Source: an uncultured Bacillota bacterium (GTDB taxonomy: Bacteria > Bacillota_I > Bacilli_A > RFN20 > CAG-288). Taken from it: 64,000 bases of DNA. The notes beneath the pieces were generated by a model. It was not told where the DNA came from. It saw nothing but the letters and a program-made list of their open reading frames with translations, and made no database searches. Position 1 is the first letter of the stretch. Every line of letters starts with the position of its first letter. The position numbers and the translations under genes are program-made. This document shows positions 1 through 64,000 of this stretch, piece after piece. The stretch is from the NCBI GenBank assembly GCA_949290645.1, contig CASESG010000004.1, forward strand, positions 10,821 to 74,820, in the 5' to 3' direction.

Positions 1-78
1 GGCAAGGACGACAAGGACCGTCATGATGAAGGCGAGGCTGAGCATGACATACTTGAAGATCCGACGAATTCTGTTCAT
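1..78 (-). CDS. 5' end of a membrane-protein gene that runs off the window
   Basis: ATG at 78 is preceded by an AAAGGAGGT Shine-Dalgarno. It translates to MNRIRRIFKYVMLSLAFIMTVLVVLA (basic N-terminus plus hydrophobic helix). Only 26 codons are visible. Confidence 0.35.
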   Translation of the reverse strand, partial: MNRIRRIFKYVMLSLAFIMTVLVVLA

Positions 79-204
79 TGTGATACCTCCTTTCGAAAAG
101 ATTTCCTCGATTCTAGATCGATCGAAATGCGATCGGAAGAGACAAAGTTTTACCCTTGCCTCAAAATTCCCTCTTCTCTGTTCCGCTCGTTTATAATCAT
201 AGGT

Positions 205-858
205 ATGGATAATGAACAGATTCTCGAGGAAGCGCTCGACTTTGCCGGAGAGATTCTCCGAAACGACTTCTCCGGACACGGCTATGACCATATCGAAAGA
301 GTCTATCGAAACGCCTTGACGATCTTGAGGGAAGAGAAGGCCGACTCCTTCCTCGTCCTTCTTTCCTGTGCCCTGCACGATGTCGACGACATCAAGCTCT
401 TCCCGGACGACCACGACTTCAAAAACGCCCGCTCTTTCCTGACGGAGCATCAAGTCGGGGAAGAGACCATAAAAAAGGTCCTCACCATCATCGAGGAAGT
501 CTCCTTCAAGGGAAAGGACACGAAGACGCCTGCTTCGATCGAAGGCAAGATCGTCCAGGACGCCGACCGACTGGATGCCATCGGTGCCATCGGAATCGCC
601 AGGGCCTTCGCCTTTGGCGGAAGTCATCACCGCCCGCTCTACGACGAGAAGCTTAAGATCAAGAAGGAGATGAGCGAAAAGGAATACCGGGCCCACAAGG
701 GATCGACCATCGCCCACTTCTACGAGAAGCTCCTGCTTTTGAAGGACATGATGAGCACAGAAGCCGGAAAGAGGATGGCAAAGGAGAGACACGAGTTCCT
801 TCTCCTCTTCCTGGATGAATTCGCAAAGGAGACCGGACATGGACGAGAGCAAGATTGA
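205..858 (+). CDS. HD-domain phosphohydrolase
   Basis: HD-superfamily motifs are present: GHGYDHIERV ... ALHDVDD ... QDADRLDAIGA. The start was moved to ATG 205 (MDNEQILEEALDF) because the 26 upstream residues are not HD-like. Stop is TGA. Confidence 0.8.
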   Translation: MDNEQILEEALDFAGEILRNDFSGHGYDHIERVYRNALTILREEKADSFLVLLSCALHDVDDIKLFPDDHDFKNARSFLTEHQVGEETIKKVLTIIEEVSFKGKDTKTPASIEGKIVQDADRLDAIGAIGIARAFAFGGSHHRPLYDEKLKIKKEMSEKEYRAHKGSTIAHFYEKLLLLKDMMSTEAGKRMAKERHEFLLLFLDEFAKETGHGREQD

Positions 859-1330
859 TGCATTCCTGAAGCGGAAGGGCGAAAAGGTGATCGTCTCCGC
901 CTGCCTTCTGGGAGAGAACTGCCGCTACGACGGGAAGAGCAAGGAAGTCCCCGAAATCCGAAAACTCGCCAAGTACTATTCTCTCCTCCCCATCTGCCCC
1001 GAAGTCCTGGGCGGTCTCAGGACCCCGAGAGATCCCAGCGAGATCGTCGAGGGAAAAGTCCTTTCCCAGAGAGGAAAGGACGTGAGCGAGAACTATCGAA
1101 ACGGCGCCTATTGGGCCAGTGCCCTGGCCCGGATCCAGAAAGTCCACTTGGCCATCCTCAAGGACCGTTCCCCAAGCTGCGGATCGACCCTGATCCATGA
1201 TGGTTCCTTCACGGGCAAGGTGATTCCCGGAAAGGGCATCACCGCCAAGCGCCTGGAGAAAGAGGGAGTCCTTGTCCTGAACGAGGAGGAAGGGAAGAGA
1301 CTCCTCTCCCTTCTGGAGGAAGGAAGATGA
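839..1330 (+). CDS. DUF523 (YbbK/TudS-like) family protein
   Basis: Contains VIVSACLLGENCRYDG, ICPEVLGGLRTPR and SPSCGS motifs. ATGA overlap with the next gene at 1327-1330. Confidence 0.7.
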   Translation: MDESKIDAFLKRKGEKVIVSACLLGENCRYDGKSKEVPEIRKLAKYYSLLPICPEVLGGLRTPRDPSEIVEGKVLSQRGKDVSENYRNGAYWASALARIQKVHLAILKDRSPSCGSTLIHDGSFTGKVIPGKGITAKRLEKEGVLVLNEEEGKRLLSLLEEGR

Positions 1331-2319
1331 CCAAGACCTTTTCCATCGCCGGGATCGAGATTCCCAATCGCTACGTCCTGGCACCCCTGGCCGGATACAC
1401 CGACTTCTCCCTCCGCAAGCTCTGCTCCGACTACGGGGCGGGTCTTGTCTACAGCGAGATGGAATCCTGCGAATCCCTGATCTACGACAGCCAAGCCACC
1501 CTGAAAGACCTCGCCGCGACCCACAAGGACAAGGAGTGCGACGACCGGGCCAAGCTCGCCCTCCAAATCTTCGGAGGAAAGGAAGAAAGCATCCTCAAGG
1601 CCATCCCCCTTGTCGAGGAGAAGGCCATCTACGACTTCCTCGATTTCAACGTCGGCTGTCCTGTCCCCAAAGTCATGAGGCAGAAAGCTGGTTCCTACTG
1701 GTTGAATCGCTTGGATGAGCTTTATTCTCTTCTCGAAAAGATGGTTTCAATATCAAAGAAACCTGTCATCGTTAAGATCCGCATCGGATTCAACACGATC
1801 ATGGATGTCAAGACCGTCTGCAGGAAGATCGAATCCTGCGGTGTCAGGGCCATCGCCGTCCACGGCAGGACACGCAAGGAAGGCTTTCTGGGCCCTGTCC
1901 ACTACGACGTGATCAAGGCCATCAAGGAAAGCGTCACAATCCCCGTGATTGCAAACGGCGGAATCGATGAGCACAACTTCCAGGAAGTCTTAGACGAGAC
2001 CACAGCCGATGCCGTCATGCTCGGACAAAGGGCCATCGGCTATCCCAAGGTCTTCCAGGACATGATCGATATCGAAGAGGGAAGGACACCAAGACAAACG
2101 ACGCTAGCAAGTCAGATCGCGGACTTGAGAAAACACCTGTCCCTGATCTTCTCCATCAAGGAGAGCAAGCCAGCCAGCGACATCATGCGCGGAATCTCCA
2201 TCCGCTACTTCAAGGGCTTCGACCACACCAAGGACATCCGTCTGGCCCTGGTCCACTGCCACAGCCTGGAGGACTATCTTTCGGTCCTGGACAAAGCAGA
2301 AGAGCTCCGCAAGGAATAA
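1327..2319 (+). CDS. dus: tRNA-dihydrouridine synthase
   Basis: Dus-family signatures: LAPLAGYTD, DFNVGCPVPKV, AVHGRTR, ANGGI. 330 aa, TAA stop. Confidence 0.9.
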   Translation: MTKTFSIAGIEIPNRYVLAPLAGYTDFSLRKLCSDYGAGLVYSEMESCESLIYDSQATLKDLAATHKDKECDDRAKLALQIFGGKEESILKAIPLVEEKAIYDFLDFNVGCPVPKVMRQKAGSYWLNRLDELYSLLEKMVSISKKPVIVKIRIGFNTIMDVKTVCRKIESCGVRAIAVHGRTRKEGFLGPVHYDVIKAIKESVTIPVIANGGIDEHNFQEVLDETTADAVMLGQRAIGYPKVFQDMIDIEEGRTPRQTTLASQIADLRKHLSLIFSIKESKPASDIMRGISIRYFKGFDHTKDIRLALVHCHSLEDYLSVLDKAEELRKE

Positions 2320-2407
2320 GGCCGTGCAGAATGCGCACCATTTTGCTCATTTTGTCCGGTTTTTAATTGAAGCGCTTACTTCTTTGAGCTATCATTAGAG
2401 ATGGATC

Positions 2408-3181
2408 ATGAGCCTGAAAGAAAGGGATGAGGAGATTCTCAAACTCCTCGACGAGAGCCCATCGCAATACGTCTCGGTCGAATCCCTGGCCGAATATTTC
2501 AAGACGTCGGAATCGACCATCCGCCGGGATCTCCAGAGAATGTCCCTGGAGCACAAGCTCATGCGCGTCCACGGCGGGGCGGCGAGCCTCCACTTCTCTG
2601 GGAACTTCAAGTTCGAGCGTCTCGACCGGGAATATCTCGAGCGGGAGAGAACCGAGCCAGAGATCAAGAAGCTCATCGCCCGGGAAGCTTCCCACTATGT
2701 CAAGGAAGGGTCCTGCATCTATCTGGATGCCTCCACGACCGTCGCCAGCATGATCTTCTTCCTTCCCACCTATCGCAACACCTACTACGTGACGAACTCT
2801 CCCCTTCTTGCCCAGAAGCTGGCGGAGAGAGGATTGACTTGCTATGTCACCGGTGGCGAGCTGAAGATGACAACCAACGCTTTCATCGGACCCTATGCCA
2901 TCGACTTCATCAACCAGTTCAACTTCGACATCGGCTTCTTCGGAACAAACGGCATCCATCCGCAGGCGAAGTTCACCACTCCCGACCCCCAGGAATGCGC
3001 CATCAAGTCCGCTGCCATCAGCAAGTGCTACAGCGTCTACATCCTCGCCGATCACACCAAGTTCGACAACATCTCCACGGCCACCTTCTCGGATTTCACA
3101 AGGCCTATCCTCATCACCGACGTCGCGAACGAGAAATATCGTTCCCTCGTCAAGATGATCGAAGTCGAAGCGAACGAATAA
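2408..3181 (+). CDS. fruR: DeoR-family transcriptional repressor (FruR-like)
   Basis: N-terminal HTH (VSVESLAEYFKTSESTIRRDLQRM) plus a DeoR C-terminal sugar-phosphate sensor domain. Lies immediately upstream of a 1-phosphofructokinase gene. Confidence 0.75.
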   Translation: MSLKERDEEILKLLDESPSQYVSVESLAEYFKTSESTIRRDLQRMSLEHKLMRVHGGAASLHFSGNFKFERLDREYLERERTEPEIKKLIAREASHYVKEGSCIYLDASTTVASMIFFLPTYRNTYYVTNSPLLAQKLAERGLTCYVTGGELKMTTNAFIGPYAIDFINQFNFDIGFFGTNGIHPQAKFTTPDPQECAIKSAAISKCYSVYILADHTKFDNISTATFSDFTRPILITDVANEKYRSLVKMIEVEANE

Positions 3182-3200
3182 AGAAAGGAGCTTTATCACA

Positions 3201-4130
3201 ATGATTTATTCGCTGACAATCGCACCCTGCATCGACTACAACCTCAATTTGGAAGACAAGGAACTTCGTGTCGGTGGCGTCAACCGCCCCAAGGCCGAAG
3301 GTTTTTCCTTGGGAGGAAAGGGCATCACCGTCTCTCGCATGCTCAACAACCTCAAGGTCAAGAACATCCCCATCGTCGCCGTCGGTGGCAACATCGGAAA
3401 GGACATCCAGAACATCGTCGACAAGGAGTATGACCACCCCATCTATCTGAAGACGGAGAGCAACTCCCGCATGAACGTCATGATCACCGGCCCTCACCAG
3501 GACACCCGCTTCGATCCTTCCGCCCCGAAGGTCAAGGACAAGGAGATCGAGCGTCTCTTCGCCTACTTCAAGAAGCACCTCAAGGAGAAGGACATCGTCA
3601 TCCTCTCCGGCTCCCTGGGCCAGGAGGACAAGCACCTCTATGCCAAGATCATGGAAGAGTGCTGCAATCCCGTCAACGCCTATGTCTTCCTCGACACCGT
3701 CGACGAAGCCCTGACCTATGCCCTGACCTACAAGCCCTTCATGATCAAGCCCAACGACGAGGAACTCGGAGACCTGCTCGGAAAGAAGCTCACCACCGAT
3801 GAGGAGATCATCGCCGGCGGAGAAGAGTTCAAGAAGAAGGGACCTCGCTCCGTCATGGTCACCCTCGGAAGAAGAGGAGCCTACTACTTCAGCGAGGACG
3901 GACACGTCTATCACTGCTCCAACGCCACCGGTACCCAGATCTCCGCTGTCGGTGCCGGAGATTCCTCCATCGCCGGCTTCATCAAGGGCCTGAGCGAAGG
4001 AAAGTCCATCGAAGAGACCCTCCAGTACTCGATGGCTGCCGGCGGTGCCACCGCCTTCTCTCCTCACCTCGGCTCCTACAAGCTCTGGAAATCCCTGCTT
4101 CCCCAGATCAAGGTCACGAAGATCAAGTAA
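3201..4130 (+). CDS. fruK: 1-phosphofructokinase (PfkB family)
   Basis: AAGGAG RBS. The N-terminus MIYSLTIAPCIDYN, plus KPNDEELGDLLG, GAGDSSIAGF and a C-terminal QIKVTKI, resemble Bacillus FruK end to end. Confidence 0.8.
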   Translation: MIYSLTIAPCIDYNLNLEDKELRVGGVNRPKAEGFSLGGKGITVSRMLNNLKVKNIPIVAVGGNIGKDIQNIVDKEYDHPIYLKTESNSRMNVMITGPHQDTRFDPSAPKVKDKEIERLFAYFKKHLKEKDIVILSGSLGQEDKHLYAKIMEECCNPVNAYVFLDTVDEALTYALTYKPFMIKPNDEELGDLLGKKLTTDEEIIAGGEEFKKKGPRSVMVTLGRRGAYYFSEDGHVYHCSNATGTQISAVGAGDSSIAGFIKGLSEGKSIEETLQYSMAAGGATAFSPHLGSYKLWKSLLPQIKVTKIK

Positions 4131-4152
4131 GAGAAACCATCCAGGCCAAAAC

Positions 4153-4186
4153 AGGAATTCCCTGCCCAGCGGGGAATTCCTTTTTC
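4153..4186 (+). terminator. Rho-independent terminator after fruK
   Basis: AGGAATTCCC (4153-4162) pairs with GGGAATTCCT (4172-4181), followed by a TTTTT run. Confidence 0.8.
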
Positions 4187-4411
4187 GTTCCGGGAGATTC
4201 AAAATTTGGAGATTGGCTGTTCGAAAACGTCTTCGGAAGGTCGATCAAGTGAAGCCGAGAATCTCGAATCGGCATCAAGTCCGAATCCAATCCGCTCGCT
4301 CCGAAGAGATAGATTTCAACTTCCGGAGTACCTTTGAAAAGTGGAACGGAAATGTCTTCCAGAATTTTCACTTAATCCTTCTCCATTCTTTTCTTCTTTG
4401 AAACCTTGCAC

Positions 4412-5671
4412 TCACCAATCAGGAGAGACTTCTCGTTGCGCGGCGACGATGTCCAATTCGATGCCTCGCCCCAAGACGCTGTCCTCGACGTAATCGTTTT
4501 CGAATCGGGGATAGAATCCGTTGAGCTGTCCTCGTTTTGCCTCTTGTTTCAAATGGGTCAAGCATTCCTTTTCGAAATAGTGCTCCACGAATTCCATGAT
4601 GGCGTTTTCCTGCTCTTTGCGAATCGCTTTCCCATAGCCGGACTTGATCGGCTCGACGTTGGGACGGATGAGGCGATAGAAGAAAGCCTGCATCGGATCG
4701 AAGATCTCGCAAAGGACGTTCCTTTTCGATTGGAAGGTCATCCGTCGAATCAAAACACTGTCTGCCGTCAATTCCTTGAAATATTATGCGAATTTGCTGG
4801 AATCCGTCTTCAAATAGGTACTCCGCCTTTCCAAAGTGTCATATCCAAGAGAGATCGCTCGGATGAGGGAGGCATAAAGCCCACCATCCGCCTTCTCCGA
4901 AGTGATGATTATGCTGGGGTCATCGACAATGATGGCATCCTGGCCGTAAAAAAGCCGATTCAGATTCTCGTCGAATGTCTTGGAGGTATCAATCAAAGAA
5001 AGGTAATACGGAAACGTGTTCTTCAATGCGAGATTCTTGGCCTTTTCCCAATCATCGGGAATATCCTTCAAGGCAAGAAGGGCACCAGCAAGCTCGAATT
5101 CGCGCGACGACAAGGAGAAAGCCGGCCTGTGATACAGAAGGGAACGATTATCTGCAATTATTATATGAATGAAACGTTGCTTCCAGTAAGAATCAAAGTA
5201 CATTTTTTTGAAAACAACATGTCGATTGCTTTTGAATGGAATATAAAAATCCGACTTCTTCCTTTTCCCGTCTCTGGTCAAGACGAGATTGGGATATTCA
5301 TCGTTTGCTAGCAAACCATGTTCGTCTCCGAAACAGTCGTCAATTGCCTCGAAGAAGGAAAAACAGGAGGGATATTGGATTCCCTTTCTTCCCATCGCCT
5401 TGTCCAGGGATTCGGAAAAGGCATATCGGATGTCGATTCCTTCGCTGTCGGTCGCAAATAGAAGCAAGGCCTTCTTCCCCTTCGCCAGCATTTCCATCAG
5501 CGTTGTCTTTCCGATGCGTCTCTGCCCATAGACATAACCAAATTAAATTTGCGAGCTTTGGTAAAACCGGTTCAGCTGTTCGTGCTCTTCCGTTCTTCCA
5601 ATTCCCTCTCTCGTCTCTTTTCCTTCTTTCCGGAATACGCATTCCGTAACTACGTTTTCCGTTTTGCTCAT
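4412..5671 (-). pseudogene. DUF234/archaeal-type ATPase gene interrupted by two in-frame TAA codons
   Basis: A single reading frame reads MSKTENV...GRTEEHEQLNRFYQSSQI*FGYVYGQRRIGKTTL (Walker A)...DSSKFA*YFKELTADS...FFYRLIRPNVEPIKSG...GIELDIVA. The TAA codons lie just upstream of 5530 and at 4781-4783. The track shows the pieces as 4412..4771 and 4784..5497. Confidence 0.6.
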
Positions 5672-5730
5672 CGGCCCATCAAAAAGAATGTCGTTCATCC
5701 CGAGATTATTCCGGACAGGCTTCCTTCGTT

Positions 5731-6663
5731 TTACTTCTCGATCTTTTTCTGGAAATTGTTGAAGAGCAGATAGATGGCGCTCTTGTTGATTTCCCGCAGT
5801 TTGTCGATGGTCTCTCCTCGGTCATAGACGATGATATCGGCCTGGAGCGGGCTTTCGACAAAGGTGATTCCCTTGAGCAAGAGACGTTCGGCATTCTTCA
5901 GGAGATATTCCAGGTGCCGATAGAGGCTGGATGTGCGGAAAAAGACTTTCTTGTTCCAGAAGAAGGGATTGTAGTAGGAAAGGGAAGGCACGGCCTTGAT
6001 AAGGAAGAGAGACTTCGCCTTCTCCGCCAAGGCTCTCTTCTTGGCCTTTTCCTTCCTTCTCTCTCGAAGCTTCTGGGCGAGAGCACGGCTCTCTCCAGAG
6101 ACGCCAGGATATTTCTTTTTCAATCTCTCCAAGGTAAGGTTGTTTTCCTTGACGATCTTGACGAAGACCTCCATCGTCATCATCGCGTCATCGTCAGAGC
6201 GATGATAGGTGAACTTGGCCAAGCCGAATTCCTCGATGAGCGTGTCCAGTCCCCGATAGTCTTTCGTCTGATAGATCTCCTTGTCCAGCTTCTGTAGATC
6301 GACATAAGAAAAGGAAGGAAGAGAAAATCCATAGCGGTGGCAGGTGTAATCCAGAAAGGCGATGTCCTGATGGATGCAGAAGCCGACGACAACGACATCC
6401 TCGTCTTCCAGAAGATGACGGATCTCCTCATAGTAATAAGGAAAGCGATGCGAATTACGGAAGCGGGCGAGAGGATAGGCCAGTTCGATTCCCTCTCCGT
6501 TCTTCGCATTGCCCAAAAGGAAAGGGGCGTCAGGGTTGACGATGATGTCCTTCTTTTTCAGAATGCGAAACTCCTCATCGGTTCGGACATAACCGAAGGA
6601 ACAGATCTTTCCTTCCCCTCTCTGGCAGTTGGCGCATTCCGTATCAAAGAAGACGTAGTTCAT
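5731..6663 (-). CDS. DEDD (DnaQ-like) 3'-5' exonuclease domain protein with a C-terminal extension
   Basis: Start is at ATG 6663 (MNYVFFDTECAN = ExoI motif). A later HRSDDDAMMT matches an ExoIII-like motif. A Lys-rich linker is followed by a roughly 90-aa C-terminal domain. The track ORF is over-extended to 7044. Confidence 0.7.
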   Translation of the reverse strand: MNYVFFDTECANCQRGEGKICSFGYVRTDEEFRILKKKDIIVNPDAPFLLGNAKNGEGIELAYPLARFRNSHRFPYYYEEIRHLLEDEDVVVVGFCIHQDIAFLDYTCHRYGFSLPSFSYVDLQKLDKEIYQTKDYRGLDTLIEEFGLAKFTYHRSDDDAMMTMEVFVKIVKENNLTLERLKKKYPGVSGESRALAQKLRERRKEKAKKRALAEKAKSLFLIKAVPSLSYYNPFFWNKKVFFRTSSLYRHLEYLLKNAERLLLKGITFVESPLQADIIVYDRGETIDKLREINKSAIYLLFNNFQKKIEK

Positions 6664-6771
6664 ACCTCTATTGTAATTTTCACGATAAGAAGAGACAACA
6701 GGAAAGATTCCATCCTTACTGAGAAAAACGGAATATTCCTTATCGGAAAAGAAAAAGTGTATAATGGCCAC

Positions 6772-7452
6772 ATGCACGAAAACCCGTTTCCCGAAGGCCT
6801 CAAGGCCTGCATCTTCGACCTTGACGGAACACTCGTCGACTCGATGAAGGTCTGGCAAAACGTCGACCAGCAATTTTTCCTCTCCAAGGGAATCCTCCTC
6901 CCCGACGACTACCAGAAAGCCATCTCCCACATGTCCTTCCGCCAGATCGCTCAATACACCATCGAGAGATTCCATCTCACGGAGACACCCGAAGACGTGA
7001 TCGAGATCTGGATGGGAATCGCCAAAGCCGAATACGCCTTCCACATCAAGGCCAAGAAGAACGCCCGCCTTCTGCTCTCCTATCTCAAGAGCAAAGGAAT
7101 CAAGACCGCCCTTGCGACCTCAAACCAGGAGAGCCTCTACCTTCCCTGCCTTGAAAACAACAAGCTCCTGGAATTCTTCGACTGCCTTGAAGACACCAAT
7201 CGTCTCAAGACCAGCAAGAGCGAACCGACGATCTATCTCGAGCTAAGCAAACGCTTTGGCTCCAAACCCAGCCAATGCCTGGTCTTTGAAGACATCCTGG
7301 TCGCCATCCAAGCAGCCCATAAGGCCTCCTTCCCCGTGATTGGGGTGAAGGACGATTCCTCGAGGAAAGACTGGGGGAAGATCAAGGAAGAGACACTCCG
7401 ATTCGTCTCCGACTTCGAGGAAGTTCTGGTCTTCCTTAAAAAATACATCTAA
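6772..7452 (+). CDS. HAD-superfamily hydrolase (beta-phosphoglucomutase-like, subfamily IA)
   Basis: Contains ACIFDLDGTLVDS (DxDGT motif I), ALATSN (motif II) and a C-terminal FEDILVAIQAAHKA. Start was re-picked at ATG 6772. Confidence 0.8.
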   Translation: MHENPFPEGLKACIFDLDGTLVDSMKVWQNVDQQFFLSKGILLPDDYQKAISHMSFRQIAQYTIERFHLTETPEDVIEIWMGIAKAEYAFHIKAKKNARLLLSYLKSKGIKTALATSNQESLYLPCLENNKLLEFFDCLEDTNRLKTSKSEPTIYLELSKRFGSKPSQCLVFEDILVAIQAAHKASFPVIGVKDDSSRKDWGKIKEETLRFVSDFEEVLVFLKKYI

Positions 7453-7705
7453 CCTGGCTTTTGATAAAGAAGTTGTTTCATTGACAAATAATTTACATGC
7501 TTTGCTATTTCATATTGCCTTCTAATGGAAAATTAGTTTTGATTTTTGATATCTCCTATCTTTTCTCTTCCCCTTGCTCTCCCTCCTTTTCCTTCCGATT
7601 CCTATCGCACGTTCTCGAGCGTTTCCCATTTCTTCAAACATCCTTCTGGAAAGCGTTTCCGTATTTACTCGACGATGAAAAATCGATACAATATCTTCGC
7701 GTTTT

Positions 7706-7798
7706 TTACTTGGGGAGTAATCGTTTCCTCTCTTCGACAATCACATCCGAAACATTCGGATCGGAGAAGGAACCGCTCTGCGGGGATGAGACCAGTAA
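7706..7798 (+). promoter_or_regulatory. Probable yybP-ykoY (Mn2+) riboswitch aptamer in the 5' leader of the P-type ATPase
   Basis: The 5' TTACT(T)GG-GGAGTAA and 3' GATGAGACC-AGTAA match the conserved GGGGAGUA / GAGACC loop sequences. They are flanked by a complementary closing stem (TTACTGG/CCAGTAA). There is an internal perfect hairpin ATCCGAA-aca-TTCGGAT (7745-7761). The element sits 19 nt upstream of the ATG inside a roughly 360-nt ORF-free leader. Confidence 0.5.
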
Positions 7799-7816
7799 AA
7801 GGAAAGGACAACGTCT

Positions 7817-10741
7817 ATGGATTCTGAAAAGAATTCCCAAACTCCAATGGAGCCCGACTACAAGGCGTATTGCCATACGCCAGAGGAGGTCGTGGACCAT
7901 TTCAAGAGCGATGCGGAGAACGGTCTGACCGCAGAAGAAGTGGAGAAGAGAAGAGCAATCTATGGCCCCAACAAGCTCGAGGAAGGAAAGAAAGTTCCCT
8001 TCATCATCAAGCTTCTCAAACAGTTCATCGAGCCGATGGTCATCGTCTTGCTCATCGCAGCCTTGATCTCGCTTGGCATCTTCATCTTCCACACGGTGCA
8101 AAAGACCGAGTCGGAAGAGTGGATCGACTGCATCGTCATCCTGGCCATCGTCATCATCAACGCCTTGATCGGAGCCATCCAGGAGCAGAAAGCCGAGCAA
8201 TCCCTGGAAGCCCTGAAGAAGCTCTCCTCTCCGACCTGCACCGTCAAGAGAGAAGGAAAGCTCAGTACCATCAAGGCCGAGGAACTCGTCCCGGGTGACA
8301 TCGTCATCCTGGAAGAGGGCGTCATCATCCCGGCCGATGTCCGCCTGTTGACCTCAGTCGACATGAAGTCCGACGAATCCTCCCTCACTGGAGAATCCGT
8401 CCCGGCCGAGAAGGATGCCAAGGCTGTCCTTGGTGAAGACACCGTCATCGGCGACCAGAGCACGATCGGGCACATGTCCTGCCCGATCTCCTACGGCCGC
8501 GGAACCGGAATCGTCATCGCCACCGGCATGAAGACCGAAATGGGCAAGATCGCCGGCATGCTCACCAATGCCGAGGATGAGGAGACCCCACTTCAGAAGA
8601 AGCTGGCGGTCCTCTCCAAGCAACTCGGATTGATCTGTCTCATCATCGTCGTCGCCACCTTCCTCGTCGGTGTCATCGCCGCCATGATCAAGGCCGGAAC
8701 GACTCCCAACGGATGGCAGGAAGGATTCTGGGACAGCGTCTTGGAGCTCTTCGAGAGCGCCATCGCCCTAGCCGTCGCCGCGATTCCGGAAGGGCTCCCG
8801 GCCATCGTCACCATCGCCCTGGCTCTCGGAGTCGGCAAGATGGTCAAGGTCAACACCATCGTCCGCAAGCTTCCTTCGGTCGAGACTCTGGGCTCGGTCA
8901 CGGTCGTCTGCTCCGACAAGACCGGAACCCTGACCCAGAACCGCATGACCGTCAAGAAGGTCTATCAGGACGGCGTCACCTATGATGCGGACAAGGTCGT
9001 CTCTCCCGAATTCCTCGCCACGGGCATGATGCTCTGCTCCAATGCCTCCATCAACGGAGACCGCTATGGCGATCCGACGGAATTGGCTCTTCTCGACTAC
9101 GCCCACACCCTCGGAATCGAGAAGGAAGAGACGGAGAAGGACAAGGAACCCCGTGTCGACGAGCTTCCCTTCGACTCCGTCCGCAAGATGATGTCGACCG
9201 AGAATCTCCGCAGCAATCGCAAGATCATCTATACCAAGGGTGCCCTGGATTCCATCCTCAAGCACACGGAATACATCGACATCAACGGTGAGGTCCGTCC
9301 CATCACAAAGGAAGACATCGACCACATCAACGAGGCTTCCAAGGCGATGGCCTCGGAAGCCTACCGAGTCTTGGCCTTCGCCTATCATTACAACGACTCC
9401 GAAGAGAGGCTTACGGAAGAGCATCTCATCTATAAAGGAATGGTCGGCATGATCGATCCGGAAAGGCCGGAAGCCGCCCCTGCCGTCAGCACCTTCAAGA
9501 AAGCCGGCATCCGCACCGTCATGATCACCGGAGACCACAAGGACACCGCCTTCGCCATCGCCAAGAACCTCGGCATCGCCGATGACATCAGCCAGTGCAT
9601 GAGCGGAGACGAAATCAACGCCCTCGACGAGAAGGGCCTCCAGGAAAAGGTCCAGACCACCAACGTCTTCGCCCGCGTCTCCCCCGAGAACAAGGTTCAG
9701 ATTGTCAAGGCCCTCAAGGCCAACGGAAACATCGTCTCCATGACGGGCGATGGTGTCAACGACGCTCCCTCCCTCAAGGCGGCCGACATCGGCATCGCCA
9801 TGGGCATCACCGGAACCGACGTCGCCAAGAGCGCTGCCGACATGGTCCTGACCGACGACAACTTCGCCTCGATCGAAAAGGCCGTCGAGGAAGGAAGAGG
9901 AATCTTCTCCAACGTCAAGAAGGCCATCTTCTACCTCCTCTCCTCCAACTTCGCGGAGGTCATGGTCATGTTCTTCTTCACCATCCTGACCGCCTTCTCC
10001 AACTATGGCGTCATCCTGCCCCTAGCCACCCTCCACGTCCTCTGGATCAACCTCATCACCGACTCCCTGCCAGCGATCGCCCTTGGCATGGACGACAAGG
10101 AAAAGGGAATCATGGATCAGAAGCCGAGAAATCCGAAGGACGGCGTCTTCGCCCACGGCGGACTCAAGTTCACCTTCTTCTACGGAACGATCATCTTCCT
10201 CATCACGGCCATCGCCTTCTTCCTCCCGGTCCTCCAGCACATGGGCGATACGGAATACTGGTCCTGGTCTTGGGAAGGCTTCTTCAACTGCATGGCCTCC
10301 CAGGACGGAAACGGAAACTTCATCGGCATCCGCTATGAGAACGGCGCCTACTGCCATCAGCTCTTCGAGACCGAAGAGGCCCTCAACAACGCTCAGTTTG
10401 CTGCCGACGGCGGCTGGCTCAACGTCCACGAGCAGGCCCAGACCTTCGCCTTCACCGTCCTTGCCATGGCCCAGATCTTCCACATGATCGGCATGACCGA
10501 CATCAAGCACTCCTTCCTCAACGTCTTCAAGGGAAAGAACTGGATGCTTCTCGTCTCCTTCATCTTCGGCTTCGCCCTGCAGGTCCTTGTCACCGAAGTC
10601 GACGGAATGAACCTCGTCTTCGGAACGACCCACCTCCAATGGTTCGAATGGTTCGAACTTCTCGCCTTCGCCATCATCCCGCTCATCGTCCACGAGATCT
10701 GCGCTCCGATCTTCCGCAAGAGAAACGTCCAGATCATCTAA
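7817..10741 (+). CDS. P2-type cation-transporting ATPase (Ca2+/Mn2+ pump family)
   Basis: 974 aa with TGES, CSDKTGTLT, PEGLP, KGALD, TGDHKDTA and TGDGVNDAPSLK motifs and 10 predicted TM segments. Confidence 0.9.
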   Translation: MDSEKNSQTPMEPDYKAYCHTPEEVVDHFKSDAENGLTAEEVEKRRAIYGPNKLEEGKKVPFIIKLLKQFIEPMVIVLLIAALISLGIFIFHTVQKTESEEWIDCIVILAIVIINALIGAIQEQKAEQSLEALKKLSSPTCTVKREGKLSTIKAEELVPGDIVILEEGVIIPADVRLLTSVDMKSDESSLTGESVPAEKDAKAVLGEDTVIGDQSTIGHMSCPISYGRGTGIVIATGMKTEMGKIAGMLTNAEDEETPLQKKLAVLSKQLGLICLIIVVATFLVGVIAAMIKAGTTPNGWQEGFWDSVLELFESAIALAVAAIPEGLPAIVTIALALGVGKMVKVNTIVRKLPSVETLGSVTVVCSDKTGTLTQNRMTVKKVYQDGVTYDADKVVSPEFLATGMMLCSNASINGDRYGDPTELALLDYAHTLGIEKEETEKDKEPRVDELPFDSVRKMMSTENLRSNRKIIYTKGALDSILKHTEYIDINGEVRPITKEDIDHINEASKAMASEAYRVLAFAYHYNDSEERLTEEHLIYKGMVGMIDPERPEAAPAVSTFKKAGIRTVMITGDHKDTAFAIAKNLGIADDISQCMSGDEINALDEKGLQEKVQTTNVFARVSPENKVQIVKALKANGNIVSMTGDGVNDAPSLKAADIGIAMGITGTDVAKSAADMVLTDDNFASIEKAVEEGRGIFSNVKKAIFYLLSSNFAEVMVMFFFTILTAFSNYGVILPLATLHVLWINLITDSLPAIALGMDDKEKGIMDQKPRNPKDGVFAHGGLKFTFFYGTIIFLITAIAFFLPVLQHMGDTEYWSWSWEGFFNCMASQDGNGNFIGIRYENGAYCHQLFETEEALNNAQFAADGGWLNVHEQAQTFAFTVLAMAQIFHMIGMTDIKHSFLNVFKGKNWMLLVSFIFGFALQVLVTEVDGMNLVFGTTHLQWFEWFELLAFAIIPLIVHEICAPIFRKRNVQII

Positions 10742-10748
10742 GGAATCC

Positions 10749-10787
10749 AAAAACAGCTGTCCAGGCATTGCTGGGCAGCTGTTTTTC
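10749..10787. terminator. Bidirectional terminator between convergent genes
   Basis: AAAAACAGCTGTCCAG / CTGGGCAGCTGTTTTT hairpin, flanked by an A-run on one side and a T-run on the other. Lies between the stops at 10741 (+) and 10804 (-). Confidence 0.75.
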
Positions 10788-10803
10788 TTTGTCTTGATTT
10801 TCC

Positions 10804-13800
10804 TCAGAACAAGGAGCGGTCTCTTCTCAAGATCCTCTGCCAGATGCGATAGCAGTATTCCGTCAGGACGTAATAGCAGAAAAGCATCTGGAAATCAGTG
10901 AAACGAAGGATCCTCTCCTCCTCGAAGCGATAGCGGAAGAGGTAGATGTTGTCTCCCTCAAGATGATCCAATTCCCCTTCCTGGAAGAGGATACGGAAGA
11001 GATATCCGGAATCGATGCGATAGGCCTCCTCCAGCATCGCCTGGAAGTTGGAGAACTCCATGTCATCCGGGAAGATCTCGTGGTATTCCTTCTCAAACGT
11101 CTCCAACAGGGTCTGATAGGTCACGGGATTGGGGAAGAACATCTCCTTGGCCAGGCCCGAAGGCTTGGGAAGGGCAGAGAGAAGCAGGTGTTTCATCTCG
11201 TGGTAGAGCGCATCTTGTCCCTTTCTCAGGGCGAGGTAGACCGTTCTCTTCCAATTGACGATGTCCTCGTGGTTCTCCAGAAGGATTCCCTCTTCCAGAA
11301 GCTCCCTCAGGAAAGGACCGGAATCATAGGGGTCGGAAAGGGTCTTCTTCGTGCGCAGGTAGGAGTCGAAGCAATCGGAGAGAGACCTCTTTTCCAGTTC
11401 CCGGAAGGGGAAAGAAGGCTTCAAGTTCCCCCGCTCCAGGAAGCTCTCCACCAGAGGCAAGGGAAGAAGGCTGTGATGGCAGAAGGAAATGAGTTCGTTG
11501 ACGGTCATCTTGTGGGAGAAGAGCTTGTCGTATTGGGCAATCTTCCAGAAGTTCTCGAAGCTCTTCCGGTCCCGATTGTCCAGGAAGAAGGTTCCCTTCT
11601 CTCCGGTCTTGGAATAGCAGTCGAAGAAAAGGCCGTGGGCGACATAGTATCCGATCTTGGGATCGTAACGGAAGCCGGTCGTGTCCGGAACCTCCTTGTC
11701 AAGAAGGGAAGCGAATCTGGTTCGATAGATGATCGTATTGGTGATGGCCGACACCTGGGAATTGACTTCATGCACCCTCTTTCGACTTCCGCCCTTGAGG
11801 CCGTTGACCTTCCAGACGTTGCCAATCAGATCCATGGCGACATTGACGAAGAGGTCCGGTTCGAGGAAGAAACGGAGATCCTCGCTGGTCTCCTTCGGAA
11901 TGCCTAGAAGACTGGACATCGCAAGGCCGTTCCCATAGATCAGGATACCGTCTTTGAGAGCCTTCCGACGGGCCATCATGGGCAAGAGAATCGGAGAGGA
12001 GAGGATGGCATCCTTGAATTTCGGATTCTCGAAGAAGGATTCCTCCTTGAAGGAAATTCCGTTTTTCAAAGCCAGCTCCAAGGTCGGCCGAGGAAGGCCG
12101 GTATAGGTCAGTCGGCGTTCTTCCGGAAGGAAGCCCGGAGTCTGGAGGACATAGCGGCCAAAGAAAAGAAGCTGTTCCGCATAGCTGCGGCCGTTGAGGA
12201 TCTTCTGGGCCTTCTTCAGCAGCTCCTCGTCTTCCTTGAGGAAGAAGACCTGTCCGTCCTTCACGGAATAGATCGTCCAATCGGTGAGGAAGAAGTGCTG
12301 TCCGTCTCGAAGGACGATCTCTTCTCTCGGAGCATTGTCATAGAAGAGAACAGGCCTTCTTCTCTTTAAGCGACGACGGACGTTCGGAAGCACCTGGGAG
12401 AGGACATGAAGGATCAGAAGCAGGGCCCGGAAAGACAAGAATTGCTGAGGGATGGGTTCGGCGTTGCCCATCTTGAGGGAATAGACATCCACGGAGTTCT
12501 CTCCCGCAAGGATTCGATGGATGGCCTGTTCGTCATGAGAAGAGAATTCGAAAGAGGCGACATCAAGCCGATCTGCCCAGGACTGGATTTCCTTTTCGAT
12601 CTTGGGAAGGATCGGTTTGGCCTTCTCCAGAAAATTCTCTGGTAAAAGGGAGCGGACATGGTCGCTAGCAAAGAGAAGATACTCGCAGTTCAAGGCCGTG
12701 TTGTCCAAGAAGAGCGGGAAGAGACCCTCCCTCACAAGCAGGTGGTGCTGGAAAGGAAGGCTGTCCTTGTTGCGGTAGAGAAGCACCCTTCCGTCGATGA
12801 GGTCGAAGAAGGGAATCTCCTGATCCAGGATGTCGAAGTCGTCGAAGCTGAGCTGATTGAGGAAAGAATCGCTGTCTCCTTCTTGGAAGGAGAAGAAACG
12901 GACCGAATCCAAACAGGCATAAGGGACGCCCATCAGGCGCAAGAACAGCTCCGGATAGATGTACTCGTTTTGATTCCGGCAATACTCCTGCACCTTCTCG
13001 AAGGCGAAACGCAGGGCTTCCTTGTCCTTCCAAGAGAAGCTGTACTTTCCTTTTCTCTCCACGAAGGAGACGACACCATCTTTCTCTTCTTCATAGAGCG
13101 TGGACTTCGCTGTCATGACGAAATTCATGCCGATGGCGACACTGTGGTTGGCATAGGGAAGGGCATCGATTTCCTCATCGAGAACGCTCGGCTTGAAGGC
13201 TTCAGAGAAGGCGAATTTCTCATAGAAGAAACGATTGAGAATACGGCGGATCAGGCAGTTGAAATACTCGAAGAGCATGCCCTGGGCCACCAGTTCCATG
13301 TCATCTTGAGCGGGGGTGGCATAGGCAAAGTAGAACTGCTCTTCCAAATTCTTCGAATCGACGAACTGCCGGAATTTCTCCAGCTCATGGAGGGACTGGA
13401 AGATCGCCTTGTCTCCGAAGGAGAAAAGAAGACGGCTCGCTGTCGCCTTGACAAAGTCCTTCGGAACCTTTCTCTCGTCGCAGAAGGCCGGCAGGAAATC
13501 CTGTCTTTCCATCCCTTCCGTGACGATCAGGTCCAGGTGCGGCATATAGATTCCGTTCTCCAGGAGGTAATCGATGCAGCGCAAGCAGAAATCGTCGTCC
13601 TCCACGATCATCTTCCCGATGTCGTTTCCCTCGAGCCTTAGGTCTTCCTTCTTGATGTCCTTGTCGAAATGGACATGGGGAAGGATGAGATCCAAGAGCT
13701 CCTCTCCGGAAACGCCTTTGTATGGCTGGAAGATGTCCAAGGGAAGGCCGAGATACTGCTTCAGGACCAGAGGGCTATAGGAGTAAGCCAAGCGAATCTG

Positions 13801-14019
13801 ACCGTCGATGTCGATGATGGGATAGGTCTTTTTCTTCAGAACCTGGGTGCGATAGAGATAGAGCCTCTCGAGAAAGGACTCCTTGTCTTCTTCCGCGAGA
13901 TGGAATTCCTTTCCGTCATCGCTGAAGCAATCGTAGAAGGCGCCGAGGTAATAGGTGCGGTACTTGGTGATGGTGTCCTTGGACTTCCGTCCGAGGAATA
14001 GGCTTCGCTGGAAAAGCAT
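10804..14019 (-). CDS. Giant cytoplasmic protein, 1071 aa, no recognisable domain (paralog of the upstream gene)
   Basis: Uninterrupted ORF with host-like codon bias. The ATG at 14019 is 1 nt after the TAG of the preceding gene. No signal peptide, TM segment or P-loop was seen. Patchy similarity to the 14021..17404 product (for example LENGIYMPHLD vs LLSCGIYYPYEDE, and LFLRLMGVPYACL vs LYARLGLPYQGYL). Confidence 0.8.
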   Translation of the reverse strand: MLFQRSLFLGRKSKDTITKYRTYYLGAFYDCFSDDGKEFHLAEEDKESFLERLYLYRTQVLKKKTYPIIDIDGQIRLAYSYSPLVLKQYLGLPLDIFQPYKGVSGEELLDLILPHVHFDKDIKKEDLRLEGNDIGKMIVEDDDFCLRCIDYLLENGIYMPHLDLIVTEGMERQDFLPAFCDERKVPKDFVKATASRLLFSFGDKAIFQSLHELEKFRQFVDSKNLEEQFYFAYATPAQDDMELVAQGMLFEYFNCLIRRILNRFFYEKFAFSEAFKPSVLDEEIDALPYANHSVAIGMNFVMTAKSTLYEEEKDGVVSFVERKGKYSFSWKDKEALRFAFEKVQEYCRNQNEYIYPELFLRLMGVPYACLDSVRFFSFQEGDSDSFLNQLSFDDFDILDQEIPFFDLIDGRVLLYRNKDSLPFQHHLLVREGLFPLFLDNTALNCEYLLFASDHVRSLLPENFLEKAKPILPKIEKEIQSWADRLDVASFEFSSHDEQAIHRILAGENSVDVYSLKMGNAEPIPQQFLSFRALLLILHVLSQVLPNVRRRLKRRRPVLFYDNAPREEIVLRDGQHFFLTDWTIYSVKDGQVFFLKEDEELLKKAQKILNGRSYAEQLLFFGRYVLQTPGFLPEERRLTYTGLPRPTLELALKNGISFKEESFFENPKFKDAILSSPILLPMMARRKALKDGILIYGNGLAMSSLLGIPKETSEDLRFFLEPDLFVNVAMDLIGNVWKVNGLKGGSRKRVHEVNSQVSAITNTIIYRTRFASLLDKEVPDTTGFRYDPKIGYYVAHGLFFDCYSKTGEKGTFFLDNRDRKSFENFWKIAQYDKLFSHKMTVNELISFCHHSLLPLPLVESFLERGNLKPSFPFRELEKRSLSDCFDSYLRTKKTLSDPYDSGPFLRELLEEGILLENHEDIVNWKRTVYLALRKGQDALYHEMKHLLLSALPKPSGLAKEMFFPNPVTYQTLLETFEKEYHEIFPDDMEFSNFQAMLEEAYRIDSGYLFRILFQEGELDHLEGDNIYLFRYRFEEERILRFTDFQMLFCYYVLTEYCYRIWQRILRRDRSLF

Positions 14020-14020
14020 T

Positions 14021-17000
14021 CTATCGTCCTCCCGCCGAAGCGTAATCCATGTATTGTCGGATGACCTTCTCGCCGAGGAAGGTCAGAAATCCCAGGATGC
14101 GGTTCATCACCTCTTCCTTGTTGTCGCAAAGGACAAGGTCGGGGAATTCCTTGAGCAAGGAGAGGTAGAAGTTGTCCTTCGCTCCCAGTTCGTCGTAGAG
14201 GTGATACATCAGGGACTTGTTCTCCTTCCTCTTCTCCTTGACCAACCGGATGGCTTCCTTGCCCGCATCGTCCTTCACGACGTTCAGGAAGTCCTTCGTG
14301 TACTGCTCGAAGAGTTGGTCATCCTCTCCCAGGCACTGCTCCAGGAAATAGTTGTTCTCGTAGGTGAAGGTGTAGAAGAAGGGAATGTGGGCGCTGGAAT
14401 AGGCCGACAGGTCATATCGATAGTTCGGATCGAAGGAGAGGTCGGAGAGGGAATAGTAGAGCGGAAGCAAAAATCCCTGATGGGCCATCTCGTTTCGGGC
14501 ATGGGAGAGCCAGACATCCGGGCCTTGGCAGACGTAGTGGAAAGGATGGTCGGGAGAAGGAACCGGTGTCCTCAGCCTGTAGTTCTGACCCTTGATGTCA
14601 TCCTCGAAGCGGAGCTGCTCGAGGAAGGTCGGGACATTGGTCTGATCGACAGAGACCCCTTTCTTCAGGCAGTCGAGGATGAAAGGAAGAGGGAAGCCGG
14701 AGAGAGCGAGGATGAGAGCCGTCAGCATCACGGGATCTTTCATCTTCGCTTCATAGGAGCGGGCGAAGAAATTCATCGTCTTTTCCATCGCATCCCTATC
14801 CCGGCTGGAGAAGAAGTACTCTCCTCCTTCCTCATCCTGATAGGCATCGAAGATCATTCCCGGACAGATCAGGGGATGCAAGAGGCCTTTGATCGGAATG
14901 GCGTTGAGATAAGTTCCGCTCTCCAGGCCATCGATTTCCTTCTTGGCACAATCGACGGCATAGGCGATCGCCAGGTTCAGATAGAAGCGGGAAAGGCGGA
15001 GGAAGACCTGAGGGGCCGCCATAAGCATCTCCGGAGTCTGCCTGTCCGTCCCGAGGACCATCCCATAGGTGAAGTGGTCTTGATCGTTCCTCAGGCTGAG
15101 GAGCTGATCCATTCCGCTTTCCAGGATCAGGAAGTCCCCGTCATAGAGAGCCAACACGGCCGCGATCGCCTGATAAGGCATCTGCAGGTAATCGTCGATT
15201 TTCGGATCGCTCAGTCCCCTGTCTCCCGGGAAGAGTCCTTCGAAGGCCGCCGTGAAATAGCGATTCTGGATCTCGTCCAGGGTCGGAAGGGAGAAGGGAG
15301 ACTGGGGAAGATAGACCCCGTGCCTAGCCCCGCAAGCCCGGACATAGGTGAACAGTTCGTTCACCTTCTGGAAGGAGTAGCCATCCGCCGTCTCATGGCG
15401 CAGAGGAATCGCATCGCGACAGAGATGGCAGATGGAGTCGTGGAAGGGAAGCTGGGGAAGGAGAGGCCTGTCGTATTTCAGAAGAGGCAAGAGGATCTTC
15501 GGAAGTCCGAGGCGATCGACCAGGTAATGGTTGAAGTCGACAAGGTCGATCTTGTTCTTCGGGGAGAAAGCCTGGTGCATCCTCTGATAGATTTCCCCAT
15601 AGTGACGGGCCGCCTTCTCGATGCTCTCCCTCTGACAGGAGCAGAGATAGGGTTTCGAGAAGAGATCGAGCTGAAAGGCATAACCATAGAAACCGAAGGA
15701 GACATACGGGGCGGGTAGGTTCTTCTCATAGGACTGATCGGGATTCTCCTTTCGGTCGAGGATCGCCAGGGCCTGCCATTGGTTGGACAGAGCGAGCTTG
15801 TCCCGGAATTCCTCCCGCGCGGATTCGATGAGACGGGAGAAGAGATAATGAAAGAAATCCATGCACTCGTCGGAAGGGGACTCGACCGGGAATTGCTCCA
15901 AAAGGAAATAGACGTTCTCCTCGATCGTCTCGCCCGTGAAGGACTCGAAGAAGAAACGGCAGGCCATCTCGTCGGAGACCTTGTCGAGCTCTTCCAGGAA
16001 GGCCTTCAAGGACGGGAATTCCGGAATCCCTTTCTTCAGGCAATAGGGGAAGTAATAATCCATCAAGGGACATCTCGCCTTGTCGAAGATCTTCTTCAGC
16101 TCCTCATTTCTCTTCGTGCTGGGATGGACGATGATGCAATATCCCTCTTCTTTGTCCGTGGCCGGGAAGAGGGAATAATCGATTCCCTCATCCAAGAGCA
16201 ACCTTTCGAGATAAGATTCGAGATGTTCTTTGCTTTGATCATCGACACAGCCGAGGATATCGACTCTCTTATAAGAAGAATAATCTCCAATCGGATAGAC
16301 GATTTCTTTCCTGAAATCCAGCTTCCTGATCAAGTTCTCGGAAGTGACGTCCTTCTTTGTGAGAAGCTGCAGATAGCCTTGATAGGGAAGGCCAAGACGG
16401 GCGTAGAGGACCGGAAGGGGAAAATGCGGATTCTCCAGCATCGTCACTTCGGAAAGATAGGAGATTCTCTTCTTCGCGCTCTCCGGGAAGAAATACTTCT
16501 TTCCGTCGACGCTGTACATGTCCGAGACGAATCCCGGATAGGAGAGAAGGTCTCTCTGAGGAACCTTCTTGGGAAGGAAGAAATTCTCCACGGAAGGATC
16601 CTGCTTGATTCTCATCCTCATATACTTGTCCTTGCAGATCTGGATCAGCCCAAGGACAAAGCACCGCAGCATGTTGGAATAGTCTTTTCGAAGCGCCTCG
16701 TTCGTGCCAGCGACGCTATCGAGCTTTTCGTCCTCCGAGCCGTCCAGGAAGTAGAGCAGAAGCTCGTTGAGGGAAAAGCCATCGAATCTCTTGGCATAGC
16801 GATAGCGTCTCTCGTCCGCTTCCCGAGAGAGGATGTCGATCATCAGACGGTCGGCGGAGAAGCTCTCATAGGCCTTCTTCAAGTCGCCTTCCAGGCGGTC
16901 CTCGTCGATGAAGACCGGAAGCTCGGCGTAGTAGTCCAAAAAGCTCTCCTCGTCCTCATAGGGATAGTAGATTCCACAGGAGAGCAGATAGCTCCGGAAA

Positions 17001-17404
17001 TCCCGGAGATACCAGTCCTTCCCCTGGGGAGAGTATTCCAGATAGCCGACCTCCTTTTTCCGCTCGAGAAGGTCATCCCGGAAGGTGACATAGTGGATAA
17101 TGTCTTCCTTCTTCCTCAGCTCCCTCAAAGGGGCCGGAAGGCCATAGAAGTAGAGGAGGGTCTTCTTCTCGTCCGATGGGAAATAACGGATTCCATGGGG
17201 AGTTTCCAAGGGAAGAAGAGGGATCTTGGGCAAGAACTTCCTTCCCATGTCCAGGATCGCCTCCAATCCTCCCCGGTCGAAGGAGTCCATGCAGAGAATC
17301 CCTGCCTTATTTTCCCGGAAACAGACGAAGTTCCTTCCGACTTCCGCTTCCTGATAACCCGTCAAAGCATCCAACTCTTGTAATTTTGAAAAAAATTCAC
17401 TCAT
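14021..17404 (-). CDS. Giant cytoplasmic protein, about 1127 aa, no recognisable domain
   Basis: Start was re-picked at ATG 17404 (MSEFFSKLQ), which forms an ATGA overlap with the stop of the metalloprotease gene. Contains Cys/His clusters (CSCQRE...PFHDSICHLCRD). No TM segment or signal peptide. Confidence 0.8.
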   Translation of the reverse strand: MSEFFSKLQELDALTGYQEAEVGRNFVCFRENKAGILCMDSFDRGGLEAILDMGRKFLPKIPLLPLETPHGIRYFPSDEKKTLLYFYGLPAPLRELRKKEDIIHYVTFRDDLLERKKEVGYLEYSPQGKDWYLRDFRSYLLSCGIYYPYEDEESFLDYYAELPVFIDEDRLEGDLKKAYESFSADRLMIDILSREADERRYRYAKRFDGFSLNELLLYFLDGSEDEKLDSVAGTNEALRKDYSNMLRCFVLGLIQICKDKYMRMRIKQDPSVENFFLPKKVPQRDLLSYPGFVSDMYSVDGKKYFFPESAKKRISYLSEVTMLENPHFPLPVLYARLGLPYQGYLQLLTKKDVTSENLIRKLDFRKEIVYPIGDYSSYKRVDILGCVDDQSKEHLESYLERLLLDEGIDYSLFPATDKEEGYCIIVHPSTKRNEELKKIFDKARCPLMDYYFPYCLKKGIPEFPSLKAFLEELDKVSDEMACRFFFESFTGETIEENVYFLLEQFPVESPSDECMDFFHYLFSRLIESAREEFRDKLALSNQWQALAILDRKENPDQSYEKNLPAPYVSFGFYGYAFQLDLFSKPYLCSCQRESIEKAARHYGEIYQRMHQAFSPKNKIDLVDFNHYLVDRLGLPKILLPLLKYDRPLLPQLPFHDSICHLCRDAIPLRHETADGYSFQKVNELFTYVRACGARHGVYLPQSPFSLPTLDEIQNRYFTAAFEGLFPGDRGLSDPKIDDYLQMPYQAIAAVLALYDGDFLILESGMDQLLSLRNDQDHFTYGMVLGTDRQTPEMLMAAPQVFLRLSRFYLNLAIAYAVDCAKKEIDGLESGTYLNAIPIKGLLHPLICPGMIFDAYQDEEGGEYFFSSRDRDAMEKTMNFFARSYEAKMKDPVMLTALILALSGFPLPFILDCLKKGVSVDQTNVPTFLEQLRFEDDIKGQNYRLRTPVPSPDHPFHYVCQGPDVWLSHARNEMAHQGFLLPLYYSLSDLSFDPNYRYDLSAYSSAHIPFFYTFTYENNYFLEQCLGEDDQLFEQYTKDFLNVVKDDAGKEAIRLVKEKRKENKSLMYHLYDELGAKDNFYLSLLKEFPDLVLCDNKEEVMNRILGFLTFLGEKVIRQYMDYASAGGR

Positions 17405-18957
17405 GCGATTTCCTCGAAATAAAGTCGGCATGTATCGTCATTCATCATGCTTTCGACCTCGAATCCATAGAGAGGACGGCTTCCCTCGTCGAAGAGGAAT
17501 TCCTCATACGTCCCTCCCGAGAGAAGGAAGGAATCCCCGTTCTGGTAGAGAGCGGAATTGCTCGCCATCTGATTGGCGACAAACCTCGTCTTCCTCCCGC
17601 TTTCGGGAAGAAGGGAGAGCAGTCTTCCTCGATAATACGAGCTATTCGTATCATCGATCCGAGTGTCGAAGCAATAGGAGCGGGTGTTGGAGTAGATGTA
17701 GTAGAAGAGATAGTTCTGAGAGCTGGCGACAGGGATACGGTCATAGGAACAGCCATCCCAGAGAAGACCCTGAACGCCCGTGAGAGAAGGAACCAGCTTT
17801 CCGATGCGGGCATTGACGTGATAGACCAGGATTCCCGATTCCGTGAACATGCTCAGCTGGTTCTGGTAAGGGATGCGGGCATCCTGGGCGTTGATCCCAG
17901 TCGGCGTGTAGTACTCGACGATCAGATACTCGTCGAACGGCGTCCCGTTGAAGTCGACCTGTCCGTCCTTCCCGATTGGAAGGATCAAGCACTCTCCCGT
18001 CTCCTCGAAGGAAGAGAGGGTCAAGACATCGTCGTTCTGGTCGAGAAGTTCCTTCGTCACGACGATCGGATCGACCCAGGAGAGCAGATATTTGGAGAAG
18101 GCGTCGTGGTCCCCGATGTTGTAGTCCATCATCATCGCCCCGCCGGTAGGAGAATCGACGTTCGACCCTCCGGCATCATAGGAATAGTAGTCGTCCAGTC
18201 CCATCAAGTGCCCCGTCTCATGGATGAAGGTGTGCCCGTCCCCGTTGTACACGCTGCCATAGGAAAGATAGTTTCCTTCCTCCAGAAAGTCGATCGAAGC
18301 CCAGGAGTAGGAGCAGGCCTTGAGACCGGAGTACGTCGACCGGGAACTCGACCAGCTCGTGAAGGCCCAAAGAAGGTCTGAGCTTGAATCGAAGGGCGAG
18401 GAGTAGACCATCCACACCGCGTCGAGATAGCCGTCATCGTTGCTGTCGAAGGAGGAGAGGTCCATCTCCTTCGAGAGCTTCTCCAGGCTCTGGTCGAGGA
18501 CATTCTCCGTGAATGTGGTCGCATCCATGCGCTCCGCATCCTCGGTCGTGACACGAAGGGAGATCGGCGAGGTGACTTCCCCGGAGATGTGAAGATTCCC
18601 GTAGCTTGATTTCTCGTAGTAGGAAGAGACCGACTCCCAGCCCGTCTGGGCCGAAGTGCCGAAAAAGGTGTTGTCCAGACGCAGCAGATCGTCCGAATCG
18701 AAGGGGCTGTCGGCGAATTGAATGGGGATGACAAGGATGCGGGCATCCCCGAAGTGAGGCATATAAATCTGTCCGTTCCAGGCACCGACATTCTCGACCG
18801 TGAGATTCTCGCTTCGATCGTTCGGACCATACTTCGGTTCCAAGTATCCGATGCCTCCCGTTGGGGAGAGGGTCGAGGAGACAAAAGGCAGGTGGAAGTC
18901 ACAGGAGACAAGAAGGGGGAAAGAGAGGATCAAAAGCAGAGGTTTCTTCTTTCCCAT
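17401..18957 (-). CDS. M6 (immune-inhibitor-A-like) metalloprotease-domain lipoprotein
   Basis: Start MGKKKPLLLILSFPLLVSC gives a lipobox (LVSC). A zinc motif HTFIHETGHLMGLDDYY (HExxH...D.Y) is present. The track ORF is over-extended to 19086. Confidence 0.75.
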   Translation of the reverse strand: MGKKKPLLLILSFPLLVSCDFHLPFVSSTLSPTGGIGYLEPKYGPNDRSENLTVENVGAWNGQIYMPHFGDARILVIPIQFADSPFDSDDLLRLDNTFFGTSAQTGWESVSSYYEKSSYGNLHISGEVTSPISLRVTTEDAERMDATTFTENVLDQSLEKLSKEMDLSSFDSNDDGYLDAVWMVYSSPFDSSSDLLWAFTSWSSSRSTYSGLKACSYSWASIDFLEEGNYLSYGSVYNGDGHTFIHETGHLMGLDDYYSYDAGGSNVDSPTGGAMMMDYNIGDHDAFSKYLLSWVDPIVVTKELLDQNDDVLTLSSFEETGECLILPIGKDGQVDFNGTPFDEYLIVEYYTPTGINAQDARIPYQNQLSMFTESGILVYHVNARIGKLVPSLTGVQGLLWDGCSYDRIPVASSQNYLFYYIYSNTRSYCFDTRIDDTNSSYYRGRLLSLLPESGRKTRFVANQMASNSALYQNGDSFLLSGGTYEEFLFDEGSRPLYGFEVESMMNDDTCRLYFEEIA

Positions 18958-18958
18958 G

Positions 18959-19657
18959 TCAATCACCGTAGTCCGAGCCACGGCTCTTGTCCTCGACCAG
19001 GACCTTGCAGAGGTCGGCGATATCCATTGCGGAGAGATAGATGGCCCCCTCGGTCTCGACCAGAGGGTTGTCGTAATGTCCGACAAAGACGACCTTGCGA
19101 TTCTTCTTCACGATTTCGTCCATCTTGTCGAGAAGTTTCTGGTAGCTTTCCGGACGAAGCATCTTATAGCCTTGAAGATAAGTGTAGAACTGCGGTTCGA
19201 TATAGAAAACAGAGCCGTCCGGATTGCGGTAGCAAGTCGCAAAGCGATTTCTCAAATCAATCAGGACATCTCGGTCCTTCCATTCCTCATAGTGTTTCAT
19301 CTTTTTCTCCTTCTCTTCCTCCAACAGGAGGATCGCACACTCGAAGCTTCTCTTCAGCCACAGGATGTCTTCTCTCAAGGACTGCGTCTTGATCTCAAGG
19401 CAAGAACAATCGCAGAGAGAGGGCAACGGCTTCAAAACAGAGAGGACATCGCCTTTCCCTTCTTGCAGAAGGTGGCGACAGCTCTCGATCTCCTTGATTC
19501 TCTCCTCATAGTCGAATTGAGGAGAGAACGGCTTTTTTCCGTGTTCCTTTCGGGAAAGTAGCTTCTGGAGCATCCCGAGGCAGGGAAGAAGGGAAAGAAG
19601 AAGCATCTCACTTTCCCCCTTTGCCTGGCATGCCCTCTTCCAATATTCGTCTCTCAT
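18959..19657 (-). CDS. Hypothetical protein (232 aa) with a CDCSC cluster
   Basis: Host-like codon usage, ATGA overlap with the upstream gene (19654-19657), and a stop 1 nt before the next ATG. No family recognised. Confidence 0.6.
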   Translation of the reverse strand: MRDEYWKRACQAKGESEMLLLSLLPCLGMLQKLLSRKEHGKKPFSPQFDYEERIKEIESCRHLLQEGKGDVLSVLKPLPSLCDCSCLEIKTQSLREDILWLKRSFECAILLLEEEKEKKMKHYEEWKDRDVLIDLRNRFATCYRNPDGSVFYIEPQFYTYLQGYKMLRPESYQKLLDKMDEIVKKNRKVVFVGHYDNPLVETEGAIYLSAMDIADLCKVLVEDKSRGSDYGD

Positions 19658-19992
19658 CCTTCCTCCACAAGCTCGTGAAGATGGAGAAGAAACTTCTCGT
19701 CTTCCCTAAGCTTCTCCTTCACGGCCTTTTCCTTGGCCTTCTCTTTCAGCTCCCCGACAAAGGAGAGGACTTCCCCATAGCCTTGTTCCAGCTCCGGAAG
19801 AAGTCTTTCCTTCTCTTCCTTCGAGGCGAGGAAATAGTCTCCGTCCAAGTCCATCATCCGGAAGAGGAGGGAAGAATACCTCTCCCTTCTTTCCTCTTCC
19901 AGCAAGTTGACATAGGCCAGAAGGGAGCAGAAGCAGGCACTTCCGCAGTAGCAGTTGGACGTCGGGCATTCCATCTTCTCCAGGATCGTCAT
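19654..19992 (-). CDS. Hypothetical small protein (112 aa), N-terminal Cys-rich (CPTSNCYCGSACFC), C-terminal Glu/Lys-rich helix
   Basis: ATGA overlaps on both sides (19989-19992 with cobB, 19654-19657 with the next gene). No family recognised. Confidence 0.55.
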   Translation of the reverse strand: MTILEKMECPTSNCYCGSACFCSLLAYVNLLEEERRERYSSLLFRMMDLDGDYFLASKEEKERLLPELEQGYGEVLSFVGELKEKAKEKAVKEKLREDEKFLLHLHELVEEG

Positions 19993-20723
19993 CGGATGCC
20001 TCCGAAGAGCTCCCCGACGTTCTGATGAAGGACGAGGTCGGCTCTTTCGTCTTCCTTCTCCGGGTTCCGGTCGATCAGGATCAGCTCTCTTCCCTGGAAA
20101 TAGTTGAGGAAGGAAGCGGCCGGATAGACGACAAGAGAGGTTCCCGCCACGATCAGGAGGTCAGCCTCGGAGATGGCGATCATCGCCTTGGTCATGACAT
20201 GGACATCCAGGCTCTCCTCATAGAGGACGACATCCGGCTTGATCACGCCTCCGCAATGCGGACAACGTGGGACAAGGGTCGGGCAATTTTTCACGAAGGT
20301 TCCGTCATAGAAGCGGGAGCAGTCCTCGCAATAGTTCCTCAAGATCGACCCGTGAAGCTCGATGACGTTCTTGCTTCCGGCCTTCTGATGGAGACCGTCG
20401 ATGTTCTGCGTGACGATCGCAGAGAGCTTTCCTCTCTTCTCGAGCTCGGCCAAGGCAAGGTGGCAGGGATTGGGCTTGGCATCCAGGACAAGCATCCTCT
20501 CCCGATAGAAACGGAAGAACTCCTCCTTGTTTTGCTCGTAAAAGTGATGGGAGATGATCTCCTCCGGGTCGTAGGCATACTTCTGGTGATAGAGTCCGTC
20601 CTTGCTCCGGAAGTCCGGGATTCCCGATTCCGTAGAGACCCCCGCCCCGCCAAAAAAGACGACGTTCCGACTGCTGTCGATGGCCTCCTGGAGAATCTTC
20701 CGGTCGTGTTCCAGAGAGTTCAT
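19989..20723 (-). CDS. cobB: NAD-dependent protein deacylase (Sir2/CobB family)
   Basis: Start was re-picked at ATG 20723 (MNSLEHDRK). Motifs: GAGVSTESGIPDFRS, QNIDGLH, and Zn-ribbon CEDC...CPHCGG. 244 aa. Confidence 0.9.
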   Translation of the reverse strand: MNSLEHDRKILQEAIDSSRNVVFFGGAGVSTESGIPDFRSKDGLYHQKYAYDPEEIISHHFYEQNKEEFFRFYRERMLVLDAKPNPCHLALAELEKRGKLSAIVTQNIDGLHQKAGSKNVIELHGSILRNYCEDCSRFYDGTFVKNCPTLVPRCPHCGGVIKPDVVLYEESLDVHVMTKAMIAISEADLLIVAGTSLVVYPAASFLNYFQGRELILIDRNPEKEDERADLVLHQNVGELFGGIR

Positions 20724-20790
20724 TCCGCTTGTCCCAGTCACAACAATATTATAGACAAAAAAGGCCTTTTTTCTATCTCGGCAAGACGAG

Positions 20791-20816
20791 AAAAGGGGCT
20801 GTCCGAAGACAGCCCC
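20791..20816 (-). terminator. Rho-independent terminator of nifJ
   Basis: On the minus strand, GGGGCTGTC-ttcg-GACAGCCCC is followed by TTTT, 23 nt after the nifJ stop. Confidence 0.8.
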
Positions 20817-20838
20817 CAAAAGAGCGAAGATTGTCGGA

Positions 20839-24450
<3,612 letters not shown>

Positions 24451-24601
24451 ACATCCTCCAATGATTCTGCTGGTTCAAGCAATTTATTATAGAACAACAC
24501 CAAAGGAAGTGGATAGCCAAAGAGGGGAAATTTGGAAGCGATTTTGTTAGCTTAAATTAACAAAACCAAACTTTTTTTCTGCTGGAAGGCTTGCAAACAA
24601 A

Positions 24602-24636
24602 ATATGATCGTTTTATCATATGAACGCTGATTCATA
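24602..24636 (+). promoter_or_regulatory. Overlapping dyad symmetries (candidate metalloregulator operator) upstream of the P1B ATPase
   Basis: ATATGAT-n6-ATCATAT (24602-24621) overlaps TATGAA-n6-TTCATA (24619-24636). The element ends 4 nt before the GGAGG RBS of the ATPase gene. Confidence 0.4.
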
Positions 24637-24650
24637 TATGGAGGTAACCT

Positions 24651-26645
24651 ATGTCCTGCAAAGCCTGCGCCATGCCAGAAGATGACGAGAGCACGGAGAG
24701 GAAGGAAAAGATCCTTCATTTCGTCTTTCTCGGAGTCGGTCTGGCCCTGTTGGTCATCGCGCTAGTCCTCAACAAGGTCGATTCCTCGGCCTTTTCCGAG
24801 CTCGAGTGGGATTCCTTCTCCAATCCTTCGTTCTTCTCTTCCCTTTCCTTCTATTCCTTTCTTTTCTATACCGTCGACTATGCTTTCCTTTCTTATATTC
24901 TTATCAAGAACATGGTCGAGGAAATCAAGGAGAAGAACTATATCAACGAATTCACCCTGATGTTCCTCGCTACCGTCGGCGCCTATGCCATCGGGGAGTT
25001 TCTGGAAGCGGTCCTTGTCATCCTCTTCAACATCGTCGGGGAGACGCTTGAGGACTACGCAACCGAGAAGTCCAAGAAATCCATCCAGGGATTGGTCAAC
25101 GACATTCCCCTTTTCGCCCATGTCGTGAAAGAGGACGGATCGATCGTCGACGAGAATCCGGAGCATGTCCCGGTCGGGACATTGCTCGAGATCCGCCCAG
25201 GAGAGAAGGTGAGCATCGACGGAGTCCTCGTCCAGGGCCATTCCTCGCTGGACATGTCCTCCATCAACGGAGAGTCCCTTCCCAAGGACGTGAAGGAAGG
25301 GGACATGGTCTACTCCGGATCCATCAATCTCTCCTCTGTCCTCATCCTCAAGACCCGGAAACGATATTGGGATTCCACCCTCTCCCGCATCCTCTCCCTT
25401 GTGGAGAACGAGCAGGAGAAAAAAGCCAAGAGCGAGAAGTTCATCACCCGCTTCAGCAAGATCTACACGCCGATCGTCGTCCTGATCGCCCTTTTCGTCT
25501 TCCTGCTCGGATACGGCCTTTCGGGCTTTGTCTGGGAAGGGACAAAAGGCGGAGAAGTCTGGCTCTATCGTTCCCTTTCCATCCTTCTCATCTCCTGTCC
25601 CTGCGCCCTTGTCATCTCCGTCCCCATCTCCTTCTTCGCCGGGATCGGCGTCGCCAGCAAACTCGGGATCCTGATCAAGGGCTCTCTGCCGTTAGAGAAC
25701 CTGTCCAAAGCTCAAGTCTTCTTCTTCGACAAGACAGGAACCCTGACCAAAGGGGATTTCGTCCTTCAAAACAAGGTCGAGGAAAGAAACCTCCAGATCG
25801 CCGCATCCCTGGAAAGCAAGTCGACCCATCCCTTGGCCAAGGCCATCACCTCCGCCTACCAAGGAGACTTGCTTCCGGTCGTGGACTTCCGGAACGTCCC
25901 AGGCGGAGGAATCGTGGGAACGATCGACAATCGTCCTTATCTCCTGGGAAGCAAGGCCTTCCTTCTTCATAACGGAGTCCAGGACTTCCCAGAAACGGAC
26001 ACTCCCTACAAGGTCCTCTACCTCGCCGAGGAAGGCAAGGAAAAGATTCAGGACTTTATCGTCGCCGACGAGATCAAGGAAGGAGCCAAGGAAGCGATAA
26101 AGGGTCTGCGAGAACAAAAAGTCGAGAAGACGATCATGCTCTCCGGCGATGATCGCCGAATCGCCCATGCCGTCCAGGAAGAAATCGGACTGGACGGCTA
26201 CAAGGCCGAGCTCCTTCCCGACGAAAAGCTGAAGGAATTGAAGTCCTACATGCCGCAGAAGAAAGTCGCGTTCGTCGGAGACGGCATCAACGACTCCCCT
26301 TCCCTCCTGGCCAGCGACGTCGGAATCAGCATGGGAGGCCTGGGAAGCGATGCCGCCATCGAAGCGAGCGATGTCGTTATCATGGACGACAGCCTCACGA
26401 AGCTTGCCGAAGGGCGGAGATTGTCTCGAAGGACCATGATCAACGTCATCGTCGGTGTCCTCTTTGCCATCCTCGTCAAGGTCCTGGTCATGATCCTCGT
26501 TGCCCTGGGCTACGGAGGAAACTTCGCCATGATCTTGGGCACCCTCTCCGACACGGGCATCATGGCCCTTTGCGTCCTCCACTCAATGTCCCTCCTGCTC
26601 TACAAGACGAAATACATTCCACATCCCAAGAGAAACAAAGTCTAA
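24651..26645 (+). CDS. Heavy-metal translocating P1B-type ATPase (Cd/Zn/Co-type)
   Basis: Contains the SCPCAL (CPC) TM motif, DKTGTLT and GDGINDSP. The N-terminus is a short Cys motif (MSCKACAMPEDDE) rather than a full HMA domain. Confidence 0.9.
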   Translation: MSCKACAMPEDDESTERKEKILHFVFLGVGLALLVIALVLNKVDSSAFSELEWDSFSNPSFFSSLSFYSFLFYTVDYAFLSYILIKNMVEEIKEKNYINEFTLMFLATVGAYAIGEFLEAVLVILFNIVGETLEDYATEKSKKSIQGLVNDIPLFAHVVKEDGSIVDENPEHVPVGTLLEIRPGEKVSIDGVLVQGHSSLDMSSINGESLPKDVKEGDMVYSGSINLSSVLILKTRKRYWDSTLSRILSLVENEQEKKAKSEKFITRFSKIYTPIVVLIALFVFLLGYGLSGFVWEGTKGGEVWLYRSLSILLISCPCALVISVPISFFAGIGVASKLGILIKGSLPLENLSKAQVFFFDKTGTLTKGDFVLQNKVEERNLQIAASLESKSTHPLAKAITSAYQGDLLPVVDFRNVPGGGIVGTIDNRPYLLGSKAFLLHNGVQDFPETDTPYKVLYLAEEGKEKIQDFIVADEIKEGAKEAIKGLREQKVEKTIMLSGDDRRIAHAVQEEIGLDGYKAELLPDEKLKELKSYMPQKKVAFVGDGINDSPSLLASDVGISMGGLGSDAAIEASDVVIMDDSLTKLAEGRRLSRRTMINVIVGVLFAILVKVLVMILVALGYGGNFAMILGTLSDTGIMALCVLHSMSLLLYKTKYIPHPKRNKV

Positions 26646-26729
26646 AAAAAGCAAGACTTTTTCCTCTCTTGAAAGTTCCGACTTGTCGATTCGCCTTGAA
26701 ATTGATCGTCTGCCGTCTAGAATAAAATT

Positions 26730-26834
26730 GATGTCTGATTCTAGGCTCTGCCTCGTGATGGCTTAACTGGGGTCAATCATCATTCCGTCCTTTCTATTTG
26801 GGTGTCTGGAGAAAACCTCCAGGCACCTCTTTTC
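26730..26834 (+). ncRNA. Candidate small RNA (orphan copy of the antitoxin-like element)
   Basis: A sigma-A-like promoter, TTGAAA (26696-26701) -16 nt- TAGAAT (26718-26723), precedes it. No ORF is present. A strong terminator follows: GGTGTCTGGAG/CTCCAGGCACC (26801-26827) plus TCTTTT. The core GGCTCTGCCTCGTGATGGCTTAACTGGGG is about 85% identical to 27104-27132. Confidence 0.35.
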
Positions 26835-27088
26835 GTTTTGGACGGGAAGAAGGCATCCTGATCCAAATCAGGCAAAGCATTGCCGAAAATCAAAGCTGCC
26901 ATTCTGGAAAAATGTGATTTTGCAGCCAAACTATCCGGGAAAATGTGATGGATGGATAATTCGCTTCATAAAAGGACCAATGCATATAATTCACGAATAA
27001 CACAAGACATTTCTTCGACTTCCGCATCCATTCTTCTCCTCGTATGACCGGCCTTGGTTTTTGCACCAGCATGGACTATAATACCCAA

Positions 27089-27163
27089 GAAGGGACCGGC
27101 CGAGGCTCTGCCTCACGATGACTTAACTGGGTGAGTTAGAATCATCATTCTGGTCCTTTTTTT
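27089..27163 (+). ncRNA. Candidate antisense (antitoxin-like) sRNA overlapping the 3' end of the small toxin-like ORF
   Basis: Promoter TTGGTT (27054-27059) -17 nt- TATAAT (27077-27082). A closing stem AAGGGACC/GGTCCTTT and an inner GATGA/TCATC hairpin are followed by a run of 7 T (27157-27163). It is antisense to codons 24-36 of the ORF at 27123..27233. Confidence 0.3.
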
Positions 27164-27233
27164 CTGTCTTCTTGTCGATGTATTTGAGGATGAGGTAGAA
27201 AAGCAGAAGTCCGAGAACATCAAACGCTCCCAT
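27123..27233 (-). CDS. 36-aa hydrophobic peptide, type-I-toxin-like (Fst/Ldr-style architecture)
   Basis: Strong RBS AAAGGAGGTGAGTC before the ATG. The product MGAFDVLGLLLFYLILKYIDKKTEKKDQNDDSNSPS has one TM helix plus a charged tail. Not in the ORF track because it is under 60 aa. Confidence 0.45.
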   Translation of the reverse strand: MGAFDVLGLLLFYLILKYIDKKTEKKDQNDDSNSPS

Positions 27234-27259
27234 GACTCACCTCCTTTCTCCGGCAGCTT

Positions 27260-27355
27260 CCCTGTCGGCGGAAGATGGAAAAATAGAGGACCAAAGAAAC
27301 GAGGCAGAACCGAAACCGAATCCCTTCCGAACCCAAAGAAGGGTTCACTATTATT
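27260..27355. repeat. Roughly 100-nt repeat, copy A (leader upstream of the toxin-like ORF)
   Basis: CCCTGTCGGCGGAAGATGG...AAAGAAACGAGGCAGAACCGAAACCGA...GGGTTCAC aligns at about 80% identity with 29744-29852. Confidence 0.6.
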
Positions 27356-27448
27356 GTTTTTGAAAGCGACGTTTGTTCAGAAAAAAAGAGAAGGACTTTC
27401 AGATCGGCCTTCGCTTAGGCATCGATAAGGAGGCTTCCGTCTTTACTC

Positions 27449-28432
27449 TCAATCGCTTCCTTCTGTCATCGGATTGCTCTTCCGATACCGATTCCACAGA
27501 TACTCGAAGGTCTTCTGGACATCGTTGACGAAGGTCTTCTCCTCGATTTCGTCGACCGGAGAATAGCAGGAGATGTTGATGGACTCGGAGGTCTCCTTGA
27601 TGGGGGCGTTCATGTTGGTCCAGAGATAGATGGTTTCCTCGTATTCCTTCCTGGACTTGGCATCGGTATAGCTGGTTGCCATGATGATTGGCATCTGATA
27701 TTCGTCTTCGTAGAAACGGAGTTCGATCTTTCCGCCGTTGTCCGCAAATCGAGCGAGCTCGTGGCAGAGCTTCTGGATGTATTTCACTTGGAAAGAATGG
27801 TCTCCGTGGCTGTCGCTGATGACGGTCTTGTCCTCTTCGATGCGTAGGTGCCTTCGAAGCACCTCCAGGTCGACCGGGGCGAAAGGCTCTCTCTGGACTT
27901 TCTTGGAAAGGAGCATGGCATAGGAGCGTTCCAGGAAAGACCCGGCTTCCTCCCTTCCCTCGAAGAGGTCCGTGTAATATTTCAGAAGCGTCTCCTGCTT
28001 GGAAGGGTCCTCGTAATCCTCGGCCTTCCAGTCCTTGAAATGGCCACGGTCGGGATTGGCCAGTAGGACACGAATCTGGCATCCGTTGGAGAGCAGTCTC
28101 TTGAGATATCCGGCCTTCATCTCATAGTCGCGGAAGAATCCCCAGCCCGTGATGAAACAGAGGTCGAGATGGCTGGGCATGAGCTTTCCGTCGAGGCCGA
28201 AGCAGACATCCCTGCCGGCCTTGGACAACGTCCCTCCCTTGTGGGCATGGACCTTGTGGATTCCGTATTTCTGAAGGCTCTTTCCGATCAGTCTCTGATC
28301 CTTGAAGGCCTGATCGAGAAGGAACTTCGTCAGGATGGCGATGACAATCGCCTGAAAGACAGCGATGACGATTCCGACAATCTGTTCCGCATAGTTGATG
28401 GAGGTGAAGTCGAAGGCATCCGTGAAAATCAT
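27449..28432 (-). CDS. N-terminally membrane-anchored hypothetical protein (327 aa)
   Basis: One TM segment (IVGIVIAVFQAIVIAILTKFLL) followed by a roughly 270-aa soluble domain of unrecognised family. The start is 1 nt after the stop of the cupin gene. Confidence 0.7.
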   Translation of the reverse strand: MIFTDAFDFTSINYAEQIVGIVIAVFQAIVIAILTKFLLDQAFKDQRLIGKSLQKYGIHKVHAHKGGTLSKAGRDVCFGLDGKLMPSHLDLCFITGWGFFRDYEMKAGYLKRLLSNGCQIRVLLANPDRGHFKDWKAEDYEDPSKQETLLKYYTDLFEGREEAGSFLERSYAMLLSKKVQREPFAPVDLEVLRRHLRIEEDKTVISDSHGDHSFQVKYIQKLCHELARFADNGGKIELRFYEDEYQMPIIMATSYTDAKSRKEYEETIYLWTNMNAPIKETSESINISCYSPVDEIEEKTFVNDVQKTFEYLWNRYRKSNPMTEGSD

Positions 28433-28433
28433 C

Positions 28434-28844
28434 TCAATACTCCTTTCCCCAATTCTCTTGTTCCTTGCTCAGCTTCACAAGGATCTTGTCGTTCCCGGCC
28501 GGATACTTGAAGAAGAGAATCTTTGTCCCCTTCAAGGCTTTCTGGTAATACTTCGTCCCTCTGCGGATGATGAAGAAATCCCCTTTCTTCATCTCGACCT
28601 CTTCCATCGTCGAAAGGTCGAGGTACTTCGTCTTCCCTTCCAGGATATATTGATACTCCGAGCAAGTCGTGTGGTAATGGGGCTTTTCCACCCGATAGGA
28701 ATCGTAGAGGGTGATTCCGATCTCTACCTCATCGTCCTTCAGGTTCTCCAGCTTCTGCGGCAGCTTCAAGTCCCCGCAGAGATATTGGCGATGCTCGCTC
28801 TCCAACGTCTTGTCGATCAAGGAAGAATCCAGTTTCTCGATCAT
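28434..28844 (-). CDS. Cupin-domain protein (136 aa)
   Basis: A cupin-like core: PHYHTTCSEYQYILEGKT...MKKGDFFIIRRGTKYY. Confidence 0.65.
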   Translation of the reverse strand: MIEKLDSSLIDKTLESEHRQYLCGDLKLPQKLENLKDDEVEIGITLYDSYRVEKPHYHTTCSEYQYILEGKTKYLDLSTMEEVEMKKGDFFIIRRGTKYYQKALKGTKILFFKYPAGNDKILVKLSKEQENWGKEY

Positions 28845-29160
28845 GTTCTCTCCTTCCGAAAACTCTTCCTATTGTAACAGAAGGAATACCGTTCCCAGGG
28901 AGACCGTTTTTTGAAAACCGACATTCTCGTCCCAGGAGAAAAGAAGAAGAAAGCCAGGACTCCTCAGGATGACGAAACGAAGGGATTCGAATCATTCCTG
29001 TTTTCCTTTCTGTTCTTTTGCCGATGAAACGAATGATTGGAAAAGGAAGACAAGCCTTGTTGGGATTTCGATTTATTGACAAATCTATCTTAAAAAAATA
29101 TCGGATATTATGGGCAAACAGAAAAATAAACAAAGAATTTTCAACAAGTCGCCTATGCAT

Positions 29161-29715
29161 CTAGGATTCGGGAGCTTCCTCCTTGACTTGCTTCCTTTTG
29201 GCGCCGGCATGTCGTTTGGGCCCAAAAGGTGTTCCAGAAGACCTTTATCGGCATTGCTGAGCGTCGTCGTCTGCCAATCCTTTCCGGTGCCTTTCGTTCT
29301 AAAGACATCGGTCAGGTCAGCATACGGGCGATATCATTCACGAATACGGAACCCATAGCCGTCCGGCCGTCATGCTCTCCCGTCGTCTTGAGATCCATGA
29401 AGTTCCTGAACCCTTCGAACATGGGCTCCGTTTCCCGTCTGAGCCTATGCCGGCATAGAGGCCCAATTCCTTGGCAGCCTTGGATGACCTCTTGCAAGGA
29501 TGGATGTATCCGACTTTCCTTCCAAATCCGTTTTCCGTCTTCGTCCCTTCGGACGGGAATGCCTTGTCGCCGATCATTGTTCCTTCATCAAGGCCGAACC
29601 CTTTCATGAAGTCTTCACGGTTCTTGAAGTCGGGAAGATTTCCTTTTCATACCTTCTCGCATATAGGCTCCCATTTCTCGGCATCGATGGCAAACGGTAT
29701 GCCGATATCCGCCAT
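29161..29715 (-). pseudogene. Degenerate gene remnant (in-frame TGA plus at least two frameshifts), family unknown
   Basis: Reads MADIGIPFAIDAEKWEPICEKV*KGNLPDFKNREDFMKGFGLDEGTMIGDK... The sense then continues in two other frames (FEGFRNFMDLKTTGEHDGRTAMGSVFVNDIARMLT, then DVFRTKGTGKDWQTTTLSNADKG). Confidence 0.3.
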
Positions 29716-29743
29716 CCCTTTTGTCCGCCCTTCAAAAGAGAAA

Positions 29744-29852
29744 CCCTGCCGGCGGAAGAGGAAAAGAATGAAAAGCAAAGAAACGAGGCAGAACCGAAGC
29801 CGAGAACCTTCCAAACCCTATTCCACAAAGAACCGGGTTCGTTCTCTATTGC
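29744..29852. repeat. Roughly 100-nt repeat, copy B (leader upstream of the degenerate gene)
   Basis: See 27260-27355. Shared core: AAAGAAACGAGGCAGAACCGAA. Confidence 0.6.
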
Positions 29853-30108
29853 CAAGAACGAAGGCTTTTCTTCAGAAATCGATTCTTCCAAAGCGCAGTT
29901 CAGATGAGTCTAGCTTTCGAACTCCTCCGATGGAAGTTTTCCTCCCGTCCTTTGTGGCTCCGCAGATTGCTCGGCCAAAAATCTCATTTCAGGAATTCAA
30001 ATGACGGGCACCGATGGAATTCGGAAAGGGAAGGAAAATCTGTCCCACATCAAACGCCAATCGAACGAATGCAAAAGAAGGGCCGCTTGTTCGCCGACTA
30101 TTTCCCAA

Positions 30109-32835
30109 TCAGGCGATGACTGTCGTCGCTCCCTTTCTCCAGACGCCCAAGGTCGAATCGAACTGCAAAGAAGCAATCGGAGCATAGAGGCTACGATTCC
30201 CGGAAGACCAATCCTGGGCAGGAGTTTGTGAAATCGTCCTTGTGAAGTAATCCCACGTCACCGTTTGCGTCTGAGTGCCAAACGATGAACCCGAAATGCT
30301 TCCGGTATTGTCATCTCCCGTATAGGTCCACCCGGAATCGCTCGTCCCCTCGTCGATATGCTTTGTCAAGGAAATGGTGCCGATTCTCGAATAGGAGGAA
30401 ATGCCGGAAAAACGAGTGATGTCCGCCGGGTAATACCCCGTCGTCCCCGAAGTGTAGGAGACAGAGGAAAACAGGCTCATGGAGGAAATCGTCACAGATT
30501 GATTCGTCAAATAGTTCGTTGTCGTGTTTTCCGTCACAGAATATTCTGTCGGCATTGGACTGAAATCTCCCCAAGGGCCATGAACAATACCAAATGAAGT
30601 ACGATTCCTTGAAGCCGTGCCTTTCTCTCCGTCTCCCACCCATGTCTCCATGCTTGAGCGCACCGAAATGGTATAGGTCGTCGAATCGTTCGAGACCGGA
30701 TAGAAGTTACGTGTTGAAGAACTGTATTGGTTGTCATAGACATAGGCCGCATATGCATCGAACGTCGCCGTCGGATCAGGCACTTCGACCTGCTGGCCCC
30801 GATAGTAGGCATAATACTGGGTCGCTGTCCGGGCAAGGTGATCCTCCGACACATAGGATTCGATGGGAGTCATCGTCCCACTCATCGGACTTCCCGAGTC
30901 TGTCACATAGATATATTGGTTTTGGCCGACGGAATACACGCCTGTCCGATAGTCGTATTCCGTCTCTCCATTCGTCAAGGTGGAATCGATGTCTTCCGAG
31001 CGAAAGACGTGATAGGGGGAATCGGAAGATGAATCGTCGTTGACCATCAGGGGAACAATGAGGTACTCGTGAATCGATGATTCGAGCATGTCCTTGATGC
31101 TTCCCCCTAAAAGCGTACCGATAGCGGATCCAAGATCGATGTCTCCTCCCATATAAGAAAAGGGAATGGCGCGGGAAACGAAGGTGTCGAAAGAGGATGC
31201 GTTTCCGTTCAAATAGTCTTTTGTCGATTCGGAAAGATTCATCATTCCGGCAAGGGGATGCCCCTCCCCATCAGCCTGAATGGAACCGCCGATGGTGACG
31301 CGCGGATTCTTCTGCACGTTTCTTTCCGTTTCCTCAAGCTCATATTTCTGGTAGCGGGATCGGGTAAAATTGTAATTCGCCTTGCTATAGCCATAAAACG
31401 CCGTTGATGAATCGACTGGAAGTTCGGAAAGAACGATCAGCCCTCCTTTTGAAGTCCCTTTCTCTATGTCCACTTCGACATCTCCGAATGTAGGAATGAC
31501 GACGTTGCTGTCGAAATCGCGGCTCGTCAATCGCACCAGACTCCCTTCTTCCGTCATGACCGTGGCCCCTGGACTCAAAAGCAAAGTCAACGGAAGGGTC
31601 AAGTCGCAGTCCTTTCGAACCCTGAAATGATAGTAAGAAGGAATGTAGAAAGAAAACTGCGACATTTCAATATTGGCAGTCATCTCAAGTCCGGAAAAGG
31701 TCAAGGTTGTATTCAATGTCATGCTTTCGACAGTGACGGAACCATAAAAATCGTATTCCACGCGATGATTCGCTTCATAGGAATTGACAGCATCTGTCGA
31801 ATCCGAAAGGTTGTTATAACCATCCCGGACAATCACAGAATCCGCGGACGTCAGATTGAAGAGGGATCCCGATGGCCCTAACACGTTCATCTGCGTCTTC
31901 GTCATCATGGACTGCGCATAAAGCATCGTCGCCCCAGTCAGAACCGCTCCATGACGAAACCGGATCGAACAGCTGAGGTAGGGCATCGAATAGGTCGAAA
32001 AGGGCATCGTGGAGAAGGCCGCCCTTCCGACCGTCGGTCCGCCGCCACCATAGTCTTCGACGACAAATCCCGCGTAGATGGTTCCGGAGCAGTCGACTTC
32101 TCCAATGTGCTGCCCGTCGATCTTGCTCGTGGCGGAGTCGAGAAGATATCCGTAGGCATTCATCGTCGCTCCCGACTGAATCGTCAGCGTATGTCCGTTG
32201 AGATCGAGGGCGACGAAGCTCCCTTCGATGACACAGCCCGCGTTTCCGCCACCCGAACTCGATCCGACAAGGGCTCCGATGCTGAGAATGCCGCCGCTGG
32301 TCACAGTGACATCCCCCGCCAGTCGAATCGTATAGAGCCGGGCGGGACGAGAATCGTAATTCTGATCGTAATAATAGTTGATGGGACGGGCCGAATTCGT
32401 CGTCGCCCCTCCATCGGCCGCCGTGGTGGCAAAGCCTCCGTCTTCGGTCGGGCTCTTTCCCAGGAAGTCGTCGATTCCATAGTCGATGTCGTTTTGCCGA
32501 TGGGTGAAGTGAACAGGAGAGGAAATCTCCAGGACTTCCCCGGGCCTCCCCAAGGAAATCACCCGATTGTCTTCGTCGTATTGTGAATCGTTGTAGACAC
32601 CCGAATAGTCTCCCGACGCCGCATTCGTCTTGCTGTCATAGATGTAGCTTGGATTCGTTCCCGTCTTGTTTTCCAAGAAAGTCGTCAAGTCGCTTGGCAC
32701 AAATTCGACATAGTCCTCGTTGCTTGGAGCCTGTGCTGTCCCGTTGATGATCCACGTCGAGAAACCGACGGCAATCAAGAAGAACGTCAGAAAGGAAAGC
32801 AGGAAGGCCGAACGGATCTTCCGTGTCCTCTTCAT
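30109..32835 (-). CDS. Large secreted/anchored protein (908 aa) with the operon-specific N-terminal motif (AVGFSTWIING); paralog of 34328..37000
   Basis: Start was re-picked at ATG 32835 (MKRTRKIRSAFLLSFLTFFLIAVGFSTWII), an ATGA overlap with the upstream gene. Shares blocks with the 890-aa protein: LDLNGH.LTI.S, YG.L.DS, DYGGGG, PF..YSMPYL.C..R, and a C-terminal FDS.L..W. Confidence 0.85.
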   Translation of the reverse strand: MKRTRKIRSAFLLSFLTFFLIAVGFSTWIINGTAQAPSNEDYVEFVPSDLTTFLENKTGTNPSYIYDSKTNAASGDYSGVYNDSQYDEDNRVISLGRPGEVLEISSPVHFTHRQNDIDYGIDDFLGKSPTEDGGFATTAADGGATTNSARPINYYYDQNYDSRPARLYTIRLAGDVTVTSGGILSIGALVGSSSGGGNAGCVIEGSFVALDLNGHTLTIQSGATMNAYGYLLDSATSKIDGQHIGEVDCSGTIYAGFVVEDYGGGGPTVGRAAFSTMPFSTYSMPYLSCSIRFRHGAVLTGATMLYAQSMMTKTQMNVLGPSGSLFNLTSADSVIVRDGYNNLSDSTDAVNSYEANHRVEYDFYGSVTVESMTLNTTLTFSGLEMTANIEMSQFSFYIPSYYHFRVRKDCDLTLPLTLLLSPGATVMTEEGSLVRLTSRDFDSNVVIPTFGDVEVDIEKGTSKGGLIVLSELPVDSSTAFYGYSKANYNFTRSRYQKYELEETERNVQKNPRVTIGGSIQADGEGHPLAGMMNLSESTKDYLNGNASSFDTFVSRAIPFSYMGGDIDLGSAIGTLLGGSIKDMLESSIHEYLIVPLMVNDDSSSDSPYHVFRSEDIDSTLTNGETEYDYRTGVYSVGQNQYIYVTDSGSPMSGTMTPIESYVSEDHLARTATQYYAYYRGQQVEVPDPTATFDAYAAYVYDNQYSSSTRNFYPVSNDSTTYTISVRSSMETWVGDGEKGTASRNRTSFGIVHGPWGDFSPMPTEYSVTENTTTNYLTNQSVTISSMSLFSSVSYTSGTTGYYPADITRFSGISSYSRIGTISLTKHIDEGTSDSGWTYTGDDNTGSISGSSFGTQTQTVTWDYFTRTISQTPAQDWSSGNRSLYAPIASLQFDSTLGVWRKGATTVIA

Positions 32836-33505
32836 GCTGCCACCTCCTGTGCCATCATCGTCATCGAGAAGGAAAAGGTGCCATCCGTCAGAAAGGAGAA
32901 GAGCGTCTCGTCGAAATGCTGGAAGGTATAACGGACGAAATACTCCCCCTCCGAGGCAGGGACGGTCCAATCCGTCGAGATGTCGATGGAATACCGGCCG
33001 TCTTCTGCTGTCGCCTCGAAGGCAAAGGAGGGAATCTCCGCCATGGCGACGGACGATTGGTCGACAGAGGAATAGACCCAAACGACAGGGGAGAGATACG
33101 ATTGGTTTTCATTCACCTGGAGAGAGAGTTCGTATCGCCCGTCCTCACCCAGAGCAATCATCCGCGGAGAGGACGTCTGATAGTTCAGCCTTCCCTGAAG
33201 CACGTAATCGTAACCGTCCAACGTTCGATCGATCGAAAGCGGAATGTCCAGATGTCCGACGCTTCCGTTCAGAAAACCGGCAATCGAAAAGCGGACAGGC
33301 TGGACGTCGCCGATCGTCAGGCAATCTCGGATGTCCAGGACACCATCCGCTTCGACAGGAACGGTCGCACTCTGCGGACGGCTTTCCCCGTCTTGAATGA
33401 CCCAGCTGGAAAAGCCGACGGCAAAAAGGGTCAAAACACTAAGAACCTGCACCCCCCCCCCGCAAGGAAGAGCCGATGGCGTCGAACCCAGCGATTCAGT
33501 TTCAT
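32832..33505 (-). CDS. Small secreted protein with the GFSSWVI motif; 5' end interrupted by a poly-G(10) tract (candidate phase-variable gene, OFF frame in this sequence)
   Basis: ATG 33505 lies 4 nt after the lgt stop and encodes MKLNRWVRRHRLFLAGGG. After the G10 run it falls out of frame with VQVLSVLTLFAVGFSSWVIQDG... A run of 11 or 8 G would restore the frame. The track ORF uses a GTG inside the run (33452). Confidence 0.7.
33452..33461. repeat. Homopolymeric C10 (G10 on the coding strand) inside the 5' coding region
   Basis: Read directly: a cccccccccc g at 33451-33462. Confidence 0.95.
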
Positions 33506-33509
33506 GTTG

Positions 33510-34325
33510 CTATGATACTCCATTGTCCCCTGATTGCGAAACGCAATTTTCTTCCGCCGACTGCGTGAGCGTCTCTTCAAACTCCCTCAGAATCCTCTGC
33601 CCGCAATCCTTCCTCCTTCGATTCTGAACGTGAAGGACCACGATCCAGACGGTCGCGCCGACGATCTGGCCCAAGGAAAGAAGGTGACTGACCGAAAGGG
33701 GACCGACCACATTGGTTCGATGGCGAAGGAATTCCAGACCAAAGCGAAGAATGCTATAACCCAGGAACGTAGACAGGAAGGTCTCTCCCGGAAGAAGCCT
33801 CTTCTTCAGGAAAAGGAAGAAGATCAGGGCGAAGAGAAGCAGGTCCAATCCCGCCTCCAAGGGCTGGACCGGAAACAGTCCGTCCTGCACACCGTTGGTG
33901 ATGCCCCAGCCGACCGGAATCCCGTAGCAGCACCCCGTGCACATGCATCCGATGCGATAGAAGGCCAGTTCAATCAAGATACCCGGGGCAAGGAAATCCA
34001 TCAGGCGATAGAAACTCGTCTTCATGACCAAGGAAAGCAGGAAGAGGAAAATCGGCGTGAAGTAGAAGACCCCATAGAGAGAATATCCGCCCGACCAAGA
34101 GATAGGTTCGCCAAAGGCGGAGGGATTCTCCAGGTAGAACATGATCTTTGCCCCAAAGATCTCCAGGATGATCATCATCCCGCCAAGGAGCAAGGCCGTA
34201 TACCATCGATATCCGTACCATTTGTGGACAGCAACGTATTCCGCAAGGCAGAGGACGATGCCGATGCCCCAGAAGAAGACGGAGGAAGAGATGGAAAAGG
34301 AACCAAAGGAAATCTCCGGCAGCAT
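33510..34325 (-). CDS. lgt: Prolipoprotein diacylglyceryl transferase (Lgt family)
   Basis: Polytopic membrane protein with Lgt-like blocks: YSLYGVFYF, FYRIGCMCTGCCYGIP, FPVQPLEAGLDLLLF, ILRFGLEFLR. ATG 34325 lies 2 nt after the TAG of the upstream gene. Confidence 0.7.
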   Translation of the reverse strand: MLPEISFGSFSISSSVFFWGIGIVLCLAEYVAVHKWYGYRWYTALLLGGMMIILEIFGAKIMFYLENPSAFGEPISWSGGYSLYGVFYFTPIFLFLLSLVMKTSFYRLMDFLAPGILIELAFYRIGCMCTGCCYGIPVGWGITNGVQDGLFPVQPLEAGLDLLLFALIFFLFLKKRLLPGETFLSTFLGYSILRFGLEFLRHRTNVVGPLSVSHLLSLGQIVGATVWIVVLHVQNRRRKDCGQRILREFEETLTQSAEENCVSQSGDNGVS

Positions 34326-34327
34326 CC

Positions 34328-37000
34328 CTATGCCCTCACCCAACGATTCAAGGAGGAATCAAATTTGACTGCTGTCTTCTGCGTTGTGTCGGTAAGCCTG
34401 GAGCAATCCGCCTCTCCTGTCGAGTCCGTAGATGAAGAAAACTTGCAATACATCCCTGCAAAGAAGATATATTGTTCCCCATTTTCATCTTGATATACTG
34501 GCAACGCAGAATCTTTCGTAACTTTCAGCAAAGAGCAGGAGCCATCTTCCCTTGGTGCAGAAGAATAGGATTTAGTCGATTCTATGACGTAATGAGAGCC
34601 GTTGAACAACATCTCTCCTGTTCGAGAATCAAAAGTACCAACCACGCCATCAGTATCTGTCGCATTCTGATAATAGCAAAGTCCATTAGAAACGAGAGGG
34701 AGGCTGTATCCTTTGCAAAAATATGTTTTATAAGGAAAACCAGTGACACTGCCTAGCATCGTCGAAAAATAATAGGTCGAGATAGATGTTGTGCCTAAAC
34801 TGTCCGAGACGAGTTCCGTGAACGGATTCTCTCGCTCCTCATAATCGACATAGGTCAATGCAGATAAATCGTCAGAATAATACGCAACACGATTAAAGTT
34901 GATGTTCCCGGCAAGAATATATGGAGAAGAATTGCTGCCCGCATTTCCCTGTCGAATCGCCAACGTTCCATAGATTGAGATTCTTGGAGAAGAAAAGTAT
35001 TTTGCAAAAGCTTCCGAACGCCGATACTGACGTCCTTGACTTCCTTCCCCTCCATCCATGTAATCGTTATTAACGAATTTCTCGTATTGTGAATCGTAAT
35101 AATAGAAATTATTTCCTAATGCGAGAACTTGCGCACTACGTTGGCCATTGTAAGAAAGAGAAACGACACTATTTTCATCGGCAAAGAAGCTTGATCCCGG
35201 CATGAATTTGATTCTCTGTGAGATGACGATTGTCGAAGACCGGAGCATGATGTCAAAGAATCCAGAAATCGGGAAAATGAATTCGCTGGTGTCAATTGGC
35301 ACGGAAATGGTGAATTTCAACGCATTCATATTACATTGGACATTGTTGAGCTGGATTTCCATCCTTTTTGAAAGCACCGCTTGCCGATCTGCGTCTGTCA
35401 TTTTTGGGTCTTCTTCCATAGCCTTATGAGAATATCCGTAAATGTCAACGGACGATTCGGACTGAGGATTAGAAATGGAGAAAAGAAAAGAATCTCCCCC
35501 TTCGGGGCCAATGAAATTCAGGACAATTTCCGTCTGACTTGAGCCCATGTAGTTTATATGTGCAAGAGCAAGAAACTGGCCAAAAGAGTTATTGCTGTCA
35601 GTTTCTAATCTTACGTGGCATCGAAGATAAGGCAACGAATAAACTTCAAAAGGAAAGCATTTATCACTTCCGGAAACCATTCCAGAAGTCGCTCCTCCGC
35701 CACGATAATCCTGGATCGTCGCCAACGTTTGAATCGATCCACCCTTGACAAAAATTGTTCCTGTCCCTTTTGAATCTTTGATCAAGCCATAGGAGAGCAG
35801 GCTTCCTGTTGAATTGATTGTGATATCGTGTCCATTCAAGTCGAGGCAAACATATTCATTCGTAATGAGGCCATTTGCTGCTTGTGAATTCGCTACGCCA
35901 TAGTTTGATCCAATGACCAACGTTCCATCAATAACCATATCTTCCTGCAGAACAACCTTGTACTGCAGTTCGTGAGCGTCATTCTCTGGCTCGAAATTAC
36001 TGAATGATGTCGTTGTAGCATCCTTCTTTATGCTTCCGTCATTCAGTCCAAAGTTGATGGTGACACCCTCGTGAATCGTTGTTGCATGCGTCAAGAAGAC
36101 CGCCTTGTCCCCTTCAAAGTAAGACAAGTCATTCTTGACGTTTTCGCTCCCTTGCGCCGCTTGGGCGTTAAAGGTCTTTACACCGGTCTGAGTACTTGTA
36201 ATCGTATCGGAGAGATTGTTTTTATAGTCAGACAAATCGTTGTCACTATTTAGGACAAGATAATATGAAGAATCGCTTTCGATGGTCGTATCTTCAGAGA
36301 GGAAACTATCGCTCGGCAAAGGATTATCTTCCGCATCATAAACCGTTTCCTTGAACCCGACAAAAGTGTATCCGGAGGAAACGTCGCTGAGATGGTCCAT
36401 GATCATGCTTCTCGCATCGGAAAGGGGATTCCCCAAGTTGAGATTTGTGGAGAACTTGATGTCCGTTTCATATGAATAATGATACTTATTTTCTTCTATC
36501 TGTTGTTTCGAAATCTTATATGTTCCGGAATACGTATCACCACAGACCCCCTCTGTAAATGAAATGCTCTCGGTAACATTGACAATAATATAGTAGCCAG
36601 ACCAAGTATCTATCCCGAAATACTGATAAGGACCTTTAGTTAAATCTCCAACTGTTTTTCCAGTCAAAGTCTGCATCAAACTTTGAAAGTTCTCATATGA
36701 AGACGAGCTGTCCGTGGAATATTCTGTTCCGAGCTCGTAGTTGGTTCCATTGACCACACCCAGCGCTTCCTCTGAATGGGTGATGACTTCCATTCCATCG
36801 CAAATCTGATAGCGGAAATCGACCTTGACCTTCTCCTTGTCCTCCGTCTCTCCGCTCGTTGCCGTGGAATCGGAGGTGTCGACGACCGGATCGTCGACGA
36901 CGAAGGTCGCGTATCCGACCGCGACGAAGACGCCGAGCAGAAGGGAGAAGACGGTCAGGGTCTTCCAAAGAGGAATCTTTTTCGTTTTCTTGTTTTTCAT
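34328..37000 (-). CDS. Large secreted/anchored protein (890 aa) with N-terminal motif (AVGYATFVVD); paralog of 30109..32835; AT-rich core
   Basis: GAGGAGG RBS. N-terminus MKNKKTKKIPLWKTLTVFSLLLGVFVAVGYATFVV. For shared blocks see the paralog. Codon usage from about 34440 to 36720 is A/T-ending, unlike its neighbours. Confidence 0.85.
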   Translation of the reverse strand: MKNKKTKKIPLWKTLTVFSLLLGVFVAVGYATFVVDDPVVDTSDSTATSGETEDKEKVKVDFRYQICDGMEVITHSEEALGVVNGTNYELGTEYSTDSSSSYENFQSLMQTLTGKTVGDLTKGPYQYFGIDTWSGYYIIVNVTESISFTEGVCGDTYSGTYKISKQQIEENKYHYSYETDIKFSTNLNLGNPLSDARSMIMDHLSDVSSGYTFVGFKETVYDAEDNPLPSDSFLSEDTTIESDSSYYLVLNSDNDLSDYKNNLSDTITSTQTGVKTFNAQAAQGSENVKNDLSYFEGDKAVFLTHATTIHEGVTINFGLNDGSIKKDATTTSFSNFEPENDAHELQYKVVLQEDMVIDGTLVIGSNYGVANSQAANGLITNEYVCLDLNGHDITINSTGSLLSYGLIKDSKGTGTIFVKGGSIQTLATIQDYRGGGATSGMVSGSDKCFPFEVYSLPYLRCHVRLETDSNNSFGQFLALAHINYMGSSQTEIVLNFIGPEGGDSFLFSISNPQSESSVDIYGYSHKAMEEDPKMTDADRQAVLSKRMEIQLNNVQCNMNALKFTISVPIDTSEFIFPISGFFDIMLRSSTIVISQRIKFMPGSSFFADENSVVSLSYNGQRSAQVLALGNNFYYYDSQYEKFVNNDYMDGGEGSQGRQYRRSEAFAKYFSSPRISIYGTLAIRQGNAGSNSSPYILAGNINFNRVAYYSDDLSALTYVDYEERENPFTELVSDSLGTTSISTYYFSTMLGSVTGFPYKTYFCKGYSLPLVSNGLCYYQNATDTDGVVGTFDSRTGEMLFNGSHYVIESTKSYSSAPREDGSCSLLKVTKDSALPVYQDENGEQYIFFAGMYCKFSSSTDSTGEADCSRLTDTTQKTAVKFDSSLNRWVRA

Positions 37001-37011
37001 GGACTACCTCC

Positions 37012-37686
37012 TCATTCACGGCTTGTCGCCAATCCGAAGGTGATCTTGATTGTTGGAAAGGCCATATCGTCCGATTCCAGCAGATCCTTGTTGACGTTGG
37101 ATATCGTGAAGCGAAAGACCAGGGGGACCTGGTAGACTCCGTTTCGCGGATAGCTCGAATCGAGGGATGCCAGGGAGCAGAGGGACATGGCCTTTCGGCT
37201 TTCGACAGGAAAGTAGAACTGCGTCGTGTCGGCATTGTTCTCTTGGCAGATGGTTTCGGAGCGAGTGGCAGGAAAATCGTAATGATCGTAGTTTTCGGGA
37301 TAGACCATCAGTTCTTCGACGATGTTATTGAGGGTGCTCGCATAGCCCTGGTATTGGAACACCACCCGAAGGTCGGCGTCCTCGAAGGCCGAATGGTCCT
37401 TGTCCAGGTCGAGCGTCGCCTTGAGGGAGAAAAAGACGTCGCCCACGTATTCCGACGTCACGGAAGAAGTGTTATCTTCAAACGTCACGTACTGGAACGC
37501 CTCGAAGGAGTCCGGGACGATCTCGAAGCCGACGTCTTCCAGTCCGACGGTCGTGGTCACGACGTCGTCGGCCGAGACGGGAATCTCGACCCGTTCGCTC
37601 TCGCCGATGACCCATGTGGAAAAGCCCAGGCCAGCGATGCTGGCCGTACAAAGGCCGATGACGGTTGCCATCTTCCACTTCTTCAC
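37012..37686 (-). CDS. Small secreted protein (224 aa) with the GFSTWVI motif
   Basis: A GTG start at 37686 forms a GTGA overlap with the upstream stop. N-terminus (M)KKWKMATVIGLCTASIAGLGFSTWVIGE. The track ORF is over-extended to 38109. Confidence 0.8.
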   Translation of the reverse strand: MKKWKMATVIGLCTASIAGLGFSTWVIGESERVEIPVSADDVVTTTVGLEDVGFEIVPDSFEAFQYVTFEDNTSSVTSEYVGDVFFSLKATLDLDKDHSAFEDADLRVVFQYQGYASTLNNIVEELMVYPENYDHYDFPATRSETICQENNADTTQFYFPVESRKAMSLCSLASLDSSYPRNGVYQVPLVFRFTISNVNKDLLESDDMAFPTIKITFGLATSRE

Positions 37687-38825
37687 AACTCGACCTCCCA
37701 ATGGGCATAGAGAGTCAGCTGACTTCCGTAGACGGGTGTCAGGTCGGTAAACTTGCCGCTGAAGGCGTTCTCCTCTGGAGAAGTATACCATCCCGAGAAC
37801 GTCGATCCTTCCCGGGTCGGGATTCCGACCGTCTCGAAGCTGTTCTCCCCCGTCAGGGGAATGTTGGTCCCGACTTCCAGGGAATCGAGATAGCGGAAGT
37901 TGGATCCGTCCGCAAAGGTTCCGCCGTTGGCGTTGAAGTAGATGGTGCAGTACTCCGTGGTCGTGGTTCCGCCCGTCCCCTTCATCGTGAAGATTGGATT
38001 GCCCCAGCCGCTTGTTCCCTTGCAGTAGACTTCTCCCGTCGTGGTGTTGAGATAATAGTCTCCCTCGTTTCCGATCGATGAGGAGGGAGCGACGTCTCCG
38101 TAGTACCAACGGGTCGACTGCGGACGCGGCAGGCGCAGGATGTCCGTCCTGCCGTCGCTATAGGAGATGATCAATCCATAGTAGTCATCGTCTGACTGGG
38201 CATCCGAGAGGAATATCGTCTCGATTCCAGCGCCATCTTCACTCGGTGGAATCGAGATGACGGTTGGTTCCCTTCCATCGGTATAGGTGATGGTGACCTG
38301 ATAGTTTCCTGTCGCTTCATCGATGACATAGGAAATGGTGTCAATCCCGACTCCATCCTTTCCGTCGGTCGCCTTGGGAATGGTGATCTCCGAGGTCGTC
38401 CCATCGGTGTAGGTGAACGTCAGGATCGTGTTTCCTGTCTCCTCGTCCTGACGGACGTCGACCGAGGCGATTCCCCTTCCCGCCTCGCCCTGAAGGACGG
38501 GGAAAGAGAGGATGGTCGGCTCGACGCTCTCGTCCGTATAGGTGATGGTAAGGACGACCGAATCGCCTTCCATCGCCGTCTGAACGTCCGCGATGCCGAC
38601 GCCGTCTTTTCCGCTCATTCCGGCGGGAAGGGTGACGACGAGGGGAGCGACGCTCGAATCGGTATACGTGATCGTCAGGATCGTGTTTCCCTCTGCGTCC
38701 GTCCCGCTCTGGACGTCCTGGATGAGATAGCCGTCGCTGCCGAAGATGAAGGAGCAGGAGGAAAGGGTCGGTGCCATCGTCAGCAGGCCGAGCGTGAGAA
38801 GCATCTTCGAAAAGGTTCGTTTCAT
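37683..38825 (-). CDS. Lipoprotein with five roughly 38-aa G-x-D-G-x-G-I...TITYTDG repeats and a C-terminal Listeria-Bacteroides (Flg_new) repeat domain
   Basis: AGGAGG RBS. MKRTFSKMLLTLGLLTMAPTLSSC gives a lipobox. The repeats are visible by eye. The C-terminus YCTIYFNANGGTF...GSTFSGWYTSPE...LTLYAHWE is Flg_new-like. Confidence 0.8.
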   Translation of the reverse strand: MKRTFSKMLLTLGLLTMAPTLSSCSFIFGSDGYLIQDVQSGTDAEGNTILTITYTDSSVAPLVVTLPAGMSGKDGVGIADVQTAMEGDSVVLTITYTDESVEPTILSFPVLQGEAGRGIASVDVRQDEETGNTILTFTYTDGTTSEITIPKATDGKDGVGIDTISYVIDEATGNYQVTITYTDGREPTVISIPPSEDGAGIETIFLSDAQSDDDYYGLIISYSDGRTDILRLPRPQSTRWYYGDVAPSSSIGNEGDYYLNTTTGEVYCKGTSGWGNPIFTMKGTGGTTTTEYCTIYFNANGGTFADGSNFRYLDSLEVGTNIPLTGENSFETVGIPTREGSTFSGWYTSPEENAFSGKFTDLTPVYGSQLTLYAHWEVEL

Positions 38826-38841
38826 CGTGCTTTCCTCCTTG

Positions 38842-39939
38842 TCAGGCAACATCATACCACGCATAGAGCTGGAGATCCCTCAGGACCGGAGTCGTGTCGT
38901 CGAAGCGACCGGCGTTGGGATCGTAGGTCGGAGAGGTGTACCAGCCCAGGAAGAGGTCGTCTCCTCGCTCGGGGATTCCGATCTGTTCGCCGAGGATCCG
39001 CCGGGAAAGCCTTTCGCCTTCCTGGACGAAGTAGGAGACGCTTTCCGCGCCCGAAGGCAGGCTTCCGCCCTGGGCGTCGAAGGTCACGGAGTAGTAGTCG
39101 GGCTCTTCCTCCGCGGCATAGCCGTCGATGGTCAGGAGGAAGGTCCACCCCGCCTCCTCCTTGGCATAGAAGTCTCCGGACTGGATGTCGAGGTAGAAGT
39201 CCCCCACCTCGCCTTGGGAGGGCGAAGGCTCTCCCATTCCGCGCCACCATTCCTGGGCGCGGCCGTAGGGGAGTGGAAGGTCGAACGTGCTTCCGTCGCT
39301 GAGGGTGAAGGTATAGACGCAGGAAGTGGAAGTCACTTCCGTGATCTCGACATGGTCGATCGTGACGCCGTCCCTGCCGTCGGGAAGGAAGAAGACCGTA
39401 TCCGGAGAGCCGTCCTGGTAGTGCAGGACGACCCTCGTTCCGCCTTCCTCTTCCGTGACCTCGAAGGAGGAGATGAGGTGCGTCGCATCCACTCCGTCCT
39501 CGCCCTTGGGAAGGAGGAGGGAGGGACTTTGCGTGCCGTCGGAATACTCGAAGACGAGATTCGTTCCGCCCGTCTCCTCGTCCGTGGAGACGACCAGTCC
39601 CGTAACCAGCCGTCCTTCCTCGCCTTGGGCGTTGGGGACGCGGAAGACGACGTCGTCCCTTCCCGTGAGGGAGATCGTGATCACGATCTCCTCTCCCTCG
39701 ACCTGGGCCGTCACGTCCTCGATCGTCGCCCCGTCCGCTCCAGAAGCGGCGCCGGGAAGGCTCAGGACGAAGTCGGGACGGACGCCGTCCTGGAAGGAGA
39801 GGACGACCTGCTGGTTCCCCTGCCCGTCGACTGTGGTCGACACGTCCTCGATCAGCGCCCCCTGACTCGACCCGAAGAGGAGCGAGCAGGAGGAGAGAAG
39901 GAGGGCCAGAGACGGCAGGAAAAGAATTCCCTTCTTCAT
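38842..39939 (-). CDS. Lipoprotein, paralog of 37683..38825 (G-x-DG repeats plus Flg_new domain)
   Basis: MKKGILFLPSLALLLSSC gives a lipobox. Repeats include GADGATIEDV...ITISL and GEDGVDATHL. The C-terminus is YSVTFDAQGGSL...FLGWYTSP...LQLYAWYD. ATGA overlap with the upstream gene. Confidence 0.8.
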   Translation of the reverse strand: MKKGILFLPSLALLLSSCSLLFGSSQGALIEDVSTTVDGQGNQQVVLSFQDGVRPDFVLSLPGAASGADGATIEDVTAQVEGEEIVITISLTGRDDVVFRVPNAQGEEGRLVTGLVVSTDEETGGTNLVFEYSDGTQSPSLLLPKGEDGVDATHLISSFEVTEEEGGTRVVLHYQDGSPDTVFFLPDGRDGVTIDHVEITEVTSTSCVYTFTLSDGSTFDLPLPYGRAQEWWRGMGEPSPSQGEVGDFYLDIQSGDFYAKEEAGWTFLLTIDGYAAEEEPDYYSVTFDAQGGSLPSGAESVSYFVQEGERLSRRILGEQIGIPERGDDLFLGWYTSPTYDPNAGRFDDTTPVLRDLQLYAWYDVA

Positions 39940-42359
39940 CGTCCCTGTCCTCCCTTCAGATCCGAAAGGGGCGGCATCTTGTCGAAGTATTCCGGCGTTC
40001 CCGTCACGTCTCCGTTGACATAGGTCCGGAAGGGATGCGTTCCCGTCACGGCGACGACCGCCTTGGAAAGCGCCTTGAGCAGGGTGTCGAAGAGCTCTTC
40101 TCCCATCGAGGGGGAATAGGCGCCCGAGAGGATCGCCTGGGCGACGTCGATCTCGATCTCGTCGGAGACGTCAGGGTCGTCCGTCGCAAAGTCGACGCTC
40201 GAAAGGTTCTTTCCTCCGCCATAGAAGATGACGTTGGTCGAGACGTAGTCCTCTCCCGACTCCGGATCGCGATAGTAGGCGTCCGAAGCCGTCAGGATGT
40301 CGTTCAGGATCGGCTTGACGGGGAAGAAGTCGTCGATCGTGATGTCGGCCTCGATGCCCTGGCTGGCCATCAGGGTCGAGAGGTTCTGCAGGATCAATCC
40401 CGAAAGGTCCATCGAGTCGAGCGTCTTCCAGTCGTAGAAGCGGACGTCCCCCTCCAGGGTGAGATGGACCGGAAGGGAGGTCCCGCCGACTTCCTGAGGC
40501 GGAAGGGCCATGTCGCCCAGAAGCTCGTGGACGATGGAGGGCATGCCGTTATAGAGGTATCCGCCGTTGAAGAGCGTGTCGAAGGCGATGGAATAGACGG
40601 CCGAGTTGCCGAAGAAGGTGTCGCGGACCGTGACGTCCGTCCCCAGGACGTTTCCTTCCGCATCCCGGTAGCCGTCCGTGTTGTCCAGGGCTTCCTGCAT
40701 GCCCGAAAGGAAGGAGAGGTAGGAAGTGCCGTCCTGCGCCATCAAGGTCTCCTGCATCCAGCGGTCGGCGGACGCATAGGTGGATTCGTCGTTCTCGTCA
40801 TAGAACGTATCCATGAACGACGAGAAGTCGTAGTCGTGGCTGGTTCCGCCAAGCTCGAACTGGACGCGCCGATTCCGGTCGATGCCGTTGTACTCGTTGT
40901 TTCCCAGGTAGAGGAGGAACTCGCCACCGTTCTGGAGGATCGAGTTCTCGATCAGAAGCCCGTCGGAGGAGAAGGCGCGGACGACGTTCTTCCCGTTCTG
41001 GATGACCGAGTTGCGAATCGTGTTGTCCCTTCCCTCGACGTCGACGACCGACCCCGTGTAGAAGAAGTCGTACATGTTGGACTGGTTGTTGGTGTTCTGG
41101 AGACGGACGTCGTCGACGACGATGCCGTCCCCGTCGACGAAGAAGCCGCAGTTGTCCTGCCCGAAGGCCTCGATCAGGGCGTTGGGTCCAATCTCGCCCA
41201 AGGCCACCAGGGCCAAGGGACCCTTGAAGAGGTCCTCCTCGCCTGGGGTCAGAAGGCCCGAAAGTCCGATCGACCCGTGGTTGGGGAAGGCGAGGTTGTG
41301 GAGGTTGATCGAGAATCCGTTTCCGTAGAAGTCCTTCTGGACGTGGACGCCCGCGATCAAGTCGGTGGAAACCGGCGTCTCTGCCACCTCGTTGTACTGG
41401 TCGACGAAGGTCGTCGGATAGGTCGAGGGGAAGGTGTAGACCTCGTCCTCGAAGGAGAACTCCCCGGTCTGGAAGTCGTAATGGCCGAAGAGCTTCATGG
41501 TCTCGGAACGAAGCTCGTCCCGGTAGACCGGGTCCCCTTCCGCGTCCAGGTCGTAGAGATAGGTGTCCCGGAGCGAACCCAGGGACGTCTGCAGGACGAC
41601 CACCTCGCCTTCGGAAGAACGATTGGTGCACCAGAGCAGGTCGTCGTAGTCGCGGACGTTGACGCCTTCGTCGACGACCTCGAAGGAATAGGTCGCCTGG
41701 ATGGAATCGTCCACCCTGGAGACGACGGTCAATGAGGCCTGCCCGCCTTCGAGAAGCGTCAGCTTCTCCGTCTGCGGATCGAAGCGGACGTTGTCCGAGC
41801 ATTCGAAGTCGTAGCTGGCATCCTGCCCGTCGATCATCACTTCGACGGAAAGGGGAATCGTGCTGGCGGACTTCGTTCCGCCGGCGTCGATCTCGTACTG
41901 GCCATAGCGCCGCACCGAGGAGAGGGAGGTGCCGGAGGAAGGAGCCGGATCGTTGATCAGGACGACTCCGTCTTCGTAGCAGTGGGCCTGGAAGGAACGG
42001 GTCTGCGTCCCGGTCTCGTTGCGGACCGTCAAGGTCGCCTCGCCCTCCCCCTGGGCGTAGAGATAGTAGCTTCCGTCCTGCTCGATAACGGAGCAGACGC
42101 CCTCGTCCGATGCCGAGGAGACCTCCCAGAGCAGGTTCTTGCTCTCGTCCTTGATGATCAGGTTCTCGTCGTAGACGGCCTTCGCTTCCAGGGGATAGCC
42201 CTGGTCCTGGATCTGGAAGCCTTCGTTCTGCCGATAGGGGATCTCGATGCCGTCGATGTCGGCCGCGACCTGGTTGATCAGGACCTGGACGGTGACATAG
42301 GTCAGCAGGGAGACGACGATCGGAGCCACCAAGAGGGCGGCGATGGTCTTCTTTTTCAT
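39936..42359 (-). CDS. Membrane-anchored surface protein (807 aa): Ig-like (Big_2-like) modules plus parallel beta-helix repeats
   Basis: N-terminal anchor MKKKTIAALLVAPIVVSLLTYVTVQVL. Ig-like modules ending ...GEGEATLTVRN and ...GGQASLTVVS. Beta-helix-like repeats NTIRNSVIQNGKNVVRAF / LLIENSILQNGGEFLLYL. ATGA overlaps at both ends. Confidence 0.75.
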   Translation of the reverse strand: MKKKTIAALLVAPIVVSLLTYVTVQVLINQVAADIDGIEIPYRQNEGFQIQDQGYPLEAKAVYDENLIIKDESKNLLWEVSSASDEGVCSVIEQDGSYYLYAQGEGEATLTVRNETGTQTRSFQAHCYEDGVVLINDPAPSSGTSLSSVRRYGQYEIDAGGTKSASTIPLSVEVMIDGQDASYDFECSDNVRFDPQTEKLTLLEGGQASLTVVSRVDDSIQATYSFEVVDEGVNVRDYDDLLWCTNRSSEGEVVVLQTSLGSLRDTYLYDLDAEGDPVYRDELRSETMKLFGHYDFQTGEFSFEDEVYTFPSTYPTTFVDQYNEVAETPVSTDLIAGVHVQKDFYGNGFSINLHNLAFPNHGSIGLSGLLTPGEEDLFKGPLALVALGEIGPNALIEAFGQDNCGFFVDGDGIVVDDVRLQNTNNQSNMYDFFYTGSVVDVEGRDNTIRNSVIQNGKNVVRAFSSDGLLIENSILQNGGEFLLYLGNNEYNGIDRNRRVQFELGGTSHDYDFSSFMDTFYDENDESTYASADRWMQETLMAQDGTSYLSFLSGMQEALDNTDGYRDAEGNVLGTDVTVRDTFFGNSAVYSIAFDTLFNGGYLYNGMPSIVHELLGDMALPPQEVGGTSLPVHLTLEGDVRFYDWKTLDSMDLSGLILQNLSTLMASQGIEADITIDDFFPVKPILNDILTASDAYYRDPESGEDYVSTNVIFYGGGKNLSSVDFATDDPDVSDEIEIDVAQAILSGAYSPSMGEELFDTLLKALSKAVVAVTGTHPFRTYVNGDVTGTPEYFDKMPPLSDLKGGQGR

Positions 42360-43960
42360 GCGCGAACCTCCATGGAACGATAGAGCCTCTCCACCACCTT
42401 CGGGCGGGCGAAGGGGACGGGAAGGAGGAGCAGGAGGCCCGGAAGGACAAAGTATCCGTAAAGCGCGTCCTGTGGCGTGCGAAGGAAGGACAAGACAAGT
42501 CCCAGGACGAGCTCCAGGGTCGGAACGAGATAGGACACCAGGGACGAGAGGAAGGAGAGCTTCAGCTCCCGGTCGCTGAGGTCATGAAGGTCGCCCAGAA
42601 GCGAAAGCAGGTTCATCGAGAAAACCAGAAGAAGTCCCAGGACCAGGCTGATCAGGAAGACTTGCCAGGAGACGATTCCGGTCGAGATCAGGACCACCAG
42701 GGAGACAAGAAGGGACAGGGTGGAGAGGGCAAAGGGGCAGAGAAGCTTGACCAAGAGGATCTCCATCGGATGGTAGGGGAGGGTCTTGGTGACCGTCAGT
42801 CCCTTCTCCTCCGCGGAAGGCTTGAGGGCGTTTCCGGAATTGACGATGCCGGCGAAGAAGAGGATCAGGGAGAGGAAGAGGGCATCCAAAGTGGTCGGAT
42901 AGTAGGTCAGGAAGATGTTGAGGTTGGCCGTGAGCATCACCTTCAGGGAGGAGAGGACGACGAAGGAAAGGAAGGGAAGCATGATCAGTACGGAGGTGTA
43001 GGAGAAGGTGTTGGAGCTGTCCTTGAAGAGAAGGAGGAGCTCCTTCTTCCACAAGGCCTTCCTCGGAGAGTCGATGACAAAGGAGGAGACATCGACTGTC
43101 TTCTTGCTCTCGAAGAGGAAGAGCTTCTTGGAAAGGGCGAAGTCCGCCGCGAAATATCCGGCGGACAAGGAGAGAAGGACGATACCCAAGATGACCAGGC
43201 TGTTGGAGAGCATGTTGTCCTTGCCCCAGAAGAAGTCCAGCATGTTGTAGACCGGGAACATGTAGAAGTTGCTGTCGATCAATCCCGAGACGAAAGCCGG
43301 GGAGAGCGTTCCCGTCAGAGATCCGTCGCTGAGGGCGACCAAAAAGAGGTTCAGGAAGACCTGATAGGCGTAGCAGAGACCCACGACGATGCCACAGGAG
43401 AGGAGGAACTGAATCAAATTCCGGTCTTTCAGATAAAGATGGATGACTTGGAAGAGAAGGGAAAGAACAAAGGAAAATCCCATCGATGTCAAGGCGAGGA
43501 TGAAGGTGTAGACAAGAGACATCACATGATACCAATACGGGAAGTGGACCTTGACGCCGAAGGTGATGAGCAAGGGGAGGGAAAGCAGGGAAAGCTCCAG
43601 CCACTGGGCCAGGAAGACATAGAGCATCTTGGAGAAGACCCTCTTCCCCCTGGAGATCGGAAGAGGAGAGACGACCAGTCGGTCTCTCTCGTCAAAGAGG
43701 GTCCTTCTCGCCCTTGTCGCCCCTTCCAGAATGGCCAGAAGAAAGATCAGGAAGAGGAAAAAGCAGACGACTCCGAAAGGAGCGATGTAGGAATAGCGGA
43801 TGAGCTTGTCGTACAAGGCATCGGTCAAGAAGGAAAGAAGGGCGATCAAAAGCCCTCCTCCGACAAAAGTCAGAAGAAGCTTGAGGGCAAAGAGGGCAAG
43901 AGACGACGTTCCTTCCTTCCGGTTGAGCCGGAATTCCTTAAACAAAAGCTCGAAGATCAT
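42356..43960 (-). CDS. Polytopic ABC-exporter permease-like protein (534 aa)
   Basis: Start was re-picked at ATG 43960 (MIFELLFKEFRLNRKEG), an ATGA overlap with the ATPase stop. About 12 hydrophobic segments. The track ORF is over-extended to 44461. Confidence 0.75.
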   Translation of the reverse strand: MIFELLFKEFRLNRKEGTSSLALFALKLLLTFVGGGLLIALLSFLTDALYDKLIRYSYIAPFGVVCFFLFLIFLLAILEGATRARRTLFDERDRLVVSPLPISRGKRVFSKMLYVFLAQWLELSLLSLPLLITFGVKVHFPYWYHVMSLVYTFILALTSMGFSFVLSLLFQVIHLYLKDRNLIQFLLSCGIVVGLCYAYQVFLNLFLVALSDGSLTGTLSPAFVSGLIDSNFYMFPVYNMLDFFWGKDNMLSNSLVILGIVLLSLSAGYFAADFALSKKLFLFESKKTVDVSSFVIDSPRKALWKKELLLLFKDSSNTFSYTSVLIMLPFLSFVVLSSLKVMLTANLNIFLTYYPTTLDALFLSLILFFAGIVNSGNALKPSAEEKGLTVTKTLPYHPMEILLVKLLCPFALSTLSLLVSLVVLISTGIVSWQVFLISLVLGLLLVFSMNLLSLLGDLHDLSDRELKLSFLSSLVSYLVPTLELVLGLVLSFLRTPQDALYGYFVLPGLLLLLPVPFARPKVVERLYRSMEVRA

Positions 43961-44784
43961 TCCTTCTCCTCCTCCACGTCGAACTGGCGGAAGATCTCCT
44001 TGAGCCTTCTTCTTTCCATCGGCTGCTCGCGGAAGTCGATCGAGCGCTTGATGATGCCGCTGTCGAGGATTCCGACCCGGTCGCAGATCTTGGAGACGAA
44101 GTCGATGTTGTGGGAGGTCAGGAAGATCGTCCTTCCGTTGGCCTTGAGATCCTTCATCAGGTTGAAGAGCATCTCGTTGACGACAAGGTCGAGACCGACC
44201 GTCGGCTCGTCCAGGATCCAGATCCTCGGATTGTGGATCAGGGAGGCGATGAGGCAGATCTTCTGCTTCATGCCGTGGGAATACTCGCGAATTCTCTTCT
44301 TCAGGTCCTGGTCGTTGAAGCGAAGGCGGGTGGCCAGAAGATGATAGTTGGTGACGAACTGGTTCTGCTTGACCCCATAGGCACCGGCGACGAAGGAGAG
44401 ATATTCCTTTCCGGTCATGACCTCGTAGGCCGTCGGTTCGCTGGCGACATAGCCAAAGCATCTCTTGGCTTCCTCAGGCGAAGCAAGGACATCGTTTCCG
44501 AAGATCTCGATCGTCCCTTCCTGGAACGACTTGAGACCGACCATGCAGTCGATGGTGGTCGACTTTCCGATGCCGTTTCTTCCGATCAAGCCGAAAGCCT
44601 CACCCTCCAGGACAGAGATGTCGACTCCCCGGAGCACCTCAAAGGAGCCATAGGACTTCTTCAAGCCATGGATCTGGATAGCCGTCTCCTTCTCCTTCTC
44701 GAGCGGAAGTCCTTCTTCCTTCCTGGAGATCGACTCTTCGGTAACGGGCCTTGTGCCCTTGAGCATCTTTGTCAGTGGATTCAT
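43957..44784 (-). CDS. ABC transporter ATP-binding protein
   Basis: Walker A GRNGIGKST, signature YSHGMKQK, Walker B IWILDEPTVGLD. Start was re-picked at ATG 44784 (ATGA overlap). Confidence 0.9.
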   Translation of the reverse strand: MNPLTKMLKGTRPVTEESISRKEEGLPLEKEKETAIQIHGLKKSYGSFEVLRGVDISVLEGEAFGLIGRNGIGKSTTIDCMVGLKSFQEGTIEIFGNDVLASPEEAKRCFGYVASEPTAYEVMTGKEYLSFVAGAYGVKQNQFVTNYHLLATRLRFNDQDLKKRIREYSHGMKQKICLIASLIHNPRIWILDEPTVGLDLVVNEMLFNLMKDLKANGRTIFLTSHNIDFVSKICDRVGILDSGIIKRSIDFREQPMERRRLKEIFRQFDVEEEKE

Positions 44785-46163
44785 CGAGACCTCCAAAGGC
44801 CCTTGAGCCAGACCAGGACCTTTCCGCGATTCTCGATCACGGAGAGGAAGGCGTGGCAGCTCGGGCAATAGTATCCGTCCTCCCTCTTGCTCAGATGGGC
44901 GTTGTGGCAGACAGGACAGCTGTAGTCGAAGGAATGACCCTCGTCGAACAAGAGGAACAAGGAGGCGAGGTAGTTTCGCATCCTTTCCTTGGATGCCCTC
45001 TCACCCGGAACAAGGACAAGGACATGGTCCTGTCTCTTCTCCTCGAGAAGGGACATCGTCGCCAAGGTGACATCGTCGACCTTCCGCTCCCGGACTTCCC
45101 GGAAGAGGGAAGAGACTTCTTCCTCTTTCACCAAGGGAAGGACCTTGAGCAGGCGGTCGGAGGAGGAGAGAGTGGCGTTGTTCTCCCTATCGAGAAGGAC
45201 AGATCGCAAAAGATAGCCGTCCTTGCGCTCGTAGAGGGAGAGGGTGAGATTCTTTCTCCTTGCGAAGAGACACTGGAAGCGGACTTCTCCCTCCTCGACA
45301 CGATAGCCGTAGGGAGTCAGCTCAAAGCCCTCTTCCGCGAGCTCCGAGAGAAGAGAGAGCAGGACGAAGGAGCGATATCCTTTCTCCTCTTTCTTCCCCT
45401 CCTCGTTTCTCTTTCTCAGCTCGTCGACATAGAAGCGGTAGCAATAGGAATAGAGAGGATGGTGAATCAGGACGTTCGTCGCCTGGATCTGTCCCTTGAT
45501 GGGGAACAGGACCAGGTCGTGATAGAACTTGCTGTTCTTCAGGCGCTTGAGATAGGTCAAGGCCTGATGGAGCAAGAGGTCGACATCCTCTTCCTTCTCG
45601 ATGACAGAGCGGTCGTCGAGATAGGGAACCTTGAGGTCGAAGCGGGAGAGCAGGTCCGTCGGCTCATAGCTGAGCCTCTTGTCCTTCCCGTAGTCGAGAA
45701 GAGAGCCTTCCCTTCTTCCAAAGAGATGGATCAAGTCGTGGATCTCACGGTCGACCATGTCGATCAGCATGCAGAGGAAGCGGTTCTCGTAGGTGTTGTC
45801 GACATCGATCTTCTCCGTCGAGTGGACCAGCTCCGGAACCATCGACCCGTCCTTCTTGCGAGACCAGAAGGAAGGCTCGCGGACCGTCTTCCGGAAATCC
45901 TCTTCCGATAGAGGACCCGAGACCTCGACCCTCTTGACTTCCTCTTCCCGGGAAGTGACGATGGCCGGATTCATGACGATGGAGAGGATGCGAGTCAATA
46001 AGGCGACCAGTTTCCTCGTCCAGGAGAGAAGCTTCTTGGGATCTTCCTTTCGATAGAGGTCGACCTTGCCCGTCTTTTCAAGGGAAAGGAGATGGAAGAA
46101 GTTCTTCTCCCCTTCCATCGAGACCAGCTGACGGTGGAGTTCGGACAAAAGCTGTTCTCTCAC
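44781..46163 (-). CDS. McrC/DUF2357-like partner protein with a C-terminal Zn-ribbon and no evident PD-(D/E)xK nuclease motif
   Basis: Lies directly downstream of the McrB-like gene (GTG 46163 is 1 nt after its TAA). The TYENRFL motif is recalled from DUF2357/McrC-like proteins. The C-terminus is CPVCHN...CPSCH. No D...(D/E)xK block was seen by eye. Confidence 0.45.
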   Translation of the reverse strand: MREQLLSELHRQLVSMEGEKNFFHLLSLEKTGKVDLYRKEDPKKLLSWTRKLVALLTRILSIVMNPAIVTSREEEVKRVEVSGPLSEEDFRKTVREPSFWSRKKDGSMVPELVHSTEKIDVDNTYENRFLCMLIDMVDREIHDLIHLFGRREGSLLDYGKDKRLSYEPTDLLSRFDLKVPYLDDRSVIEKEEDVDLLLHQALTYLKRLKNSKFYHDLVLFPIKGQIQATNVLIHHPLYSYCYRFYVDELRKRNEEGKKEEKGYRSFVLLSLLSELAEEGFELTPYGYRVEEGEVRFQCLFARRKNLTLSLYERKDGYLLRSVLLDRENNATLSSSDRLLKVLPLVKEEEVSSLFREVRERKVDDVTLATMSLLEEKRQDHVLVLVPGERASKERMRNYLASLFLLFDEGHSFDYSCPVCHNAHLSKREDGYYCPSCHAFLSVIENRGKVLVWLKGLWRSR

Positions 46164-46164
46164 C

Positions 46165-47979
46165 TTAGAGCCTCTTGATGAGCTTGCCGACGTTGTGACG
46201 CGTCAGCGGGAACTTCTCCTTTCCGTACGTCTCGTCGATCAGATCCAGAAGGTCGAGAAGACCCTGGCGGACATAATCCTCGAAACGGCCCTCGAGCTTG
46301 TAGAGGACCTTGCGGGCAAAGAGGAAGTCAAGCGCGTCTTCCTTTGTTCCTCCGCAGCTGACATAGACCGGGACAAGGATCTCGATCTGGTTGAGGACAC
46401 GGTTACCGAAGGTGATGTCGAAGGTGTCCGAGAGGAAGGAGATGAGCTTGGCGAAGCGGGCGAAGTCCTCCTTCGTCAGGCGATTGCTCTCGGTCGAGAG
46501 AGCCTTGGCATAGAGGGCGTTGAGTCCCTTATAGGTCAGATGGATCGGAGCGACCTCTCCCTCGACCTCGAAAGGTTCGTTGCGGTCGTCGAAGGAAATC
46601 GTGATGGCACGGTCATAGACCTTGTCGGTGATGGTGTAGGTCGAGTCGTCCTTGTTGGCCGTTCCGATGAACCAGGTGTTCTCCGGGATCTTCAGGACGC
46701 CGTTCTCGAGATGGCTGGGCCCCTCGAATTCATAGGGAACCTGAAGGATGCGGAGCTTCCACTTGTCGATCGGGTATTCCATGATGGAGAGGAAGTCGGC
46801 GAAGTAGTATTCGACACGGGAGATGTTGACCTCGTCCAGGACCATGATGTTGATGTCGTTGGGGCGATAGGTCATCTGATACAGACGCTTGAGGAAGTCC
46901 GTCTCGTTGTACTTGCGGGAGAAGTCGTTGAAGAAGCCGAGCAGGGAAGTGCGGTCTCTCCAGGAAGCCTGGACCGGCTCGAAGAAAGATTCCTCTCCGA
47001 TGTATTCGGAGAAGTAACGGGCCAAGGAAGACTTACCCGTTCCCGAGAGGCCTTCCAGGATCAACAGACGGCTGGCCGCCATGCCCGAGAGGAAGGCGCG
47101 GATCGTGTCGATGGAGAAGTAGAGACCCTCGTTCTTCGCCAAGTAGCGACGGAAGTCCTCCGAGATCTCCCTGAGGGAGAGAGTCGTCTCGCTCTGGTTG
47201 AGCGGAGTCCTTGTCTCCTCGACCTCGTCGATCGTGCAAAGGCCAGGGAAGACATATTCCTTGGAGCCAAGCTCCGCTTCCGTCTGCTCGTCCTTCTCCT
47301 CCCCGTCCAGAGAGTTCGTCAGGTTGGAAAGGGCCGAGGAGGAAGGCCCCAAGGCCGAAGCCAGGGACAATCCATCGGCCGAGGCCAGAGTCGGTTCCTG
47401 CTTGTTATCCTGCTCATCGTCGATATCTTCCGTATCCTCGCCCTTGTTGAAGCGGAAGGGCTTGTCGATGTTGCGGAAATTGACGACCATCATGCAGAAG
47501 AAGAGAATCGGCAAGGCCAGGACGACGAAGAGCAGAGTGCCGATCAAGAGAGACTCGCCGAAGAAGAGGAAGCTGTTTCCGATCGCTCCCTCGCCCCTTC
47601 CGATCTGAGCCAGGAAGGAAAGGCCCAGCCAGAGAACGGCGCCTCCGAAGAAGGTCAAGGAGTAGATCAGGATCCACTTGGGAGTGAACAGCTTCTTTTC
47701 ATAAAACATGGCCAGGCGCATCTCGTAGATCAAGGCGCCGGCACAAAGGAATGCGTACACGCAGAACAGTCCCAAGACCATCCAGCCCTCGAAGCTGACC
47801 GATACCGAAGGAAGCTTCAGCATGGAAAACAGCACCTTCCGGAGCGGGCTGTTTTCGCTGATCAGGGCATTTCCCGTGTCGGCGAAGAATCCCGAGCCAG
47901 CCACGAACAACAGATAGAAGAACAGCAACGACAGGAAGATGTAGTTCTTCCTTGTAAAATGAGTCTTTCGTTTCTTCAT
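46165..47979 (-). CDS. Membrane-anchored McrB-family AAA+ (AAA_5) NTPase
   Basis: The N-terminal 170 aa or so contain 4 TM helices, followed by an acidic linker. The NTPase core reads LEGLSGTGKSS (P-loop), VLDEVNISRVEYYFADFLS (Walker B / McrB signature), WFIGTANKDDST, DKVYDRA. GGGAGG RBS; ATGA overlap with the sipW stop. Confidence 0.75.
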   Translation of the reverse strand: MKKRKTHFTRKNYIFLSLLFFYLLFVAGSGFFADTGNALISENSPLRKVLFSMLKLPSVSVSFEGWMVLGLFCVYAFLCAGALIYEMRLAMFYEKKLFTPKWILIYSLTFFGGAVLWLGLSFLAQIGRGEGAIGNSFLFFGESLLIGTLLFVVLALPILFFCMMVVNFRNIDKPFRFNKGEDTEDIDDEQDNKQEPTLASADGLSLASALGPSSSALSNLTNSLDGEEKDEQTEAELGSKEYVFPGLCTIDEVEETRTPLNQSETTLSLREISEDFRRYLAKNEGLYFSIDTIRAFLSGMAASRLLILEGLSGTGKSSLARYFSEYIGEESFFEPVQASWRDRTSLLGFFNDFSRKYNETDFLKRLYQMTYRPNDINIMVLDEVNISRVEYYFADFLSIMEYPIDKWKLRILQVPYEFEGPSHLENGVLKIPENTWFIGTANKDDSTYTITDKVYDRAITISFDDRNEPFEVEGEVAPIHLTYKGLNALYAKALSTESNRLTKEDFARFAKLISFLSDTFDITFGNRVLNQIEILVPVYVSCGGTKEDALDFLFARKVLYKLEGRFEDYVRQGLLDLLDLIDETYGKEKFPLTRHNVGKLIKRL

Positions 47980-48941
47980 TTCTTCTCTTCCTCCCTTTCT
48001 CCGTCATCCGTCCCTTCTCTCTTCCCGTCTTCTTCTTTCTCGCCCTTCTCTCCCGTCAGGGGGAGGAGGGCGTACGTCTTGTCCCGATAGGTCAGTTCCT
48101 CCTGGAACCGGACCGTGACCTTCTCCCGGCTCTCCTCGTCCTTCGCATCGAAGGGGAGCTCCGAAAGCAGGTATTCCTTCCGCTGTTCCAAGGCCTGTTC
48201 GTACTTCGAGGAGAAGCGATCGAACATCACGAAGCAATAGAGGATGGAGACGATCGTGATGATTCCGGCATTGGACTGCAGGAAGACGATCAAGGATCCG
48301 ACGCCCTGGATGCGGAAGCCGTTGTAGCGCCCCAGGATGTCGTCATAGGAGAGCAGGCCTTCGTAGGTCAGTCCCGTGTCCGACGCCGCATTGGCGTCTC
48401 CGCGGGTGACGTAGCCTCCTTCGCGGATCTCGACGATGCGGTGGACGATGATCTCTCCTTCCATGCTCCGATAGGCGACGACGTCGTAGAGCTGAACCTC
48501 TTCTGGGCTGCGGTACCGTTCGATGCCGATGATGTCGTAGGCATCGAACTGGTTGTCGAGTCCGTTGTCGAACAGATAGTCGTTCTCGTCGTTCTTCTCC
48601 GACATCGACCCCGTTGCAATGACAAGGGGCGCCTTGTCTCCGAAGAAGAGGACGCCCGAATTGAACCGTGCCACCAACGTCATGACGAAGAAGGCAGCCA
48701 CCAGGGCCAGGACCACGTATCCCGCAATCTTGAAGGACAGGGTCAAGGCCTTCTTCTTCCTGTCGCCGCTCTTCTCCTCGCTGATGGCAATGTCTTCCAG
48801 AAGGGCCGGGTCTTCCCGGCCCGTCAGGACGTTGTCCGTCTCCGAACGATAGTAATGCCGGAAGAGGAACGTGAAGGCCACGCAAAAGCTCAGAAGGCAG
48901 ACAATGGTGACAACCAGAGAAATGATTTCAATGGAAGACAT
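47976..48941 (-). CDS. sipW: Signal peptidase I, archaeal/SipW type (S26B), with extra N-terminal TM region and acidic C-terminal tail
   Basis: Catalytic blocks ATGSMSE (Ser), IVHRIVE (His) and TRGDANAASD match the SipW pattern SGSMEP / HRIV / KGDNN..D. A C-terminal TM is followed by a roughly 90-aa Glu/Lys-rich tail. Confidence 0.75.
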   Translation of the reverse strand: MSSIEIISLVVTIVCLLSFCVAFTFLFRHYYRSETDNVLTGREDPALLEDIAISEEKSGDRKKKALTLSFKIAGYVVLALVAAFFVMTLVARFNSGVLFFGDKAPLVIATGSMSEKNDENDYLFDNGLDNQFDAYDIIGIERYRSPEEVQLYDVVAYRSMEGEIIVHRIVEIREGGYVTRGDANAASDTGLTYEGLLSYDDILGRYNGFRIQGVGSLIVFLQSNAGIITIVSILYCFVMFDRFSSKYEQALEQRKEYLLSELPFDAKDEESREKVTVRFQEELTYRDKTYALLPLTGEKGEKEEDGKREGTDDGEREEEKK

Positions 48942-48978
48942 TCAGAAAAAGCGAAAGAACGATCCTCGCTCTCCTGAT

Positions 48979-49653
48979 TTATGCCGTGACAGCGGCAATC
49001 GAAATGGAAATCTGATTGTCGTTATAGCCAGCAACCGCGTTGAGCGCATTGACGGCGTCGTCCAACGTCTTCCCCGTCTTTCCGCCGAAGTAGTCTTCCG
49101 GATTGGCCGGATTGTGGTTATTGAAATACGAACCCCAGGCGAACTCGACCGTGACGGTCAAGGTCGTTCCCGAATAGGAAGGAGTGATCGTCGCTTCGCC
49201 GCTCGCCGTTTCGCTGGCAGCCGCAACCGTTCCGTTTGTGACCGTGGCGATAGTGACCGCAGTCCCGGTGGTGCAGGGCGTGACGATGTATTCGGAATTC
49301 CAGCTCGGCCAGGTCGGAGTCATCGTAACCGTGCCGTTTGCCGTGGCGACTGCCGTAACATCGATGGTGAAGGCAAAGGACATGTCTTCCGTAGATGTCT
49401 CACTCCTGATCGCTCCCGCGTCATCCTCGACAGGGCCGAACCTGACGGTTCCATTGCTAGGATCCAACGCCGGCGTTCCCAAAGTGATCGTTCGGCGATC
49501 GTCGACGTTGTCCGCCGTCACGCTGATGTTGTCCAAAGTCTGACTTGTTTCCGTGGAAATCACCCACGAGGCATAGCCGATGCCGGCCGTGGCAACGGCG
49601 GCGCAGGAGATGAGGGAGATGGCAAACAGCTTCTTATGCTTGATCTTCTTCAT
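48979..49653 (-). CDS. Small secreted protein (224 aa) with the GYASWVI motif; paralog of 49675..50445
   Basis: AAAGGAG RBS. N-terminus MKKIKHKKLFAISLISCAAVATAGIGYASWVIS. Shares a C-terminal block (F.WGSYF...NP..Y) with the upstream gene. Confidence 0.85.
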   Translation of the reverse strand: MKKIKHKKLFAISLISCAAVATAGIGYASWVISTETSQTLDNISVTADNVDDRRTITLGTPALDPSNGTVRFGPVEDDAGAIRSETSTEDMSFAFTIDVTAVATANGTVTMTPTWPSWNSEYIVTPCTTGTAVTIATVTNGTVAAASETASGEATITPSYSGTTLTVTVEFAWGSYFNNHNPANPEDYFGGKTGKTLDDAVNALNAVAGYNDNQISISIAAVTA

Positions 49654-49674
49654 GATTTCTTTCTCCTTTCTTGC

Positions 49675-50445
49675 TTAGGCAACGTTTTCCGTCAAGGTGG
49701 AAGTCAGGATCAGGTCCGCGCTGTCGGAATCCTCGCCCGTGATGGCTTCGTTCATCTTGTTCAGCTCATCGATGACGCCCTGCAGGTGCGCCGCGTTTGC
49801 CGCCGACAGCGTTCCCTTCTGGAACAGGCCGTTGTAATACGTCATCGGGTTCAACGCGTCGAAGTAGCTTCCCCACGTGAAGGTCAAGGTCTGACCGCTC
49901 AGCGTCGCAAGATAGGTCCCGTCCGACTGCTCCTCGAAAGCGTCCTTCGCAATCGTGACGGCCGCCGGAGCCTCCAAATAGGTGAAGCTCTCCTCATCAC
50001 GAATGTTCAGCGTATCGTCCGAGGTCGTGACTTTGCCGGTCGAAGTCTCATCGAAGGCGAAGGTGACAGTCACGCCGCTGTCCAGCAGGCTGTTCACGTA
50101 GTCGGCACCCGCCGTGACCGTGATCGTCGCCGTCACGGTAAGGTCTTCGTTGCGCGAAGATGCGTCTTCTCCGAGGGTCACGACGGAGGACGTGATGCTG
50201 GAATCCGCTCCCGAGGTGTCCTTTCCGCCCAGGAAGAGGGCCTTCTCGGTCAGATTCACGGCCAGGGTCACCGAATCGTTGCGGGCCGTATCGACGGCGA
50301 CGGTCACATCGTCCTTGTCGTTTCGGATCTGATTGCCGATGATCCAGGTTGCGAATCCGGTCGCGATAAGCGTAACGGACGCAAAGCCGATGATGCCACC
50401 AGCAATCCACTTCTTCCTTCCAACGGATTTGTTGTTTTTCGGCAT
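49675..50445 (-). CDS. Small secreted protein (256 aa) with the GFATWII motif; first gene of the operon
   Basis: Start was re-picked at ATG 50445 (AAAGGAGAACACT-ATG). N-terminus MPKNNKSVGRKKWIAGGIIGFASVTLIATGFATWIIGN. Contains TFTWGSYFDALNP. Confidence 0.85.
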   Translation of the reverse strand: MPKNNKSVGRKKWIAGGIIGFASVTLIATGFATWIIGNQIRNDKDDVTVAVDTARNDSVTLAVNLTEKALFLGGKDTSGADSSITSSVVTLGEDASSRNEDLTVTATITVTAGADYVNSLLDSGVTVTFAFDETSTGKVTTSDDTLNIRDEESFTYLEAPAAVTIAKDAFEEQSDGTYLATLSGQTLTFTWGSYFDALNPMTYYNGLFQKGTLSAANAAHLQGVIDELNKMNEAITGEDSDSADLILTSTLTENVA

Positions 50446-50583
50446 AGTGTTCTCCTTTATGTCTATAGCCAATATAAGATTAGGATACATTTGACCGCTG
50501 GAATCGTCAAATCGCTTTCAAGCTCGAAGACAGATAATGACGCGGCTTTTCGGCCAAGATTGTAAAATTTCCAGAAATCCAGA

Positions 50584-50592
50584 CCCCCCCCC
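50584..50592. repeat. Homopolymeric C9 (G9 on the operon strand), about 140 nt upstream of the first operon gene
   Basis: Read directly: aga ccccccccc gac at 50581-50595. No ORF crosses it. Confidence 0.95.
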
Positions 50593-51372
50593 GACAAATT
50601 TTAGCTTTTTGCTCTCAAATAATCAGGATCAATCGAGGCTGTTTTCAATTAACTTTTTTTCACGATAAATAAACAAACGATCAAGTTTTCGTTTTCTTTT
50701 TCGAACTTTTCGTGAATATCATTTCCATCGCTTCCTTATTTCGCATCTCGTCAATCAGTTATTCTTTTGTTTTCAATCGTCCACGGAAATCGAAAGACTC
50801 AATTCTTTTAGACATTCTTGTTGTTTTGTCAGTTCTGGCGATATATGGCAATGATGAGTGTACGAACCTTAATCTCCTCTCAAATTGGAGCATTCCGATT
50901 GGATATGAACACGGACAAAAAAGAAGAATTCCGTCATCGGAAAAGCATCAATCCGCTTGCGATAATATCGTTTTCTGAGACATGCCTTTCCTTCATATGC
51001 ACATGGCTTCACAAAGTTGATACGAAAGATCTGTCAAAGAACATACAAAAGAGGGGGGCTTTAAACCATTGAAATGACATATATATAAAATCTCAAATAT
51101 TTTGCAATAGGTTGTTAGTTGTATAATACCTTTCATTAAAATTATTTTATCTTTTCTTCTCGATTGTCAATTAAATTGTTTAAATTGTGGAGATACTCTA
51201 AGGCTCTTTCAAAGGACGCAAGGCCTTTTCCGAAAGCCACCTAGAACTAATTGCGAACAATATGCAAACTTGCGAAACGGCTATTGAATTTCTCAAAGCG
51301 AAAAAATGGACGCCTTAGAAATTATCTAGAAATTTTATCGTTTTTTCGATAGCTATCGAAAGATATCAAACG

Positions 51373-51735
51373 TCAGTTCTGGCTTCTCTTCCGGTCGTTG
51401 TAGATGTCCTCATCCTTCTCGGAGACATGCTCCAAACCCGTCCGGAAGAGATCCTTGATGTGGTTGTCCGTCAAGACATAGAGAACCTGCTTCCCCTTTC
51501 GATAGTAGGTGACGATGTCATGCTTCCGAAGGACCTGGAGCTGGTGAGAGACACGGCTCTGGGAGAGATTGAGGATCTCCGAGATGTCGTTGACACAGAG
51601 CTCATGCTTCAAAAGCAAAGAGACAATCGAGAGCCTTGTCGCATCCCCGAAGATGGAGTAGAAGGAAGAGAGTGTCTCAATGCTCTTTGCGGAAAGAAGC
51701 TGATCCTGAATCGTCTTTTTCGTTTCGTTGTCCAT
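51373..51735 (-). CDS. ArsR/SmtB-family transcriptional regulator
   Basis: Winged HTH FGDATRLSIVSLLLKHELCVNDISEILNLSQSRVSHQLQVLRKHDIV. Start was re-picked at ATG 51735 (MDNETKK). Confidence 0.8.
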   Translation of the reverse strand: MDNETKKTIQDQLLSAKSIETLSSFYSIFGDATRLSIVSLLLKHELCVNDISEILNLSQSRVSHQLQVLRKHDIVTYYRKGKQVLYVLTDNHIKDLFRTGLEHVSEKDEDIYNDRKRSQN

Positions 51736-52195
51736 AATGACATTATAGTCCGTAGCGAGAAACAAGGAAAAGGACGCTTTGCACGATCTTCATTCCAATC
51801 GAGTCTCTCAATGCTCTTCTCAAATCCTCCGTCGTTGCCATTGAACTTTTGACAAGAGAAAGAGCGACACAATCGTATTGCTGACGAACACCTCCGAATC
51901 TTTTGAACTATAGTTGAAGTGCAACATCGTGAGCTTTTGACAGCATTCAAAACCATGATAGCACTGACCCATTTGGCAGGCTTCAAGCATCCGAAATGAA
52001 GTCCCTCCATTTCTTTCTTCGACCAGCGAGAACTTTCCGCGGTTGTGTTTGTTCACTCTCCCACTTGCGAAAAGACGAATGTCAAAAAAAGTCGCGAATG
52101 CCCCCATCAAAATGGGTTATGCTCGAATGCTCTATGAGATTGTAGCATGCGATGTAAGAGGACAGCCAAACAATAAATAATAGGATGGTGACGTA

Positions 52196-53234
52196 ATGAC
52201 TAAAAAGAAAGACAACAAACTGCAGATTCAAAACAGCACAGTGGATTTCCTTGTGATTGCAAAAGACGCTCACGAGGACGGCATAGAAGTCCGTGTTCAA
52301 AGTCACGATGTATGGCTGACACAAAAGGCAATCGGCCAGCTTTTTGATGCGGACAGGAGCGTTGTTGCATAGCATCTCAAGAACATTTATGAGAGCGGCG
52401 AATTGTTCGAAGACTCAACTTGTGCAAATTTTGCACAAGTTGCAGAGAACGGAAAAACATCAATACAAATTTTATTCTCTGCCCGCTATTATCGCCGTCG
52501 GTGACCGGGTCAACTCCAGCAGGGCGACAGAATTCCGACAATGGGCAGCAAAGGTATTGGATACCTTTGCCAAACAGGGATATGTCTTGGATAAAAGCAG
52601 ACTGATGAATGGCCAAATCTTCGATGAGGATTATTTTGACCACCTGATTTCCGAGATACAGGAAATCAGGGCAAGTGAACGCCGCTTCTACCAGAAAACC
52701 ACAGATATTCAACGGCGCAGAACAAGAGGCATTATGCCGTTCGGAAATACAGCAGCCGAAATTATTGTGGCAAGGACAAATCGTACAAAGGAACATATGG
52801 GTTTGACATCTTGGCGCAACGCTCCTAACGGGAAAATCGTAAACGCCGATGTATCAATCGCAAAAAATCTACTTATCGGCGGAAGAGAGGAAGAAGCTAA
52901 ACGAGATTGTCACGATGTATCTGGACTACGCTACAAGGCAGGCCAGACGGCATATTCCCATGACAATGGCCGATTGGGCTTCCAAACTAGATGCGCTTCT
53001 GCAATTCACCGATGTCGAGATTTTACAGGACAAAGGGAAGTCACAGCAACAATCGCCAAATCATTTGCAGAAAGTGAATTTGAGAAATACCGAATCATCC
53101 AAGATCGTTTGCACCAAAGCGATTTTGACCGTCTAGTAGCCAGCGTGAATAAAGAAAAAGAATCTCAGCAACACCTCGGGGAAGAGGAAAACGCGGCAAG
53201 AGAAAAGAAGCAACTCGAAAATAGTGAAGTGTAA
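52196..53234 (+). pseudogene. RhuM-family (virulence-protein-like) gene with an in-frame TAG and at least two frameshifts
   Basis: Frame 1 reads MTKKKDNKLQIQNSTVDFLV...VWLTQKAIGQLFDADRSVVA*HLKNIYESGEL (TAG at 52370-52372). The sense continues in a second frame (AIIAVGDRVNSSRATEFRQWAAKVL...ASERRFYQK) and then a third (EERKKLNEIVTMYLDYA). Confidence 0.7.
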
Positions 53235-53429
53235 AGGCCGAATCTAGTGAAATAGATGTCTGCTAGTCTCAAGTAAAATCTAAAATTGATACGTTTTAAA
53301 TTTTCAAAGCAAAATTAAGTAATTTAAAGAATTATATTATGAAAGCATCTTCTGATAGTTTTGTTAAATCAAACGTTTCATAATCTTACCATTTTGCACG
53401 GATGAGAAATACATAATAACGATTATGGG

Positions 53430-53740
53430 ATGGAGTTTTACCACGCAGAATATATCGATGTGGCCAAAGAATGGGCTTGCGACCAGCTTATCTGTGGGTA
53501 TGCAAGCAAGTATTCCATCGGCAGGACCGGTCTCAAGATTCTCGATCTCAATTCAAAGGATGCAACATCCTCCATTGTTTCTCTGCGCTCCTACAAAATC
53601 GCAAAGGGACAATCCAAGCGGACATCGAAGAAGGCATGGACGACATCCTTCGCAATTTCCCTGCTGATGTCAAAAACATCGATGTGATCATCGACCATTG
53701 CGCAGAAGATTCCTATTTTTCTTTCACAAGAGATTTTTAA
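53430..53740 (+). pseudogene. Frameshifted gene fragments, family uncertain
   Basis: MEFYHAEYIDVAKEWA... continues in another frame as ...IEEGMDDILRNFPADVKNIDVIIDHCAEDSYFSF. AT-rich, non-host codon usage. Confidence 0.25.
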
Positions 53741-54180
53741 GCAATACGATCAGCGTCGAGCGCCTCTCACAGACGACGCGGCTCGGGAATCTCGGCAATC
53801 AAATCATCATCAAACCCAAGCTCGCATTTTCCAAGTTGAAATTCATCGGCTGTGAAAAAGCATCGCAGTACGCTACCCGCTTTGCAAGAACCGTGACGTG
53901 CTTTTAAGAAAAGTCTATCTCTCCAATCGGAGTTCTTCGTCTTTTGAAGGCCTCTTTCTCATCGGCCTGATCCGAGGAGGAATCAAATCCAATAATCCAC
54001 GCTCACAATGAAATCTATCTTTCCGATGTCATGTGAAATCTCGCCGCACTCTTCGACATCGCCAGCAGCGGGATGGAATTCCAGACCGACGAAATTGCGA
54101 CAAAGTTCGTCTCCTCCGTGGTCGCAAGCGGAATCGAATCCGGAAACCCCAAATAGCTTTCAAGAAAATCGGCCGCAGAG

Positions 54181-54603
54181 ATGCTATCCGAGATCCTTGG
54201 CCAAGACATCGTCTATAACCGGGTTCCAATGGAGCGTTCCCCCGAATATTGGGCAGGCTGGTTCCTCGCCTATTTCAAATGGTATCTAAACAAATCCTTC
54301 AAGGAGTTTCTGGATGTCGTGCCATTGCATGCACTCATCTTGAGATACTCTCCCTATCATGAGACTCCCGAAGAAAAGACCGACGAACGGATCGAAGAAC
54401 AGTTGCCAATCCAAAACAAGCCGACCTATTCCAGAGAACTTCGCAAGCTCCCAAAAAGACAGCTGTCCGTCTTGAGCGGTGTTCCCGTTCGCTCGATCAA
54501 TTGCTATGAGCAGGATTGTGCTCTTCTTCGGAAAGCACAAGCGGAAACCTTATACGCCATTGCCAAAACCTTGGATTGCACCATCGAAGACCTGCTCAAT
54601 TGA
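54181..54603 (+). CDS. XRE-type HTH domain protein (possibly the 3' part of a gene disrupted by in-frame TGA and TAG upstream)
   Basis: The C-terminus is an HTH (LSVLSGVPVRSINCYEQD...LYAIAKTLDCTIEDLL). The same frame upstream reads ...NLAALFDIASSGMEFQTDEIATKFVSSVVASGIESGNPK*LSRKSAAE-M..., with TAG at 54154-54156 and TGA at 54034-54036. Confidence 0.5.
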   Translation: MLSEILGQDIVYNRVPMERSPEYWAGWFLAYFKWYLNKSFKEFLDVVPLHALILRYSPYHETPEEKTDERIEEQLPIQNKPTYSRELRKLPKRQLSVLSGVPVRSINCYEQDCALLRKAQAETLYAIAKTLDCTIEDLLN

Positions 54604-54995
54604 AGTTTTAGACAGTTTCAAAGAAAAGAAGCAGCTTCACTTTTCATCCTCTCGTTCAATTGGAGACAATCGGATGCCACATTACAAACGTTTCTTGATT
54701 TATTATTAAAAATGTATAAATGGTTTTTCATTTTTTATTTTAGCTTTTATGTTGTCCAAAGCCTGTGTTCAACAACTTGCAGCGATTGAATATCCTTTGT
54801 TTTTTTGAGCTCTGATCAATTCACTACGTCTTACGTCCTGCCCATAGCAAAAGATATTCCAAGGCTTTTCCTAAGAGCAAAAAACATGTGTTCATATTTA
54901 GAATGAGAAACACATTTATAATTAGATGAAAACTATAGAAATTATATATATAAATATATATAATTAAAGGTGTTGCTGCTTCAAAGGAGACCGCT

Positions 54996-55217
54996 ATGAA
55001 CGAGACAAAAATAGTGATTCGCATCCGCGGAGACTTCATCACGCTCGGGCAATTCCTCAAGAAGGTCGATCTGATCCAGACCGGAGGAGAGGAGAAGCCT
55101 TATCTTGCGATGCACGACGTCTTCATCAACGGTGAGAAGGACATCCGCAGAGGTCGCAAGATCCGCCCGGGAGATATCGTCCAAACGGAAGACAAGACCT
55201 ACGAGATATGTTCGTAA
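54996..55217 (+). CDS. yaaA: S4-domain RNA-binding protein YaaA
   Basis: 73 aa with an S4-like fold sequence (ITLGQFLKKVDLIQTGGEEK...INGEKDIRRGRKIRPGD). Occupies the canonical position immediately upstream of, and overlapping, recF. Confidence 0.8.
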   Translation: MNETKIVIRIRGDFITLGQFLKKVDLIQTGGEEKPYLAMHDVFINGEKDIRRGRKIRPGDIVQTEDKTYEICS

Positions 55218-56296
55218 AGAAACTCGTCCTCCATCACTTCCGCTCCTATCCGGAACTGGACGTCTCCTTCCCGGAGAGAGGAATCTATATCACCGGGGAA
55301 AACGGGAAAGGAAAGACCAATCTCCTCGAAGCCATCGACTATCTCGCCCTGGGAAGAAGCTTCCGCAGGGTCGAGGATCAAGAGCTGATCTCAAACGGCG
55401 AGAAGGAAGCTTCCATCTATCTGGAATACCACGATGAATCCGACGGAAAGGATCACGTCCTCTCCTGTCTGATCGGGCAAGGATACAAGGCGATGGAGAA
55501 GGATGGGGAGAAGCTCAAGACCCTCTCCAAGATGCTGGGAAGTCTCCTCTCCGTCCACTACGATCCCTCCTTGGTCTTCTTCTTCAAGGAAGAGCCGATG
55601 GAAAGAAGAAAGTTCCTCGACGAAGTCCTCAGCCAGGTCGATTCGAAATATCTCTACGCTCTCTCTCGCTACAAGAAACTGCTCAAGGAGCGGAACACGG
55701 CCCTGGCCAAGGATTATGACCTGGATGTCCTCAACGTCCTCAAGGAACAGCTGATCGTACTCTCCTATCGCCTCGTCCAGGAGCGGAAGAGATTGATCCA
55801 GGTCCTCTCCTCCCGGATGGAGAGCTACTACCAGAAGCTCTTCGGCGACGAGAAGGAAATCCATCTGCTCTACAAGACCACTTGCTCCCTCGAGGATTCC
55901 CAGGAGAGCTACGTCCAGGAGATGCGAAAGCTCTTCGACAGCAACCGCTCCGCCGAGAACCTCAGGAAGACCACCCTCATCGGACCCCACAGGGACAACC
56001 TGCTCTCCTTCCTGGAAGGGAAGGATATCGCCCTTCAGGGAAGCCAGGGAGAAAACCGCCTCGCCTCCCTCGCCCTGCGCCTGGCCCTGAGAGAGTTCTT
56101 CCAGGAGAAGAAAGGAAAAGGACCGTTGCTTCTTCTCGACGACGTCACGTCCGACCTCGACGAGAAGAGAGCCGAGAACCTGCTCTCCCTGATCAAGGAC
56201 AAGGGACAGGTCTTCGTGACCGGGACGCAAATTCGCAAAGGCTACGATGCCTTCGATACGTATATCTGCCAAGACAACACCTTACGGAGGAAATGA
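55208..56296 (+). CDS. recF: DNA replication/repair protein RecF
   Basis: Walker A GENGKGKTNLLEAI, signature region, and Walker B LLLDDVTSDLD. 362 aa. Confidence 0.9.
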   Translation: MFVKKLVLHHFRSYPELDVSFPERGIYITGENGKGKTNLLEAIDYLALGRSFRRVEDQELISNGEKEASIYLEYHDESDGKDHVLSCLIGQGYKAMEKDGEKLKTLSKMLGSLLSVHYDPSLVFFFKEEPMERRKFLDEVLSQVDSKYLYALSRYKKLLKERNTALAKDYDLDVLNVLKEQLIVLSYRLVQERKRLIQVLSSRMESYYQKLFGDEKEIHLLYKTTCSLEDSQESYVQEMRKLFDSNRSAENLRKTTLIGPHRDNLLSFLEGKDIALQGSQGENRLASLALRLALREFFQEKKGKGPLLLLDDVTSDLDEKRAENLLSLIKDKGQVFVTGTQIRKGYDAFDTYICQDNTLRRK

Positions 56297-56297
56297 C

Positions 56298-58460
56298 ATG
56301 ACCGAAGAAGAGAAGAGAAAACAGCTCGACGAACTGACCGAGAAACAGAGGAAGAAGGTCGAGCAGGTCGCCCAGGCCGAAAGCAAGCAACCCCAGCCCC
56401 AGAAGAAGGTCGAGAAGGCCGTCGAGGAAAGTTTCGAGGAGGAACACGTCGAACACTCCGCCCTCGACGAGAAGCAGGAAGAGAAAGCCCTCAAGGCCAA
56501 GGAAGAGTACACCGGAAAGGACATCGAAGTCCTCCAGGGCCTCGAGGCCGTGCGGATGCGTCCGGGCATGTACATCGGAACGACTTCCAGCCGCGGCCTT
56601 CACCACCTTGTCCGAGAAGCGGTCGACAACGGCGTCGACGAGGCCATGGCCGGCTTCTGCAAGCACATCCGCGTCACCATCCTCCCCGGGACGAAGGAGA
56701 ACCCAATCAACCGCCTGCGGGTCGAGGATGACGGAAGAGGCATCCCCTGCGACAAGAACGCCCAGACCGGACTCTCGACCGTCGAGACGGTCTACACCGT
56801 CCTCCACGCCGGCGGAAAGTTCAACGACAAGACCGGATACAAGATCTCCGGCGGTCTCCATGGCGTCGGCGTCAAGGCCGTCAACGCCCTTTCCACCTAT
56901 GTCGAAGTCACCGTCTACCGCGACGGCAAGATCCATCGCATCCGCTTCGAGAACGGCGGACACACCATCGCTCCCGGACTGGAAGTGATTGGCGAGTGCC
57001 CGGAGGAAAAGACCGGAACGACGGTCGAATTCACTCCCGACCCCACCATCTTCCGCGAGACCACGACCTTCGACTACAACACCATCAAGACCTATCTCCG
57101 CCAGACCGCCTATCTGACCAAGGGAGTCGACATCGTCCTGGAAGACCTCCGCGACAAGGACAACATCCTCCGCTCCCACTACTGCTTCGCCGGAGGCATC
57201 AAGGAATACGTCGAATACATCAACCAGGAGAAGGAGAAGGTCTTCGAGGCCGTCCCCTACGTCATCGGAGAAGCCACCGTCCCCATGGGCGAGGAATCGA
57301 CGACCATAATCGTCGAATGCGCCATGCAACCGACAAAAGGCGGATTGCTCTCGATGAATTCCTTCTGCAACAACATCCGCACCAGTGGCGGAGGAACGCA
57401 CGAGGAAGGTTTCCGCCTGGCCATCGGAAGAGAGCTCAACAACTACTTCCGCACCAAGGGTTGGCTCAAGGAAAATGACAGCAACTTCAAGTCCGAGGAC
57501 TGCCTGGAGGGATTGACCGTCGTCATCTCCATCAAGCACTCCAACCCGCAGTACGAAGGACAGGTCAAGGATAAGCTCGGAAACGACGAGGTGAGAAAGG
57601 TCGTCTCCTCCATCGTCGGCGACTACCTCAAGGAATGGCTGATGGAAAACCCCAAGGAAGGAAAGGCCTGGTATGACCGAGTCGTCCTGGCCTTCAAGTC
57701 CAGAAGGGCCGCGGAAAACGCCAGAGCCAAGATCCAGGGCAAACTCTCCATCGGAGCCGGCATGCCCGACAAGCTCACCGACTGCATCTCCAAGGACCCC
57801 AAGGAGAGAGAGCTCTTCATCGTCGAGGGTAACTCCGCCGGAGGCTCCGCCGTCCAGGGAAGAGATGCCCGCACGCAAGCCGTCCTCCCCCTGAGAGGAA
57901 AGATCCTCAACGTCGAGAAGGCTCCGGCGACCCGCATCGAGAAGAACGCCGAGATCTACAACCTCGTCACGGCCATCGGCGCCGGACAGGGAGAGAGCTT
58001 CGACGTCTCCAAGATCCGCTACGACAAGGTCATCATCATGACCGATGCCGATGTCGACGGCAGCCACATCCGCATCCTTCTGATGACCTTCTTCTATCGC
58101 TTCATGCGCCCTCTGGTCGAGACCGGTCACCTCTACATCGCCCAGCCTCCTCTCTACCGCGTCGCCTACCAGGGCCATTACTACTACGCCTTCAACGACG
58201 AGGAGCTCGAGGTCATCAAGTCCAAGCTTCCCCAAAACGCCCGCTACGGACTGCAACGTTACAAAGGCTTGGGTGAAATGGATGCCGAACAACTCGATTC
58301 CACCACGATGGACAAGAACCATCGAAGGATGTATCAAGTCACGATCGACGATGCCCAGGAAGCCAACGATGCCCTGATCGATCTGATGGGCGAGAACGTC
58401 GATCCGAGAAAAGACTACATCACCGCCAACGCCAAGTTCGTCAAGAACCTGGACATCTAA
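56298..58460 (+). CDS. gyrB: DNA gyrase subunit B (with a roughly 63-aa charged N-terminal extension)
   Basis: GGAGG RBS. ATG 56298 is 2 nt after the recF TGA. Motifs: LEAVRMRPGMYIG, EGNSAGGSA, PLRGKILNVEKA, IMTDADVDGSHI. Confidence 0.95.
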   Translation: MTEEEKRKQLDELTEKQRKKVEQVAQAESKQPQPQKKVEKAVEESFEEEHVEHSALDEKQEEKALKAKEEYTGKDIEVLQGLEAVRMRPGMYIGTTSSRGLHHLVREAVDNGVDEAMAGFCKHIRVTILPGTKENPINRLRVEDDGRGIPCDKNAQTGLSTVETVYTVLHAGGKFNDKTGYKISGGLHGVGVKAVNALSTYVEVTVYRDGKIHRIRFENGGHTIAPGLEVIGECPEEKTGTTVEFTPDPTIFRETTTFDYNTIKTYLRQTAYLTKGVDIVLEDLRDKDNILRSHYCFAGGIKEYVEYINQEKEKVFEAVPYVIGEATVPMGEESTTIIVECAMQPTKGGLLSMNSFCNNIRTSGGGTHEEGFRLAIGRELNNYFRTKGWLKENDSNFKSEDCLEGLTVVISIKHSNPQYEGQVKDKLGNDEVRKVVSSIVGDYLKEWLMENPKEGKAWYDRVVLAFKSRRAAENARAKIQGKLSIGAGMPDKLTDCISKDPKERELFIVEGNSAGGSAVQGRDARTQAVLPLRGKILNVEKAPATRIEKNAEIYNLVTAIGAGQGESFDVSKIRYDKVIIMTDADVDGSHIRILLMTFFYRFMRPLVETGHLYIAQPPLYRVAYQGHYYYAFNDEELEVIKSKLPQNARYGLQRYKGLGEMDAEQLDSTTMDKNHRRMYQVTIDDAQEANDALIDLMGENVDPRKDYITANAKFVKNLDI

Positions 58461-58472
58461 GGAGGAAGAATC

Positions 58473-61073
58473 ATGGCTGACAACGAACAAGAGATCACGA
58501 AGGTCGGAAAAGGCATCGAGGGCTTGCAGGAAGGCATCGTCGCCGGAACCGAACCCGACGACTTCGCCAAGGAGATCAAGAATTCCTTCCTCGACTATGC
58601 CGTCTCGACCCTGACAAGCCGTGCCATCCCCGATGCCAGGGACGGCCTCAAGCCGGTTCAGAGAAGAATCATCTACGACATGTATTGGGACCTGGGAGTC
58701 ACTCCCGACAAGCCCTTCAAGAAATCCGCCCGTGTCGTCGGCGACGTCATGGGAAAATATCACCCGCACGGAGACTCCGCCATCTACATGGCCATGGCCC
58801 GTCTGGCCCAGGATTTCGCCATGCGTTACACCCTCGTCCAGGGACATGGTAACTTCGGCTCTCCCGATGGCGACGAACCGGCTGCGTCCCGTTACACCGA
58901 GGCCCGCCTTTCCAAGATCGCCCTGGAGATGACAAGGGACATCGAGAAGGACACCGTCCCCTTCATGGACACCTACGACTCCGAAGGCAAGGAACCGATT
59001 GTCCTTCCCTCCCGCATCCCCAACCTTCTCTGCAACGAATCTTCCGGCATCGCCGTCGGCATGGCCACCTCCATCCCTCCCCACAACCTGAGGGAGACCA
59101 TCTCCGGCATCCAGGAAGTCATCCGCAACCCCGAGATCACCACCGAGGGATTGATGGAGATCATCAAGGGACCCGACTTCCCTGGAGGCGGCGTCATCTT
59201 GGGACGTTCGGGCATCAAGCGCTACTTCGAGACCGGCAGGGGATCGGTCAAGGTCCAGGGAAAGTACGAGATCCAGGACAAGGACGGCCATCAGGAAATC
59301 GTCTTCTCCGAGCTTCCCTACATGGTCAACAAGAGGGATCTCTACAAGAAGATCGTCGACCTGGTCGATGACAAGCAGATCGACGGCATCGCCTCCTGCG
59401 CCGACTACTCCTCCAAGAAGATGGGAACGCACTTCGTCATCGTCCTGAAGAAGAACGCCAATGCCGAGCTTGTCCTCAACCACCTCTTCCGCATGACAAA
59501 CCTGAGGACCTCCTTTGCCGTCAACATGCTCGCCTTGGACAACGGAACGCCCAAGGTCCTCTCCATGCGCCAGGCCATCGACATCTACATCAAGTTCCAG
59601 GAAGAGGTCATCACCAAGAGGACAAACTACAACCTCAAGAAGGCCAAAGACCGCATCCACATCCTGGAAGGCTTCCTCTTCATCGCCGATGCCATCGACG
59701 AGACCATCCGCATCATCCGCTCCTCGGAGACGGACGAGGAAGTCATCGCCAGGCTCAACGAGCGCTTCGGGCTGGACGAGATTCAGTCGAGAAGCATCCT
59801 CGACATGCAGCTCAAGCGCCTCAAGAAGCTCGACCAGAAGAAGTATGCCGACGAGAAGCTTGCGCTGGAGAAGGATTGCGAGCTCTACAACAGCATCCTG
59901 ACCGACAAGACCGTGCTCGAGAAGACCCTCATCGACGAGCTCGAGGAGATCAAGAAGGCCTATGGAGACGACCGCAGGACCGAGATCACCGATTTCGACG
60001 CCAGCGAGAGCGACGAGGACCTCATCCCCGACAAGGAAGTCCTGATCATCCTGACCAAGGGCGGATACATCAAGCGCATCGATCCCAGCGAGTTCAAGGT
60101 CCAGAACCGCGGCGGAGTCGGAGTCCAAGGAATGAAGACCAAGGACGATGACGATGTCGACATCCTGCGCCACACCCGGACCAAGACCGACGTCCTCTTC
60201 TTCACCGACTTCGGCAAGGTCTATCGCTGCCGCGGCTATCAGATCCAGGAAGGAAGCCGGACCTCCAAGGGCATCCCCATCATCAACTTCTTGCGCCTGG
60301 ACAAGGACGAGAAAGTCACCTCGATTGTCTCGATGGACGACTATTCCGAGAATTCCTATCTCTTCTTCGCCACGAAAGATGGCGTCGTCAAGCGCTCCAG
60401 CGCGACCGAGTTCAAGAACATCATGTCTAACGGCAAGATCGCCATCTCCCTCCGCGAAGGAGACCGCTTGATCGATGTCAAGCACACCGACGGGACGGCC
60501 CTTGTCTCCTTGGGCTCCTCCGAAGGAAAAGTCTGCACCTTCCCAGAGTCGGAAGTCCGCTCGATGGGAAGGACGGCCACCGGCGTCAAGGGCATGGATC
60601 TCCCTGAGGGAGAGCATGTCGTGGGTGTCGTCACGACCCTTGAGGGAGACAAGATCTTCTCCCTCTCGGCCAACGGCTACGGAAAGATCACGCCCATCAG
60701 CGAATACCGCGTCACCGCCCGTGGCTCCAAGGGCGTCAAGACGATGAAGGTCGCCGACAAGAACGGCTCCCTGATCGCCATCAAGACCGTCAAGGGAGAT
60801 GAGGACATCCTGATCATCACAGATCACGGAACGACGATCCGCACCACCCTCACCCAGGTCAGCAACATGTCAAGGAACACGATCGGCGTCAAAATCATCA
60901 CCCTGAGGGACAAGGAGAGCATCTCCTCTTGCTCCATCGAGCCAAGCGCAAGCGACTACGAGGCCAAGGACGATCCGTCCCTGGACAAGGAACCGGAGGA
61001 GAACAAGGACGAAGCCCTGGAAGAACTGCTCCGGCGTGCGGAAAAAGAACAAGACGACTCCGACGGCGAATGA
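58473..61073 (+). CDS. gyrA: DNA gyrase subunit A
   Basis: [28 protein letters not shown] (QRDR), active-site [10 protein letters not shown], six beta-pinwheel blades, and an acidic tail. Confidence 0.95.
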
Positions 61074-61109
61074 TGTTGCTATAATGTTTTCTGCCATATC
61101 AAGGAAGGA

Positions 61110-62435
61110 GTGACAAACATGCTCGATGTGAAATACGTGATCGACCATCTCGAGGAAGTCATCAAGAGACTTGAGACCAGAACCGGAGACTATTCCTACC
61201 TGAGGGAACTCCCGATGCTGGAGCAGAGAAGAAAGGATGCCATCCTCGGAGCCGACAAGCTCAAGGCCGAGAGAAACAGCCAGTCCAAGGAGATCGGAAA
61301 GCTCAAGGCCCAGAAGAAGGACAAGGAAGCGGAAGAGCTCCTCTCCAAGCTCAACTTCGACAAGGAGGAGATCGCCCGCCTGGACAAGGAGAAGGACAAG
61401 GCCGAGGAAGAGATCCACGAGATGATGCTCAAGACCCCGAACCTCCCCGATGCCTCGCTCCCGATCGGAATCGACGACACCTTCAACCGCGTCGAGAAGT
61501 ACGTCGGAGAGAAGACCACCTTCGCCTTCAAGCCCATGGCTCACTGGGACTTGGGAGTGAAGCTCGGATACTTCGACTTCGACCGCGCAGCCAAGGTCTC
61601 CGGCACCCGCTTCACCTTCTACCTTGGCGCCTTCGCAAGGCTGGAGAGATCTCTGGCCGCCTTCATGCTCGACACCCATACCAAGAACGGATATACGGAA
61701 GTCCTGCCCCCCTACATGGTCAACACCGCATCCCTGACCGGTTCCGGCCAGCTTCCGAAGTTCGCCGACCAGGCCTACAACACCACTCCCGGCGATTTCT
61801 GGATGATCCCGACCGCCGAAGTCCCGGTCACCAACTACTACCGCGACGAGATCCTCTCCGCCGATGACCTGCCCAAGTGGTTCTGCGCCTATTCCTCTTG
61901 CTTCCGTGCCGAAGCCGGTGCAGCCGGAAGAGACACCAGGGGCATCATCCGTCAGCACCAGTTCCAGAAGGTCGAGCTGGTCAAGTACTGCCTCCCCGAG
62001 AAATCCTTCGAGGAGCTGGAGAGCCTGACCGAAGAAGCCGAAAAGATCCTCGAGCTGCTCAAGCTCCCCTATCGCCGCGTCTGCCTCTCCACCGGAGATG
62101 TCGGCTTCTCCTCCGCCAAGACCTACGACCTCGAGGTCTGGATGCCTTCCTACAACGACTATGAGGAGAAGGACGGAGTCTTCGTCCCCACGACCAACAA
62201 CTACAAGGAGATCTCCTCCTGCTCCAACGACACCGATTATCAGGCGAGAAGAATGAACATCCGCTTCAAGAGGACCAAGGACAGCAAGACCGAATACGTC
62301 CACATGCTCAACGGATCCGGCTTGGCCGTCGGAAGAACCGTCGCCGCCGTCATCGAGAACTACCAGAACGCCGATGGCACCATCACCGTCCCGGAAGTCC
62401 TTCGCCCCTACATGGGAACGGACATCATCAAGTAA
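61110..62435 (+). CDS. serS: Serine--tRNA ligase
   Basis: N-terminal coiled coil, class II motif 2 [21 protein letters not shown], and motif 3 GSGLAVGRT. Confidence 0.95.
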
Positions 62436-62443
62436 GCAATCAA

Positions 62444-62476
62444 AAAACTGCCTAGGACACACCAGGCAGTTTTTCT
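62444..62476 (+). terminator. Rho-independent terminator after serS
   Basis: AAAAACTGCCT-aggacacacc-AGGCAGTTTTT hairpin with a T-run. Confidence 0.75.
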
Positions 62477-62642
62477 TTTGTCAATAAGTTGTTTCGATAA
62501 AAATTCCAATCCATCATATGATGGCATTATTGTGTTTTTGTGGCATTACAAAAAAAGCAAATCCGATGACATGAAAAAAATCGGACCATATTGCAATTGC
62601 TATTTCATTAACTTTCAAAAAAGAAATGAATCGGTCTTCTTT

Positions 62643-62774
62643 CGTTCATTTGTCTTTCAATGGATGAAGCATGCACACGTAACATTCGAAACAGAGCACT
62701 TTTTCTAGAGTCTCGCTCCGAAATCCTTCTTTTCTTGCTAGCGCGACAATCTCATGTTTCTGAAAATTGAACAT
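62643..62774 (-). pseudogene. Truncated AbiEii-like (nucleotidyltransferase toxin) remnant, 43 codons
   Basis: AAGGAG RBS. ATG 62774 is 4 nt after the AbiEi-like stop. MFNFQKHEIVALARKEGFRSETLEKV... resembles the AbiEii N-terminus, then terminates early. Nothing longer fits before the serS terminator. Confidence 0.35.
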
Positions 62775-62778
62775 TCGA

Positions 62779-63426
62779 TTACTCCTTGCGGATTAAACAA
62801 CCCAAATCTTTCGGAATGAACATTTTCCATTCCGAACTATAGGTAAGGGCTTCTTTGTTTTTTCCAAAATACCCTTTTACGGAATCAGACACCTCATGAC
62901 ATTTTTCAAAGAAAGAGTGTGGTATGTTAAATTTTTCTTTGAATAAGGACATGATCACGCCAATTTTTTTGTAAAGAATCTTCGACCCGAGTTCTTCCAT
63001 ATAACTGAGGAGGACCTTTGACGAAACGTATGGAAGCATATCGATTGAAGCCAACGTCTCTTCCAATTCACAATACTTTTCCGAATCTTTGATGCAATCA
63101 ACAATGGTACGTTCAATCGATGCGACGCGCACACCAAGGATTGAATCAACATAGTTGTCCGTTGCTACTTTGATTAAAGAAAAGTGATTTCCCTCAAAAT
63201 CAAAATCATTGAACTTGGAAAGTGACGAAACATTGACATAACGATAGACCTGATTGTAATACCCATAAAATTCCAAAGCCGAATGGTGAGAGACGAAAGA
63301 AGTGTCGGTGATGTTCGAGGCAATCAAAAACTTGTCCACGGCGCATTCCTCAGTCTCTGGACTGACAAACCCATACAAGTCACGATTGATACGCTTGATA
63401 TAGCCCTTTTCAAGGTAATTTTGCAA
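62779..63426 (-). CDS. AbiEi-like (type IV TA antitoxin/transcriptional regulator) protein, N-terminus uncertain
   Basis: ...LQNYLEKGYIKRINRDLYGF (wHTH end), then a C-terminal AbiEi_4-like region. The frame is open upstream to 63489 (FNYHDFISIVGNNDYNLAKTT) with no ATG. AT-rich, non-host codon usage. Confidence 0.5.
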   Translation of the reverse strand: MQNYLEKGYIKRINRDLYGFVSPETEECAVDKFLIASNITDTSFVSHHSALEFYGYYNQVYRYVNVSSLSKFNDFDFEGNHFSLIKVATDNYVDSILGVRVASIERTIVDCIKDSEKYCELEETLASIDMLPYVSSKVLLSYMEELGSKILYKKIGVIMSLFKEKFNIPHSFFEKCHEVSDSVKGYFGKNKEALTYSSEWKMFIPKDLGCLIRKE

Positions 63427-63803
63427 AGTGGTTTTTGCTAAATTATAGTCGTTATTACCAACAATACTTATGAAATCATGATAGTTAAATTATTTTTTTC
63501 TTTGCCGTTTCTTTCAAATATTTCATCTTTATCACCAATATGTTTATATCGGATGTATGATAGTAAAAACAATATTTAAGGTTAAATAATCTCTCTGTAT
63601 TACAAAAAAACTATAACGCAGAGAATTTATTTAACCTTTTGCCCGTGAGATATTCTTCCTTTTCGAAAGAAAAAATATCCTTCTTTCATCAAACTGCGTT
63701 GCTATTTTTCAACAGGGATATGTGTTTTCTTTTTTGAGTTTTATACAAATCTCAAGTTGAACTTGATAAAATACTAACTTATAATAAATTTGAGGTTTGA
63801 GCA

Positions 63804-64000
63804 ATGATCGAAAGAACAATCAAGAAACAAATCGTGACTGCCATCCAAAACAAACCCGTAACTCTCATCACTGGCGCTCGACAGGTCGGTAAATCGACAC
63901 TTTGCTATCAGCTCAAGAAAGAGTTGGGTTTCAATTATGTTTCCTTGGATGACATTCGCCTGAGAGAACAGGCAACAAGCGATCCAGAACTATTTTTACA
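63804..64000 (+). CDS. AAA+ ATPase (AAA_14/DUF4143-type), 5' part, runs off window
   Basis: MIERTIKKQIVTAIQNKPVTLITGARQVGKSTL (Walker A) ...ATSDPELFL is the typical N-terminus of the DUF4143 ATPase family. Confidence 0.7.
   Translation, partial: MIERTIKKQIVTAIQNKPVTLITGARQVGKSTLCYQLKKELGFNYVSLDDIRLREQATSDPELFL

Follow-up and report, generated by a model that had tools for sequence, protein, structure and literature searches.

A low-GC, mosaic gene body between conserved arms in a predicted surface protein of a Candidatus Enterosoma-like bacterium

The P4 operon and its predicted products

The gene P4 encodes a protein of 890 aa and occupies positions 34,328-37,000 of the window, the whole 64-kb stretch of DNA that was analysed. 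P4 and the other genes and gene segments whose coordinates are given here lie on the minus strand. Directly upstream is a 219-aa partner gene (37,012-37,671) that encodes an N-terminal anchor with a GFSTWVI motif. Its stop codon falls 11 nt ahead of the P4 ATG, and GGAGG is present in the gap. On the other side, the lgt gene for prolipoprotein diacylglyceryl transferase (33,510-34,325; Pfam PF01790, E = 2.8e-23) starts 2 nt past the P4 stop codon and is 97-100% identical among strains. The operon also includes an ABC-type ATPase and two lipoprotein genes. One encodes 380 aa with an LSSC lipobox and a Listeria-Bacteroides repeat (37,683-38,825; matches to Pfam PF09479 and TIGR02543), and the other 365 aa with an LLSSC lipobox (38,842-39,939). 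A distant paralogue of P4, named P6 (30,109-32,835), carries the anchor motif of P4 and a C-terminal FDxxLxxW motif, and it is accompanied by a small partner gene (32,832-33,452; 206-229 aa) with a GFSSWVI anchor motif. Scans of the window yielded no tRNA genes and no Rfam matches, and a promoter and terminator scan gave nothing beyond chance.

The host can be placed from the window itself. The pyruvate:ferredoxin oxidoreductase (PFOR) of the window clusters at 90% with that of Candidatus Enterosoma merdigallinarum (Bacillota/Bacilli). The genus Candidatus Enterosoma has been assigned to RFN20, family CAG-288 (PMC8035907), and the family is predicted to be peptidoglycan-deficient (PMC10868615). 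The host is thus a Candidatus Enterosoma-like member of the order RFN20, and as such predicted to be wall-less.

P4 is divided into a 5' arm (codons 1-63; 36,812-37,000), a low-GC hypervariable body (codons 64-882; 34,356-36,811) and a conserved 3' end with the motif SLNRWVRA and the stop codon (34,328-34,355). The 5' arm has a host-like composition and is 95.8-100% identical among conspecific strains. The part of the protein that it encodes has a Lys-rich N-terminus, a membrane helix at residues 11-28, and an acidic, disordered Ser/Thr linker. The body encodes a beta-rich ectodomain and comprises at least four modules: module I with the N-terminal domains (36,380-36,811), module II, where the conserved core begins, with an LDLNGH motif (35,700-36,379), module III (35,140-35,699), and module IV with the C-terminal domains (34,356-35,139). 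Invariant residues of the P4 family cluster in module II, and the C-terminal SLNRWVRA motif is kept across the whole family. The homology between P6 and P4 (28% identity over ~290 residues, E = 3e-18) also lies in the module II region.

An AlphaFold2 model of P4 has a pLDDT of 76 and a pTM of 0.73. It contains the helix at residues 11-28, gives a pLDDT below 50 for residues 1-54, and places beta-rich domains from about residue 57. Short beta domains make up its C-terminal 220 residues, which end in the conserved FDxxLxRWVRA motif. The predicted topology would comprise a short cytoplasmic tail, the single N-terminal helix, the disordered linker, and an ectodomain of ~830 residues. P4 belongs to a small, uncharacterised family, and the model gives it a membrane-anchored, beta-rich ectodomain. 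It is not a lipoprotein candidate, as its first Cys is residue 67 and no L-x-x-C follows the hydrophobic stretch. The N-terminal helix, the large ectodomain, the operon with lipoproteins and lgt, and the predicted wall-less host suggest that P4 is exposed at the cell surface. Pfam and NCBIfam scans assigned neither P4 nor P6 to a family (the sole match was DUF5626, below threshold), and a profile search of PDB sequences with P4 gave no matches. A Foldseek search of the P4 model against PDB and BFVD returned no match with E ≤0.001. Since the search yielded weak beta-helix-type matches alone, no fold is assigned to P4.

Composition of P4 in the window and in related lineages

The interval 34,440-36,720, which the first-pass annotation had singled out as an AT-rich gene body behind a host-like 5' end, has a G+C content of 0.423 versus 0.530 over the entire window. 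The G+C counts made by hand at the time (0.350 at 34,441-34,500, 0.383 at 35,101-35,160 and 0.650 at 36,841-36,900) were exact, and the shortage of long open reading frames in the body was correctly seen: besides P4 itself, none of at least 100 aa lies within 34,493-36,693. GC3 is 0.47 for the whole of P4 and 0.66-0.86 for the rest of the operon. The step in GC3 was located by a maximum-likelihood change point with a permutation test (500 permutations). The best change point is codon 63 (position 36,811), with a GC3 of 0.79 in codons 1-63 and 0.45 in the later codons (Fisher p = 7e-8; the observed likelihood ratio was reached in 0 of 500 permutations). A CAI-like index trained on 14 host-like genes from the window gives codons 1-70 a value of 0.685 and the remainder 0.36, with host genes at 0.56-0.80. 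A compositional break is therefore present inside P4 as proposed, with both of its edges displaced. The 5' boundary moves from 36,720 to ~36,790-36,811, and the 3' boundary from 34,440 to ~34,356, about 28 nt ahead of the stop codon. Both borders of the body fall within coding sequence, with the 219-aa partner gene and lgt as flanking genes. With no tRNA gene in the window, these borders give no sign of mobility of the integrase, tRNA or direct-repeat kind. The first codon position of P4 is low in GC too (GC1 0.45), which points to a long exposure to AT pressure. P6 is intermediate in composition (GC3 0.61), as the first reading had it.

The window allele (W) was compared with related loci, all of which come from metagenome assemblies. 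They comprise conspecific loci (L001, L006, L007, L010, L021 and L023) and loci of related lineages (L003, L005, L008 and L011). P4 is found at the same operon position in nine of the nine related loci that have the operon, and its distribution is not patchy. The same operon with a low-GC P4 body is present in L001, L003, L005, L006, L007, L008, L010 and L011. The syntenic P4 orthologues of the related lineages share 77%, 51%, 51% and 45% aa identity with the window P4, and neighbouring genes across the compared lineages are 42-76% identical. In L003, L005, L008 and L011, GC3 of P4 is 0.29-0.42 versus 0.6-0.8 in neighbouring genes, and most of the four also have the higher-GC 5' end. The L005 homologue of the 219-aa gene is low as well (GC3 0.44), and L008 has a graded low-GC zone, with a GC3 of 0.29 in P4, 0.42 in lgt and 0.55 in a 235-aa gene. 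The pair formed by the partner gene and P4 is kept in all loci, including those in low-GC genomes (~34% GC), where it has the native composition; in one of them, L009, the two genes encode 223 and 878 aa. These low-GC homologues were the sole matches in a contig scan of genomes, where their MAG labels are inconsistent and one is labelled Clostridium sp. CAG:568. The P4 alleles of high-GC hosts are 41-57% identical to each other and 34-38% identical to the low-GC-genome homologues. The composition had been attributed to recent exchange, and the same low GC3 in the four related lineages contradicts this. A low-GC body in every related lineage examined, with no drift to host composition, indicates a lineage-wide property and not a recent replacement.

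Relations among P4 alleles are incongruent from one species to another: the aa identity of L011 and L003 is 85-91% for the 380-aa, 219-aa and lgt products but 51% for P4. At the nucleotide level, their identity is 0.84-0.98 in the flanks and 0.31-0.71 in the P4 body, and the breakpoints fall at nt 145-175 and ~2,700 of 2,748. The case for P4 exchange between species comes mainly from L011. The window and L003 share 77% aa identity in P4, above any neighbouring gene. A recent transfer of a class-A allele between the two was considered and set aside as unproven, with a P4 nucleotide identity (67-77%) near that of the flanks (67-74%). On these identities, the relationship is compatible with plain vertical descent.

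Diversity of P4 within the species

The body had been described at first as a cassette-like, diversifying part of a surface protein, and the comparison of conspecific strains bears this out. The comparison covers five distinct P4 alleles, all from metagenome assemblies in which chimeric joins are possible. Within the species, nucleotide diversity (pi) is 0.08-0.33 in the P4 body and 0.00-0.04 in the flanks. It rises at ~36,800, at the GC boundary, and drops to 0.000 at or just after the P4 stop codon. At the base level, the breakpoints among conspecific alleles lie at ~36,790 and 34,356, and all of these alleles are identical from TCCTTGAATCGTTGGGTGAGGGCATAG onward.

The alleles are mosaics. 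Module I occurs as two types within the species: identity is 94-100% among W, L001 and L007, and L006 and L010 reach 68-75% to these three. In module II, W, L001, L006 and L007 are 99-100% identical, and L010 stands at 70-80%. Module III is 98-100% identical among W, L006 and L007, with L001 at 73-87% and L010 at 52-63% to these. Module IV is 93-100% identical among W, L001 and L006, with L007 at 68-89% and L010 at 49-65%. This pattern of identities shows that at least four internal modules have been reassorted among the strains carrying W, L001, L006 and L007. Two further loci, L021 and L023, join a W-type 5' arm (100%) to an L006-type body (99.7%), so that hybrid alleles exist and one cassette is found in different backgrounds, as expected of a cassette locus. 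The W allele itself recurs in at least 10 contigs. L010 and L006 are 0.95-1.00 identical in the flanks and 0.40-0.65 in the 3' part of the body, and identity returns to 1.00 about 25-40 nt ahead of the stop codon. L010 is thus divergent from both L006 and W between flanks of 95-100% identity. In this conspecific allele and in L011 of a related lineage (compared with L003), the body is mostly or wholly replaced, at ~50-65% nucleotide identity between flanks of 87-100%. Chimeric assembly joins are unlikely to explain such alleles, since they switch twice and return to flanks of the same species.

The variation is old and is not a burst of new mutation. Synonymous divergence (dS) is 0.11-0.41 in the P4 body versus 0.005-0.14 in the flanks, and dN/dS in the body is 0.12-0.38. 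Values of dN/dS stay under 1 throughout, so that positive selection leaves no direct signal. The equilibrium GC3 implied by synonymous polymorphism is 0.38 in the body, compared with 0.69 in the flanks, and the body has no surplus of AT-to-GC changes. An implied equilibrium this low means that the body gives no sign of amelioration.

A second variable block lies in the 5' part of the 365-aa lipoprotein gene (39,407-39,903). It is 62-82% identical to L001 at the nucleotide level between flanks of ~99%, and has a pi of 0.17-0.20, a dS of 0.33 and a GC of 0.62-0.70. Given this host-like GC, hypervariability alone cannot account for the low GC of P4. A tblastn search with nine family members against the 64-kb window for silent P4 cassettes, as in antigenic variation of the pilE/pilS, vlsE or MgPa type, recovered P4 itself and the distant P6 core, and nothing else. 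An ORF-poor, low-GC island at 50.5-55.2 kb was considered as a site of degraded P4 copies and rejected; its contents are a gene of the RhuM family and an HTH gene. The conserved 3' arm, used as an exact 28-mer query on JGI metagenome contigs, gave 0 matches and hence added no alleles.

Origin and maintenance of the low-GC body

We consider it likely that the P4 body is a long-standing polymorphic cassette, swapped by homologous recombination between conserved arms, and not a recent import. Several deeply divergent versions of the ectodomain and at least four modules would circulate within and between related species. One recombination anchor would be the host-like 5' arm, which encodes the signal-anchor and the linker, together with the upstream 219-aa gene. 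The other would be formed by the last eight P4 codons and lgt. The compositional step at codon 63 would then separate the conserved recombination arm from a variable cassette that has a low-GC equilibrium of its own, and would be a boundary and not the scar of a recent import. The variation may be maintained by diversifying or frequency-dependent selection exerted by phages or host immunity.

The low GC could instead be a matter of history, and of the competing accounts this one, although improbable, survives best. Either the Enterosoma-like lineage gained GC while P4 lagged behind, or the pair of the 219-aa gene and P4 entered the common ancestor in a single ancient transfer and never ameliorated; both variants are compatible with cassette behaviour. 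The native composition of the pair in low-GC genomes, the low GC3 of the L005 partner gene, the graded zone of L008 and the depressed GC1 of P4 all agree with such a history. The polymorphism spectrum, however, points to a low equilibrium and not to an upward drift, and the window has a fully host-like composition in codons 1-63 and in the 219-aa gene. Moreover, the lineages are deeply diverged and their synonymous sites must have turned over many times, so a passive lag in GC should be gone.

Direct selection for low GC and rare codons, independent of recombination and with hypervariability as a separate matter, seems somewhat less probable again. Such selection might act to slow the translation of a large, secreted, beta-rich protein, to cap its expression, or to allow binding of an AT-preferring silencer. 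The persistence of the composition over deep divergence and the low implied equilibrium GC3 would fit, as would the position of the step, which coincides with the point where the fold begins (residue ~57). Variability and AT-richness are also separable, given the host-like GC of the second variable block. Against direct selection, P6 has the same core and anchor and is far less AT-rich, and promoter-like sites in the P4 body do not exceed chance frequency over the region.

It is very improbable that a low-GC donor recently supplied this strain, or its recent ancestor, with a foreign body of P4 and that the GC step is the scar of this replacement. The body is atypical in GC3 and codon usage next to its host-like 5' end, as a recently acquired island would be (GC3 0.45 in the body versus 0.66-0.86 in the rest of the operon), and homologues exist in genomes in which such a composition is native. 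Yet every conspecific allele shares this mosaic composition, as do lineages in which the neighbouring genes have diverged to 42-76% identity, and the low-GC-genome homologues are less similar to the alleles of high-GC hosts than these are to each other. AT-to-GC changes are not in excess, and the window and L001 have no identity break at 36.72 kb, where a recombination breakpoint had been anticipated. The first-pass annotation had proposed that a foreign allele replaced this part of P4 while the export signal was retained; the exchangeable body and the retained anchor end stand, and the foreign import in this strain does not. Misassembly of an insert from another organism is the least credible account: the related sequences are all metagenome-derived and the window may be too, but the reading frame is unbroken over both boundaries, the operon junctions are tight (11 nt and 2 nt), an identical structure is present in independent assemblies from ENA and from Logan, and the exact Lgt of the window occurs in 11 contigs, of which the loci inspected are identical to the window over the 219-aa gene, P4 and lgt.

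A sharp compositional step within a gene need not signal recent transfer, and in P4 it would mark the edge of a long-lived, recombining polymorphism. P4 is probably the main variable surface protein, with a conserved operon, of an uncultured, probably wall-less gut lineage, and almost nothing functional is known about this host lineage. The exact arms (36,812-37,000, and 34,355 down into lgt) could be used for allele typing in metagenomes. A low-GC equilibrium that lasts over deep divergence also offers a tractable case for the question of what maintains GC heterogeneity in bacteria. A bolder and distinctly tentative proposal is that mycoplasma-like, probably wall-less gut Bacilli share across species at least five deeply divergent ectodomain cassettes (44-57% aa identity) and a set of shuffled modules for a major membrane-anchored surface protein of an undescribed family, and that the low-GC equilibrium is actively held. 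If so, with a pool at a GC3 of ~0.4 inside genomes with a GC3 of ~0.75-0.8, the locus would follow an evolutionary regime of its own, linked to variation of an antigen or phage receptor; candidates are escape from GC-biased conversion and selection for AT-rich coding.

Comparison with known surface-variation systems

The P4 locus is a mosaic locus for a predicted surface protein, of a kind already known. Type V autotransporters resemble P4 in their N-terminal signal for export and in an extracellular part that is large and beta-rich, and the passengers of EspP, EspC and SepA, together with phage tailspikes, are among the weak, non-significant Foldseek matches of P4 (probability ≤0.23, TM-score ≤0.2). 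P4 lacks a C-terminal translocator beta-barrel (PF03797 or related) and the host lacks an outer membrane, so P4 is not such a protein. The term "passenger domain" that had been applied to it is a misnomer in a Bacillota lineage without an autotransporter beta-domain.

The Mycoplasma variable surface lipoproteins (vsa, vlp, vsp) and MgPa-type systems vary within a genome by site-specific inversion, repeat slippage or silent copies. They belong to wall-less relatives and share with P4 a conserved 5' signal part, a variable body, and a presumed role in immune or phage evasion. Mycoplasma variation arises within one genome, whereas P4 varies between strains, is not a lipoprotein, and has no silent copies in the 64-kb window. 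The M protein (emm) of Streptococcus pyogenes and the pneumococcal PspA and PspC combine a conserved signal end with a hypervariable mature part and recombination mosaics. P4 shares with them the conserved signal-peptide-coding end, the variable mature portion and the segmental mosaicism. M protein, PspA and PspC are sortase-anchored coiled coils with a C-terminal anchor, whereas P4 is beta-rich with an N-terminal anchor. To our knowledge, their loci are not noted for a sharp GC step. As in P4, the O-antigen (rfb) and capsule loci known from Enterobacteria and pneumococci stay below the genome average in GC in all alleles and species, and many divergent alleles occupy one chromosomal site and are exchanged through conserved flanking genes. 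The rfb and capsule loci are multi-gene polysaccharide clusters, whereas the P4 cassette is the body of a single protein-coding gene.

The S-layer cassette of Clostridioides difficile (slpA and neighbours; SLCT types; Dingle et al. 2013, cited in PMC8809339) has divergent types that recombine via conserved flanks. Hybrid cassettes are also described, slpA variability is placed in one part of the protein, and SlpA is identified as a phage receptor (PMC8809339). Pfam, Foldseek and PDB-sequence profile searches gave no sequence or fold relationship between P4 and SlpA. SlpA has cell-wall-binding domains, whereas P4 has an N-terminal membrane anchor in a host predicted to be wall-less. slpA and P4 are alike as population-level polymorphisms of a major envelope protein gene, in which discrete, deeply divergent types are moved between backgrounds by homologous recombination. 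The unit of exchange differs: a cassette of five genes in C. difficile, and in P4 part of one gene, exchanged in modules.

Composition step within P4 and its operon

P4, an open reading frame of 890 residues (34328-37000, minus strand), changes composition sharply near its 5' end. G+C is 42.3% over 34440-36720 versus 53.0% for the window, and P4 as a whole has a GC3 of 0.47 versus 0.66-0.86 for the remaining operon genes. A two-segment likelihood scan places the GC3 change point at codon 63 (36,811), with 0.79 before and 0.45 after (Fisher p = 7e-8; observed likelihood ratio reached in 0 of 500 permutations). When 14 host-like window genes, which themselves score 0.56-0.80, serve as the training set, a CAI-like index is 0.685 over codons 1-70 of P4 and 0.36 thereafter. 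These steps confirm the AT-rich body with odd codons and the host-like 5' end described in the first-pass annotation, whose hand counts of 0.350, 0.383 and 0.650 G+C are all exact. The block it described is real, and its edges move from 36.72 and 34.44 kb to about 36,800 and 34,356. No ORF of at least 100 aa other than P4 lies between 34,493 and 36,693. P6 (30109-32835, minus strand) is intermediate, as had been noted (GC3 0.61), and is only a distant paralogue, with 28% identity to P4 across about 290 core residues.

P4 sits inside a conserved minus-strand operon. The first gene encodes a 604-aa membrane AAA-like protein (46,165-47,979, minus strand) that has four hydrophobic segments near its N-terminus and matches McrB/AAA weakly (E = 2e-4), and the second a 445-aa protein (44,781-46,118, minus strand) whose orthologue on the related contig L005 has a weak DUF2357 match; these matches hint very faintly at a McrBC-like pair. 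An ABC ATPase, a 12-helix membrane protein of 534 aa and an 807-aa protein follow. Next come two lipoproteins with an LSSC lipobox and Listeria-Bacteroides repeats, of 365 aa (38,842-39,939, minus strand) and 380 aa, and a 219-aa protein directly preceding P4. Downstream of P4 come lgt, a gene for a small protein (206-229 aa), and P6. The junctions of P4 are tight: 11 nt with GGAGG lie 5' of its ATG, and 2 nt separate its stop from the lgt ATG.

Other compositional features occur elsewhere in the window. The ORF-poor region 50,500-55,200 has low GC (0.42-0.47) and probably represents an accessory or mobile island. It encodes a RhuM-family protein (52,344-53,234; E = 5e-45), followed by a small HTH protein (54,181-54,603), and nothing in it resembles P4. 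The window's G+C minimum (0.36-0.45) is at 62,000-64,000, where an ORF at 62,779-63,426 (minus strand) with a GC3 of 0.46 has no match in Pfam. Two adjacent large ORFs of 1,071 and 1,136 aa (10,804-14,019 and 14,021-17,431, minus strand) have host-like composition and likewise lack a Pfam match.

The P4 protein and the cell surface

The P4 family is small and undescribed. Searches of Pfam, NCBIfam and PDB sequences returned no relatives, and among 1.84 billion representative proteins, searched exhaustively, only 219 relatives reached E <= 0.001 and 41 reached E <= 1e-30. With 15 homologues as input, an AlphaFold2 model (pLDDT 76, pTM 0.73) predicts a membrane helix at residues 11-28, disorder to residue 54 and beta-rich domains thereafter; the GC step coincides with the modelled start of the folded domains, at about residue 57. 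Foldseek found no significant match to the model, and the weak ones are beta-helix proteins (phage tailspikes, autotransporter passengers and pectin-lyase folds). P4 had earlier been said to have a passenger domain, and a reading as an autotransporter passenger is not supported.

An N-terminal anchor motif, G[FY][SA][ST][WF][VI], closes the hydrophobic segment in the 219-aa protein (37,606-37,671), the 206-aa protein (33,369-33,452), P4 (36,900-36,960), P6 (32,745-32,835) and homologues from low-GC genomes. P4 and P6 also share the C-terminal motif FDxxLxxW[VL]R/K. As judged from these motifs, the two ends could carry a dedicated sorting or processing signal, and the anchor segment of the four proteins may resemble SipW-type signal peptides.

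At the 90% level, the pyruvate:ferredoxin oxidoreductase encoded in the window clusters with a protein of Candidatus Enterosoma merdigallinarum. Candidatus Enterosoma corresponds to GTDB UBA7642, in order RFN20 and family CAG-288 (PMC8035907), and CAG-288 is predicted to be peptidoglycan-deficient (PMC10868615). The exposed surface of such a cell would consist of membrane-anchored proteins and lipoproteins, and P4 is likely to be surface-exposed.

Polymorphism and mosaic structure of the locus

All comparison sequences are metagenome assemblies. Only five distinct alleles of the species were recovered, those of the window and of contigs L001, L006, L007 and L010. Nucleotide diversity across these five is 0.00-0.04 in flanking genes, reaches 0.14-0.20 within the 100-nt bin 36,806-36,707, remains high (0.2-0.33 over the 3' 1.3 kb of P4 with L010 included) and falls to 0.000 at 34,331. 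The low-GC block of P4 is thus its hypervariable block. At base level, the 5' arm is conserved to about 36,790, and every allele has the same sequence from TCCTTGAATCGTTGGGTGAGGGCATAG (SLNRWVRA and the stop) on into lgt.

Four modules reassort within the body. In module I (36,800-36,380), the alleles of the window, L001 and L007 are 68-75% identical to those of L006 and L010. Four alleles are near-identical in module II (36,380-35,700), with L010 at 70-80%; L001 deviates in module III (35,680-35,140; 73-87%) and L007 in module IV (35,140-34,356; 68-89%). Two further contigs, L021 and L023, join the window's 5' arm (100%) to an L006-type body (99.7%). L010 and L006 are identical over the first 640 nt of P4, 72-85% identical over the next stretch and 40-65% over the last 1.3 kb, and regain 100% identity about 25-40 nt before the stop. 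The diversity jump at the GC edge and these hybrid and reassorted alleles bear out the proposal that the body diversifies like a cassette while the export end is kept. Between the more distant contigs L011 and L003, identity is 84-98% in the flanks, 82-91% in the first 145 nt of P4, 31-71% across the entire body, and again 84-96% from nt 2,710 of 2,748. This is precisely the pattern envisaged in the first-pass annotation. Independent assemblies contain the window's allele unchanged (11 contigs carry the exact window Lgt, and the loci read match the window fully over the 219-aa gene, P4 and lgt), and no silent P4 copy is present in the 64-kb window.

Among conspecific alleles, body dS is 0.11-0.41 versus 0.005-0.14 in the flanks, with dN/dS of 0.12-0.38. 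This marks the variation as old and imported, with no burst of new adaptive mutations. By gene, the 534-aa gene has a dS of about 0.01, the 807-aa gene one of 0.045, and the 380-aa and 219-aa genes values of 0.03-0.14, a decay away from P4 as expected near a maintained polymorphism.

Incongruence extends along the operon. L011 and L003 share 85-91% identity in the 380-aa protein, 219-aa protein and Lgt, and 51% in P4. The same three L011 proteins are 60-71% identical to the window's, and the L011 (1-10,937) 534-aa protein shares 91% identity with its window counterpart and 62% with that of L003; this mosaic reflects either between-species recombination along the operon or a chimeric assembly. 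L003 and L008 are 82-92% identical in four upstream genes and 44-60% from the 364-aa lipoprotein gene through lgt; judged from this comparison, the distal half of the operon appears to evolve or be exchanged as a unit apart from the proximal half.

A second strain-variable block (39,407-39,903) occupies the 5' part of the lipoprotein gene at 38,842-39,939 (minus strand). The window and L001 are 62-82% identical there at the nucleotide level, with flanks at about 99%, and the L001 allele is nearer to that of L011 (78.6% aa) than to the window's. Its pi is 0.17-0.20 and its dS 0.33, and its GC is host-like (0.62-0.70), unlike the P4 body; hypervariability alone is therefore insufficient to explain the low GC of P4.

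Origin of the low GC and a proposed mechanism of exchange

The first-pass annotation attributed the composition to recent replacement of the body by a foreign allele, a reading contradicted by the same low GC3 in all related lineages compared, the outcome that the annotation itself had named as refuting it. Full-length P4 homologues form a graded series on contigs carrying the same operon, and every operon-bearing contig compared has a low-GC3 orthologue: 0.46-0.48 in L001, L006 and L007 (neighbours 0.69-0.86), 0.40 in L003 (0.59-0.80), 0.42 in L005 (0.65-0.74), 0.42 in L011 (0.64-0.82) and 0.29 in L008 (0.55-0.82). In most, the first 50-75 codons are GC-richer (0.50-0.74 vs about 0.3-0.45 for the rest). 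Since deep divergence separates these lineages from the window (neighbouring genes 42-76% aa identity), the composition is lineage-wide. Homologues of about 36% identity occur in genomes of about 34% G+C, where the gene has the composition of its genome and only the pair of 223-aa and 878-aa genes is kept. Alleles of high-GC hosts are 41-57% identical to one another vs 34-38% to these low-GC-genome homologues, so no donor has been sampled. Synonymous polymorphisms in four conspecific alleles, polarised by majority rule, imply that GC3 has its equilibrium at 0.38 in the body, where 0.45 is observed, and at 0.69 in the flanks, where 0.79 is observed; in this test, crude because much of the variation is recombination-imported, the body shows no sign of amelioration toward host GC3. 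The locus carries a persistent low-GC equilibrium. The low GC also extends beyond P4 in the L005 homologue of the 219-aa gene (L005 9,312-9,986; GC3 0.44) and in L008 9,279-13,455, where GC3 is lowered in the 235-aa gene (0.55) and in lgt (0.42) as well; the edges of the AT-rich zone therefore vary by lineage. The low GC may have been retained from a low-GC RFN20 ancestry, deeply divergent alleles may have escaped a GC-favouring process that raised the rest of the genome, or AT-rich or rare-codon coding may be under direct selection in the cassette.

We propose that the ectodomain-coding body is a polymorphic cassette that would be swapped, whole or per module, through homologous recombination. 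Exchange would be anchored on one side by the conserved 5' arm (signal-anchor and linker) and the upstream gene, and on the other by the last eight codons of P4 and lgt; the GC step would then mark the edge between arm and cassette. Frequency-dependent selection from phages or host immunity probably maintains the polymorphism. P4 is a mosaic polymorphic surface-protein locus of a kind already known; its protein family is undescribed and its host lineage uncultured. Its closest analogue is the S-layer cassette of C. difficile, which is hypervariable, with 14 types and hybrid cassettes, and whose SlpA is a phage receptor (PMC8809339).

Follow-up and report, generated by a model that had tools for sequence, protein, structure and literature searches.

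A membrane-anchored McrB-like AAA+ NTPase and its DUF2357 partner in a SipW-type signal peptidase operon of uncultured gut Bacillota

Architecture of the motor, its partner and the surrounding operon

The window analyzed in this study is a 64,000-nucleotide stretch of DNA from an uncultured Bacillota bacterium, and all genes described below reside on its minus strand. The gene at positions 46165 to 47979 (including the stop codon) encodes a membrane-anchored, McrB-like AAA+ NTPase of 604 amino acids, hereafter called the motor, as evident from its open reading frame, translation and orthologues. Its N-terminal membrane domain (residues 1-171; 47467 to 47979) consists of a conserved KTHFTRKN stub and four transmembrane helices. 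Hydropathy analysis places four hydrophobic segments at residues 12-34, 59-89, 102-126 and 135-171, and an AlphaFold2 model (mean pLDDT 76.7) places four long helices at residues 10-33, 63-94, 100-124 and 130-169. Positive-inside analysis locates the positive charges at the N-terminus, in the loop of residues 87-101 and after the fourth helix. This placement indicates that both termini face inward, and therefore the AAA+ domain is predicted to be cytoplasmic. A search of 1.84 billion representative sequences with the membrane domain yielded 36 matches, all of them full-length family members or fragments, and Pfam gave no FtsB/DivIC signal in the four-helix anchor.

The anchor is followed by an acidic, low-complexity linker (residues 172-262; 47194 to 47466), delimited by charge count, pLDDT and conservation. 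Residues 176-262 include 22 D/E versus 6 K/R, and residues 177-235 are predicted to be disordered (pLDDT below 50). The end of the linker carries the conserved sequence VFPGLCTID, and F244, P245, L247 and D251 are invariant in 62 sequences. Thus, the four N-terminal helices and acidic linker of the original prediction are borne out. The remainder of the protein (residues 263-604; 46168 to 47193) forms the AAA+ core and helical lid, as judged from invariant motifs, an alignment with CnuB proteins and Foldseek, which matched the core to MCM, RavA, BrxL, McrB and NorQ. The McrB-type motifs that had been predicted are all present in the translation as LEGLSGTGKSS, MVLDEVNISRVEYYF, FIGTANKDDST and DKVYDRA. 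The Walker A (G313-S318), Walker B (V380-E383) and N-x-D-D signature (N442-K-D444-D445) elements, as well as R457 within YDRA, are invariant in the same number of sequences (62).

The adjacent open reading frame (44781 to 46163, including the stop codon) begins with GTG and encodes a partner of 460 amino acids, in which DUF2357 is followed by an alpha/beta domain and then by a zinc ribbon. The DUF2357 portion (approximately residues 54-250; 45414 to 46004) is similar to the N-terminal domain of McrC, carries YENRFL and TNVL..H..YSYCYRFY, and was recognized by HMM matches of orthologues and by hhalign. Conservation defines the C-terminal ribbon (44784 to 44933), in which C416, C419, C433 and C436 precede a basic and aromatic tail, VWLKGLWRSR. 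All four cysteines are invariant in 80 orthologues, and P417 and W452 are 97% and 86% conserved, respectively; Pfam matches to zinc ribbons are weak. The sequences DNTYENRFL and CPVC...CPSC in the translation match the TYENRFL and CxxC...CxxC motifs noted earlier. In the AlphaFold2 model of the partner (mean pLDDT 70.4), the longest helix spans at most 23 residues.

The middle alpha/beta domain (approximately residues 260-410; 44934 to 45386) is modeled with pLDDT values of 80-90 in the order alpha, beta-meander, alpha, beta, alpha, beta, and it matches no PDB entry with E below 0.1. Across 80 orthologues, no column among residues 250-412 holds D/E or K/R at 55% or more, and conservation is confined to hydrophobic positions. 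The conservation analysis thus bears out the proposed absence of a PD-(D/E)xK block, in that the domain lacks catalytic residues. It is possibly a degenerate version of the PD-(D/E)xK fold.

The pair is embedded in a long series of genes. Directly upstream of the motor is a SipW-type (ER/archaeal-type) signal peptidase I of 321 amino acids (47976 to 48941), identified with NCBIfam TIGR02228 (E = 1.2e-14; 54.4 bits against a cut-off of 51.85), whose catalytic residues S112, H169, R170, G183 and D184 are invariant in 61 orthologues. Downstream of the partner are an ABC transporter ATPase (275 amino acids from the ATG at 44784; 43957 to 44784; Pfam ABC_tran, E = 1.9e-24) and a polytopic ABC permease (534 amino acids from the ATG at 43960; 42356 to 43960), the latter assigned through an orthologue that matches Pfam 12TM_1. 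The sipW stop codon and motor start codon overlap as ATGA, as do the partner stop codon and the ATG of the ABC ATPase, which confirms the overlaps claimed in the original prediction. A single nucleotide separates the motor stop codon from the partner GTG, which is preceded by AAGAGG. The pair is thus translationally coupled to both the upstream SipW-like peptidase and the downstream ABC transporter.

Downstream of the permease gene, synteny identifies a conserved membrane-anchored or secreted protein of 807 amino acids (39936 to 42359) that has no Pfam, NCBIfam or PDB match. Two lipoproteins of 365 and 393 amino acids follow (37683 to 39939), with lipoboxes LLSSCS and LSSCS, internal repeats and a C-terminal Flg_new-type domain (E = 1.5e-5). 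Upstream of sipW, translations and a motif scan revealed secreted proteins of 224 (48979 to 49653) and 256 amino acids (49675 to 50445), with N-terminal signals ending in GIGYASWVIS and TGFATWIIG, respectively. The distal part of the cluster (30109 to 37686), likewise defined by motif scan and translations, encodes four proteins with a GF/GY-x-x-W/F signal (37012-37686, 34328-37000, 32832-33452 and 30109-32835) and an Lgt-like protein (33510-34343), the assignment of which relies on a Pfam LGT match of the equivalent gene at another locus and a 29% tblastn match. The shared GF(A/S)(S/T)W signal motif occurs in six window proteins and in 89 open reading frames across 45 loci. We somewhat favor the view that this operon of ~20 kb serves uncultured gut Bacillota to produce cell-surface proteins that SipW processes. 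The 256-amino-acid protein has no Pfam or PDB sequence match, and the secreted proteins of the operon as a group have no detectable sequence similarity to TasA or BsaA structures, to pilins, or to any other Pfam or PDB entry. Consequently, the label ‘fibre or pilus’ derives solely from the signal peptides and the SipW context.

Relationship to McrBC, CoCoNuT and CoCoPALM systems

Full-length motor relatives of ~600 amino acids with 41-78% identity and invariant motifs are present in at least 80 species-representative genomes, which places the pair far beyond chance. The HMM searches called for by the original prediction fell short for the window proteins, as AAA_5 (17.8 bits; cut-off 22) and NCBIfam McrB (20 bits; cut-off 637) for the motor and DUF2357 (14.4 bits; cut-off 23.3) for the partner all score below threshold. 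However, DUF2357 is matched by 25 of 40 partner orthologues (best E = 3.9e-10), including P0128 (37 bits) and P0124 (26.4 bits), which exceed the 23.3-bit cut-off. Given these weak standard matches of the window proteins, the family assignment was based on orthologues and profile comparisons, which indicate that the pair probably descends from a McrBC-type NTPase machine within the NxD (CoCoNuT/CoCoPALM) branch.

Resemblance to the McrBC systems of E. coli and Thermococcus (PDB 6hz4, 6ut6 and 6ut3) extends to the helix-2-insert clade AAA+ fold, the Walker A, Walker B and Nx(x)D motifs, and an adjacent downstream gene for a partner that contains a McrC-N-like domain. Direct sequence similarity is only ~20 bits, with E. 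coli McrB (6hz4) matching the motor weakly (E = 2e-4). Moreover, a membrane domain replaces the N-terminal DNA-reading domain, and the partner lacks nuclease residues.

The closest annotated relatives of the motor (36-40% identity) are the CnuB GTPases of CoCoNuT systems, which belong to the NxD clade of McrB and are found on plasmids within CnuH-CnuE-CnuB-CnuC-like four-gene units. In an alignment of the core with plasmid CnuB-type GTPases (34-36% identity), the motor sequence FIGTANKDDST pairs with FIGTANHDETT and FVGTANTDEST, and this N-x-D-[DE] motif is shared especially with Type II CoCoNuTs. The partner family matches CnuC-type proteins, which also contain DUF2357, with hhalign probabilities of 95.6-98.5% (E down to 2e-15). 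In CnuC, an inactivated PD-(D/E)xK domain precedes a zinc ribbon that bears CPxC motifs (PMC11090510), which is the same domain order as in the window partner. Unlike CoCoNuTs, which are borne on plasmids or islands, the window pair is chromosomal with fixed synteny, its GTPase is membrane-anchored and lacks a long coiled coil, and no helicase, HEPN or other nuclease was detected nearby among the ten largest operon proteins.

These relatives raise the possibility, which we consider unlikely, that the pair is an envelope-linked immune or conflict module fixed beside surface genes. Its zinc ribbon and degenerate nuclease domain would sense foreign RNA or DNA, and it would act via the membrane domain and ABC transporter, perhaps through abortive infection or by excluding a phage whose receptor is the surface structure itself. 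The plasmid-borne CoCoNuT-type relatives are defence candidates, the partner retains a CPxC zinc ribbon as in CnuC (PMC11090510), and the best HMM match of the motor is the PADLOC defence-candidate model PDC-M26A (E = 2.6e-35), a model that matches CnuB-type proteins too. However, nuclease-less CnuC proteins are reported to be always beside another nuclease (PMC11090510), whereas Pfam and NCBIfam scans of the ten largest operon proteins detected no nuclease family in the partner or the nine others, and no HEPN effector or helicase.

Among named systems, the pair comes closest to CoCoPALM (‘pilus assembly linked to McrBC’), which Bell et al. 2024 (PMC11090510) name in one paragraph without characterising it. 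Their publication connects McrB GTPases of the NxD type that carry a transmembrane fusion with pilus assembly and signal peptidases. Our literature search found no follow-up work. The original prediction regarded McrBC pairs as normally cytoplasmic restriction systems and overlooked this precedent, by which the idea of co-option is not new. In both CoCoPALM and the window pair, a transmembrane segment is joined to an NxD-type McrB-like GTPase, the partner contains DUF2357, a signal-peptidase-family gene is associated, and a link to surface-filament assembly instead of restriction has been proposed. CoCoPALM as published has an FtsB-like fusion of transmembrane segment and coiled coil, with coiled coils in both proteins (PMC11090510), and this description sets the window pair apart, since it has a four-helix anchor and a partner that ends in an alpha/beta domain and zinc ribbon without a coiled coil. 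A sister system (loci L095 and L084) fits the published description better, as it encodes a GTPase 39% identical to the motor with one transmembrane segment and an acidic linker, and then DUF2357 with a coiled coil of ~250 amino acids. The architecture and operon of the present pair appear not to have been described before.

Conservation, co-divergence and exchange of the pair

Among 83 loci from uncultured gut Bacillota, all of which were chosen because they carry the motor gene, the partner directly follows the motor in 82, and SipW (79), the ABC ATPase (78), the permease (75), the 807-amino-acid protein (72) and the lipoproteins (60-63) are present in most. No cultured host was seen for these loci. 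This survey of transmembrane-fused McrB homologs and their neighborhoods, as had been suggested, shows that the pair lies between the SipW-type peptidase and the ABC transporter almost throughout. At two exceptional loci (L038 and L072), the pair has no SipW or ABC genes nearby, which counts against the envelope role proposed below. Pairwise-identity matrices of the operon genes correlate across 61 loci (Spearman 0.60-0.79), and thus the pair and its neighbors co-diverge. Fixed position and co-divergence across very distant species are unlike the behavior of mobile defence islands, and a search of 2.9 million viral contigs yielded no relative; both observations argue against an immune module.

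A comparison with a closely related locus (L004) reveals a four-gene block with 66-81% nucleotide identity between flanks of 93-98%. The upstream breakpoint coincides with the motor start codon, and the block includes the permease. Judging from these identities, the motor, partner and ABC transporter genes are exchanged as one recombination block between close relatives. A diverged allele swapped between near-identical operons is a pattern common at conflict loci and would suit an immune module. However, the block of substrate genes plus sipW is exchanged equally readily, which indicates that mosaicism is a property of the entire surface locus.

The weak but specific similarity to E. coli McrB and the adjacent DUF2357 partner might also suggest that a conventional, autonomous restriction cassette of the McrBC type entered the operon by chance. 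This explanation is contradicted by the membrane anchor in place of the DNA-binding N-terminal domain, the missing PD-(D/E)xK residues, the same position in at least 78 loci down to 41% identity, and the ATGA overlaps with both neighbors, and we give it almost no credence. Neither an intact nuclease nor a variable presence within otherwise conserved operons, which the original prediction had associated with such a cassette, was observed among these loci, all of which carry the motor gene.

A possible role in envelope assembly or export

The fixed position inside a cell-surface operon and the nuclease-less partner suggest that a DNA-restriction machine has been re-used at the envelope, in support of the earlier proposal that a McrBC-type motor was co-opted for a membrane-associated, non-restriction role in a secretion-type operon. 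The explanation we lean toward is that a McrBC-type machine lost DNA cleavage, became permanently built into a SipW surface-protein operon, and may serve as an envelope assembly or export motor. In McrC, DUF2357 is the segment that inserts into the McrB ring. If the window pair works as McrBC does, six motor subunits would assemble into a ring that 24 helices hold beneath the membrane, and entry of the partner DUF2357 segment into this ring would switch on nucleotide hydrolysis. The output would not be DNA cutting; the work might be spent at the membrane, jointly with the ABC transporter, to extract, export, polymerise or quality-control the operon lipoproteins and the GF(A/S)(S/T)W proteins, which are possible fibre or pilus subunits. 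To our knowledge, the SipW/TasA systems described so far work without a dedicated NTPase, which counts against this proposal.

The retained zinc ribbon and possible degenerate nuclease fold would be easier to reconcile with nucleic-acid binding than with protein export, which likewise counts against an export motor. A regulatory or tethering device, which strikes us as improbable, would exploit such domains, kept despite the loss of catalysis: the partner would bind the mRNA or DNA of its own operon while the membrane ring holds it at the membrane, either so that the many membrane and secreted products are translated where they are inserted, or so that expression of the locus is gated. The tight translational coupling in a long operon of exported proteins is consistent with this arrangement, as is the predicted RNA binding of CoCoNuT relatives (PMC11090510). 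However, the invariant, energy-consuming AAA+ core and co-inherited ABC transporter accord better with a motor that acts mechanically on proteins or lipids.

Such work on surface proteins can be compared with known secretion systems. The operon resembles the SipW fibre operons tapA-sipW-tasA of B. subtilis and sipW-bsaABC of C. perfringens (PMC11580942) in having a dedicated ER-type peptidase and several paralogous secreted proteins, whereas those operons lack an AAA+ motor or ABC transporter. Efficient secretion of BsaC, a SipW-operon protein of C. perfringens, requires type IV pilus proteins (PMC11580942). The PilB/PilC platform of type IV pili offers a functional analogy without homology, in which a hexameric cytoplasmic NTPase and a polytopic membrane component move membrane-anchored precursors into a surface structure. 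The peptidase of the window system is SipW-type rather than PilD-type, and its substrates carry Sec-type signals, in which the conserved motif closes the hydrophobic stretch, instead of class III prepilin signals. We take the G-x-x-[ST]-W end of these signals to resemble the GGGTW sequence of TasA and camelysin.

A membrane-tethered McrB-type protein and its DUF2357 partner

The membrane-anchored McrB-like AAA+ protein (hereafter the motor) and its McrC-like partner are encoded exactly where the original prediction placed them, by minus-strand ORFs of 604 amino acids (46165-47979) and 460 amino acids (44781-46163), and all of the motifs quoted for the two proteins are present in the translations. 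Both genes reside in a co-directional minus-strand cluster that spans about 50445 to 30109. The overlaps proposed to lock them into an operon also exist, as evident by an ATGA shared by the motor gene and the upstream SipW-like signal peptidase gene (47976-48941), and by a second ATGA that combines the partner stop codon with the start of the ABC ATPase gene (44784). At the junction between motor and partner, a 1-base spacer precedes the GTG start codon of the partner, with AAGAGG located upstream.

The motor begins with a basic stub, MKKRKTHFTRKN, followed by hydrophobic segments at residues 12-34, 59-89, 102-126 and 135-171. These segments, and four long helices in an AlphaFold2 model (62 sequences, mean pLDDT 76.7), agree with the four N-terminal transmembrane (TM) helices expected for this protein, and the charge distribution places both termini in the cytoplasm. 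In the model, the helices are followed by a disordered region (177-235), an alpha/beta AAA+ domain (290-462) and a helical lid (483-603). The linker is acidic, as had been claimed (22 acidic versus 6 basic residues), is disordered in the model and forms no long coiled coil. A search of 1.84 billion representative proteins with just the membrane domain recovered only 36 proteins, each of ~560-630 amino acids or an obvious fragment, and therefore this domain is private to the motor family.

The membrane domain is attached to a McrB-type core whose catalytic motifs are intact. Walker A (G313-S318, within GLSGTGKSS), Walker B (V380-E383, within MVLDE), R457 and G525-N526-R527 are invariant in 62 family members, as are N442 and D444 of the Nx(x)D signature at the sensor-1 position, where D445 is at least 90% conserved. 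Judged from sequence, this invariance argues for an active NTPase. The N-x-D-D residues align with NTAD of Escherichia coli McrB and with NHDE or NTDE of CnuB-type proteins, such that FIGTANKDDST of the motor is matched to FIGTANHDETT and FVGTANTDEST of relatives encoded on plasmids. Searches with HMMs uphold the assignment to the McrB family as a matter of relatedness (McrB, E = 2e-4) but not at curated thresholds, since the motor scores 17.8 bits against 22 for AAA_5 and 20.1 against 637 for the NCBIfam McrB model PRK11331. Thus, the motor represents a distant subfamily rather than a McrB equivalog. Its only PDB sequence matches are E. coli McrB chains (E = 2e-4), and its strongest model match is the PADLOC defence candidate PDC-M26A (E = 2.6e-35). 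Foldseek comparisons of the motor model recover MCM, RavA, BrxL, Thermococcus McrB (6ut3, E = 1e-3), NorQ, CbbQ and dynein, a neighbourhood that is right for the helix-2-insert AAA+ clade yet not specific to McrB, and the predicted fold places the motor in this clade. A MoxR/RavA-type ATPase is ruled out because the partner is a DUF2357 rather than a VWA protein, and because the best sequence relatives of the motor are McrB-type.

The partner evolves much faster than the motor, with mean pairwise identities of 26% and 48.5%, respectively. Word-indexed homologue searches with the partner yielded 7-9 proteins only, even when a 40-sequence profile was used, and the 80 orthologues examined were taken from the fetched loci of relatives. 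The N-terminal half is conserved, with W100, P110, Y125-E126-N127, T229-N230 and Y238 invariant or nearly so, and R78 present in 94%. Although the protein in the window scores 14.4 bits against a DUF2357 cut-off of 23.3, the domain is matched by 25 of 40 orthologues (best E = 3.9e-10), and two partner-type proteins exceed the curated cut-off (P0128, 37 bits; P0124, 26.4 bits). A partner profile aligned by hhalign with the DUF2357 region of plasmid CnuC-type proteins gives probabilities of 95.6-98.5% and E values down to 2e-15. These matches, together with a position adjacent to the motor gene in 82 of 83 loci, bear out the proposed McrC-like identity and give the partner a ring-binding DUF2357 domain.

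No nuclease residues accompany this domain. Between residues 250 and 412, only hydrophobic positions are kept among the 80 orthologues and no column reaches 55% D/E or K/R, which indicates that there is no PD-(D/E)xK active site. No PDDEXK family of Pfam is matched either, in keeping with the earlier statement that such a block is missing. The partner was modeled from 8 sequences, with the DUF2357 part poorly predicted and the 250-412 part at pLDDT 80-90. The modeled elements of this middle domain run in the order helix, beta-meander, helix, strand, helix and strand, which a degenerate nuclease fold could also have. A Foldseek search of the model against the PDB retrieved neither McrC nor a nuclease, nor anything else, at E <0.1. 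In every hhalign comparison with CnuC-type proteins, the alignment extends no further than the first helix that follows DUF2357, and therefore the middle domain is at most a possible relative of an inactivated nuclease. The C-terminus carries a zinc ribbon, in which all four cysteines are invariant and the first two are arranged as CPxC, and then a tail rich in Trp and Arg. The longest helix in the model has 23 residues, and no coiled-coil family of Pfam is matched.

McrBC is the textbook GTP-driven restriction motor. The pair described here differs in that it falls below curated McrB thresholds and possesses neither a DNA-reading domain nor a nuclease, and so it is not a McrBC equivalog; we consider it extremely improbable that these genes are an ordinary restriction cassette, and we reject that reading. 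The N-terminal domain that binds DNA (modified bases) is absent from the motor, and the four-helix membrane domain occupies its place. A role as a nucleic-acid tethering or regulatory device is judged quite improbable.

Relationship to CoCoNuT and CoCoPALM systems

When plasmid sequences were searched by tblastn with the motor, the best matches covered more than 80% of the core at 36-40% identity, with E values as low as 2e-58. These relatives are proteins of ~800 amino acids annotated as 'AAA family ATPase' or 'hypothetical protein', and PDC-M26A also matches them. Each is followed by a gene for ~610-750 amino acids that is annotated as DUF2357 in three of five records and matches DUF2357 of Pfam in a fourth. 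Upstream of each relative are genes for a hypothetical protein and for a large protein annotated as 'AAA domain-containing protein', or as 'serine/threonine protein kinase' in the Nostoc record. The order CnuH-CnuE-CnuB-CnuC has been described for Type II CoCoNuT systems (Bell et al., 2024; PMC11090510), and we read the plasmid arrangements as such. The N-x-D-[D/E] pattern marks the 'NxD' clade of McrB GTPases (Bell et al., 2024). By its N-K-D-D pattern and its CnuB-type best annotated relatives, the motor appears to belong to this clade, which contains the CoCoNuTs. Likewise, the partner shares the domain order reported for Type II CnuC, which is DUF2357, an inactive domain and a zinc ribbon with CPxC motifs (Bell et al., 2024). 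However, the motor lacks the long coiled coil of CoCoNuTs, and the operon lacks the associated nucleases, with no nuclease family matched when its 10 largest proteins were scanned.

The closest named kind for the motor-partner pair is CoCoPALM, the details of which were deferred to a later paper (Bell et al., 2024); our search for such a paper found none. The likeness consists of a TM fusion (here of four helices), the NxD motif and a SipW-type peptidase encoded immediately upstream. However, the published fusion is homologous to FtsB, with one TM helix and a coiled coil, whereas the anchor of the motor has four helices. No DivIC/FtsB match was obtained in 16 motor-family members at E values up to 1, a search that a remote match of the fourth TM helix plus charged helix could escape. 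Furthermore, CoCoPALMs usually have coiled coils in both the McrB and McrC homologues, whereas the partner is a zinc-ribbon protein whose model is predicted to lack one. A further paper from literature searches that join McrB(C) with SipW or a signal peptidase contains mcrBC solely as part of an E. coli strain genotype. CoCoPALM was already a named, uncharacterised kind, and what is new here is the four-helix anchor, the composition of the operon, a class of secretion signal, the co-inherited ABC module and the mosaicism of two modules.

A sister system was also observed (locus L095, 102-4871; L084, 157-2281; loci L090-L096) in which three consecutive genes encode a 574-amino-acid protein that combines TM helices with a motor-like domain of degenerate Walker A (LSAGAFE), a 432-amino-acid NxD GTPase with one TM helix and an acidic linker that is 39% identical to the motor, and a DUF2357 protein that has a long coiled coil (roughly 250 residues) and no zinc ribbon. 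The partner-type protein P0129, like its L095 counterpart, has a long coiled coil. In L084, another TM/acidic-linker gene occurs after the DUF2357 gene, which suggests tandem units. On the basis of its GTPase and DUF2357 proteins, which are encoded on short contigs, this sister system is nearer than the motor-partner pair to the published CoCoPALM description.

A conserved operon of exported proteins and its two modules

The SipW-like peptidase encoded directly upstream of the motor exceeds the cut-off of the NCBIfam archaeal/ER-type signal peptidase model TIGR02228, and S112, H169 (the Ser-His dyad) and D184 are kept in 61 orthologues. An ER/archaeal-type peptidase with this dyad is a feature that the operon shares with SipW/TasA-type fibre operons. 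Six proteins encoded on the minus strand of the window (49675-50445, 48979-49653, 37012-37686, 34328-37000, 32832-33452 and 30109-32835) were found by motif scan to carry a distinctive N-terminal signal, here called GF..W, composed of a basic n-region, a hydrophobic stretch of ~17-25 residues and then G-[FY]-[AS]-[ST]-[WF]-[VIL]-[VIL]. The same signal is present in 89 ORFs distributed over 45 of the 83 loci (L001-L083). Its carriers are either small (about 200-290 amino acids), sharing a C-terminal WGS.F...NP..YYN, or very large (890-1085 amino acids). A type IV prepilin-like signal is ruled out because the conserved motif is located at the end of the hydrophobic stretch and not before it. The GF..W element probably serves the SipW-like peptidase of the operon as a dedicated signal for sorting or cleavage. 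The proteins themselves gave no Pfam or PDB sequence match, and a profile of 46 small carriers retrieved no TasA or BsaA chain among PDB sequences at E values up to 10 and no Pfam family. Two large proteins of 807 and 890 amino acids likewise had no match among Pfam, NCBIfam or PDB sequences.

Two lipoproteins (37683-39939, minus strand) are composed of repeated modules of ~45 amino acids with the pattern G.DG.GI....LTITYTDG....I.P and end in a Listeria-Bacteroides repeat (Flg_new) domain. A gene for a prolipoprotein diacylglyceryl transferase (Lgt)-like protein (33510-34343, minus strand) is located inside the surface-protein cluster, and thus, with the SipW-like gene, the operon has its own copies of general protein-processing enzymes. 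The cluster adjoins housekeeping genes typical of origin-proximal regions, as evident by recF, gyrB, gyrA and serS in succession (55208-62435, plus strand); the recF-gyrB flank is also present in locus L097. Between the operon and recF, the G+C content at 50500-55200 falls to 0.44-0.48 versus 0.55-0.61 in the operon. An ArsR-type HTH gene (51373-51765, minus strand) and an ORF that seems to be disrupted (52344-53234, plus strand) are located in this stretch, which may represent a small inserted island. An Rfam scan of the window gave no match.

A scan of one genome per species identified 582 stretches that encode a relative, some of which beyond the best 80 may be CoCoNuT-type proteins, such that 'hundreds of species' is only an estimate. 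The best 80 are near-full-length (41-78% identity, with 76 of 80 alignments starting at query residue 10 or earlier) and derive exclusively from uncultured metagenome-assembled genomes labeled as Bacilli, Mollicutes, Acholeplasmatales, Anaeroplasmataceae, Onthovivens, Enteromonas, Scatosoma, Clostridia or Christensenellaceae. Together with three loci fetched earlier through motor homologues, they make up 83 loci, every one selected by the presence of the motor gene. Among these, tblastn with proteins from the window detects the SipW-like peptidase in 79, the partner in 82, the ABC ATPase in 78, the permease in 75, the 807-amino-acid protein in 72 and the lipoproteins in 60-63. In the neighbourhood survey proposed earlier, the order of the core genes is thus one that almost every locus shares. 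When the motor, partner, ABC ATPase, peptidase and 807-amino-acid protein are compared over 61 loci, their matrices of pairwise identity are correlated (Spearman 0.60-0.79). No relative was found in 2.9 million viral contigs, and plasmid matches are limited to CoCoNuT-type proteins of 28-40% identity, and on this basis we reject a phage or plasmid element.

Comparison with the closest genome (locus L004) reveals 93-98% nucleotide identity for the signal-bearing and peptidase genes and for the 807-amino-acid gene, versus only 78% for the motor, 66% for the partner, 81% for the ABC ATPase and 80.5% for the permease (42600-47980). The breakpoints are sharp, located at the motor start codon and about 250 nucleotides before the end of the permease gene. 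Locus L097 presents the reverse pattern, in which the motor, partner and ABC genes are 85-90% identical, close to the recF-gyrB background of 92.7%, whereas two signal-bearing proteins are 67% and the peptidase 76% identical (47976-50445). Two modules are thus exchanged independently within the locus, with substrates plus peptidase in one and motor, partner and ABC transporter in the other. Exchange of the latter as a single module indicates that the pair, which is translationally coupled to the transporter and co-inherited with it, is functionally tied to it. Since both modules are exchanged, recombination diversifies the locus in its entirety, which is a frequent feature of loci for surface structures.

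Replacement of motor-block alleles, like the ancestry of the motor in defence systems, could also be expected of an envelope-linked immune module. However, no effector was found among the 10 largest proteins of the operon, synteny is fixed and the substrate block is equally mosaic, and we therefore regard an immune function as unlikely.

A possible envelope motor derived from McrBC

We somewhat favor the explanation that the pair is a McrBC-derived motor for envelope assembly or export. The structural and evolutionary part of this explanation is very probable, while an assembly role for the pair is given slightly less than an even chance. In McrBC, the N-terminal domain of McrC enters the pore of the McrB hexamer, where a basic residue contacts the aspartate of Nx(x)D and stimulates hydrolysis (Bell et al., 2024). 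By analogy, six motor subunits might form a ring beneath the membrane, anchored there through flexible acidic tethers by a total of 24 helices, and the partner might activate nucleotide hydrolysis by this ring. The ring and the ABC transporter could then act on membrane-anchored precursors in extraction, export, polymerisation or quality control. More tentatively, the ring, the DUF2357 partner and the ABC transporter may be the engine that assembles or exports surface fibres dependent on SipW, or else a surface layer, in a large group of uncultured gut Bacillota, with the mature N-terminus of the substrates, (S/T)W(I/V)(I/V), serving as a donor strand or recognition tag.

If true, this machine would define a new class of Gram-positive system for surface-organelle biogenesis that is driven by a domesticated restriction motor, and a defence machine would clearly have been turned, lineage-wide, into nuclease-less, membrane-tethered housekeeping machinery of the envelope. 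CoCoPALM, at present only a name, would also be given substance by an operon of defined composition, a signal motif on the substrates, an ABC transporter inherited with the pair and catalytic residues that can be mutated. The bacteria concerned belong to abundant lineages of the gut and rumen that are represented solely by metagenome-assembled genomes, and thus such a surface system would be relevant to interactions with their hosts and phages.

Two loci, L038 (8656-13034, UBA6449) and L072 (8189-13029, UBA6380), carry the motor-partner pair without SipW or ABC genes nearby. In both, the pair comes after a secreted protein in which G-x-x repeats resemble collagen, and in L038 also after a multi-pass membrane protein.

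Follow-up and report, generated by a model that had tools for sequence, protein, structure and literature searches.

A shared N-terminal box in one operon

The locus described here raises the question of why six proteins of a single operon, encoded next to a signal peptidase, carry the same short box of residues near their N-termini. A preliminary description had proposed a private sorting motif, possibly a new subclass of SipW recognition signal. In the window, i.e. the whole stretch of 64,000 nucleotides that was analysed, the strict pattern G[FY][SA][TS][WF][VI][IV] was found exactly six times in 127,996 six-frame codons, where residue composition predicts 0.0066 matches. These copies are not independent draws, because two pairs of paralogues (P1/P2 and P4/P6) are among the proteins. 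All six lie on the minus strand in one operon (30.1-50.4 kb), and each ends an N-terminal leader made of K/R residues and a hydrophobic stretch. The N-termini read as they had been given, and since the six-frame scan of the window placed the motif nowhere beyond these six genes, its description as private to the gene cluster stood. The consensus of the box is [ST][VI]-G-[FY]-[AS]-[TS]-W-[IV]-[IV]-[GSN]. With a loose form of the motif, the window and 31 related loci gave 91 matches against 1.75 expected; 88 of them close an N-terminal K/R-plus-hydrophobic leader, and the other three are about the number due to chance.

The first gene of the operon encodes P1 (49675-50445, 256 aa; GFATWII, codons 50338-50358), whose leader consists of MPKNNKSVGRKKW, IAGGIIGFASVTLIAT and GFATWII. 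Its start at 50445 is supported by the homologues, all of which begin with MxKNNKS. P2 (48979-49653, 224 aa; GYASWVI, codons 49558-49578) is a paralogue of P1, detected with N-termini removed at E=1e-4, and the two have a C-terminal WGSYF..NP box in common. P3 (37012-37686, 224 aa; GFSTWVI, codons 37606-37626) has a GTG start that overlaps the stop codon of the upstream gene, and is weakly similar to P2-like genes in the related locus L011. The remaining three are P4 (34328-37000, 890 aa; GYATFVV, codons 36896-36916), P5 (32832-33505, about 220 aa; GFSSWVI, codons 33396-33416) and P6 (30109-32835, 908 aa; GFSTWII, codons 32746-32766). P4 and P6 are paralogues (7e-18) with beta-helix-like repeats, as read by eye from their sequences.

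P1 founds an unannotated family of 1635 representative clusters, with no Pfam match and no name in the source annotation. A relationship of the passengers to TasA or camelysin was ruled out: PF12389 (TasA/camelysin) was not matched, and Foldseek, run with the predicted P1 fold, brought up neither TasA nor AbpA nor any donor-strand pilin as a significant match. Once the N-termini were removed, P1/P2, P3, P5 and P4/P6 showed no cross-similarity, save inside the two paralogue pairs. The large P4/P6 homologues of other species retain the core of the motif as GRSTWVV, GYSSWEI, GFSSWTT or GYSSWLI. The motif is modular, being common to passenger proteins without detectable mutual similarity.

Conservation, spacing and candidate cleavage sites of the leader

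Among 108 homologues of P1, mean column entropy was 0.32 bits in the box, 0.83 in residues 1-37 and 2.29 in residues 38-256. Conservation of the box stays well above that of the remainder of each protein even where identity falls to 25%, and the constraint on the motif is much stronger than that on its carrier proteins. Of 87 unique N-termini, 69 (79%) place the motif G 17 residues beyond the final charged residue of the leader and 82 place it 16-18 residues beyond; the uncharged span of the leaders has a median of 26 residues.

Two sites in the box fit the -3/-1 rule: G|F, with T/S/A/G at -3 and G at -1, and GFA|T, with G at -3 and A/S at -1. T/S/A/G occupy position -2 in 97%, the G never varies, and A/S stand at +2 in 99%. 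Most of the box (F-A-T-W-I-I-G) falls after the G|F site. In addition, the 108 P1 homologues show an i+4 stripe, W13-G17-F21-A25-T29-T33-G37, in which each residue is at least 90% conserved and which crosses both candidate sites. Every paralogue has small or beta-branched residues at these positions (-5 A/S, -1 V/T/I, +3 T/S, +7 G/S/N). The hydrophobic regions of the paralogues other than P1 are far less conserved than that of P1.

The signal peptidase and its linkage to the motif genes

The motif genes adjoin, as had been claimed, a SipW-type peptidase gene (47976-48941, minus strand), which encodes a Sec11/SipW-type S26 signal peptidase I of 321 aa. The protein passed TIGR02228 (54.4 bits, cut-off 51.85) and failed the Bacillus SipW equivalog (46 bits against 190); its best relatives in the PDB are SEC11A and SEC11C. 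Judged by the retention of Ser (SM), His (HR) and GD.N in at least 90% of the 28 orthologues, the enzyme is catalytically intact. Besides its HR and GDAN boxes it has a membrane helix at the C-terminus and an acidic tail; extras are a conserved additional N-terminal membrane helix and, right after the catalytic Ser (GSMS...), an inserted stretch of about 16 aa.

In related uncultured gut Bacilli, all 27 species-level loci that extend far enough downstream show one to six tandem motif genes, then the peptidase, and further on genes for an McrB-like AAA+ protein with a membrane anchor, an ABC exporter and a protein of beta-helix type. The gap between the motif genes and the peptidase is usually at most 70 nt; larger gaps (about 700-2400 nt) appear to hold one or more paralogues missed by the pattern, as confirmed in some loci only. 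The Clostridium sp. CAG:568 lineage departs from this order: about 60 of its metagenome loci have a P1+P2 pair that keeps the motif and adjoins upp, tgt and queA, with no such peptidase within the available sequence, i.e. up to 10 kb on each side of the pair in the largest loci. Co-occurrence of motif and peptidase in relatives, a point raised in the preliminary description, was complete in the 27 informative loci and, within up to 10 kb on each side, lacking in those of the CAG:568 lineage.

Remaining operon genes and homopolymer tracts

The other genes of the operon are on the same strand. The membrane-anchored McrB-like AAA+ NTPase (46165-47979, 604 aa; PADLOC PDC-M26A at 2.6e-35, McrB in the PDB), whose N-terminal hydrophobic segments were read by eye, accompanies the peptidase in conserved synteny at all species-level loci. 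Its conserved partner is a 460-aa protein (44781-46163), present in all loci at 23-65% identity, with a C-terminal CxxC...CxxC zinc ribbon and no hydrophobic leader in its translation. An ABC-2-type exporter (42356-44784) comprises a DrrA/GldA-like ATPase (about 43957-44784) and a permease of 534 aa (42356-43960), with support from gene calls in the related locus L095. Then follow an exported protein of 807 aa (39936-42359), which has an N-terminal hydrophobic segment and a weak right-handed beta-helix signal, and two lipoproteins of 393 and 365 aa (37683-39939) with LSSCS-type lipoboxes and a C-terminal Listeria-Bacteroides (Flg_new) repeat. Neither the 807-aa protein nor the lipoproteins match the motif, in agreement with the earlier remark that other secreted proteins lack it. 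A prolipoprotein diacylglyceryl transferase, Lgt (33510-34343; PF01790, 83 bits), is embedded in the cluster.

A G9 tract (50584-50592, minus strand) precedes the P1 start by 147 nt. Relatives have it at a conserved place and with variable length, and we regard it as a candidate phase-variation switch of the operon. In the case of P5, this assembly puts the ATG at 33505 and the motif-bearing ORF in different frames, the break being a G10 run at 33452-33461 inside the leader. The interruption previously marked in its N-terminus is a real frameshift at this run, which could be an assembly error. In mycoplasmas and other host-associated bacteria, phase-variable surface proteins depend on homopolymer slippage. 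The present operon is similar in that tracts are found both ahead of the operon and in the 5' part of the coding sequence of one motif gene, that tract length varies between close relatives, and that the surface proteins are fast-evolving in a host-associated lineage, the nearest named order of which has families predicted to be wall-less; it differs in that its switching is putative.

Comparison with known systems

In B. subtilis, the tapA-sipW-tasA operon combines a dedicated SipW peptidase with its cognate substrates (PMC9245690). The present operon is alike in encoding a Sec11/SipW-type S26 peptidase together with several exported proteins, whose leaders end in an unusually conserved G..TW box running beyond the putative cut. 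The differences are a peptidase that falls outside the Bacillus SipW equivalog and has an extra membrane helix and insertion, passengers that are neither TasA nor camelysin, and the addition of a membrane-anchored AAA+ protein, an ABC exporter, lgt and lipoproteins. Scoring with the SipW-cognate and 'alternate-type signal peptide' models, as had been suggested, was negative for all six N-termini: TIGR04088 and TIGR04089 gave no match at E<=10, with HMMER filters dropping most hits above about E=0.1, and the TasA control reached 41 bits on TIGR04088 in the same run. The motif is outside these existing signal models, and 'new subclass' is therefore a fair description. TIGR04089 (exp_by_SipW_III), which describes mainly actinobacterial proteins, is a parallel in that it embodies the notion of more than one cognate-signal class for SipW-like peptidases, although this model matches none of the six. 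When G-x-x-T-W is aligned on G-G-G-T-W-A|A of TasA, the TasA cut position has I or V at -1; as this breaks the -3/-1 rule, any cleavage would more likely take place at xxG|F or GFA|T.

Among solved structures the peptidase is closest to SEC11A and SEC11C (PDB 7P2P, 7P2Q), the catalytic subunits of the eukaryotic signal peptidase complex, which have the same Ser-His-Asp chemistry. According to the 7P2P work, a thinned membrane window reportedly lets the complex choose substrates for how long their hydrophobic region is, which offers an explanation for the 17-residue spacing as a length that the present enzyme may measure. Unlike the complex, this enzyme is a single bacterial polypeptide with extra helices of its own, and no accessory subunits were identified. 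Class III type IV pilins and their prepilin peptidase also show parallels: a conserved G|F junction, a hydrophobic stretch that is maybe retained, tandem small subunit paralogues beside a dedicated peptidase and an NTPase, and much stronger conservation at the N-terminus than in the globular part. However, the hydrophobic segment here precedes G-F, whereas in pilins it follows; prepilin peptidase is an A24 aspartyl enzyme and not an S26 serine enzyme at the outer face; and the operon has no PilB- or PilC-like gene, its NTPase being McrB-like.

Interpretation

Our preferred reading, to which we give a probability of roughly 0.45, is that the box ends a cluster-specific Sec-type leader directing surface proteins to the co-encoded peptidase for putative cleavage. 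Such a leader would begin with a K/R-rich n-region, continue with almost exactly 17 uncharged residues and close with the box. It would mark the small tandem P1/P2-type subunits and the proteins of about 900 aa with beta-helix-like repeats as a surface set, and direct them to the Sec11/SipW-type S26 peptidase. The peptidase may dock the leader in the membrane, measure the 17-residue span and cut at the outer face, likely at G|F or GFA|T, and the conserved residues after the cut may serve recognition or the later assembly of the mature protein at the cell surface. This reading draws on the observed motif with its specificity, modularity, constraint and spacing, on the linkage to a peptidase with intact catalytic residues, and on the agreement with the -3/-1 rule. 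From these we infer that cleavage occurs, where it occurs and that this peptidase is its agent. The silence of TIGR04088 and TIGR04089 and the CAG:568-lineage pairs without a peptidase within up to 10 kb count against it. So does the P1-family leader, which is conserved throughout, beyond the box, as is unusual for a discarded signal peptide.

The i+4 stripe runs across both cut sites as in a continuous membrane helix packed on a partner, and as a pattern in P1 sequences it would fit an uncleaved helix equally well. The leader might thus stay in place as a signal-anchor with the box as a helix-packing or interfacial motif, its small i+4 residues and outer-interface Trp docking the proteins to a common membrane partner (the extra helix of the peptidase, the ABC permease, the AAA+ protein or other leaders). 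The proteins would then be tethered to a wall-less cell, and the peptidase would have other substrates or act conditionally. The small or beta-branched residues at the stripe positions of all paralogues, the conservation of the whole leader, the 26-residue median span, long enough for a membrane anchor, and the CAG:568-type pairs are all consistent with such an anchor. We nevertheless consider it unlikely, though a serious competitor: a simple anchor needs neither a 17-residue ruler nor two consecutive sites compatible with the -3/-1 rule, the near-obligatory place of the motif genes directly upstream of a catalytically intact peptidase is left unexplained, and the hydrophobic regions of the non-P1 paralogues are much less conserved.

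That most of the box follows G|F could also mean that the co-encoded enzyme cuts the leader simply as the general type I signal peptidase of the organism, and that the box is not a recognition signal for it but the functional N-terminus of the mature subunits, e.g. a hydrophobic donor strand or plug for assembly, which the AAA+/ABC machinery or adjacent subunits would recognise. The tandem small paralogues do resemble sets of major and minor subunits, the CAG:568-type pairs do without an adjacent peptidase, and LepB-type peptidases are often few or missing in mycoplasmas and related bacteria; if the enzyme were the sole type I signal peptidase of the genome, it would not be 'private'. However, its subfamily features by the active site and its extra conserved membrane helix suggest specialisation, the 807-aa protein of the same operon lacks the box, and the predicted P1 fold has no significant donor-strand pilin or TasA match, so that we find this reading rather improbable. 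Mere inheritance of the box from one ancestral N-terminal segment by duplication, with no sorting role, would suit the P1/P2 and P4/P6 pairs, as tandem arrays arise in this way. It is already disfavoured and in our view very improbable: conservation of the box far exceeds that of the remaining protein even at 25% identity, its spacing is fixed, whereas signal peptides are normally free to gain and lose residues, and it is common to passengers without detectable homology.

Surface anchoring and significance

The source of this DNA is an uncultured gut bacterium related to mycoplasmas. Named members of the motif lineage include one from the order RFN20, in which we take Candidatus Onthovivens to be placed. 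This order is predicted to be without sortases, and two of its families without peptidoglycan (PMC10868615). If the lineage is sortase-less or wall-less like RFN20, a fully released protein would need another anchor, a point that weighs against the preferred reading. The N-terminal peptide of P1 would be WIAGGIIGFASVTLIATGFATWIIGNQIR if the full leader is kept, and FATWIIGNQIR or TWIIGNQIR if it is cut. As a whole, the shared N-terminal tag is probably a new private export signal for a dedicated, cognate peptidase, with putative cleavage.

The N-terminal box and its leader

Six-frame translation of the 64-kb window yielded exactly six matches to the strict pattern G[FY][SA][TS][WF][VI][IV], where residue composition predicts 0.0066. 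All six copies lie on the minus strand, each straight after a K/R-rich start and a hydrophobic stretch, in the operon proteins P1 (49675-50445, 256 aa), P2 (48979-49653, 224 aa), P3 (37012-37686, 224 aa), P4 (34328-37000, 890 aa), P5 (32832-33505, about 220 aa) and P6 (30109-32835, 908 aa). The N-terminal sequences listed for these proteins in the preliminary description were confirmed on re-reading. Below, the n-region and the uncharged hydrophobic stretch ending in the box are called the leader, and the rest of each protein the passenger. When the pattern was loosened and 31 related loci from other genomes were added to the window (1.13 million six-frame codons), 91 matches were found against 1.75 expected, and 88 of these marked the end of an N-terminal leader. 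A chance origin of the box was rejected.

The box was profiled on 85 unique N-termini, with the invariant G (100%) counted as position 0. Upstream of it, A/S are found at -5 (88%), T/S/A/G at -2 (97%) and V/T/I at -1; downstream follow F/Y at +1 (99%), A/S at +2 (99%), T/S at +3 (94%), W at +4 (95%), I/V/L at +5 and +6, and G/S/N at +7, the W being followed by I, V or L in 98% of cases. Large homologues of P4 and P6 in other species carry GRSTWVV, GYSSWEI, GFSSWTT or GYSSWLI, which reduces the conserved core to G-x-S-[ST]-W. Nine residues ahead of GFATW, P1 has a further, inner near-copy of the box, GFASV.

The spacing is regular: the distance from the last charge of the n-region to the G of the motif is exactly 17 residues in 69 of 87 unique N-termini and 16-18 residues in 82 of them. 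In an alignment of 108 P1 homologues, with identities down to about 25%, mean column entropy was 0.32 bits for the box and 0.83 bits for residues 1-37, compared to 2.29 bits for residues 38-256. The leader also behaves as a module, as it is found on dissimilar passengers. With the N-termini removed, BLAST among the six proteins related P1 to P2 (E=1e-4) and P4 to P6 (E=7e-18), and matched neither P3 nor P5 to any other motif protein. A profile of the leader only, aimed at carriers with any passenger, gave a single match from 148 candidates. Altogether these sequence patterns point to box and leader forming a functional module with fixed geometry.

Signal class and candidate cleavage sites

The preliminary description had proposed that the box is a variant SipW recognition and cleavage signal. 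As a test of this, TIGR04088, a 34-position signal model, and TIGR04089 were run with TasA as positive control. TasA reached 41.4 bits on the former and a weak 20.9 bits on the latter, and the six N-termini gave no match at E<=10; as few matches above about E=0.1 pass the HMMER filters, a very weak one may have been missed. Directly after T-[WYF], where TIGR04088 has a small -1 residue, 98% of the 85 N-termini have I/V/L instead. Aligning the GGGTWA|A of TasA to G-x-x-T-W would leave I/V at -1, which a type I peptidase would not be expected to tolerate. Because two defining features of the tapA-sipW-tasA signal class were tested and neither was found, the operon signal is not placed in that class. 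Of the SipW-cognate features, the position beside a SipW-type peptidase is found, in 27 of 27 informative species-level loci and not in the CAG:568-type loci described below, whereas the TIGR04088 match, the TasA-type site and TasA-like passengers are not.

By sequence criteria the leaders have the features of an ordinary Sec (class I) signal, namely a K/R-rich n-region, an uncharged stretch of 16-18 residues and small residues at -3 and -1. Two positions obey the -3/-1 rule across the 85 N-termini: xxG|F, with T/S/A/G at -3 and G at -1, and GFA|T, with G at -3 and A/S at -1. In the case of P1, the possible outcomes have diagnostic peptides: FATWIIGNQIR for a cut at G|F, TWIIGNQIR for a cut at A|T and WIAGGIIGFASVTLIATGFATWIIGNQIR for no cut.

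Other signal classes were considered and rejected. A lipoprotein (class II) signal does not apply, since neither the box nor the sequence that follows it includes a Cys, unlike the LSSCS lipobox of the operon's true lipoproteins. Class III pilin signals have a short charged leader and G|F(M) ahead of about 20 hydrophobic residues, and an A24 prepilin peptidase is found close by. The present proteins resemble type IV pilin systems in their G-F junction, tandem subunits and conserved N-terminus, but the order of leader and hydrophobic stretch is reversed, the latter preceding G-F, and the peptidase belongs to a different family. Neither an A24 peptidase nor PilB/PilC-like genes were found in the operon. 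Literature searches on the motif strings, or on SipW together with mycoplasma-related lineages, returned nothing relevant.

The co-encoded peptidase

The gene adjoining P2 (47976-48941, minus strand) encodes a peptidase of 321 aa. It scores 54.4 bits on TIGR02228, above the cut-off of 51.85, and 46.2 bits on the Bacillus SipW equivalog NF046067, far below the cut-off of 190. Its catalytic boxes are those of the Sec11/SipW type, with the catalytic Ser in TGSMS, a His (IVHRIV) where bacterial enzymes have Lys, and a GDNN-like Asp box (TRGDAN). The closest solved relatives in a PDB search were human SEC11A and SEC11C, and the HR and GDxN boxes align with those of SEC11A. The catalytic residues are intact, and SM, HR and GD.N are kept in at least 90% of 28 orthologues.

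Several additions are conserved among these orthologues: a membrane helix added at the N-terminus, in which polar positions are conserved (M...EI..L..T...L.SF...FT.LFR.Y), an insertion of about 16 aa straight after the catalytic Ser (N..N.Y.....L..Q...YD) and a C-terminal membrane helix. The tail is long and rich in Glu and Lys. All four elements are absent from typical SipW enzymes of 190 aa. Judged by scores and motifs, the enzyme is a member of the Sec11/SipW-type family, in a subfamily distinct from the Bacillus SipW equivalog, and it looks both active and specialised.

Gene order, linkage and genomic setting

A pattern scan restricted to one genome per species gave 30 loci, and one more was added from a contig look-up. 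All 27 loci with downstream sequence share the same gene order. One to six tandem small motif genes (220-310 aa) are followed by the peptidase, a membrane-anchored McrB-like AAA+ protein, a zinc-ribbon protein of about 460 aa, an ABC-2-type ATPase and permease, and a protein of about 810 aa. The peptidase is found in these species-level loci at 35-98% identity. Usually no more than 70 nt separate it from the last motif gene; the remaining loci have gaps of about 700-2400 nt, and several of these longer gaps hold a P2-like paralogue that the search pattern did not match.

A different picture was obtained from metagenomes. A motif scan with a narrow N-terminal alignment, which sampled mostly one abundant lineage, gave 63 loci, of which 61 came from a low-GC lineage with P1 and P2 closely matching Clostridium sp. 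CAG:568. This lineage is abundant in human gut metagenomes. In these CAG:568-type loci (L033-L094 and L017) the P1+P2 pair stands alone, with motif and spacing intact. No peptidase homologue was detected there by tblastn and the 28-orthologue profile, in up to 10 kb on each side, with many loci shorter than that. In one of them, L043, the pair (9195-10651) is followed by upp, tgt and queA. Upstream of the pair lie large genes without a Pfam match, in a region that looks variable or defence-type. Adjacency of motif and peptidase is therefore not universal: the two stand side by side in the 27 informative species-level loci, but not within the stretches covered in the CAG:568-type loci.

In the window, the downstream part of the operon contains two lipoprotein genes, P3, P4, lgt, P5 and P6. 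The lgt gene (33510-34343; prolipoprotein diacylglyceryl transferase) is located between P4 and P5, downstream of the lipoprotein genes. With lgt and lipoprotein genes beside the box proteins, two different protein-anchoring routes are thus encoded together. The McrB-like AAA+ protein and its 460-aa zinc-ribbon partner (44781-47979) are found between the peptidase and the ABC exporter in 27 of 27 species-level loci. The former matches PADLOC PDC-M26A at 2.6e-35 and has N-terminal hydrophobic segments, as read by eye. A membrane-anchored McrB-type NTPase fixed within a surface-protein operon is unusual. Three consecutive large ORFs of 1071, 1136 and 561 aa at 10804-19086 (minus strand) lack the box, and gave no Pfam family at E<=1e-5.

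The window is chromosomal, with recF, gyrB, gyrA and serS at 55-62 kb. The stretch between recF and the operon varies among close relatives (50600-55200 in the window, 8570-9762 in L095 and 5860-9074 in L097, two related loci), with small ORFs and a gene of the RhuM family present in some of them. This places the operon at the edge of a variable insertion spot, close to the gene set of the replication origin. An ArsR/HTH_5 regulator lies just upstream of the operon in all three compared. Rfam gave no RNA family in the window or in the leader region of the operon.

Homopolymer tracts

Only two long homopolymers occur in the window, and both belong to this operon. The first is a G10 run on the gene strand at 33452-33461, within the P5 leader; because of it, the ATG at 33505 and the motif ORF are in different frames. 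The break marked in the P5 N-terminus by the preliminary description is thus a real frameshift, and a run of G11 or G8 would restore the frame. Either the gene is in a phase-variable ‘off’ state, or the homopolymer was misread in sequencing.

The second tract, G9 at 50584-50592, is located 147 nt upstream of the P1 start and keeps its position while the flanks diverge. Among related loci it is G9 in L002, L097 and L098 and G11 in L095. In L014, from a genome of 29% GC whose P1 is about 30% identical, a G9 is found at -148. In L001 and L004 a C8 tract occupies the 17-nt spacer of a promoter-like site TTGACT...TATAAA, and in L003 the C tract at the promoter-like site is interrupted. A promoter scan around the G9 of the window did not place the tract between -35 and -10 elements. 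Taken as sequence features, the tracts suggest slipped-strand switches and phase-variable expression of the operon, which would fit surface-exposed proteins.

The P1 family and passenger folds

At E<=1e-3 the P1 family comprises 1635 representative clusters, none of them with an informative name or a Pfam domain. By source record, P1 homologues come from uncultured gut Bacilli only. P1, P2, P3, P5 and P6 gave no Pfam family at E<=0.1, and the single match of P4, to DUF5626, was sub-threshold; altogether the Pfam and NCBIfam libraries returned nothing meaningful on the motif proteins. Neither the P1 profile nor the 460-aa and 807-aa proteins had a match when searched by sequence against the PDB.

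The AlphaFold2 model of P1 has a mean pLDDT of 74.5, with about 90 in the core and values below 50 for residues 1-53. It gave no significant match in a BFVD fold search and none below E=0.05 in a PDB fold search, in which TasA and AbpA were not among the matches. The best PDB match, self-complemented FimA (E=0.05, TM-score 0.2-0.28), is too weak for use. The TasA/camelysin domain (Peptidase_M73, PF12389) was not found in the motif proteins, nor a TasA-like jelly-roll in the fold search with P1, and homology of the passengers to TasA was rejected for want of a sequence or fold match.

Discussion

The reading that we prefer, with a probability of about 0.45, is that of a cluster-specific Sec-type leader. 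The Sec11-type peptidase of the operon would recognise the fixed 17-residue span and the terminal box and cleave at either G|F or GFA|T, and the conserved residues after the cut may serve recognition or later surface assembly. The motif, its modularity and constraint, the 17-residue spacing, the linkage and the intact catalytic residues are seen directly in the sequences; that cleavage takes place, at which site and by which enzyme, we infer.

The box could also be a helix-packing motif in an uncleaved signal-anchor, which we consider less likely but which has a distinct pattern in its favour. The whole P1 leader is conserved, beyond the box, and each of W13, G17, F21, A25, T29, T33 and G37 is kept in at least 90% of the 108 homologues. 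This i+4 stripe passes through both candidate cleavage sites, as expected of a continuous membrane helix packed on a partner helix, and the median uncharged span of 26 residues is enough for an anchor. Processing by the co-encoded peptidase, as we prefer, draws on the small -3/-1 residues at both sites, the 27 conserved loci and the intact catalytic residues.

If the leaders are instead cleaved by a general peptidase, the box would serve assembly rather than recognition. The CAG:568-type pairs keep motif and spacing with no peptidase homologue found nearby, and the species-level loci keep a specialised-looking enzyme beside the motif genes; we regard this alternative as improbable. Inherited paralogy as the only explanation has even less credence, close to negligible, and could draw on the passenger similarities of P1 to P2 and P4 to P6. 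Specificity, modularity, constraint and spacing together exclude chance and disfavour plain paralogy as well. A small remainder of the probability is assigned to none of these readings.

A larger system for surface assembly is suggested by the gene content of the operon, which has tandem small subunits, large beta-helix-like-repeat proteins, a membrane-anchored AAA+ protein and its partner, an ABC exporter, lipoproteins and lgt. A bolder and quite doubtful proposal is that the 20-kb operon is a previously undescribed surface-structure machine of mycoplasma-related gut Bacilli. Tandem pilin-like subunits and large beta-helix-like-repeat adhesins would share one membrane-helix-plus-box module and be processed by the specialised Sec11-type peptidase. 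The membrane-anchored McrB-like AAA+ motor, zinc-ribbon partner and ABC-2 exporter would extract them from the membrane or assemble them, and homopolymer slippage would switch the whole system on and off. If true, the operon would build a filament or surface coat in a new way, unlike that of type IV, sortase and chaperone-usher pili or TasA fibres.

In its working, the operon is most similar to tapA-sipW-tasA, where a dedicated peptidase is encoded with its cognate substrates (PMC9245690), and the common logic is this combination within one cluster. The pair described here would add to the few known ‘private’ signal-peptidase/substrate pairs, beyond TasA/SipW, and the strict 17-residue spacing is well suited to testing how peptidases of the Sec11 type measure their substrates.

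Records of P1 homologues carry the names Candidatus Onthovivens, ‘uncultured Mollicutes’, ‘Bacilli bacterium’ and Clostridium sp. CAG:568, and the named relatives are uncultured, host-associated Bacilli close to mycoplasmas. NCBI taxonomy places Candidatus Onthovivens in Bacilli only; we take it to belong to the GTDB order RFN20, which is common in human and animal guts. Sortases are predicted to be absent across the whole order, and some of its families are predicted to lack peptidoglycan (PMC10868615). A compact searchable tag, a dedicated peptidase and a conserved gene set, with a P1-type carrier family that already counts about 1600 clusters, would give a direct handle on the surface proteome of these bacteria.
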